From positions 1 to 32,000 of the forward strand of contig JAUNDF010000012.1 in assembly GCA_030526225.1 (NCBI GenBank): a stretch of 32,000 nt of DNA, in the 5' to 3' direction. Below, piece by piece: positions 1 through 32,000 of this stretch. Within the stretch, counting starts at the first letter, position 1. Every line of letters starts with the position of its first letter. The notes under the pieces were generated by a model. That model saw only the letters and a program-made list of their open reading frames with translations, was not told where the DNA came from and did not search any database. The DNA is from Clostridia bacterium. GTDB lineage: Bacteria; Bacillota; Clostridia; Christensenellales; Aristaeellaceae. Both the position numbers and the translations under genes were made by a program.

Positions 1-592
1 TCAGAAATTCCCGCTTAACCAGAGGGGTTGAGGGGCTTAAGTTGACGGCATTGCCGTCAATGGTCAGGCGGACATGCACGGGCTTGTAGAGCACGATGGC
101 TTTCACCACCCCGATGAGATAGGGCAGCATGCCGCGGAACTTCTTTTTTGCCTCCTGCATGTTTTCCAGCACCGTCACATCAAAGCCGGTGCCGCATACA
201 TTGATAAAGGCGCGGTCATTCATGGAGCCGAAATCCACCGGTCGGGCCTTGTGCTTCAGGATGAAATCCAGCGCCTGCTCCGGATCCCTGGGGATGCCCA
301 CGGACTTGATAAAGTCGTTGCCTGTCCCCGCCGGAATGATGCCCAGCGCCGTGTCCGTATCAGCCAGACCACAGGCAACCTCAAAGGCGGTACCGTCACC
401 GCCCACGGCAACAACCGCATCGCTGTCATTGCTTTGCGCCGCTTCCCGCGCAAGCGCTGTGGCATGGCCGGGCCTGTCGGTATGGAGAATGCGGTGAGCG
501 ATGCGTTTGCTTTCCAGCAGACTGCGAAGGCGCTGCTCCACCTTCAGCGCATAGCCGGTTCCGGCGGTGGGGTTGACAATCAATGTGAGCAT
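1..592 (-). CDS. diacylglycerol/lipid kinase family protein (DAGK catalytic domain); C-terminal part lies beyond the window edge
   Basis: Reverse translation from the ATG at 592-590 gives MLTLIVNPTAGTGYALK...AVGGDGT...IIPAGTGNDF. These are N-terminal signatures of YegS/BmrU/DagK-type lipid kinases. I checked for in-frame stops down to position 1 and found none. The ORF is open-ended, so it is absent from the ORF track. Confidence 0.8.
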   Translation of the reverse strand, partial: MLTLIVNPTAGTGYALKVEQRLRSLLESKRIAHRILHTDRPGHATALAREAAQSNDSDAVVAVGGDGTAFEVACGLADTDTALGIIPAGTGNDFIKSVGIPRDPEQALDFILKHKARPVDFGSMNDRAFINVCGTGFDVTVLENMQEAKKKFRGMLPYLIGVVKAIVLYKPVHVRLTIDGNAVNLSPSTPLVKREFL

Positions 593-664
593 GGCGGTTC
601 ATCCCTCATAAAAGATACGCCCAGCCTTCCGCTGAGCGTATCGGAATCGTTATGGTTTTATCTC

Positions 665-2197
665 TTATTCGGCAAAGCCAACGCTTGTCAGGAAGCGCTT
701 CATGCCGGCAATGCCGTTTCCATCCTGCTTGAACACACCGGCATCTGCCAGCACCTGTGCGCAGACATCGGCAATCTCCTTGCGGAGGATGGCGCGGCTT
801 TCCTCGCGGTCGGCATGGATGCCGTTGCGGGCCACCACATCCTCCAGCCAGTCGAAGTGCTTCTCGCAGGGATCGGCGGCATCGGGGCGAACCATGGGCT
901 TTTCGCCGGTCATGTAGTCGCACAGCAGCTCGATTTCCGTCTTCAGACGGCCGGGCAGAATGAACAGGCCCATCACCTCAATCAGGCCGATGTTTTCCTT
1001 CTTGATGTGGTGCAGAGGGGCATGGGGATGGAAGATGCCCAGGGGATGCTCCTCGCTGGTGCGGTTGTTGCGCAGCACCAGTGCCAGACGATAGGTATCA
1101 CCCTGCTTGCGGGCAATGGGGGTGATGGTGTTGTGGGGGTTGCCCTCCGTCTCGGCATACACATCACATGCGGGGTCGGAGTAGCCCTGCCATGCCTTCA
1201 GCACGGTTTCAGCCAGATCGATAATCTTCTCCGGCTCCTTGCCCTCCAGCACCAGACAGGACATGGGCCAATCCAGCACGGAGGCCTTGACACCGGCAAC
1301 AGGGCTGGTCATCTCAAACTTCACAGGCGCCTTGTCCATGGGGAAGGAATAATTGCCGCCCTGGAAGTGGTCATGGCTGAGGATGGAGCCGCCCACGATG
1401 GGCAGGTCGGCGTTGCTGCCCAGCATGTAGTGGGGGAACTGACCCACGAAATCGAACAGACGGCAGAAGGTGCCGCGGTCAATCTTCATGGGCACATGCT
1501 TGCTGTTGAACACGATGCAGTGCTCGGAATAGTAGGCATAGGGAGAATACTGGATGAACCAGTCGGCGCCATCCAGCTTGATGGGTACAATGCGGTGGTT
1601 CTGCCGGGCAGGGAAATTGCTGCGGCCTGCATAGCCGGGATTCTCCACGCACAGCATGCACTTGGGATAGCCGATGGAGGGGGCATTCTTCAGCTTGGCG
1701 ATTTCCTTGGGGTCCTTTTCAGGCTTGGACAGGTTGATGGTGATTTCCAGCTCGCCGGCCTTGGTCTGCTCAAAGAAGCGTACATTCTGGGCGATGGCAT
1801 CCACCTTGATGTAGTCGCTGTCGCGGCACATGTTGTAGAAATCATCCGTGGCCTTGCGGGCATCACCGGCGGCTACGGCATCGCTGAAGCTGCGGCGCAC
1901 CATGGCCGGAGAGGGCGTTACACAGCCCATCACCCGGGCTGAGAACAGCTCGCGCTCGTAGCTCATCTCCCCGATGAGGCCCTTCTCCTGTGCAAGGTCA
2001 CACAGCGCACCCACCAGCAGCGTGGCGGTTTCGTTCATGGTGTCTTCCGTCTGCACCTCGCAGGGCAGCTCCATGCCCATCACGTCCAGCAGAAGATTGC
2101 GGCAATAAGGCACATCCACGGATTCAATCAGATTTTTTCTTTCAGCATACATCAGCAGCTGCTCAATAGCAATAGAGGCGCGTTCTTCCCAATTCAT
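665..2197 (-). CDS. galT: UDP-glucose--hexose-1-phosphate uridylyltransferase (galactose-1-phosphate uridylyltransferase, long Firmicutes type)
   Basis: The 510 aa ORF has the length and motifs of family-2 GalT (..SILSHDHFQGG.., GYPKCMLCVEN). The stop is TAA. Confidence 0.9.
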   Translation of the reverse strand: MNWEERASIAIEQLLMYAERKNLIESVDVPYCRNLLLDVMGMELPCEVQTEDTMNETATLLVGALCDLAQEKGLIGEMSYERELFSARVMGCVTPSPAMVRRSFSDAVAAGDARKATDDFYNMCRDSDYIKVDAIAQNVRFFEQTKAGELEITINLSKPEKDPKEIAKLKNAPSIGYPKCMLCVENPGYAGRSNFPARQNHRIVPIKLDGADWFIQYSPYAYYSEHCIVFNSKHVPMKIDRGTFCRLFDFVGQFPHYMLGSNADLPIVGGSILSHDHFQGGNYSFPMDKAPVKFEMTSPVAGVKASVLDWPMSCLVLEGKEPEKIIDLAETVLKAWQGYSDPACDVYAETEGNPHNTITPIARKQGDTYRLALVLRNNRTSEEHPLGIFHPHAPLHHIKKENIGLIEVMGLFILPGRLKTEIELLCDYMTGEKPMVRPDAADPCEKHFDWLEDVVARNGIHADREESRAILRKEIADVCAQVLADAGVFKQDGNGIAGMKRFLTSVGFAE

Positions 2198-2252
2198 AAG
2201 AAAGCCCTTCCCTTCCCGAGGACATTTGTCCTGATGATAACATTCTTATTAT

Positions 2253-2281
2253 ATTATAATCTATGCCGTTTTTGCTGTCAA
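2253..2281 (-). promoter_or_regulatory. sigma-A type promoter for galT (TTGACA-N17-TATAAT)
   Basis: The reverse strand reads TTGACAgcaaaaacggcatagatTATAAT, with consensus hexamers and 17-nt spacing, about 55 nt upstream of the galT ATG. Confidence 0.55.
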
Positions 2282-2304
2282 CGCCGGATTGCTTTTCCGC
2301 ATCC

Positions 2305-2341
2305 CGCAAAACAGGACCGGCACCCTTTCGGATACCGGCCC
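2305..2341 (-). terminator. intrinsic terminator after dapB
   Basis: The reverse strand reads GGCCGGUAuccgaaagggUGCCGGUCC followed by UGUUUUG, immediately after the dapB stop. Confidence 0.5.
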
Positions 2342-2350
2342 TTAATAAAT

Positions 2351-3100
2351 TTACAGTTCGCCGATGACATCGTCCATGTTATACAGGCCCGGTTCACGGC
2401 CGGCCATATAAGCGGCGGCACGAAGCGCACCGGTGGCAAACAGGGAGCGGTTTTCAGCACTGTGACTGATGGAAATGCGCTCGCTGGCACCGAGGAACAT
2501 CACCTCATGCTCACCAGTCACCGTACCGCCGCGCACGGCATGGATGCCGATTTCGTTGGGCTTGCGCTTGCTGTCGCGGCCATGGCGGGAGCACATCATT
2601 TCCAGCTCCTCATCCCGGGCAGATTTCACCGCATCGGCCAGCATCAAAGCTGTGCCGCTGGGGGCATCCACCTTGCGGTTGTGGTGCATCTCCACAATTT
2701 CCACATCGTAGTCACTGCCCAGCACCTTGGCGGCCTTTTTGCACAGGCTGCACAGCAGGGCAATGCCGAGGCTCATGTTGCCGGAGCGGAACACCGCCAC
2801 CTTCTCAGAGGCCTCGCGAATCTTCTCCAGCTGTTCATCGGTATAGCCAGTAGTGCACAGCACAGCCGGGATGTTGTTGCTGACAGCATAGCGGAGGATG
2901 CTGTCCAGGCTGTCGGGGCGGGAAAAATCGATGATGACATCGCCCGTCACAGGGGCTTCGTCAAAGCTGCGGTACAGGGGGAAGGCGCAATCGCCCTGAG
3001 CCACATCAATGCCGCCGACAATTTCAATGCTTTCCTTTTCGGCTCTTGATGCCACTTCGCGGCCCATAAAGCCCAGCGCACCGCTGATCCAGATTTTCAT
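2351..3100 (-). CDS. dapB: 4-hydroxy-tetrahydrodipicolinate reductase
   Basis: The 249 aa ORF starts MKIWISGALGFMGREV (an N-terminal Rossmann GxxGxxG) and contains ..EIVEMHHNRKVDAPSGTA.., typical of DapB. It lies next to dapA and asd. The stop is TAA. Confidence 0.9.
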   Translation of the reverse strand: MKIWISGALGFMGREVASRAEKESIEIVGGIDVAQGDCAFPLYRSFDEAPVTGDVIIDFSRPDSLDSILRYAVSNNIPAVLCTTGYTDEQLEKIREASEKVAVFRSGNMSLGIALLCSLCKKAAKVLGSDYDVEIVEMHHNRKVDAPSGTALMLADAVKSARDEELEMMCSRHGRDSKRKPNEIGIHAVRGGTVTGEHEVMFLGASERISISHSAENRSLFATGALRAAAYMAGREPGLYNMDDVIGEL

Positions 3101-3112
3101 GGCAGTTGCTCC

Positions 3113-3994
3113 TTAAATCAGATTCAGTTCCTGCATGATGGCATACAGGTTGGCACGGGTGTTATCCTGCATGGGCACCAGCGGCAGACGCAGTTCTTCC
3201 TCGCACCAGCCCAGCTTGCTCATGGCAGCCTTAACGGGGATGGGGCTGGTTTCGCTGAACAGGGCACGGATGAAGGGCAGCAGCTTCAGCTGCATGGCAG
3301 ATGCGGCGTGGTAGTTGTTCTCCAGCGCCAGATTGCACATCTTCACCGTTTCGGCGGGCATCACGTTGCTCAGCACGGAGATTACACCCTGGAAGCCGCA
3401 GGACATCAGGGGGACAATCAGGTCATCATTGCCGGAATAGAAGGCCACCTTGTCACCGCAGACGCGGACCTTGTCCATGGCCTCGCCCACATTGTCGTTG
3501 GCTTCCTTCACGGCGATGATGTTGGGGTGAGCCACAATTTCCTTCAGGGCGTTGACACCCAGATTGAGACCGGTGCGGCTGGGCACATTGTACACGATGA
3601 CAGGCAGGTCAGCCGCATCGGCGATGGCGTTGAAGTGTGCCACCAGACCGGCCTGACTGGTCTTGTTGTAATAGGGGGTCACCACCAGCTGGGCAGCGGC
3701 ACCGGTGTCGCTGGCAAACTTGGCAGCCTCGATGGCTTCGGCGGTGGAGTTGCTGCCGGTACCGGCAATCACAGGCACACGGCCGTCTGCGCGCTTGACG
3801 ATGCGCTTGATGACATTCAGGTGTTCTTCCCAGGTCATGGTGGCAGGCTCGCCGGTGGTGCCGGCGGCAACCAGGGCGGCAATGCCATTTTCAATCTGAT
3901 TGTCAACGATGCGGTCCAGTGCATCCCAGTCAACAGAACCGTTCTTAAAGGGAGTAATGAGGGCAGTTGCACATCCGGTAAACAAAGGATTCAT
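3113..3994 (-). CDS. dapA: 4-hydroxy-tetrahydrodipicolinate synthase
   Basis: The ORF shows DapA family similarity (FTGCATALITPF.., GTTGE, YNVPSRTG). I placed the start at ATG 3994 because AAGGAGG lies 7 nt upstream. The track ORF extends to 4048 without an RBS. The stop is TAA. Confidence 0.9.
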   Translation of the reverse strand: MNPLFTGCATALITPFKNGSVDWDALDRIVDNQIENGIAALVAAGTTGEPATMTWEEHLNVIKRIVKRADGRVPVIAGTGSNSTAEAIEAAKFASDTGAAAQLVVTPYYNKTSQAGLVAHFNAIADAADLPVIVYNVPSRTGLNLGVNALKEIVAHPNIIAVKEANDNVGEAMDKVRVCGDKVAFYSGNDDLIVPLMSCGFQGVISVLSNVMPAETVKMCNLALENNYHAASAMQLKLLPFIRALFSETSPIPVKAAMSKLGWCEEELRLPLVPMQDNTRANLYAIMQELNLI

Positions 3995-4088
3995 AGCCGG
4001 TCCTCCTTGGACTGTATCAATTGCGAAGGTTCCCGAAAGGCTGTTCACCCATCGGGAACCCCGGGGTTATGCTGGATTTGTTTTTGTA

Positions 4089-5186
4089 TCAGGCGCGGTG
4101 CTCGATATAGCCCTTGGCGCACAGCAGCTCGGCAGTCAGGATGCCGCCGCCGGCAGCGCCGCGGACCGTGTTGTGGCTGAGGCACACAAACTTGTAATCG
4201 AAGATGGTATCCTCCCGCAGGCGGCCGATGGACACGCCGAAGCCGTTCTGGAAGTCACGATCCAGACGGGTCTGGGGACGGGTGGGATCCTCAAAATACT
4301 GCAGGAAGGGCTTGGGTGCGCTGGGCAGGTTCAGGCGCTGGGCCTCGGTCTCGAAGTTGTTCCAGCGAGCCAGAATCTCTTCCTTGGTGGGCTTGTTCTT
4401 GAAGGAAACGGACACGGCAGCCATGTGGCCGTCGCTGGCGGCTACACGCAGGCACTGGGCGGAAATCACGGGGGCCTTGGCGTTGACAATCACGCGGCCC
4501 TCCTCGGTATCCTCCACCTTGCCCCAAATCTTGAGGGGCTCCTGCTCGCTCTTCTCATCCTCACCGCCAATGTAGGGAATCACGTTATCCACCATATCAG
4601 GCCAGGTCTTGAAGGTCTTGCCGGCGCCGCTGATGGCCTGATAGGTGCACACGCTGATCTTTTCGGGCTCAAAGTCCATCAGGGGGGTCAGGGCGGGGAC
4701 ATAGCTCTGGATGGAGCAGTTGGGCTTTACGGCAATGAAGCCCTTCTTGCAGCCCAAACGCTTGCGCTGGGTCTCGATGACCTCAATGTGGGCGGCATTC
4801 AGCTCCGGCACCACCATGGGCACATCCTTCACGCCGCGGCAGGCGCTGTTGTTGGAAACCACGGGAATCTCGTGCTTGGCGTAGTTTTCCTCCAGGGCGC
4901 GGATTTCGTCCTTCTTCATATCCACGGCGCAGAAGACAAAGTCCACCTGCTTGCCCATGGCATCAATATCGTTTGCATCCACAATGACCATGTCGCGCAC
5001 GCCTTCGGGGATGGGCCAATCGAAGGCCCAGCGGCCTTCCACCGCCTCGGCATAGGTCTTGCCGGCACTGCGGGCAGATGCAGCCAAAGCCGTAATCTTA
5101 AACCAGGGATGGCCCTGCAGCAAAGAAATGAAGCGCTGACCCACCATGCCGGTGGCACCAACGATACCAACACGATACTGTTCCAT
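4089..5186 (-). CDS. asd: aspartate-semialdehyde dehydrogenase
   Basis: The ORF reads MEQYRVGIVGATGMVGQRF... and contains NCSIQ with the active-site Cys context. I placed the start at ATG 5186, preceded by GAAGGAGAG. The stop is TGA. Confidence 0.9.
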   Translation of the reverse strand: MEQYRVGIVGATGMVGQRFISLLQGHPWFKITALAASARSAGKTYAEAVEGRWAFDWPIPEGVRDMVIVDANDIDAMGKQVDFVFCAVDMKKDEIRALEENYAKHEIPVVSNNSACRGVKDVPMVVPELNAAHIEVIETQRKRLGCKKGFIAVKPNCSIQSYVPALTPLMDFEPEKISVCTYQAISGAGKTFKTWPDMVDNVIPYIGGEDEKSEQEPLKIWGKVEDTEEGRVIVNAKAPVISAQCLRVAASDGHMAAVSVSFKNKPTKEEILARWNNFETEAQRLNLPSAPKPFLQYFEDPTRPQTRLDRDFQNGFGVSIGRLREDTIFDYKFVCLSHNTVRGAAGGGILTAELLCAKGYIEHRA

Positions 5187-5204
5187 GTTTCTACTCTCCT
5201 TCTT

Positions 5205-5432
5205 TATAAAAAACACCGCGAGCAGAGCCGGCGGTGTTGTACACAGACATACAAAGTCATTTGATATCAGCACTCCGCCGGGCAATCGCCCGATGACAGC
5301 CGCACGGGTATTCCCCGGGCGTCCAAGTCACAGATGCGGGCCATCTGCGCTTTCGGCATCATTCCCTTTCCCTGCCGCTCTCCGGGCTTCCCGGCCCTCC
5401 CTGCAGGTACTTTTGTCTGATGCGCCTCTGAC
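5205..5432 (-). promoter_or_regulatory. lysine riboswitch (L-box) with terminator expression platform, leader of asd-dapA-dapB
   Basis: The reverse strand contains the L-box hallmarks in order: AGAGGCGC, GGGAG, GCCGAAAG, CUGUCA and GGAGUGCU. These are followed by the hairpin ACACCGCcggcucugcucGCGGUGU plus UUUUUU (about 5205-5240), just before the asd RBS. Confidence 0.8.
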
Positions 5433-5457
5433 AAAACATATATTCAGTTCCATGGGT

Positions 5458-5487
5458 ATATTACCATGATGCAGGCCGCGTTGTCAA
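5458..5487 (-). promoter_or_regulatory. promoter for the L-box/asd operon (TTGACA-N18-TAATAT, with TG at the extended -10)
   Basis: The reverse strand reads TTGACAacgcggcctgcatcatggTAATAT, about 25 nt upstream of the L-box start. Confidence 0.5.
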
Positions 5488-5540
5488 CCAAAGGAATCGC
5501 CGCGGCCATTGTTCTTTTTCTGTATGGTCTTTTCAGGCAT

Positions 5541-7010
5541 TTACCCTGCCAGATGAAGGGTTTGAATCAGCAGCAGGAAGGCCAGCCCATAGTAGCTGAC
5601 CACAGCCACCAGGTCATTGACGGTGGTAATCAGCGGACCGGAGGCCACAGCCGGGTCAACGCCCACCTTCTGGAAGAACATGGGGATGCAGGTGCCGGTG
5701 ATGCTGGAAACGGTCATGGCCAGCATCATGGCCAGCCCGATGCACCCGGATACCGCAAAGCTGAAGCCCAGAGAGTAATCCTTGGTGAAGTTGATATACA
5801 ATCCGCAGAAAACCACGGAAATCAGGCCCATCAGGAAGCCGCAGGTCAGGCCCGTCCGCGCTTCCTTCAGCATGAAGGCGAATTTCTGCCTGCCGGTCAG
5901 GTCGGTTTCATCACTCAAAACGCGGATGGTCACCGCCAGGGACTGGGTGCCTACGTTGCCGGCCATATCCAGCACCAGTGACTGGAAGGCCACCACCACT
6001 GCCAGCTTGGCCACCACCGGTTCAAACAAGCCCACCACAGTGGATACCAGCAGGCTGAGAACCATCAGCACCAGCAGCCACGGCACGCGCTTTTTCAGCG
6101 ACTGCACCAGCGGCTCCTTCAGGTCTTCCTCTGCGGTCAGGCCGCCCAAACGAGCGTAGTCTTCGCCCAGTTCTTCGTCAACGGCCTCCACCAGGTCCTG
6201 TGCGGTGATAACGCCCAGCAGCTTTTTGTCCTTGTCCAGCACGGGGATGGAGTCCTCGCTGTATTCCTTCAGTTCCTCCATGCACTCAGCCATGGTTTCC
6301 GCGGCGTACACAAAGGGGTAGGAGGTGATAATCAGCGTTTCAAGATCCATCCATTCCCGGGCCATGAACAGGCTTTGCAGCGTAATGGCGCCGTAGAAGG
6401 TGCGGTCCTTTTCCAATACGTAGATGGTCATCAGGTTGTCGTTGTCAGCCGCCTGCTCCACCACTGCCTTCATGGCCTGCCGGATGGTGCTGCCCCGGGG
6501 CACGGCGATGTAGTTGGTGGTCATCCGGGCACCGATTTCATCCTCGTCGAAGGACTCAATCATGGCGATGTCCCGGCGGCTTTCGGCATCCATGCGGAGG
6601 AAGATTTCCTGCTTCTGCTCTTCGTCCAGCTCATCCAGAATGTCCACAGCATCGTCGGCGTCCATGTTTTCCAGCACGTCGGCGGCCTGCTCCACATCCA
6701 TTTCCGCCAGATACTCACCGGCATCCTCGGCGTAGGCGATAACCTCGGATACCGTTTCGGCATCCATCAAATCATACAGCTGCTGGCGTTCCTCAGGTGT
6801 CAGCAGCTCCAGAGCGGAGGCGATGTCATTTTCGTGGTAATCGCCCAGCCGCTCCTTCTTTTCCGCTTCCGGCAGATCGCTGCGGAGGATTTCAACCAGC
6901 TCGTGCTCGTAGTCGGGGCGCTCGAAGGCTTCTTCCTCTTCTTCCTCCTCCAGCTTGTTCTCTTCCTCGTTGTCGAACAGCTCGTCCTGAATCTTTTCGT
7001 TTTCATCCAT
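5541..7010 (-). CDS. mgtE: magnesium transporter MgtE (copy 1, intact)
   Basis: The 489 aa ORF has an acidic N-terminus, an MgtE-N domain, tandem CBS domains and a C-terminal MgtE membrane domain (..DMAGNVGTQSLAV.., PLITTVNDL). The RBS AAGGAGG is present. The stop is TAA. Confidence 0.9.
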   Translation of the reverse strand: MDENEKIQDELFDNEEENKLEEEEEEEAFERPDYEHELVEILRSDLPEAEKKERLGDYHENDIASALELLTPEERQQLYDLMDAETVSEVIAYAEDAGEYLAEMDVEQAADVLENMDADDAVDILDELDEEQKQEIFLRMDAESRRDIAMIESFDEDEIGARMTTNYIAVPRGSTIRQAMKAVVEQAADNDNLMTIYVLEKDRTFYGAITLQSLFMAREWMDLETLIITSYPFVYAAETMAECMEELKEYSEDSIPVLDKDKKLLGVITAQDLVEAVDEELGEDYARLGGLTAEEDLKEPLVQSLKKRVPWLLVLMVLSLLVSTVVGLFEPVVAKLAVVVAFQSLVLDMAGNVGTQSLAVTIRVLSDETDLTGRQKFAFMLKEARTGLTCGFLMGLISVVFCGLYINFTKDYSLGFSFAVSGCIGLAMMLAMTVSSITGTCIPMFFQKVGVDPAVASGPLITTVNDLVAVVSYYGLAFLLLIQTLHLAG

Positions 7011-7032
7011 GGTTGACAGTTCCTCCTTTCCC

Positions 7033-8532
7033 TCAGCCTGCCAGATGCATGCCCTGAATCAGCAGCAGATACACAAGGCCATAATAGGTGACCACAGCCA
7101 CCAGGTCATTCACGGTGGTAATCAGCGGACCTGCAGCTACCGCCGGGTCAACACCCACCTTTTTGAAAAACAAAGGGATGACTGTGCCCATGATGCTGGA
7201 AACCGTCATGGCCACCAGCATGGCAATGCCGATGCAGCCGCTGACCAAAAAGCTGAAGCCCGGCAAATTGCCCTTCAGCAGCCACAGATACAGCCCCACA
7301 AACCCGAAGGACATCAGCCCCAGTATGGCACCGCAGGTGAAGCCGGTGCGACCCTCTTTAAACACAAGACCCAGCTTCTCCTTGCCGGTGATGGCGTATT
7401 CGTCAGCAATCACGCGGATGGTCACTGCCAGAGACTGGGTGCCCACGTTGCCGGCCATGCCCAGAATCATGCTCTGGAAGGCCACCACGGTGGCCAACTG
7501 GGCCACCACGCCCTCAAAGATGCCGGCCACGCTGGATACCAGAAGGCCCAGCAGCATCAGCGTCAGCAGCCACGGTGTGCGTTTTTTCAGGGACTGCAGC
7601 AGCGGCTCCTTCAAATCTTCTTCAGCGGTCAGACCTGCGAAACGGACGTAGTCCTCGCCCATCTCTTCATCCACGACCTCCACCAGGTCCTGAGAGGTAA
7701 TAACGCCCAGCAGGTGCTTTTCCATATCCAGCACAGGGATGGAGTCCTCGCTGTATTCCTTCAGCTGTTCGATGCACTCGCTGATGTTTTCCTTCGCATA
7801 CACAAAGGGGTAGCTGGTCACAATCAGCGATTCCAGATCATCGTGCTCCCGGGCGCAAATCAGGTCCTGCAGGGTGATGGCCCCGTAGAACTCCTCTTCC
7901 CCATCCAAAACATAGATGGTCATCATGTTATCGTTCTCGGCCGCCTGCTCCACCACGGAACGCATAGCCTGACGCACGGTAACCCCCCGACGGATGGTGA
8001 TGTAGTTGGTTGTCATGCGGGAACCAATCTCATCATCATCGTAGGACTGAATCATGGCGATGTCATGGCGAGCCTCCGCATCCATGCGGGCAATGATGGC
8101 CTCCTGCTGTGCCTCATCCAGTTCCTACAGGGTATCGATGGCATCGTCCGCGTCCATGTTTTCCAGAATGTCCGCCGCACGCTCGATGTCCATGCCGGCC
8201 AGATACTCGGCAGGATTTTCAACGTACGCAAACACCTCGGACGCCTTGTCCGGGCCAAGGATGCGGTACAGCTCGTTCCGTTCCTCCGCCGACAAAAGGT
8301 GGAGAATCTGCGCGATATCATTTTCGTGATAATCGTTGAGGCGCTCGTGCTTCTCCCGGTCGGGCAGGTCGCTGCGAATCAGCGCCACAAGCTCCGCATC
8401 GTAGTCAGGGCGCTCCGGGGCTTCCTCTTCCGGCTCCTCCGGCACCTCTGCCGCCGCAATCGGTTCTTCGTCGGTTTCCTCTATATTCGGCTGTTGCTTC
8501 ATCAGTTCTTCTTCGTTTTCAATTTTATTCAT
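7033..8532 (-). CDS. mgtE: magnesium transporter MgtE (copy 2), interrupted by one in-frame TAG at 8125-8127
   Basis: Track ORFs 8125..8577 and 7033..8085 are in the same frame and together align end-to-end with copy 1. The TAG aligns with Asp in ..DAVDILDELDEE.. of copy 1 (here ..DAIDTL*ELDEA..). I placed the start at ATG 8532, which has GGAGG 8 nt upstream. The terminal stop is TGA. Under code 11 this would be a pseudogene. Confidence 0.75.
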
Positions 8533-8580
8533 CCGCTTCGCCTCCGCACTGTCATTTTTCTTCCGGAAAGCAAGCACACC

Positions 8581-8755
8581 AAAACACCCTCGACCGGTAT
8601 GTCAGGGCGTGATTGCGCTTCCACTTGTGACCAATACAGGATAACGAACAGAGCTGCCGGAACCATTTACACCGTTATGCCCGGACAAAAACGGCGGCAG
8701 CGCGTCTTCGTCCTATACTGTCCTGACCGTCCACCCGCTGCCACCTCACTTTCAT
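8581..8755 (-). promoter_or_regulatory. structured 5' leader of the mgtE pair; candidate M-box (Mg2+) riboswitch with terminator
   Basis: The reverse strand has GUGAGG, GACGCGCUGCCGCC..UGUCC, ACGGUGUAAAUGGUUC and ACAAGUGGAAGCGCAAUCACG. These parallel blocks of the B. subtilis ykoK M-box as I remember it. They are followed by the hairpin CCCUGACauaccgGUCgAGGG plus UGUUUU (8581-8607). The match was made by eye only. Confidence 0.45.
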
Positions 8756-8770
8756 TTGCTCATATAGCCA

Positions 8771-8800
8771 ATTATACATTCAATTGCATAAAAAAGTCAA
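8771..8800 (-). promoter_or_regulatory. promoter for the mgtE leader (TTGACT-N18-TATAAT)
   Basis: The reverse strand reads TTGACTtttttatgcaattgaatgTATAAT, immediately upstream of the leader. Confidence 0.55.
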
Positions 8801-8879
8801 ATGATTTTCAGGCATTTGAAAAGGCACGGCAGGAAAAATTTCTTTTACAATTTTCCTGCCGCACCTGTGTCGATTTTCA

Positions 8880-9683
8880 TTATTTCGCAAGCTTCATGCC
8901 GTACTTTTGTTCAAACTCCCGCACAATTCTTGCCGGGCCGGGGTCAAGGAAGTAATCCAGCGCCTTTTCCCGCAATGTCTGCGGAACCCCGTAGTATGCC
9001 TCGGCCACGCTGCCGGCAATGGCGGCAATGGTGTCGCAGTCACCGCCAAGGGACACAGCGGTGCGGATGACATCCTCATAATCATTGCCCTCTGCAAACA
9101 CCTCCAGCGCCTGAGGCACACTGCCCTGACAGGTGACATCAAAGGTGTAGGTTGGGCGAATCTGGTCGATGGTGAAATCCAGCCGGTAGTAGTCCCGGTT
9201 GATGCAGTCAATGATGGTCTGCTTGTCCGCGCCGGTTCTTGCCATGTAGATGGCCACCGCCACGGCCTCTGCCGCCTTCAGTCCCTTGGGATGGTTGTGG
9301 GTCACTTCGGTTACCTTCCGGGCCAGCGTCTTGCATTCCTCCAGAGAGGATGCCGCCCAGCCAGCCGCGCTCACCCGCATGGCGGCACCGTTGCCAAGGC
9401 TGTTGTAGGGCTGAGGATTGTCGGAAAACATCCATGTCTTAAACCTTCCGCCATAGCCGCAGTGGGGATAGTGCCGTCCGATGAGCTGCATGCTTTTCAC
9501 CGTCTGCTGTGAAAGGTTCGTCCAGTCGCCATTGCACTGCAGAATTGCATGCGCCACCGCAATGGTCATCACCGAATCATCGGTAAACCAGCAGCTGCGG
9601 GAAAGCAAGTCAAATTCCTTGGTCTTGATGTTGTTGAATTCAAAGCGGGAGCCTGCGATATCGCCGATAATTGCACCGAGCAT
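8880..9683 (-). CDS. ADP-ribosylglycohydrolase family protein
   Basis: The ORF reads MLGAIIGDIAGSRFEFNN...FTDDSVMTIAVAHAI...GNGAAMRVS...GGDCDTIAAIAGS, typical of the ARH/DraG-like family. I placed the start at ATG 9683, preceded by TAGGAGG. The stop is TAA. Confidence 0.85.
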   Translation of the reverse strand: MLGAIIGDIAGSRFEFNNIKTKEFDLLSRSCWFTDDSVMTIAVAHAILQCNGDWTNLSQQTVKSMQLIGRHYPHCGYGGRFKTWMFSDNPQPYNSLGNGAAMRVSAAGWAASSLEECKTLARKVTEVTHNHPKGLKAAEAVAVAIYMARTGADKQTIIDCINRDYYRLDFTIDQIRPTYTFDVTCQGSVPQALEVFAEGNDYEDVIRTAVSLGGDCDTIAAIAGSVAEAYYGVPQTLREKALDYFLDPGPARIVREFEQKYGMKLAK

Positions 9684-9894
9684 GTTGCTGCCTCCTATAC
9701 AAGGTCGTTTTATTTCTGTTGACATGATGATGATACCATACATTGCCCTCATACAGGTCGCTCGGCGGGAGACATTTGCATTTTCTGTATTTTTGACACA
9801 ACCGACTGCAAATTGTGCCTATTTCTTTTTTGCCGTCTCTGCTACAATAACCATGTCAACAAACAAAAGATTTAATTCATGAAAGGATGATTTG

Positions 9895-10083
9895 ATGATG
9901 ACAAAGAAGGTTTATCGCTCCAAGGGCAACAGAATGATTTTCGGCGTATGCGGGGGACTTGCCGAGTTCTTCTCCATCGATCCCACGCTGGTGCGGCTGG
10001 CCGCGGTGCTGTTGTGTGCCATCGGCGGCAGCGGCATTGTGGGCTACATCATTGCCGCCATCCTGATGCCCGAGGCTGTTTAA
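9895..10083 (+). CDS. PspC domain-containing membrane protein
   Basis: The sequence KKVYRSKGNRMIFGVCGGLAEFFSIDPTLVRLAAVLL is the PspC-domain signature. An AAGGA RBS is present. The stop is TAA. Confidence 0.8.
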   Translation: MMTKKVYRSKGNRMIFGVCGGLAEFFSIDPTLVRLAAVLLCAIGGSGIVGYIIAAILMPEAV

Positions 10084-10097
10084 CGGAGGGATGCCCC

Positions 10098-10280
10098 ATG
10101 AATATCCAGCGCGTGATTGTCCTCATCCTGGTCGTGGCAGGGCTTTCGTTTCTGCTGATAAATCTGCTGACCGACTGGAACGATTATCTGTCCCTGACGC
10201 TTGCCCTGCTGTGCACTGCGGCAGCAAACTTCCTGAATCTTGCCATGATGAAGAAGGAACGGAAGGACAATGAGAATTAA
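10098..10280 (+). CDS. small hydrophobic membrane protein (60 aa), hypothetical
   Basis: The ATG is preceded by GGAGGG. There are two predicted TM helices (MNIQRVIVLILVVAGLSFLLINLL..., ..LTLALLCTAAANFLNLAMM). It is probably coupled to the PspC-domain gene. I recognised no family. Confidence 0.5.
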   Translation: MNIQRVIVLILVVAGLSFLLINLLTDWNDYLSLTLALLCTAAANFLNLAMMKKERKDNEN

Positions 10281-10906
10281 CTGAAAGAAGCGCCCGACAT
10301 CGGACGCTTCTTTTTGTGCCTGTCTGTTGGTTTTTGTTTGACCGGCGTAAAGCCGCGGGCAACCTGACCTTCCAGATCAAACTCCACGTACCACCAGTCA
10401 CCATGATAGTTGTAGCGGCCCACCACATAGTAGTTTTCGCCGGGGTCGATGGTGGCAAAGCAGCGGTTCTTGTTGAAGGTGGACAGGTTGTCATCGGTAA
10501 CATACAGGGTTTCATCAGCCACCATTTCGATGGAGGTGAAGTGCGGGGCCATCTTGGTGCTGACACCCTTGACATACTTGGGGGGAATCCAGCCCACGCG
10601 CCACTGGCCCTTGTTGGTCTCGTAGCGGACAATCATCCAGCCGCGCTCGTCAAAGCCGCCCACATCGATGTAGCTGTTGGTATCCACACAAGCCTTGCCG
10701 TTAGCGGCACGATAGGCATCCGTATAGGGTGCGGAATACACCGGGCAGGTTCCGCGGCCAAAGCCCTTCTTCATGTGTTCAAACTTGAACGGCGGAATGG
10801 AGGAAAGGCTGCTGCTTCCTCCGTTGTTCAGCTTTGTACCGGCAAAGGCTGTGGTCATGGACAGCACCAGCACCAAAGCCAGCACCAGAGACAGAATTCT
10901 TTTCAT
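10277..10906 (-). CDS. secreted protein with signal peptide and SH3b-like repeats, hypothetical
   Basis: The ORF has an N-terminal signal peptide (MKRILSLVLALVLVLSMTTAFAG). The motifs 'WMIVRYETNKGQWRVGWIP' and 'WWYVEFDLEGQVARGF' resemble bacterial SH3 domains. The stop is TAA and overlaps the convergent gene's stop (TTAA). Confidence 0.65.
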   Translation of the reverse strand: MKRILSLVLALVLVLSMTTAFAGTKLNNGGSSSLSSIPPFKFEHMKKGFGRGTCPVYSAPYTDAYRAANGKACVDTNSYIDVGGFDERGWMIVRYETNKGQWRVGWIPPKYVKGVSTKMAPHFTSIEMVADETLYVTDDNLSTFNKNRCFATIDPGENYYVVGRYNYHGDWWYVEFDLEGQVARGFTPVKQKPTDRHKKKRPMSGASFS

Positions 10907-11034
10907 TTGTCATTCCTCCAATGAATTGCACCGTTTGGGGTACATCTGATGTCATCATTGTAACATTTTCAAGCGCGCGGTGCAATGTCGCATTTGGTTT
11001 TTTAAGGGTTTGAGTGCCGCAGAAAAGGCTCGGA

Positions 11035-11063
11035 TTGACAAGGCATCTCCCGGCTGTTAAAAT
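11035..11063 (+). promoter_or_regulatory. promoter for the small peptide gene (TTGACA-N17-TAAAAT)
   Basis: The sequence TTGACAaggcatctcccggctgtTAAAAT lies about 100 nt upstream of the ATG at 11167. Confidence 0.5.
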
Positions 11064-11166
11064 AAATCAAAAAAATTTTTTAATTTATGCGGCCCTGACA
11101 CCGTTTCGGCTGTATAAAAGGGCGAAACACAAAAACAACCTCCACCTGAAGAAAGGATGATATACG

Positions 11167-11379
11167 ATGGATAAGAAATTGAGAGGCATTTTCAACTACC
11201 AGTCATTCTCCCCCGACAGCAGACTGAGCAGCCTGATTAACGACACCATGAGCCGCTATTCCGCCGGCACAGAGCTTAGTGACGATGACCTGATGTTCGT
11301 CAATGCCGCCGGCAGCCCCGAGCAGGCCCGTCAGAGCGCCGATGCCCTGCGCTCCATCCTCGATAAAGCCGATAAATAA
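11167..11379 (+). CDS. 70-aa putative exported precursor peptide with a double-glycine-type (NHLP-like) leader end
   Basis: An AAGGA RBS is present. The sequence ..GTELSDDDLMFVNAAG|SPEQ.. resembles the ..ELSDEELEAVAGG end of C39-processed leaders. The gene has its own promoter and a strong terminator. It sits directly upstream of a C39-peptidase ABC exporter operon. The stop is TAA. Confidence 0.55.
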   Translation: MDKKLRGIFNYQSFSPDSRLSSLINDTMSRYSAGTELSDDDLMFVNAAGSPEQARQSADALRSILDKADK

Positions 11380-11395
11380 TCACCGCTGTCCCTGT

Positions 11396-11431
11396 CCCCT
11401 CCGGCATCAAACGCCGGAGGGGCATTTTTTG
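11396..11431 (+). terminator. intrinsic terminator after the peptide gene
   Basis: There is a perfect 10-bp stem, CCCCTCCGGCatcaaacGCCGGAGGGG, followed by caTTTTTT. Confidence 0.8.
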
Positions 11432-11453
11432 TGTTATGCAGCCTGCGACCGTG

Positions 11454-11482
11454 TTGTCAATTTCATCCGGATTTGATATAAT
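11454..11482 (+). promoter_or_regulatory. promoter for the sigma/ABC operon (TTGTCA-N17-TATAAT)
   Basis: The sequence is TTGTCAatttcatccggatttgaTATAAT, about 40 nt upstream of the sigma factor ATG. Confidence 0.5.
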
Positions 11483-11520
11483 TGTGACGAATTATTTCCT
11501 CTTAAATAGCAGGAGGCAGC

Positions 11521-12003
11521 ATGGATCAGGAAAAGATTTATTCGGAATATTATCCCAAGGTATTGCGTTATGTGCGCTCCAAAATCAGCCGGTATGATGA
11601 AGCGGAGGATCTGGCGCAGAACGTGTTTGTGAAGGTCTTTCAAAAGTGGGATACCTTTGACGAAACAAAGGCATCCATTTCCACCTGGATTTATACCATC
11701 ACCCATAACACCGTGTGCAATTATTACAAATCCATGAGCTACCGGCAGACCGAAGAGCTGCCCGAGCAGGTGGCGGACGAAATCACCCCGGATTTTACCG
11801 AGGAGATTGTCCAGAAGGACATGCAGGGCCGTTTGGCTGATGCCCTGTCCACCATGCCCCAGGAAAAGCGGGATTTGATTATCCTGTATTACTACGGCGG
11901 CGTTACCCTGAAGGACATCGCCGTCAAGATGAACCGCCCCTACGGCCAGATTAAGCGGCTGCACGAAAAAGTGCTCAAGGAGCTGTCCCTGGCTCTTGGC
12001 TGA
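11521..12003 (+). CDS. ECF-type sigma-70 family RNA polymerase sigma factor
   Basis: The 160 aa ORF has region 2 (..DEAEDLAQNVFVKVFQKWDTFDE..STWIYTITHN) and region 4 (..KRDLIILYYYGGVTLKDIAVKMNRPYGQIKRLHEKVL). The RBS is AGGAGG. The stop is TGA. Confidence 0.85.
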   Translation: MDQEKIYSEYYPKVLRYVRSKISRYDEAEDLAQNVFVKVFQKWDTFDETKASISTWIYTITHNTVCNYYKSMSYRQTEELPEQVADEITPDFTEEIVQKDMQGRLADALSTMPQEKRDLIILYYYGGVTLKDIAVKMNRPYGQIKRLHEKVLKELSLALG

Positions 12004-12024
12004 TGACAAACGGAGGTGTTTCCC

Positions 12025-12234
12025 ATGAACGAATCTCTGTTTCGCAAGGCCAGCCTGGACCGCATCGCATCCCCGGAGGATTCGGATGAGTACCTGCGCC
12101 GCACCCCGGTTCCCCGATGGCTGATTGCCGCGGCAGCCGCGGTGCTGCTTTTCGGCGCGGCCTGCTGGGGATATACCGCATACACCGCGCTGCATCCGGC
12201 CCCATCCATCACGGAAGGGAGCACAGCAGAATGA
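12025..12234 (+). CDS. 69-aa membrane protein resembling only the N-terminus plus TM anchor of HlyD-type (NHLM bacteriocin system) secretion proteins
   Basis: The sequence MNESLFRKASLDRIASPEDSDEYLRRTPVPRWLIAAAAAVLLFGAACW matches the conserved start of HlyD-like accessory proteins (..ALxRLSSPEQLD..PRxWL..TM). It stops about 20 aa after the TM helix. The RBS is GGAGGTG. An ATGA overlap links it to the next gene. Confidence 0.6.
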   Translation: MNESLFRKASLDRIASPEDSDEYLRRTPVPRWLIAAAAAVLLFGAACWGYTAYTALHPAPSITEGSTAE

Positions 12235-14402
12235 GCTTTATCAAAAAATCCGCATCCGGCAGCGTTGTCCGCGTGCCGGTGATTTTGCAGCTGGAGGCGC
12301 TGGAGTGCGGTGCCGCCTGTCTGGCCATGATTTTGGCCTGCTACGGCAAATGGGTTCCGCTGGACAAGGTCCGCACAGACTGCGGCGTATCCCGGGACGG
12401 CTCCAATGCCAAAAACCTGCTCCTTGCCGCCCGCAGCTATGGCATGACGGCCAAGGGCATCCGCATCGAGCCGGAGGCACTGAAGAAAAACGGCGCCTTC
12501 CCTTGCATTATCCACTGGCAGTTCAACCACTTTGTGGTGCTGTGCGGCTTCCGCAAAAATGCGGCTGTCATCAATGACCCGGCCCGTGGCACCGTTGAAA
12601 TCCCCATGGAGGAATTCAGTCAGGCCTTCACCGGCATCTGCCTGATGATGACACCGGGCGAGCACTTTACCATTGGCGGCAGAAAAAAGAAGACAGCAGC
12701 GTACATCCGCGAGCATCTGAGGGGCGCCGGAAAGCACATCGCCGTTACGGCATCGCTGGCGGTGCTGGTAGGGCTGGTGGGCATTGCGCATACGTTTTTT
12801 GCCCAATATTTTATGGATAACCTTCTGGGGAAGCAGCAGCAAAAGGCCGCTCCCCTGTTTCTGCTTTTGTTCCTGCTGCTGGCAGTGGTGACCGTGGTGG
12901 CCAGAGGCTATCAGGCTCGGTATTCCCTGCGGCTGATGGGCCGCTATGCCGTGAAAGCCAACGCAGGCTTTATGCAGCACATTCTGCAGATGCCGGTGTA
13001 CTTTTTCTCCCAGCGCATGTCCGGTGATATCCTCGGCCGCAAGCGCAGCAATGAAAGCATCGCCTTTACGCTGATTGACACCATGGCCCCCATCGTGATC
13101 GACGGAGCGCTGGCTGTGGTGTATCTGGCGATTATGCTCCGCACCAGCTGGGTGCTGGCGCTCATCGGCATCGGCGGCATGGCCGTGCATCTGCTGATGA
13201 ACCGGCATCTGTCCGGCAAGCGGGAAAACATCTCCCGGCTAAACCTGCGCAACGAGGCCAAGCTGGATTCCGCCACCGTATCCGGCATGGAGATGATTGA
13301 AACCATCAAGTCCAGCGGCGCAGAAAGCGGCTTTTTCGCCAAATGGGCGGGCTGTCAGGCGGCAGTCCACAATCAGAACCTGAAAAGCCGCAATCTGGAG
13401 AATCTGTACACCCTCAGCATGAACGCCGTGTCCATTGCGGTGGATATGGGCATTCTGTTCCTTGGTTTGCGTCTGATTATCCGCGGCGATATGACCGTGG
13501 GCATGCTGTTTGCGTTTCAGGGCTTTCTGATGTCCTTCATGAACCCCGTCACCCGCATTGCCTTCTCCGGCAGCGCCCTGCGGGAGATGCGCAGCAGCAT
13601 GGAGCGCATTGAGGATGTGATGGAGTACCCTGCCGACAAGATGTGTGCACAGCAGAGCGCATCCTGCGAAGCACCGGAAAAGCTCCGGGGCGAAATCGAG
13701 CTGCGCCATGTGACCTTCGGCTACTCTCCCCTTGCAAAGCCCTTGATTGAGGACCTGAGCCTGACGGTCAAGCCCGGTGAAAAGATTGCGCTGGTGGGTG
13801 CCTCCGGCTGCGGCAAGTCCACGGTATCGAAGCTGATTTCCGGCCTGTATCAGCCCTGGAGCGGCGAAATCCTGCTGGACGGCAAGCCGCTGACGGAGAT
13901 TGACCGCAGTGTGCTCACCGGCTCGCTGGCGGTGGTGGATCAGGACATCACCCTGTTTGAGGATACCATCGCCAACAACATCAAGATGTGGGACACCACC
14001 ATCGAGGATTTTGAGATGATTCTCGCCGCCCGGGATGCCAGCATGCATGATGTGATTATGCAGCGGAATGAGGGCTACCGTTATAAAATGTCAGAGGGCG
14101 GCCGTGACTTCTCCGGCGGTCAGCGCCAGCGGCTGGAAATTGCCCGGGTGCTGGCCCAGGACCCCACCATGATCATCATGGATGAGGCCACCTCTGCGCT
14201 GGATGCCAAAACAGAGTTCGATGTGGTCAACGCCATCCGCGACCGGGGCATCACCTGTCTGGTGATTGCCCACCGCCTGTCCACCATCCGGGACTGTGAC
14301 CAGATTCTGGTGATGGACCACGGCAGGATTATCGAGCGGGGCACCCATGGCGAGCTGATGGCCGGCGGCGGCATCTATCAGCAGCTGATTATGAACGATT
14401 GA
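12231..14402 (+). CDS. bacteriocin/peptide-exporting ABC transporter with N-terminal C39 peptidase domain (peptidase/permease/ATP-binding)
   Basis: The C39 catalytic context is present (LQLEALECGAACLAMIL and ..HWQFNHFVVL..). The ORF also has a six-TM ABC exporter domain, Walker A (GASGCGKST), the signature (LSGGQRQR) and Walker B (IIIMDEATSALD). I placed the start at ATG 12231. The stop is TGA. Confidence 0.9.
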   Translation: MSFIKKSASGSVVRVPVILQLEALECGAACLAMILACYGKWVPLDKVRTDCGVSRDGSNAKNLLLAARSYGMTAKGIRIEPEALKKNGAFPCIIHWQFNHFVVLCGFRKNAAVINDPARGTVEIPMEEFSQAFTGICLMMTPGEHFTIGGRKKKTAAYIREHLRGAGKHIAVTASLAVLVGLVGIAHTFFAQYFMDNLLGKQQQKAAPLFLLLFLLLAVVTVVARGYQARYSLRLMGRYAVKANAGFMQHILQMPVYFFSQRMSGDILGRKRSNESIAFTLIDTMAPIVIDGALAVVYLAIMLRTSWVLALIGIGGMAVHLLMNRHLSGKRENISRLNLRNEAKLDSATVSGMEMIETIKSSGAESGFFAKWAGCQAAVHNQNLKSRNLENLYTLSMNAVSIAVDMGILFLGLRLIIRGDMTVGMLFAFQGFLMSFMNPVTRIAFSGSALREMRSSMERIEDVMEYPADKMCAQQSASCEAPEKLRGEIELRHVTFGYSPLAKPLIEDLSLTVKPGEKIALVGASGCGKSTVSKLISGLYQPWSGEILLDGKPLTEIDRSVLTGSLAVVDQDITLFEDTIANNIKMWDTTIEDFEMILAARDASMHDVIMQRNEGYRYKMSEGGRDFSGGQRQRLEIARVLAQDPTMIIMDEATSALDAKTEFDVVNAIRDRGITCLVIAHRLSTIRDCDQILVMDHGRIIERGTHGELMAGGGIYQQLIMND

Positions 14403-14412
14403 GGAGGCGCAC

Positions 14413-16602
14413 ATGAGTTGGGTTGAAGAACAAATCAAGCAGCGCATCCACAGAGATAATCAGCTGTACGATGATGCCATGGCCCGGATGGATGCCATGG
14501 CCGAGGGAAAGCCCTATACCGGCTCCGCCCCCGGCAGCCGCGAGCTGGTGGGGCAGGCCATGGATGAAATCCTGCGCTATTACCATGTCAAGCCCCCTGA
14601 AATCCCCGATTCCATCACGGATACGGAGGAAATGCTGGAATACCTGCTGCGCCCCTCCGGCATCATGCACCGCACCGTTTCCCTCACCGGTGACTGGTAC
14701 ACCCATGCCACCGGTGCCATGCTGGCCGCTACGCAGGACGGTACCGTCATCGCCCTGATTCCCGGCAGAGCCCGCGGATATTATTATCGGGAAAGTGCCA
14801 CCGGCAAACGAATCAGAATCACCAAAGCAAACGCGGATACCATCGCCGCCCCGGCCATCTGCTTTTATCAGCCCATGCCGCAGGAGAAGATGACCGCCGC
14901 GGATTATGTGCTGTATCTGTTCCGCCAGCTGCAGCTGAAGGACTTTCTCCGCATGGCGGCGGCCACCCTGCTGATGACCCTGCTGGGGCTGCTGATTCCC
15001 GTGGTGACCGCGTTCCTTTACAGCAAGGTGCTGGCAGACAAGAGCATCGCGCTGCTCGCAGGCGCGGTCCTGTCCATGCTGTGTGTGCGGCTGGCCATGG
15101 CGCTGATTGATTTGGTCAAGCGCATCATGCTGACGGACATCACCGCCGGCATATCATCCGCCGCAGAAAGTGCGCTGATGATGCGGCTGCTGTCCCTGCC
15201 GGCATCATTTTTCAAGCAATACGGTGCGGGCGAGCTGTCCGGGCGAATCACCTGCGCAAGGGTGCTGGCAGAGCGGCTGTTCAGCGCCCTGTTCACCCTG
15301 GCACTGTCCTCCGTATTCGCGCTGATGTACGTCATCCAGCTGGCGAAATTCGCCCCTGCGCTGATGTTCCCGGCGGTGCTGGTCATCCTTGTTACCTTCA
15401 TGATTCAGCTTACTGCCGGATTCATCCGCGCCCGCTATTTTGAACAGTATGTGACAGAAAGCACCAAGGAGAGCGGTCTGGTGCTGGCGCTGATGAACGG
15501 CCTGACGAAGATTCGCGTTTCCGGCAGTGAAAAGCGCGCCTTTTCCAAGTGGAGCGAGCAATACATCAAGGCCGCCAAAAACCTGTACAATGTTCCCGCT
15601 TTCCTCACCCTGCGGGATGCAATCACCGCCGCCGTGACCCTTGCCGGTACGCTGGTGATGTATTGTCTGGCCCTTGCCTCCGGCATCACACAGGCGGAAT
15701 ACTTGGCGTTCTTCGCCGCCTATGGCATGCTCTCCGGTGCATTTGCCGCGCTGGCAGACATTGCCTATACCAATGCGGAAGTCAAGCCCCTGCTGAACAT
15801 GATTGCCCCCATGCTGGCAGTCGTGCCGGAGGTGGGTAAAAGCCGCCGGATGGTCACCTCCCTTCGCGGCGGCATTGAGCTGAGCCATGTGTCCTTCCGT
15901 TATCAGGACAACATGCCCGATGTGCTGGACGATTTGTCCCTGACCATCCGTCCGGGGCAGTATGTGGGCATTGTGGGCAAAACAGGCTGCGGCAAATCCA
16001 CCCTGATGCGCATCCTGCTGGGCTTTGAAAAGCCACAGCGGGGCACCGTGTATTACGACAGGCAGGATATTGCCGCACTGGACCTGAAGTCCCTGCGCCG
16101 CCACATCGGCACCGTGATGCAGAATGACCGCCTGTTCATGGGTGATATTTTCTCCAACATCACCATTGCCGCCCCGAAGCTGACACTGGATGATGCATGG
16201 CAGGCCGCCGAAACCGCCGGCGTGGCGGATGACATCCGTGAAATGCCCATGGGCATGCATACCTTCATCTCCGAGGGACAGGGCGGCATCTCCGGCGGTC
16301 AGCGCCAGCGGCTGCTCATCGCCCGGGCCATTGCGCCCAAGCCCAAAATCCTCCTGTTTGACGAGGCCACATCGGCACTGGACAACATCACTCAAAAGAA
16401 GGTATCCGATGCGCTGGCTCAGCTGAAGTGCACGAGGATTGTCATCGCTCACCGGCTGTCTACCATCCGCAACTGTGACCGGATTCTGGTAATGGACAGG
16501 GGCAAAATCATCGAAGACGGCACCTATGACCAGCTGATGGCCGCCGACAGCTTCTTTGCGGAGCTTGTGCGGCGTCAGCAAGTGACACAGCAAGCGAATT
16601 GA
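14413..16602 (+). CDS. second ABC exporter subunit (permease/ATP-binding) with a degenerate, Cys-less C39-like N-terminal domain
   Basis: The 729 aa ORF has an N-terminal domain of about 160 aa with no catalytic Cys. It also has a TM exporter domain and the motifs GKTGCGKST, ISGGQRQR and ILLFDEATSALD. This pairing is typical of two-ABC 'NHLM bacteriocin system' exporters. The RBS is GAGGAGG. The stop is TGA. Confidence 0.9.
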   Translation: MSWVEEQIKQRIHRDNQLYDDAMARMDAMAEGKPYTGSAPGSRELVGQAMDEILRYYHVKPPEIPDSITDTEEMLEYLLRPSGIMHRTVSLTGDWYTHATGAMLAATQDGTVIALIPGRARGYYYRESATGKRIRITKANADTIAAPAICFYQPMPQEKMTAADYVLYLFRQLQLKDFLRMAAATLLMTLLGLLIPVVTAFLYSKVLADKSIALLAGAVLSMLCVRLAMALIDLVKRIMLTDITAGISSAAESALMMRLLSLPASFFKQYGAGELSGRITCARVLAERLFSALFTLALSSVFALMYVIQLAKFAPALMFPAVLVILVTFMIQLTAGFIRARYFEQYVTESTKESGLVLALMNGLTKIRVSGSEKRAFSKWSEQYIKAAKNLYNVPAFLTLRDAITAAVTLAGTLVMYCLALASGITQAEYLAFFAAYGMLSGAFAALADIAYTNAEVKPLLNMIAPMLAVVPEVGKSRRMVTSLRGGIELSHVSFRYQDNMPDVLDDLSLTIRPGQYVGIVGKTGCGKSTLMRILLGFEKPQRGTVYYDRQDIAALDLKSLRRHIGTVMQNDRLFMGDIFSNITIAAPKLTLDDAWQAAETAGVADDIREMPMGMHTFISEGQGGISGGQRQRLLIARAIAPKPKILLFDEATSALDNITQKKVSDALAQLKCTRIVIAHRLSTIRNCDRILVMDRGKIIEDGTYDQLMAADSFFAELVRRQQVTQQAN

Positions 16603-16620
16603 AAGGAGTGTGCATCGATT

Positions 16621-17055
16621 ATGGAAAAGAAACGCTGTAAGGGCAAGCTTGTCATCATCCTGCTGCTGATTGTCAATCTCTGCGCCACGGCAGTATTTGG
16701 CACCATGCTGCTGACCCGCAAGCAGACAGCCTATGAGTCTGACGGCTTCCTTGTCTATGTGGGCCTGACCGACAAGGATGCCTACACGCAGGTGCTTTCC
16801 ACCGAAGAAGCCAAGGACAAGCTGGAGAACATCCTCAGCCGTCACCTGGGCGGCTATACCATCATCGATGCCACCGGCGGCTGGCTGGATGAAACCAACA
16901 CCATGAAGCGGGAACTCACCCTGATGTGCGTGATGAACGGCACGGACATCGACACCGTTCACAAGGTCTGCGACGATATTTTCGTGGAGCTGAATGTCAA
17001 CACGGTGCTCATCGAGCAAAAGCCCATCCATATGGAATATTATTCACGTAAATAA
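16621..17055 (+). CDS. membrane-anchored hypothetical protein (144 aa), last gene of the exporter operon
   Basis: The RBS is AAAGGAG. There is a single N-terminal TM helix (KLVIILLLIVNLCATAVFGTMLL) followed by a soluble domain of about 110 aa. I recognised no family. The stop is TAA. Confidence 0.6.
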   Translation: MEKKRCKGKLVIILLLIVNLCATAVFGTMLLTRKQTAYESDGFLVYVGLTDKDAYTQVLSTEEAKDKLENILSRHLGGYTIIDATGGWLDETNTMKRELTLMCVMNGTDIDTVHKVCDDIFVELNVNTVLIEQKPIHMEYYSRK

Positions 17056-17061
17056 CAGCAA

Positions 17062-17094
17062 AAGAGGCATCGACAAAACCGATGCCTCTTTTCA
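17062..17094. terminator. bidirectional intrinsic terminator between convergent operons
   Basis: There is a perfect stem, AAGAGGCATCGacaaaaCCGATGCCTCTT, flanked by A-runs and T-runs. Confidence 0.7.
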
Positions 17095-17143
17095 AATGCG
17101 CTCCAGCAGCTCCTCCGGCTTGATGGCCGGTACGGGGCTGGTT

Positions 17144-17440
17144 TTATTCCACCACCAGGAAGTCGGCAAAGCCGGTGATTTCAAACACGTCCATCACGCC
17201 TTCGCACACATTGGTCAGCTTGAGGCCGCCGGCGTTGAGGTACTTCTTGTGGGCGCTGAGCAGCACGCGCAGTCCGGCAGAGGATACATACTGTACGCCG
17301 GACATGTCGAGGGTCAGCTGATTGATTTCATCCCCCAGCTGGAACAGTGCTGTTTCCAGGGTGGAAGCAGTGGCCGTATCAAGGCGGCCATCCAGCTTCA
17401 GGGTTGCGGCGTTGTTGTTCTTTTCAGTGGTAATGGTCAT
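17144..17440 (-). CDS. STAS-domain anti-sigma-factor antagonist (SpoIIAA/RsbV-like)
   Basis: The 98 aa ORF reads ..LKLDGRLDTATASTLE...LDMSGVQYVSSAGLRVLL.., containing the conserved phosphorylatable Ser context. The stop is TAA. Confidence 0.85.
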   Translation of the reverse strand: MTITTEKNNNAATLKLDGRLDTATASTLETALFQLGDEINQLTLDMSGVQYVSSAGLRVLLSAHKKYLNAGGLKLTNVCEGVMDVFEITGFADFLVVE

Positions 17441-17454
17441 GGGAATCGTCCTCC

Positions 17455-20253
17455 TTACAAAATCTTTTTCTGCATGGTCAGTACATTTTCGCCATGCTCG
17501 TAGCTGTATTCCAGATTGTCCATGGTCTTTCTTGTAATCAGGATGCCAAGGCCGCCGATGTCACGCTCCTCCACGCTTGCGGTGATGTCCGGGTCCTGAT
17601 GCTCCAGCGGATTGAAGGGCTTGCCGTGGTCGCGGAAGCGGAAGGTCACGGTGCCGGTGGGTTCATCATAGGCGATGCCCACATTGGCGGTGCCGTCCTC
17701 GCCGTTGTAGGCGTAGTGGGCAATGTTGACGAATATCTCCTCAATGGCGATGCTGATGGCCATCTGCAGCTTCATGGGGCAGCCCAGCTGCTCCAGCTCG
17801 CCCTCCAGGAACGCCTGCACATCCCCCAGCGCCCTTGCATCTGCGGGGAAGGTCTTTTCCTTCATGGCCTGTCCTCCCTTCATGTAGTCCAGCATCAGCA
17901 TGGTCATGTCATCGAACTGAGGCGCATCGCCCACAAAGCGGTCGATATCCTCCTTCAGCTGATGAAGCAGGTCATGCGCATTCAGCCCTGCATGGCCGTT
18001 GAGGTAGGTCAGCAGCCGCTCTTCGCCATACAGCTGCTCCTTTGCATCGGTGGCTTCCGTTACGCCGTCAGTGTACAGGAAGATGCGATCGCCGGGGGCA
18101 AGGTTCATTTCGTTCAGGCGGTAGCGGATGCCCTCCATGCCCGCCAGCACAAAGCCGGGGCGGGACTTGAGATAGGTGAAGGTGCCGTTTTGCAGCAGCA
18201 CCGGCGGATTGTGTCCGGCATTGGCGTACTGCAGCTTGCCCGTTGTCAGGTCAAGGATGCCCATCCATGCGGTCACGAACATGGCCGATTCGTTGCTCTC
18301 GCACAGCTTTTCGTTGGCCAGGGTCAGGATTTCGTTCACCGCCAGCCTGCGCTCGGCCAGCTCCTTGATGATGGTCTTGGCGCGCATCATAAACAGCGCT
18401 GCCGGGATGCCCTTGCCGGAAACATCCGCGCAAAGGATGGCCACCCGATCCTCATCCAGCAGATAGAAGTCGTAGAAGTCGCCGCCCACTTCCTTCGCCG
18501 CAATCATTTGCGCATAGATGTCGAAGCGGTCCTGCTGGGGATAGGGCGGGAACTTGGAGGGCAAGGCAGACAGCTGAATCTGCTTGGCGTACTCCAATTC
18601 CTTGTCGATGCGGGCCGCCGTTTCGGCGATGTAGCGCTTCAGGGTGCTGACGGTGGAGTTGATATCATCCGACAGGGAGGAGAATTCCTCGTTGGTGCGG
18701 ACATTGACCTGCACGTTCAGGTTGCCGTCTGTAATTTCGGAAAGGGATGCGTTGATTTTGTGAAGGTTATTGATGATGACCTTCTTGATGAGGAAGTACA
18801 CCAGCAGGAACAGCATGGCAAAAATCAGAATCTCCATCAGGATGGATACATAGATGGATGCATCCCGCATGAAGTCTGCTTCCGCTTCCGGGAGGGTGCC
18901 CACGATGTAGTAGCCCTCGCTGCGCAGATAGGAGAACATGCAGGGTTCCCCGTCCAGCAGGGTGCGGTAAACCTGACCCTCGCGCATGTTGTCGGGCTCG
19001 TCCATCATGTCCATCAGGTTACGGCCCTTGCTGTCCTCAATCAGATTCCAGTCGCTGTCGCAGATGATGATTTTGCCGCTGTTGCCGATGTGGCGGTTCT
19101 TGGCCGCCTGGAACACGTATTCATCCACATCATGCTTGAACTGTGCATAGGAGTAGCCCGCCTGCAGGAAGCCGCCGCCGGGCAGACTGACCGCACCGTA
19201 CTTGCGGGAGGTGGCTCCGTTGTAGGCAATGGGCTGATAGCTTTGGGCGTACTCCTCCGTGCCCTCCAGCATGCACATAAACTCCCGGGACTGCTCGCCG
19301 CTGTCCATGTGATAGCCAACGAAGGTCGGCAGAGTGGACTATACGATGACACCGTTTTTGTCGACGATGTTGATTTCAATCACATCGTTTTTCAGCGCCA
19401 GCCGGGTCAGCTTTTTGCTGTCCCACTGATCGTCCTTCAGGTATTCCGAGCGGATTTTCCGCGCCACCTGCAGCAGATGGCGGTCGGAAGCATCGTTGAC
19501 ATCCTGCCGGACATCGTTCAGGGCAAGGTTGATGACCTTTTGGGTTTCCGTCCAGGCCATGTTGCTCTGCAGGTTGAAGGTAAAGATACTGGTCACCAGA
19601 TAGGCCACCAGAATGCAGACCATCAGCCATGTCTGGAAGGTCTGGGCGATGCCCTTCTGCCGGTCATCGGTCTTTTTCTTTTCCTTGCTGATGAGCGATA
19701 CCAGCAGCAGCGCCAGACCCACGGAAATGGCGTTGCCCGCCATCATGGGCACGCATCCGCCGCGGACATAGGCAAAGGCATTGGCGGCATCGTGGCGGTT
19801 GAGCAGGAAAATCATCAGCATGTGGGCCGCTTCGCTGACCACGGCAATGCCCGCACCATAGCCCCAGCTGGGCTTGCGGTCATCGAACATCAGCTTGCGC
19901 AGCAGCGCGGCCAGACAGCCCACCAGCATGGTGGATACACCGGCGGCAATGCGGGTGTAATCACCCACGCCCCAAATCAGCCGGTACAGGCCGCCCATAA
20001 AGCCGGCGATCAAACCGGCAGGGGCGCCGAAAATCAAACCGGCACACAGCGGCGCGGCATTGCGCAGTGTTACCACCGTTTCCTTGAGGGGTATGCCGTG
20101 GTTGGTGGCAAAAATCGCCACCGCGCCAAACAGCACACCGATGATAACCTGCTTTGCCTTTCCCGGCAATTTTTTGCAGACGGTGTACTTCTCCAGTACA
20201 TAAATCAGAAGAACAAGCAGCGTATTCATCATTGCGGGTAAAATCAGCTCCAT
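17455..20253 (-). CDS. membrane sensor protein: 5TM LytS/YhcK-type receptor domain, extracytoplasmic sensor, HAMP, PP2C (SpoIIE-type) phosphatase and RsbW-like HATPase; interrupted by one in-frame TAG at 19339-19341
   Basis: Track ORFs 19339..20253 and 17455..19308 are in the same frame. The N-terminal part has multi-TM 5TMR-LYT-like helices. The C-terminal part has HAMP, PP2C motifs (..GGDFYDF.., ..DVSGKGIPAALFM.., ..LYTDGVTEA..) and an anti-sigma-kinase-like ATPase tail. There is no RBS or start context after the TAG. The start ATG at 20253 has a GAGGGA RBS. The stop is TAA. Confidence 0.75.
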
Positions 20254-20416
20254 GTCAGTCCCTCATTCTATGGTTTTGCGGGAAGAATTACCTTGTTTAA
20301 TTATACCGCATTTCATGCCTTGCTTCAACTCCTTTTCCTGCCGCTTCATATAAACTTCATCATTCTTCCATAAAATGGATTCGTTTTGAAGATTGATGTT
20401 TCCCGGAGGCGTTTTG

Positions 20417-21202
20417 ATGATCATTTGGCTGATTTATCTGATTGCCGGCATCGGTGCGGGACTTGTCACCGGATTGGCCGGTCTTTCCGCGGCGGTGGTG
20501 ATTACGCCGCTGCTGGTGGGCGTTTGCGGCTGGGACAGCTATGATGCCGTTACCGTGGCCCTGGCCGCCGATGTGCTGGCCAGCATGCTGACGGCCAACA
20601 CCTACCGCAAGAACAAAAACATTGATATCAAGCGCGGCGTTCTGGTAGGTGCTACCGCATTGGTGGGTACGGCCGTGGGCAGCTGGTGCGGGTATCTGTT
20701 CAATCAGGCACAGCCCGGCGGACTGGGACTGATTGCCATGCTGACCACGGTCTTTCTGGGGCTGAAGTTCCTTTTGCGCCCCATGACCGGCGGCGCTTCC
20801 TCTTAGACCTTCGGGGAAGGCAAATCCGCCAACGCTAAAACGATTTTGGCCATGGTGTGCGGTCTTGGCATCGGCTGGGTCTGCGGTTTTACCGGCAGCG
20901 GCGGCGGCGTGCTGATGCTCACCGTGTTCACCCTGCTGCTGGGCTACAACCTGAAGGTGGCCGTTGGCACCAGCACCATGATTATGACCGTGGTGGCGCT
21001 GGTGGGTGCAGTCAGCCATGTGGCCATGGGTGCGGTGATTCATCCCCTGCCCATGCTGGCCATTGTGGCCTGCTGTCTGCTGGCTGCATGGCTCAGCGCC
21101 CGGTTTGCCAACCGGTGTGAAATCACCCGGCTCAACAAGGTCATCGGTGTGGTGCTGATGATTCTCGGCGCGTTTACCATCATCATGAAATACGCAGTGT
21201 AA
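20417..21202 (+). CDS. TSUP (TauE/SafE) family anion exporter-like permease, interrupted by one in-frame TAG at 20804-20806
   Basis: Track ORFs 20393..20806 and 20846..21202 are in the same frame. Together they give the 4+4 TM TSUP architecture of about 261 aa (..GLVTGLAGLSAAVVITPLL.. and ..GFTGSGGGVLMLTVFTLLLGYNLKVAVGTS..). The TAG lies in the central loop. I placed the start at ATG 20417, which has GGAGG upstream. The stop is TAA. Confidence 0.7.
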
Positions 21203-21217
21203 CAGGGAGTGACCGGC

Positions 21218-21583
21218 ATGACGCTGAAGGAACGGGCAAAGCAGCTGAAGACAGACATCCCCGCCGTGTACCTTGCACTGCGGCATCATTCTACCCCCCT
21301 GATGGCGAAAATCCTTGCCGCCGTCACCGTTGCCTATGCCCTGTCCCCCATCGATTTGATTCCCGATTTCATCCCTGTGCTGGGCTATCTGGATGATGTG
21401 CTTCTGCTCCCCGCCATGATTGCCCTGACCATCCGGCTGATTCCGAAGGATGTGTGGACTGCCTGCCGGGAACAGGCTCAGGGCATGTGGGCAGACGGCC
21501 GCCCGAAAAAATGGTACTATGCCATCCCCATCGTGCTGTTCTGGCTCATCATACTGGCAATTATCATCAAAGCAATTGTATAA
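21218..21583 (+). CDS. DUF1232 (YkvA-like) membrane protein
   Basis: The sequence ..AAVTVAYALSPIDLIPDFIPVLGYLDDVLLLP.. is the DUF1232 signature. The ATG at 21218 has GGGAG 8 nt upstream. The stop is TAA. Confidence 0.75.
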   Translation: MTLKERAKQLKTDIPAVYLALRHHSTPLMAKILAAVTVAYALSPIDLIPDFIPVLGYLDDVLLLPAMIALTIRLIPKDVWTACREQAQGMWADGRPKKWYYAIPIVLFWLIILAIIIKAIV

Positions 21584-21597
21584 GAAGAAATATACAG

Positions 21598-21634
21598 CAA
21601 ACGCCGACGGAGGCATCATCTCCGTCGGCGTTTG
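21598..21634. terminator. bidirectional intrinsic terminator
   Basis: There is a perfect 12-bp stem, ACGCCGACGGAGgcatcatCTCCGTCGGCGT, between convergent genes. Confidence 0.75.
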
Positions 21635-21643
21635 CGTATGCAT

Positions 21644-22462
21644 TTATCGGGCCCGCAGCTCCCAAAAGAGCACCGCAGAGGCGGCCGCCACATTCAGGGA
21701 ATCCACCCCATGCTGCATGGGAATCATGATCAGGTGGTCGCATTGGTCCAGGGTTTCTTTTCGGATGCCGGTCCCCTCGGTGCCCAGCACCACCGCCAGC
21801 CTATCCACGGCGCGTAGGGCGGGATCGTCCACAGAAACAGAGCGATTGTTCAGCGCGGCGGCAGCCAGCTGAAAGCCCTGCTCCTTCAAAAGCGGTATGC
21901 CCTTTTCGGGCCAGTCGGCGGCCTTGTCCCCAATGCGGGTCCAGGGCAGCTTGAATACCGTGCCCATGCTGACACGGCAGGCCCGGCGTGACAGCGGATC
22001 ACAGCAGTCCGGTGTCAGCAGCAGCGCATCCATGCCCAGTGCCGCGGCACAGCGGAAGATGGCGCCCACATTGGTCTGGTCCACAATGCCCTCCAGCACA
22101 GCCACGCGGCGCGTACCGGCCAGCACCTGCGATACATCAGGCAGTGGCTTTCTGTGCATGGCGCAAAGGATGCCCCTTGTCAGCTCATAGCCCGTGATGG
22201 CGCTGAGCATCTCCCGTGAGCCGGTGTACACCGGAATATCCCCCACAGCCGCCAGCAGTGCCTGATGGCCCTGCACCTGCCGCTGCTCCATCATCATGGA
22301 AATGGGCTGATACCCTGCCTGAAGCGCGGAGAAAATCACGTTCTCGCTCTCGGCAATAAACACGCCCTTTTCAGGCTGCTGCTTGCTTCGCAGCTGTGCT
22401 TCCGTCAATCGCAGATACGGGTCCAGCTCCGGCATGGACAAATCATTCACCGGGCAAAGCAT
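21644..22462 (-). CDS. TrmH/SpoU family RNA 2'-O-methyltransferase
   Basis: The 272 aa ORF has C-terminal SPOUT motifs (..LEGIVDQTNVGAIFRCAAALG.., ..VLGTEGTGI.., ..IPMQHGVDSLNVAAASAVLFWE). The RBS is AAGGAAG. The stop is TAA. Confidence 0.85.
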   Translation of the reverse strand: MLCPVNDLSMPELDPYLRLTEAQLRSKQQPEKGVFIAESENVIFSALQAGYQPISMMMEQRQVQGHQALLAAVGDIPVYTGSREMLSAITGYELTRGILCAMHRKPLPDVSQVLAGTRRVAVLEGIVDQTNVGAIFRCAAALGMDALLLTPDCCDPLSRRACRVSMGTVFKLPWTRIGDKAADWPEKGIPLLKEQGFQLAAAALNNRSVSVDDPALRAVDRLAVVLGTEGTGIRKETLDQCDHLIMIPMQHGVDSLNVAAASAVLFWELRAR

Positions 22463-22498
22463 GGGGTCACTTCCTTTCGGGCGGCCAATTGTGCCATA

Positions 22499-23125
22499 TT
22501 ATTCACGCAGTTCATCCAGCATGGATTCAGTCAGGGCCACAGCATCCTGCGGATTTTGGCTGCCATCGCGGATGCACAGGTACAGCCGGTCAGGACGGAT
22601 GCCGAAGCGGTTCAGCCCAGCCAGCGGCTGCAGAGGGAAGCCATAGATGTGCTTCTCTCCGTTTTCATTGGCCGCCGTGCCTTTATCCACCACGCAGCCG
22701 GCTGCCGCTGACTTTTCCAGCAGCTCCGGACAAACCACATCCATGGGAACAAAGGCGCCGCTGCCGGCATAGGTGCGGAAGCTGTCGGCGCTGAGGATAT
22801 AAATGTCACCCTCACCGGCAGCCATAAAGGTGGCCAGCTGCATGGGGCCGTAGGCATCGTTCATCAGCAGTACACCGGCGGAAACCTCCTCCACCTGAGG
22901 GAATTTCTCGTCACGCACCTTGCCCATCCAGGCAGTCCATGCCTCCTGATCCATACCGGCGGCATCCACAAACATGTCCAGCTTCTTTTCATCCGGTGCA
23001 CGGTATTCCGTGACGGAGAAGAACAGGTTGAGCGCGAAGAAGCACAGCACCGCCGACAGCACATACATCCACCAGTGATACCGGAAATGCTGCTGCAGGC
23101 GATCGCGGGTGATGGGCGTTTTCAT
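22499..23125 (-). CDS. membrane-anchored hypothetical protein (208 aa)
   Basis: It has an N-terminal TM helix (WWMYVLSAVLCFFALNLFF). I recognised no family. It is co-oriented and tightly spaced with the TrmH-family gene. The stop is TAA. Confidence 0.55.
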   Translation of the reverse strand: MKTPITRDRLQQHFRYHWWMYVLSAVLCFFALNLFFSVTEYRAPDEKKLDMFVDAAGMDQEAWTAWMGKVRDEKFPQVEEVSAGVLLMNDAYGPMQLATFMAAGEGDIYILSADSFRTYAGSGAFVPMDVVCPELLEKSAAAGCVVDKGTAANENGEKHIYGFPLQPLAGLNRFGIRPDRLYLCIRDGSQNPQDAVALTESMLDELRE

Positions 23126-23140
23126 ACTTGTTTCCTTTCA

Positions 23141-23170
23141 AAAAGAAGGGCAGCGGGATGCTGCCCTTCG
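23141..23170 (-). terminator. intrinsic terminator after lysS
   Basis: The reverse strand reads GAAGGGCAGCatcccGCTGCCCTTC followed by TTTTT. Confidence 0.7.
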
Positions 23171-23179
23171 GATGGTTGA

Positions 23180-25093
23180 TTAATACAGCTTTGCACCGGC
23201 GGGGATGTGGTTATCCACCATCAGCAGGTGCAGCTTCTCCTCGCCCTCCTCATTGTGGATAGCGGAGAGCAGCATGCCGCAGGATTCGATGCCCATCATG
23301 GGACGGGGCGGCAGGTTGGTGATGGCAATCAGCGTTTTGCCCACCAGCTCTTCCGGCTCATAGAAGGCATGAATGCCGCTGAGGATGGTCCGGTCGGTGC
23401 CGGTGCCGTCATCAAGGGTGAACTGCAGCAGCTTCTTGCTCTTCTTCACTGCCTCGCAGGCCTTGACCTTTACAGCGCGGAAGTCGGACTTGGAGAAGGT
23501 GTCGAAGTCCACATAATCAGCGAACAGGGGCTCAATTTCCACCTTGCTGAAGTCGATGACCTCTTCCACAGCTTCTTCCTTCTGTTCCTTCTTGCCCTCG
23601 GCCTTCTTCTGGCCGCCGATGGTCTTCATGGTGGGGAACAGCAGCACGTCGCGGATGGCGGCGCTGTCGGTGAGCAGCATCACCAGGCGGTCAATGCCGT
23701 AGCCGATGCCGCCCGTGGGAGGCATGCCGATTTCCAGTGCGTTGAGGAAGTCCTCATCGGTGTGCTGGGCTTCTTCGTCACCGGCGGCGGCGTTGGCATC
23801 CTGCTGGGCAAAGCGCTCACGCTGGTCGATGGGGTCGTTCAGCTCGCTGTAGGCGTTGCACATCTCCCAGGTGTTGCAGAACAGCTCGAAGCGCTCTACC
23901 TTGGTGGGATCGGAGGGCTTCTTCTTGGTCAGGGGGGAGATGGCCAGAGGATGGTCCATAATGAAGGTGGGCTGAATCAGGTTCTTCTCGCAGTATTCCT
24001 CGAAGAACAGGTTGATGATGTCGCCCTTGGTGTGGCGCTCTTCGTACTCAATGTGGTGCTCCTTGGCGATGGCCTTGGCTTCCTCATCGGTGGCCACGGT
24101 GTCGAAGTCGATGCCGGCGTACTTCTTGATGGCATCGTTCATGGTCAGGCGCTCGAAGGGCTTGCCGAAGTCCAGCTCGATGCCGTTGTAGGAAATCTTG
24201 GTGGAGCCTACCACGGTTTCGGCCAGATAACGGAACATGCTCTCGGTCAGCTCCATCATGCCCTCATAATCGGTATAAGCCTGATACAGCTCCATCAGGG
24301 TGAACTCAGGATTGTGGCGGGTATCCACGCCCTCGTTGCGGTACACGCGGCCGATTTCGTACACGCGCTCCAGACCGCCCACAATCAGCCGCTTCAGGTA
24401 CAGCTCCAGGGAGATGCGCAGCTTCACGTCCTCATCCAGGGCGTTGTAGTGGGTTTCAAAGGGGCGGGCAGCAGCACCGCCAGCGTTGCTTACCAGGGTG
24501 GGGGTCTCCACCTCGATGAAGCCGCGGCCATCCAGGAAACGGCGGATTTCCTTGATAATCTGGCTGCGCTTGAGGAAGGTCTCCTTCACCTCGGGGTTCA
24601 TAATCAGGTCCACATAGCGCTGACGATAGCGGGTATCGGTGTCGGTCAGGCCGTGGAACTTCTCGGGCAGGGGCTTGAGGGACTTGGTCAGCAGCACGAT
24701 TTCCTCTGCATGCACGGAAATCTCGCCGGTCTTGGTCTGGAACACAAAGCCCTTCACGCCCCAGATGTCGCCGATGTCGCTCTTCTTGAAATCGGCGTAC
24801 ACATCCTCACCCACATTGTCGCGGGCCACATACACCTGAATCTTGCCCTTCAGGTCCTGCAGGGAGCAGAAGCTGGCCTTGCCCATGACGCGCTTGAACA
24901 TCATGCGGCCGGCGATGGAAACCTTCTGGCCGTCCATGGCCTCGAAGTTGCCGGTGATGTCTGCGCTGTGGTGGGTCACATCGTACTTGGTGATTTCATA
25001 GGGATTCTTGCCTGCATCCACCAGGGCCTGCAGCTTCTGGCGGCGGATTACCTCCTGCTCGCTCAGTTCGGGATTTACGGGATAGTCGGCCAT
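23180..25093 (-). CDS. lysS: lysine--tRNA ligase (class II) with a C-terminal appended OB-fold tRNA-binding domain
   Basis: The LysRS core is present (..[10 protein letters not shown].., ..FIEVETP.., ..[11 protein letters not shown].., ..[17 protein letters not shown]). It is followed by a Lys/Glu-rich linker and a Trbp111/CsaA/EMAP-like domain of about 110 aa (..[31 protein letters not shown]...GMLLSA). I placed the start at ATG 25093, which has an AAGGAGG RBS. The stop is TAA. Confidence 0.9.
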
Positions 25094-25187
25094 GGATGGT
25101 CGTCCTCCTTGCTGAATTTCATTAAACTGTATGCATTGCGCAAACTGTTCCGGGGGCAAGCGCTTGGCCTGTCCCCGGCTTTGGTGA

Positions 25188-25673
25188 TTAATCTGCCTTC
25201 TTCTGGGTGGGCTTGATGCTGAGGATGGTCATCTTCATGGTGCCGGCGGGGATTTCAACCTCTACGGTTTCACCCTTCTTGCGGCCCACCAGAGCAGCAC
25301 CGATGGCGGATTCATAGGAGATGCGGCCATTCTCAGGATCGGTCTGTTCGGTACCCACGATGGCATATTCGCACTCGCCCAGCATGTCGCTGGTGAACTT
25401 TACGGTCGTACCGACGGAAACCTTGTCGGTGGAAACCTCTTCAACAACGGCGCTGCGAAGAAGAGCCTGCAGACGGGAGATTTCCTCTTCCAGCTTGCCC
25501 TGTTCCTTCTTGGCCTCGTCATATTCGGCGTTTTCGGACAAGTCGCCGAAGCCGCGGGCAACCTCAATCTGCTTGGCAACCTCATTGCGGCGCACGCTGG
25601 TCAGGTAATCATATTGTTCCTGAAGTTCCTTCAGGCCTTCTGCTGTCATGATGTTCTGCTTCATATCTGCCAT
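25188..25673 (-). CDS. greA: transcription elongation factor GreA
   Basis: The sequence is ..[16 protein letters not shown]...[17 protein letters not shown]...[21 protein letters not shown] placed the start at ATG 25673, which has an AAAGGAG RBS. The stop is TAA. Confidence 0.9.
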
Positions 25674-25758
25674 TGTTCTTTCTCCTTTCAGCGCAGGAAA
25701 ACCCTGCTGCCATCTGCGGGCAGACGGCAATAAGCCCGGCTTTGCCGAACCTTTCGAT

Positions 25759-25787
25759 ATTATACCTGTTTTCCCCTGCTATGTCAA
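25759..25787 (-). promoter_or_regulatory. promoter for greA-lysS (TTGACA-N17-TATAAT)
   Basis: The reverse strand has perfect consensus hexamers with 17-nt spacing, about 85 nt upstream of the greA ATG. Confidence 0.6.
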
Positions 25788-25882
25788 TGAAAACAAGGGC
25801 TTTGACAGGCCTGCAGGCGCGTTGTTTTTCAGTGCCGATTTGCAGCCGTGGGCCGCATGCTTCTTCAATGAAAAATGCGCCT

Positions 25883-26320
25883 TTATGCACAACATGTGAA
25901 TTTGCGAAATCTCTCAGGCTTTTTGCTGTGTTCCCATTTCTCTTCCGCGCATGAAGGGTGCATACAACTGTTACTTTCAACAGGGAAAATCTGTTCCCCA
26001 CCGTTTTTCATAAGTTTTCCACAGAACGCGGTTTGTTTTATCAACACTTTCCACAGGGTTTTCAACATTTTTCCACACTTTTCCGCCTCAAAACGCGGTT
26101 TTCTCCGTTAGTTTTCCACATTTTCAGTGGATTTCAACACCCAAACTAACAATGTGACAAAGTTGTTAATAAAGTATGTCATAATTTCGTAACAAACTAA
26201 AGTCTATTGTGTCAAATGTGTTACATGTCATTTTGTGTCCCGAAATGGCCATCCGGTTTTCCACACGGTTGACAATTGGCCCATCCCATGCGATACTGCA
26301 AGGGAGCAAAGTTATTCACA
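25883..26320 (+). promoter_or_regulatory. cluster of about 10 same-orientation DnaA-box-like 9-mers flanking an AT-rich tract
   Basis: Four copies of TTTTCCACA start at 26015, 26069, 26112 and 26257. Two matches to TTATNCACA start at 25883 (TTATGCACA) and 26312 (TTATTCACA). Near-boxes are CTTTCCACA (26047), TTATCAACA (26038), TTTTCAACA (26059) and ATTTCAACA (26131). An AT-rich segment lies at about 26141-26245. Confidence 0.6.
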
Positions 26321-26357
26321 ATGTGCATAATATTCATCAAAGCAAGGAGCAGTTGTC

Positions 26358-27476
26358 ATGAAAATTTCCAAGCGCGACGCGCTGATGTGGTTTGAATTCT
26401 TTTCCCAGCTGGAGGATGACCTTCTCCCCCGCCAGCAGGAGATTGCCTACGCCGTGCTCAATCAGATTGAAACAGCGGTGGAGCATCGCCGGGCCGAGGC
26501 CATGAAAGACATCCCCGGTCTGAAGTCCCTGTGCGGCCGCAGCCTGTACGTGGGCAGCGATGACAAGTTTTCCCGGGGCTGCCGTTCCTGCCTGACAGGC
26601 ACAGGGCTGAGCGCCATCCGCAAGACAAACAAGTGCAATGTGCAGTGCAAATTCTGCTACAACTACGGCGAGCTGGAATGCCAGGAGCCCATCGGCGAAG
26701 GCATGTGGGAAATCGGCGGCTGCAAGTACCGGGAAGAGGACATCGACCTGCTGCTGTCCATTCAGGAAAATCCCACCGGCATTTCCTATGTGTATCTGGA
26801 GCCGTTTATGGAAATTGAAAAGTACTACGGCATCATCCGCAAGTTCCATGAGCACGGCATCCATCAGCATATGTACACCAACGGCATTCTCGCCACCGAA
26901 GAAAACCTGAAGGCACTGGGCGAAGCGGGACTGGACGAGCTGCGCTTTAATCTGGGCGCCAGCGACTGCGCCGACAGCGTTATCCGCCACATCGCCATTG
27001 CAAAAAAGTACATCCCCTGGGTGGGCATCGAGACGCCCATGACCCCCGAGCTGTTTGAGCAGTTCATGGCCAAGAAGGATGCCATTCTGGCCGCCGGTGC
27101 CGATTTCATCAACTGCGCCGAGCTGCACCTGAATGCCAACAACCTGCCCAACTACATGGGCGAAAACATGTACATGAGCCGCCACGGCTACCTGTCCCCC
27201 ATCTGGAGCAGGGACATCACCCTCAAAATCATGAAGATGGCCGACGAGGAAAAGTGGCCCATGCTGGTGCACGATTGCTCCAACCGCACCAAGTTCGCCC
27301 GCGGCCTGAACCTGAAGGCCAAGGAAGGCGGCTGGTTCGGCGCCAACAGCTACGCCTGCGAGTTTGACCGCATCCCCTACGAGGCTTTCCTGCCTGTGCT
27401 GCAGGACGAAAGCTTCACCTTTATTGAAGAGGAGCCGCTGCCCGAAGGCTACCGCCCCGGCGACATCGTGCTGTAA
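26358..27476 (+). CDS. radical SAM protein (PflA-related, uncharacterised subfamily)
   Basis: The canonical CX3CX2C motif (CNVQCKFC) is preceded by CRSC. The body is TIM-barrel-like (..YVYLEPFME.., ..MYTNGILATEENLKALGEAGLDELRFNLG..). The RBS is AAGGAG. A possible promoter is TTGACA(26269)-N17-GATACT. The stop is TAA. Confidence 0.8.
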   Translation: MKISKRDALMWFEFFSQLEDDLLPRQQEIAYAVLNQIETAVEHRRAEAMKDIPGLKSLCGRSLYVGSDDKFSRGCRSCLTGTGLSAIRKTNKCNVQCKFCYNYGELECQEPIGEGMWEIGGCKYREEDIDLLLSIQENPTGISYVYLEPFMEIEKYYGIIRKFHEHGIHQHMYTNGILATEENLKALGEAGLDELRFNLGASDCADSVIRHIAIAKKYIPWVGIETPMTPELFEQFMAKKDAILAAGADFINCAELHLNANNLPNYMGENMYMSRHGYLSPIWSRDITLKIMKMADEEKWPMLVHDCSNRTKFARGLNLKAKEGGWFGANSYACEFDRIPYEAFLPVLQDESFTFIEEEPLPEGYRPGDIVL

Positions 27477-27506
27477 GCGGCAAAACGAATATTTCCCCGG
27501 CAATGC

Positions 27507-27546
27507 AAAAAGGATGCCTCCACATGGGAGACATCCTTTTTTGTAT
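27507..27546. terminator. bidirectional terminator between the radical SAM and pyrophosphatase genes
   Basis: There is an imperfect stem, AAAAAGGATGCCTCCacatGGGAGACATCCTTTTTT, flanked by A-runs and T-runs. Confidence 0.6.
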
Positions 27547-27553
27547 AGGCGAA

Positions 27554-29173
27554 TCAGCCCCACATCAGGGCCAGAGCGGGTACAATCTGCTTTTTGCGGG
27601 ATACAACGCCAGGGAGGAACACGTGGCTGTCGTGAATATCCCGGGCATCGAAGGCAGAGCGGATGGCTTCCTCATCGCCCTGGAAAATCAGCTCGGTGCC
27701 TTCCTTCAGCACATCGGTGAGCATCAGCAGCACCATGTCGTAGCCGCGTTCCTTCTTCAGACGAGCCATTTCCTCCAACAGGTCGGGGATGCGCTGCAGC
27801 ATGGGCTCGGTTTCCACGCAGGTAATCTGACCGATGCCCAGCTCGTGACCGGCAATGTGGAACTCCTTGAAGTCCGCACCTACCAGATCCTTGGCAGGCT
27901 TGGTGTAGTCGATGCCGGCGGAATACATTTCCTTGCCCAGCGCGGTCAGGTCAATGCCGGCAATGCGGGCCAGCCGCTCGGCAATGCGCTTGTCGCGGGG
28001 GGTGCAGGTGGGAGACTTGAACAGCACCGTGTCGGACAGGATGGCACCGGCCATCAATCCGGCCAGAGGTGCGGGGGGCATCAGGCCCTGCTCCTGGAAC
28101 ATGGTGGCCACGATGGTGGTGGTAGAGCCCACGGGCTCGTTGCGCATGAACACGGGGTTGCCGGTCTGCACATCAGCAAGGCGGTGGTGGTCGATGATGG
28201 CCTCGATATCAGCCTGCTCCAGACCGTTGACGGACTGGGCGCGCTCGTTATGGTCCACCAGCACCACGCGCTTGCGGCGGGGACGAATCAGGTGATAGCG
28301 GCTGAGGGTGCCCACCACATGGTCATCGGCATCCAGCACGGGATAGCTGCGATAGCGGCTCTTCAGCACGGTTTCGCGAACGTCATCCAGGAAGTCATCC
28401 AGATGGAAGGACACAATTTCGTCCTTGCCCACCAGACGGCCCACGGGGATGGACTGGTAAATCATGCGGCTGGCGCGATAGGCATCGCAGGGGGTGGCAA
28501 TGATGCAGGTTTCGCAGGAAACGCCGCGGTACTTCTCCACCAGATCGCTCTGGCACAGAATCAGGCAGGCCACCTTCTTTTCCAAGGCCAGCTCCACCAC
28601 CTCGGGCTGATTGCCGCAGATGACAACGCTCTCCCGCTTCAGGTTTTCCAGCGTGGGGGCGGTGGTGGGCAGGGCGATAATCACCTCGCCGGAGACCTTG
28701 TCGAAGATGTCCTCCTCATCATTGATGACCCGGCCCTCCAGCGCAGACAGGAGGTTGAACACGGGCACATCCGTCACCACGGGGTGGTTGATGGAATCCA
28801 TATCCCGGGCAGCAATGACGCCGGCAGTCACCATGCCGAACAGGTCGCCATCGGCGGTGGTCACAGGCAGGGCGCTCAGGTTTTCCTGCTGCTGCAGGAT
28901 TTCCCATGCGGAGGACACGGGCATGGACACATCCAGCAGGGGCGGACGGTCAAAATCAATATCGCGGATCTGGGTGCGGACGGTCACCAGGTGCGTGGGC
29001 TCCTGAAAACCGAACTTGTTCAGCAGAAAGGCCGTCTCCTTGTTCACCCGGCCAAGGCGGGCTGCACGGTGCTCGGTACCGCCTGACATGTTGCGCAGCG
29101 CAGCATAACCCATGGCTGATACCACGGAGTCGGAATCGGGATTGCGGTGACCGAAAACATAAATCGGATCCAT
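27554..29173 (-). CDS. ppaC: family II (DHH) manganese-dependent inorganic pyrophosphatase with inserted CBS/DRTGG regulatory region (CBS-PPase)
   Basis: The sequence is MDPIYVFGHRNPDSDSVVS.. (DHH motif I) and ..VVLVDHNE.., ..IIDHHR.. The C-terminus is DHHA2-like. The 539 aa length and the internal CBS pair match CBS-PPases. The RBS is GAGGAGGAAG. The stop is TGA. Confidence 0.85.
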   Translation of the reverse strand: MDPIYVFGHRNPDSDSVVSAMGYAALRNMSGGTEHRAARLGRVNKETAFLLNKFGFQEPTHLVTVRTQIRDIDFDRPPLLDVSMPVSSAWEILQQQENLSALPVTTADGDLFGMVTAGVIAARDMDSINHPVVTDVPVFNLLSALEGRVINDEEDIFDKVSGEVIIALPTTAPTLENLKRESVVICGNQPEVVELALEKKVACLILCQSDLVEKYRGVSCETCIIATPCDAYRASRMIYQSIPVGRLVGKDEIVSFHLDDFLDDVRETVLKSRYRSYPVLDADDHVVGTLSRYHLIRPRRKRVVLVDHNERAQSVNGLEQADIEAIIDHHRLADVQTGNPVFMRNEPVGSTTTIVATMFQEQGLMPPAPLAGLMAGAILSDTVLFKSPTCTPRDKRIAERLARIAGIDLTALGKEMYSAGIDYTKPAKDLVGADFKEFHIAGHELGIGQITCVETEPMLQRIPDLLEEMARLKKERGYDMVLLMLTDVLKEGTELIFQGDEEAIRSAFDARDIHDSHVFLPGVVSRKKQIVPALALMWG

Positions 29174-29306
29174 TGTTGCTTCCTCCTCTTTCTGACACGA
29201 ATCCCCTCGGGACCTTCCTCCGGGGACTTTTTTCTTCTCTTCGGGGCTTTCCCGCTGTAGGAAGGCCCGCTCAACCTGTGGTACTCCTCCACCGGTTTTC
29301 GTGTCA
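29174..29306 (-). promoter_or_regulatory. structured 5' leader of ppaC closed by a 9-bp long-range helix abutting the RBS (unclassified)
   Basis: The reverse strand has UGACACGAA (29306-29298) and UUCGUGUCA (29201-29193), which enclose about 96 nt containing several GC-rich hairpins. The 3' arm ends 3 nt before the GAGGAGG RBS. A candidate promoter, TTGCAA-N18-TATCAT, lies at about 29332-29361. Confidence 0.4.
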
Positions 29307-29555
29307 ATTTCTTCTTTATCTATTTATCCGTCTTGTATGATAGCACATCGCCCCCGCCTGTTGCAATGCATGCTTTGGCCGATGTTTTTCCAGCCCGTCT
29401 GATATGTCCTTGTGGATGGACATATGCGCCATGACGACATTATTCTGTTTTTTGTTTGATAGCATAAGCGATTGCTTATTGAAGCAGATGGTTCCATTTC
29501 TTTTTCTGCGATGACCAAAGTTTCCCGAAATCAGCCGGATTGTGAAAATATTCCC

Positions 29556-29584
29556 TTGCAATTTCCCCCTGCATTGGGTATAAT
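29556..29584 (+). promoter_or_regulatory. promoter for the ileS T-box leader (TTGCAA-N17-TATAAT)
   Basis: The sequence is TTGCAAtttccccctgcattgggTATAAT. Confidence 0.6.
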
Positions 29585-29589
29585 GTCTT

Positions 29590-29850
29590 TTGTTCACCAT
29601 GATGGGGACGGCGGCGAAAACGGAGCCTGAAGCGAGCCGGAGACAGGTGCAAGTCCGGCAGGAAATCCATCGACGCAAATCACCCCGGAGTGAGGAAGCC
29701 TGAATGCAGTAGGGTCTCCCGGGCGCTCCCGATACAGAGCATATGAGCGGGCAGTACATCTGCCAATTTGGGTGGTACCGCGGAGTTTTCTCCGTCCCAG
29801 ACAATTACGTCCGGGGCGGTTTTCTTTTTGCCGTTTTTTCCGGCAGGAAA
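29590..29850 (+). promoter_or_regulatory. T-box riboswitch leader, Ile specifier
   Basis: The conserved T-box sequence AATTTGGGTGGTACCGCG lies at 29765-29782. Stem I has base GATGG(29601)/CCATC(29667) and distal AGCGAG...GGTGCAAGTCCGG elements. GAA-AUC (AUC at 29665-29667) occupies the specifier-loop position. A U-rich tract follows the downstream hairpin (about 29810-29840). The leader sits directly upstream of ileS. Confidence 0.8.
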
Positions 29851-29882
29851 CCGTCCGACTGAAATACAGGAGGTACAAAGCC

Positions 29883-32000
29883 ATGTACGACAAGGTCGCC
29901 AGTGATATCTCCTTCCCCGAGCGGGAGAAACAAATCTCCCAGCGCTGGAAGGAAAAGGATATCATCCACAAGTACTACAATTTCCGCGAGGGCCGCGAGC
30001 ACTTCACCTTCTTTGACGGCCCGCCCACGGCCAACGGCAAGCCGCACATCGGCCACATCGAGACCCGCGCCATCAAGGATCTGATTCCGCGCTACTGGTC
30101 CATGAAGGGCTACAACGTGCTGCGCAAGGCCGGCTGGGATACCCACGGTCTGCCCGTTGAGCTGGAGGTCGAAAAGCTGCTGGGTCTTGACGGCAAGCCC
30201 CAGATTGAAAAGTACGGCATCGAGCCCTTCATCGGCAAGTGCAAGGAAAGCGTATGGAAGTACGTTTCCGAATGGGAAAAGATGTCCGAGCAGGTGGGCT
30301 TCTGGGTAGACATGGAGCACCCCTACATCACCTATGACAACAACTACATCGAATCCGAGTGGTGGAGCCTGAAGCAGATTCACGAAAAGGGTCTGCTGTA
30401 CAAGGGCCACAAGATTGTGCCCTACTGCCCCCGCTGCGGTACCGCTCTGTCCAGCCACGAGGTGGCACAGGGCTACAAGAACGTGAAGGAAACCTCCGCC
30501 ATCGCCCGCTTCAAGTTAAAGGGCATGGAAGGCACCTCCTTCCTCGCATGGACCACCACCCCCTGGACGCTGCCCAGCAACCTGGCTCTGTGCGTTAACC
30601 CCTACGAGACCTACGCCCGCTTCACCGTGGACGGCGAAACCTACATCATGGGCAAGGCCCTGATTGAGTCCGTCTTCGGCGGCGACAAGGAAGTCACCAT
30701 TCTGGAAGAGTATGTCGGCTCTGATCTGGCCGGCATGGAATACGAGCCCCTGTACTCCTTCAAGGAGCCCGAAGGCGGCAAGAGCTGGGTGGTTGTGGCT
30801 GATAACTATGTCACCATGTCCGACGGTACCGGCATCGTACACATCGCCCCCGCCTATGGTGAAGACGACAACCGCGTCTGCAAGGAAAACGGCATTGCCT
30901 TCATCAATCTGGTGGATGCACAGGGCTGCATGGTAGAAGAAACCAAGTGGCCGGGCGTGTTCGTCAAGGATGCCGACAAGCTGGTGCTGGAGGACCTGAA
31001 GGAGCGCGGACTGCTGTTCGCCGCCCTGCCCTTCGCCCATGATTATCCCTTCTGCTGGCGCTGCGATACGCCCCTGCTGTACTACGCACGCCCCACCTGG
31101 TTCATTCAGATGACCAAGCTGCGGGACAATCTGGTGCGCAACAACCGCACCATCAACTGGCTGCCTGACAACATCAAGGAAGGCCGTATGGGCAACTTCC
31201 TGGAAAATGTCATTGACTGGGGTCTGAGCCGCGAGCGCTACTGGGGTACTCCCCTGCCCGTGTGGTTCTGCGAAGACAAGCACATGCACGTGATTGGCTC
31301 CATCGCCGAGCTGCGCGAGATGGCCATTGAAGATCCCGGCCCCGACATCGAGCTGCATCGTCCCTTTATCGACCGCGTGGAGCTGAAGTGCCCCTGCTGC
31401 GGCAAGCCCATGCACCGCGTGCCCGAGGTAATCGACTGCTGGTACGATTCCGGCTCCATGCCCTTCGCCCAGTGGCACTATCCCTTTGAAAACAAGGAGA
31501 AGTTTGAGCAGAACTTCCCCGCCAATTTCATCTCCGAGGCCATTGACCAGACCCGCGGCTGGTTCTACACCCTGGAGGCCATTTCCACCCTGCTGTTCGA
31601 CCGCGCACCCTTCCAGAACTGCATCGTGCTGGGTCACGTGCAGGATGCCGACGGCCGCAAGATGTCCAAGCACCTGGGCAACGTGGTGGACCCCTTCCAG
31701 ATGCTGGATAAGTTCGGCGCCGATGCCATCCGCTGGTATTTCTACACCACCTCCGCACCCTGGCTGCCCAGCCGCTTCTCCGAAAAGGCTGTGATTGAGG
31801 GTCAGCGCAAGTTCCTCGGCACCCTGCGCAACACCTACGCCTTCTTCGTGATGTATGCCCAGATTGACGGCTTCGATCCCAAGGCCCATCCCATCGACAA
31901 GGTGGAGCTGAGCCTGATGGACAAGTGGATTCTCTCCAAGCTGAACAGTCTGGTCAAGCGCGTGGATGAGGACCTGAGCAATTACCGCATCACCGAGCCC
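29883..32000 (+). CDS. ileS: isoleucine--tRNA ligase, type 2 (N-terminal 706 aa; continues beyond the window)
   Basis: My own translation from ATG 29883 (RBS AGGAGG) is [28 protein letters not shown]...[16 protein letters not shown]...WDTHGLPVE...KMSKH.. No stop occurs before position 32000. The 'GPPTANGxPHxGH' context is characteristic of type-2 IleRS. The ORF is open-ended, so it is absent from the track. Confidence 0.9.

Follow-up and report, generated by a model that had tools for sequence, protein, structure and literature searches.

Is TAG a stop codon in this uncultured Clostridia lineage, or is it read as an amino acid? The question is raised by the window (i.e., the whole stretch of 32,000 nucleotides analysed here), in which the original prediction had located a single in-frame TAG at 8125, 19339 and 20804 in three genes whose two pieces were said to keep their family homology and domain continuity without decay. 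Our analysis bore out both the positions and the continuity of the genes around them, which are laid out as follows:

7033-8577, minus strand: mgtE copy 2 (mgtE2), a Mg2+ transporter gene (MgtE_N, CBS and MgtE domains), 514 codons with TAG translated, Pfam matches in both pieces
8125-8127, minus strand: in-frame TAG, codon 151 of mgtE2
17144-17440: STAS gene, next after the PP2C gene
17455-20253, minus strand: gene for a PP2C membrane sensor phosphatase (5TMR-LYT, sensor region, SpoIIE/PP2C and HATPase_c_2, by Pfam), 932 codons with TAG translated
19339-19341, minus strand: in-frame TAG, codon 305 of the PP2C gene
20396-21202, plus strand: TSUP/TauE family permease gene, 268 codons with TAG translated, two TauE profile matches
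20804-20806, plus strand: TAG in the TSUP gene, in the central loop joining two 4-TM halves

In all three genes the pieces flanking the TAG lie in the same frame and form consecutive parts of one family. Specifically, Pfam assigns the upstream piece of mgtE2 to MgtE_N positions 1-70 and the downstream piece to CBS and MgtE, the upstream piece of the PP2C gene to 5TMR-LYT and the downstream piece to SpoIIE and HATPase_c_2, while the TSUP gene covers positions 1-111 of the 237-position TauE profile before the TAG and 123-235 after it. The alignments run through the stops: mgtE2 and its neighbour mgtE1 align without gaps at 69% identity, residues 1-931 of the PP2C protein align contiguously to intact homologues of 932-945 aa, and full-length TSUP homologues (248-260 aa) are aligned over the TAG unbroken. 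Neither TAA nor TGA interrupts any window gene; same-frame junctions at these codons occur only between different genes. Nor did we find any frameshifted or truncated gene in the window, where coding density is 91%.

This picture bears on the alternative that the code is standard and that each TAG arose recently and independently by amber nonsense mutation, leaving pseudogenes or truncated products of dispensable or paralogous genes. Besides the lack of frameshifts, truncation or coding-density loss, what stands against it is that the interrupted genes carry no extra substitutions at conserved sites: at near-invariant columns mgtE2 is altered at 2 of 115, equal to mgtE1, and the PP2C gene at 9 of 329, inside the range of its homologues, meaning no excess change relative to intact homologues and hence no sign of relaxed constraint in either gene, although a mutation of very recent date would escape this test. 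Decay of these genes over a long time was thus ruled out. On the other side, the affected genes are all accessory or duplicated (mgtE2 adjoins mgtE1), as the mutational reading would have it, and 50-63% of the possible nonsense changes yield TAG.

That reading also fares better with the codon statistics of the window than had been supposed. The original prediction had argued that pseudogenisation at random should produce other stops besides TAG, and that TAG terminators are to be expected in a normal genome. However, given the GC3-rich codon usage, 52-63% of all possible single-base nonsense changes create TAG, and at ~58% per nonsense change all three stops would be TAG by chance with P ~0.19. 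With small genes counted, 27 genes of the window end in 20 TAA, 7 TGA and no TAG (confirming the zero and raising the earlier count of 19 TAA), and apart from the three upstream pieces no TAG-ended ORF in the window resembles a gene; yet only ~8% of genes terminate in TAG in relatives, so that 0/27 is expected by chance with P ~0.1. Inside the window, the TAG-only pattern and the absence of TAG terminators are therefore each of low significance and speak only weakly for a changed code. The density of interrupted genes in the window, by contrast, far exceeds that of related loci.

The same pattern reappeared in a second, related genome (ENA contig ERZ27247138, k141_548767; hereafter L048), which comes from a different sample and study and was selected only on LysS similarity and length, its LysS being 90% identical to that of the window. 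Here genes for a GDPD protein, ketopantoate reductase and IlvD/Edd each carry a single in-frame TAG, and solved homologues align unbroken through all three; a fourth TAG lies three codons ahead of a TGA, and no gene of L048 is interrupted by TAA or TGA. All seven in-frame stops in the two genomes are thus TAG, for which random nonsense mutation (50-58% TAG) gives P ~0.01-0.02. We then counted terminators over the three loci of the LysS cluster (89-92% identity; the window, L048 and L049), reading TAG as sense, and obtained 29 TAA, 28 TGA and 0 TAG in 57 genes, which compared with ~8% in relatives corresponds to P ~0.007 (our own arithmetic, on a small sample). The third of these loci, L049, has the closest LysS and contains no in-frame TAG in 10 genes. 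The codon is rare throughout (3 of 9518 codons in the window and 4 of 6173 in L048), all genes bearing it in these two genomes are accessory or have paralogues, and none was found in the housekeeping genes lysS, ileS, asd, dapA, dapB, greA and pyk. Outside LysS, L048 and the window are not close (67% identity for Asd, 50% for DapA and DapB, 40% for GreA), and the lineage, recognised here by the LysS cluster only, is therefore poorly defined.

Since the records of the window and of L048 are both metagenome assemblies, the TAGs might be sequencing or assembly artefacts, a view to which the TAGs in TSUP and in L048, each seen in one assembly only, lend something. The two other window TAGs, however, occur in two assemblies: over 11.8 kb the window is matched at 100% identity (0 mismatches), save for a 27-nt intergenic tandem duplication, by Logan contigs of run SRR24915835, an independent assembly made with a second assembler, and these reproduce the TAG at 8125 (contig L047) and the TAG at 19339 (contig L043). 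No publication on the run or accession turned up in the literature. Three random stop-creating errors would moreover imply dozens of further errors, and the pattern is the same in an assembly from a different study. We thus regard artefacts as an extremely improbable source of the TAGs. As for a methylation or motif artefact, this was ruled out by the lack of any flanking motif common to the TAGs of the window and L048.

How often genes are interrupted by TAG elsewhere was assessed in other Clostridia loci. Three homology-free screens (a self-trained codon model, a longest-ORF search filtered for Shine-Dalgarno sequences, and a classifier based on amino-acid composition) all either overlooked part of the known cases or gave many false hits; because of this noise we used manual review of TAG junctions, and the resulting control rate is approximate. 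Across ~1.4 Mb of such loci the review yielded one convincing TAG-interrupted gene (in locus L116), with the TAG in a Trp column. Interruptions of a true nonsense type do exist, which favours the mutational reading; but to account for our data it would need ~12% of genes to be hit in two genomes, against at most ~0.2% in the controls. A scan of GTDB genomes with the PP2C protein returned a best match of 64% identity and intact homologues throughout, with internal stops in 0 of 42, and none of the homologue loci showed synteny with the window, so that the scan serves only as a control. The best partial PP2C match, L016, was also considered as a close relative and ruled out (GC 0.46, other gene architecture). 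Together with the absence of TAG from 57 terminators and of TAA or TGA from the seven interruptions, this makes independent nonsense mutations under the standard code an unlikely account, if a better one than artefacts.

If TAG is translated, the aligned columns should carry information on the residue inserted. In mgtE2, the TAG column is occupied by Asp (69), Glu (50) or His (1) among 120 close homologues, and by Gln or Asn in solved structures of distant MgtE proteins. In L048, the TAG of the GDPD gene takes the place of the Glu in the HRG..PEN(T/S) motif (3/3 structures) and that of the IlvD/Edd gene the place of the Glu in ADS(V/I)E (3/3 structures). The other columns are variable: the PP2C homologues have N (10), A (4), K (4), D (1), E (1) and G (1), the TSUP codon falls in a loop of variable length where the closest homologues have Ala, and the ketopantoate reductase column of L048 varies as well. 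Among the six sites, three are thus variable and uninformative on the residue, two are conserved Glu and one is Asp/Glu, a distribution that GAG-to-TAG nonsense mutation predicts too. On these alignments glutamate would most likely be the inserted residue. The original prediction had considered Gln, Glu and pyrrolysine indistinguishable; the aligned columns now favour Glu and speak against pyrrolysine, with the reservation that six sites, half of them variable, are too few for a firm assignment.

The Glu columns can be read in two ways, as GAG is one step from TAG and nonsense mutation would account for them equally. However, Glu is encoded in L048 by GAA more often than by GAG (260 vs 159 codons), so simple G-to-T hits on Glu codons should favour TAA over TAG. 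On the side of the decoding machinery, a tRNA with a CUA anticodon is, given the identity elements of GluRS, a poor substrate for this enzyme, and decoding as Glu would therefore need further adaptation.

The columns also weigh on whether TAG might be read genome-wide by tRNA(Pyl) and PylRS, in a bacterial counterpart of the archaeal Genetic Code 34. No natural system of amber decoding other than pyrrolysine is known from bacterial chromosomes, and in some archaea it has become genome-wide; the genomes of these archaea resemble ours in their low TAG usage and scattered in-frame TAGs. Nevertheless, the conserved Glu or Asp/Glu columns of GDPD, IlvD and MgtE would probably not accommodate a lysine derivative of such bulk; these TAG positions do not suit a lysine-derived residue, no methyltransferase gene, the classical site of pyrrolysine being in methylamine methyltransferases, is among the TAG carriers, and pyl or methylamine methyltransferase genes are absent from the ~66 kb examined. 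Pyrrolysine-type decoding is in our judgement very unlikely.

We considered, too, whether the stops could be regulated or programmed, i.e., subject to site-specific conditional readthrough, or separating split genes with reinitiated downstream halves. A start codon does follow each window TAG within 10-15 codons, and TSUP is conceivably functional as two 4-TM halves. The original prediction had described the downstream pieces as devoid of a Shine-Dalgarno sequence and start context, which is right for the PP2C and TSUP genes as regards the Shine-Dalgarno sequence; mgtE2, however, has AGGAGG 14 nt 5' of its next ATG. Against programmed stops, the TAGs share no sequence context and lie inside domains (MgtE_N, the PP2C sensor region, the GDPD motif and IlvD_N) rather than at their boundaries. 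The 120 nt downstream of the window TAGs fold no better than shuffled sequences (z +0.36, +0.54 and -0.15), meaning that no PYLIS-like or readthrough-stimulating structure was found past them. Regulated readthrough, which had been proposed as a second hypothesis, is accordingly unsupported, and we hold programmed stops of either kind to be highly improbable.

The explanation we consider likely is that TAG is decoded as sense, probably as Glu, throughout a lineage of these uncultured Clostridia. In this lineage TAG would probably be translated rather than, or far more often than, read as a stop. Decoding of TAG as an amino acid was also the first choice of the original prediction, whose own arguments were weak; we favour it because of the TAG-bearing genes of L048, the 0/57 TAG terminators and the near-absence of interruptions in the control loci. 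The three window genes would then be intact and functional, TAG being decoded by a Glu-charged tRNA with a CUA anticodon, and RF1 would have been lost, weakened or outcompeted. In the loci examined (the window and related loci) we found neither a tRNA with a CUA anticodon nor prfA: the window is devoid of any tRNA gene, as had been stated at the outset, and the related loci hold only tRNA-Pro. That TAG is so rare is in keeping with a reassignment which is recent or incomplete, or with the codon being accepted chiefly in accessory genes of low expression.

More tentatively, and as a possibility short of an even chance, UAG may have been reassigned from stop to glutamate, through a tRNA(CUA) dedicated to the codon and the loss or weakening of RF1, in uncultured Clostridia that are probably gut-associated and, by LysS, Lachnospiraceae-like. 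Such a reassignment would appear to be at an early stage, as TAG still amounts to less than 1% of Glu codons.

Sense decoding of TAG would have several known counterparts, none of which coincides with it. One of them is Genetic Code 34, in which TAG encodes pyrrolysine genome-wide in some archaea (bioRxiv 10.1101/2024.09.30.615893). There, as here, TAG is a rare sense codon spread across unrelated genes with homology on both sides, and only TAA and TGA terminate; a change of this kind is easy to miss because coding density under code 11 does not drop. By contrast, those genomes are archaeal and carry pyl genes, whereas ours are bacterial and their columns point to Glu. Recoding of TAG to Gln is known from gut phages, including Lak, crAss-like and other clades (bioRxiv 10.1101/2021.08.26.457843, PMC7886860). 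These likewise use amber as a sense codon, via suppressor tRNAs, and live in the animal gut, probably the same kind of habitat; but theirs are phage genomes in standard-code hosts, while the window is chromosomal, as seen from its lysine riboswitch with asd-dapA-dapB, lysS, ileS and greA, and Gln fits the conserved acidic columns poorly.

Among bacteria, reassignments of UGA are established (codes 4 and 25; Eggerthellaceae, PMC13462651; Codetta screen, PMC8629427). They resemble the present case in that a chromosomal stop codon has changed its meaning across a lineage, which shows as in-frame stops in conserved genes, yet all the bacterial cases described concern UGA and none UAG. In peritrich ciliates UAR encodes Glu. 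The same assignment is found in Blastocrithidia nonstop (PMC12153298). Both share with our lineage the codon and the amino acid suggested by the alignments; they differ in that these codes are nuclear, involve changes in eRF1 and reassign UAA together with UAG, whereas TAA is the main terminator here. Finally, laboratory amber suppressors (supE, supF and similar) keep TAG-carrying genes expressed through a tRNA with a CUA anticodon; they are laboratory mutations of partial efficiency, and we know of no case in which they form a lineage trait or are accompanied by purging of TAG terminators.

Large screens report no UAG reassignment in bacterial chromosomes (Codetta, PMC8629427), and gTranslate covers only tables 4, 11 and 25. 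If true, sense decoding of TAG would mean a new genetic code, with UAG standing for an amino acid in a lineage of bacteria; reassignment to glutamate would be the first of an amber codon in any bacterial chromosome, and the first stop-to-Glu code outside eukaryotes. It would also offer a snapshot of early codon capture, bearing on the debate between ambiguous-intermediate and codon-capture models, and a possible source of a natural, possibly orthogonal amber-decoding tRNA/synthetase pair from a Gram-positive bacterium. Given that TAG-recoded phages are common in the gut, a host that already reads TAG would alter how their recoding is interpreted. As both assemblies are deposited, the question is directly testable with public data. 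The case would, if true, expose a blind spot of annotation as well: in the NCBI annotation, a 605-aa fragment of the PP2C gene is entered as a complete protein.

Each of three genes in the window carries a single in-frame TAG, at the positions where the original prediction had placed them:

7033-8577 (-), second of two mgtE genes (mgtE2), TAG at 8125
17455-20253 (-), sensor phosphatase (PP2C), TAG at 19339
20396-21202 (+), TSUP permease, TAG at 20804

The two pieces of each gene belong to one family, as had been proposed: their Pfam matches were co-linear, and intact homologues aligned across each stop unbroken. A recount of terminators (20 TAA, 7 TGA) again yielded no TAG, and no window gene was found to be interrupted by TAA or TGA. 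Logan contigs of run SRR24915835 matched the window at 100% over 11.8 kb and reproduced the TAGs at 8125 and 19339; this second assembly covers the mgtE2 and PP2C sites, while the TSUP TAG was seen in one assembly. We regard an artefact as very improbable. The sole difference in the 11.8 kb was a 27-nt tandem duplication (GAAGTTTATATGAAGCGGCAGGAAAA...) at position 265 of one Logan contig (L043), not in the MAG; it falls at ~20332, between PP2C and TSUP, and reflects strain variation or assembly collapse. Neither a common sequence context around the three window TAGs nor an unusual structure downstream of them was found, and programmed readthrough, like an arrangement of split genes, seems highly unlikely. 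Changes at near-invariant columns were no commoner in the interrupted genes than in intact homologues and, judged from their sequences, these genes are without sign of decay. Of the sensor phosphatase, NCBI annotates only 605 C-terminal residues (17455-19308, -), as a normal protein (MDO4483438.1), and the protein-collection matches listed include no mgtE2 fragment, so code-11 annotation hides the TAG-bearing genes.

The exclusive use of TAG, together with the lack of TAG terminators, had been taken as telling. Both observations stood, but their statistical weight did not: window codon usage strongly favours CAG, AAG and GAG, 52-63% of the possible single-base nonsense changes in the window would create TAG, and the chance of three out of three stops being TAG under this codon usage was P ~0.14-0.25. 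Since loci of related genomes end only ~8% of genes in TAG (10/120), its absence from 27 window terminators had P ~0.1. Because nonsense changes favour TAG and relatives seldom end genes in it, the in-window case is weaker than originally thought, and from the window alone recent nonsense mutations and amber decoding are not separable.

The closest relatives of the window PP2C, MgtE and TSUP were 63-70% identical at most. A small cluster of LysS sequences, confirmed by pairwise comparison, was 89-92% identical to the window LysS (all others <=85%), and from it one contig (L048; ENA ERZ27247138 k141_548767; GC 0.53) was picked solely by LysS identity and contig size. It has asd-dapA-dapB, greA and lysS in common with the window and contains the following TAG-bearing genes:

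GDPD phosphodiesterase, one in-frame TAG at 8801
12747-13652, ketopantoate reductase, one in-frame TAG at 13254
16284-18092, IlvD/Edd dehydratase, one in-frame TAG at 16602
MGMT-like gene, a fourth TAG three codons before its TGA

Solved homologues aligned straight across the three internal stops without a break, and no L048 gene was found to be interrupted by TAA or TGA. In the third locus of the cluster (L049, from the metagenome_contigs collection; LysS 92% identical to the window's), TAG appeared neither in frame nor as a terminator in any of the 10 genes. With TAG read through, the 57 genes of the three loci end in 29 TAA, 28 TGA and no TAG. Outside LysS the window and L048 are distant from each other, with identities of 67% for Asd, 50% for DapA and DapB, and 40% for GreA, which calls for caution over the extent of the lineage. 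The LysRS itself (window 23180-25159, -; L048 10001-11914) carries a C-terminal tRNA_bind domain (PF01588) and is unusually conserved (~84% to Roseburia and other Lachnospiraceae); this conservation, against 40-67% in its neighbours, may reflect either lysS transfer or slow evolution.

For controls, further Clostridia and Lachnospiraceae loci totalling ~1.4 Mb were gathered via PP2C and LysS. Counts from automatic interruption screens proved noisy and were set aside; the control rate, an approximate one, comes from manual review of the same-frame junctions flagged and of every TAG junction passing the length/overlap filter. These junctions were gene boundaries and ordinary terminators, plus one convincing interrupted gene (contig L116, OHOK01001660.1, Lachnospiraceae, +1766), a large Fn3-like repeat surface protein with one TAG ('...VTVA*TAVKGATEYTV...'). 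That TAG aligns with a Trp-like column and has the look of a common TGG-to-TAG nonsense mutation. Internal stops were absent from all 42 PP2C homologues; those stops that do occur fall at the natural PP2C/HATPase gene boundary. With one interrupted gene in ~1.4 Mb of controls, the window (3/27 genes) and L048 (3/20) are strong outliers, and the LysS cluster is the only link between them.

Taken together, TAG is probably decoded as sense. This was the preferred reading of the original prediction; its in-window reasoning is weak, but the independent evidence from L048 supports it, as what sense decoding predicts was found in a genome chosen blind. Translation of TAG as an amino acid would explain together the interruptions, the TAG-only stops, the missing TAG terminators, the lack of frameshifts and truncations, the undiminished coding density and the retained constraint. 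Were the interrupted genes instead nonsense pseudogenes, ~12% of genes would have to be hit in two different genomes, with all seven stops being TAG (P ~0.01-0.02), while frameshifts, truncations and loss of coding density are all absent, constraint is unrelaxed, and 0/57 TAG terminators has P ~0.007 at an 8% expectation (our own arithmetic). The L048 ketopantoate reductase and IlvD-family dehydratase could share a pantothenate/branched-chain pathway, and loss of that pathway would fit if the TAGs were true stops; we nonetheless consider pseudogenes unlikely. As for the machinery of sense decoding, no tRNA(CUA) was found in the window or the related loci, and ARAGORN found no tRNA genes in the window. 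GluRS ordinarily requires its cognate anticodon. TAG is very rare (<1% of Glu codons), and the genes bearing it are accessory ones only.

In GDPD and in IlvD/Edd the TAG column corresponds to a motif Glu, that of HRG..PEN(T/S) and that of ADS(V/I)E respectively (3/3 structures each). In mgtE2 it holds Asp (69), Glu (50) or His (1) among 120 close homologues; distant MgtE proteins of solved structure have Gln or Asn there. The column is variable in PP2C (N, A, K, D, E, G) and in ketopantoate reductase (R, E, S), and the TSUP TAG lies in a variable loop. By these alignments Glu fits 6/6 internal TAG sites and Gln matches the columns poorly; pyrrolysine or lysine is unsuited because of the conserved acidic columns, and we give Pyl-type decoding very little credence. 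If TAG is decoded as sense, Glu may tentatively be named as its likeliest residue. The same Glu columns are predicted by GAG-to-TAG nonsense mutation; against this origin, GAA outnumbers GAG in L048 (260 vs 159), so nonsense changes on Glu codons should yield TAA more often.

In the literature searched, bacterial chromosomal reassignments are reported for UGA only (codes 4 and 25; PMC13462651, PMC8629427), TAG-to-Gln in phages (PMC7886860), genome-wide TAG-to-Pyl in some archaea (Code 34; bioRxiv 10.1101/2024.09.30.615893), with Pyl in bacteria limited to few enzymes, and UAG or UAR as Glu only in eukaryotes (e.g., Blastocrithidia; PMC12153298). If confirmed, the present case would be another variant within stop-codon reassignment.

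The window comes from the chromosome of an uncultured Clostridia member (GC 0.57, coding density 91%); the NCBI record is a 36,284-bp MAG contig, 'Clostridia bacterium', that encodes MDO4483438.1. Pfam matches and gene calls on the Logan contigs gave the following content:

diacylglycerol kinase and galT
5260-5438 (-), lysine riboswitch (Rfam RF00168, 97 bits), then asd-dapA-dapB
two tandem mgtE genes (Pfam)
ADP-ribosylglycohydrolase; small PspC-like and membrane genes
11035-16602 (+), 70-aa gene, sigma-70 factor, 69-aa gene and two ABC transporters (one with a C39 peptidase domain)
STAS gene and fused 5TMR-LYT/SpoIIE/HATPase_c_2 sensor phosphatase
TSUP permease, DUF1232 gene and SpoU methylase
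lysS, greA, radical-SAM gene, CBS-DRTGG pyrophosphatase and ileS

With its 5' end, the longest asd ORF reaches into the riboswitch, which probably places the true start of asd downstream of 5260. The genes at 11035-16602 may form a peptide-export or signalling cluster: the 70-aa ORF (11167-11379, +) comes with a strong terminator and a promoter close to consensus, and its product holds '...ELSDDDLMFVNAAG|SPEQ...', resembling a double-glycine-type leader; the 69-aa ORF lies at 12025-12234 (+). Codon usage in the window is extreme, TTA (4) and CTA (3) being as rare as TAG (3) among 9518 codons, and TAA terminates 74% of window genes despite the 57% GC.
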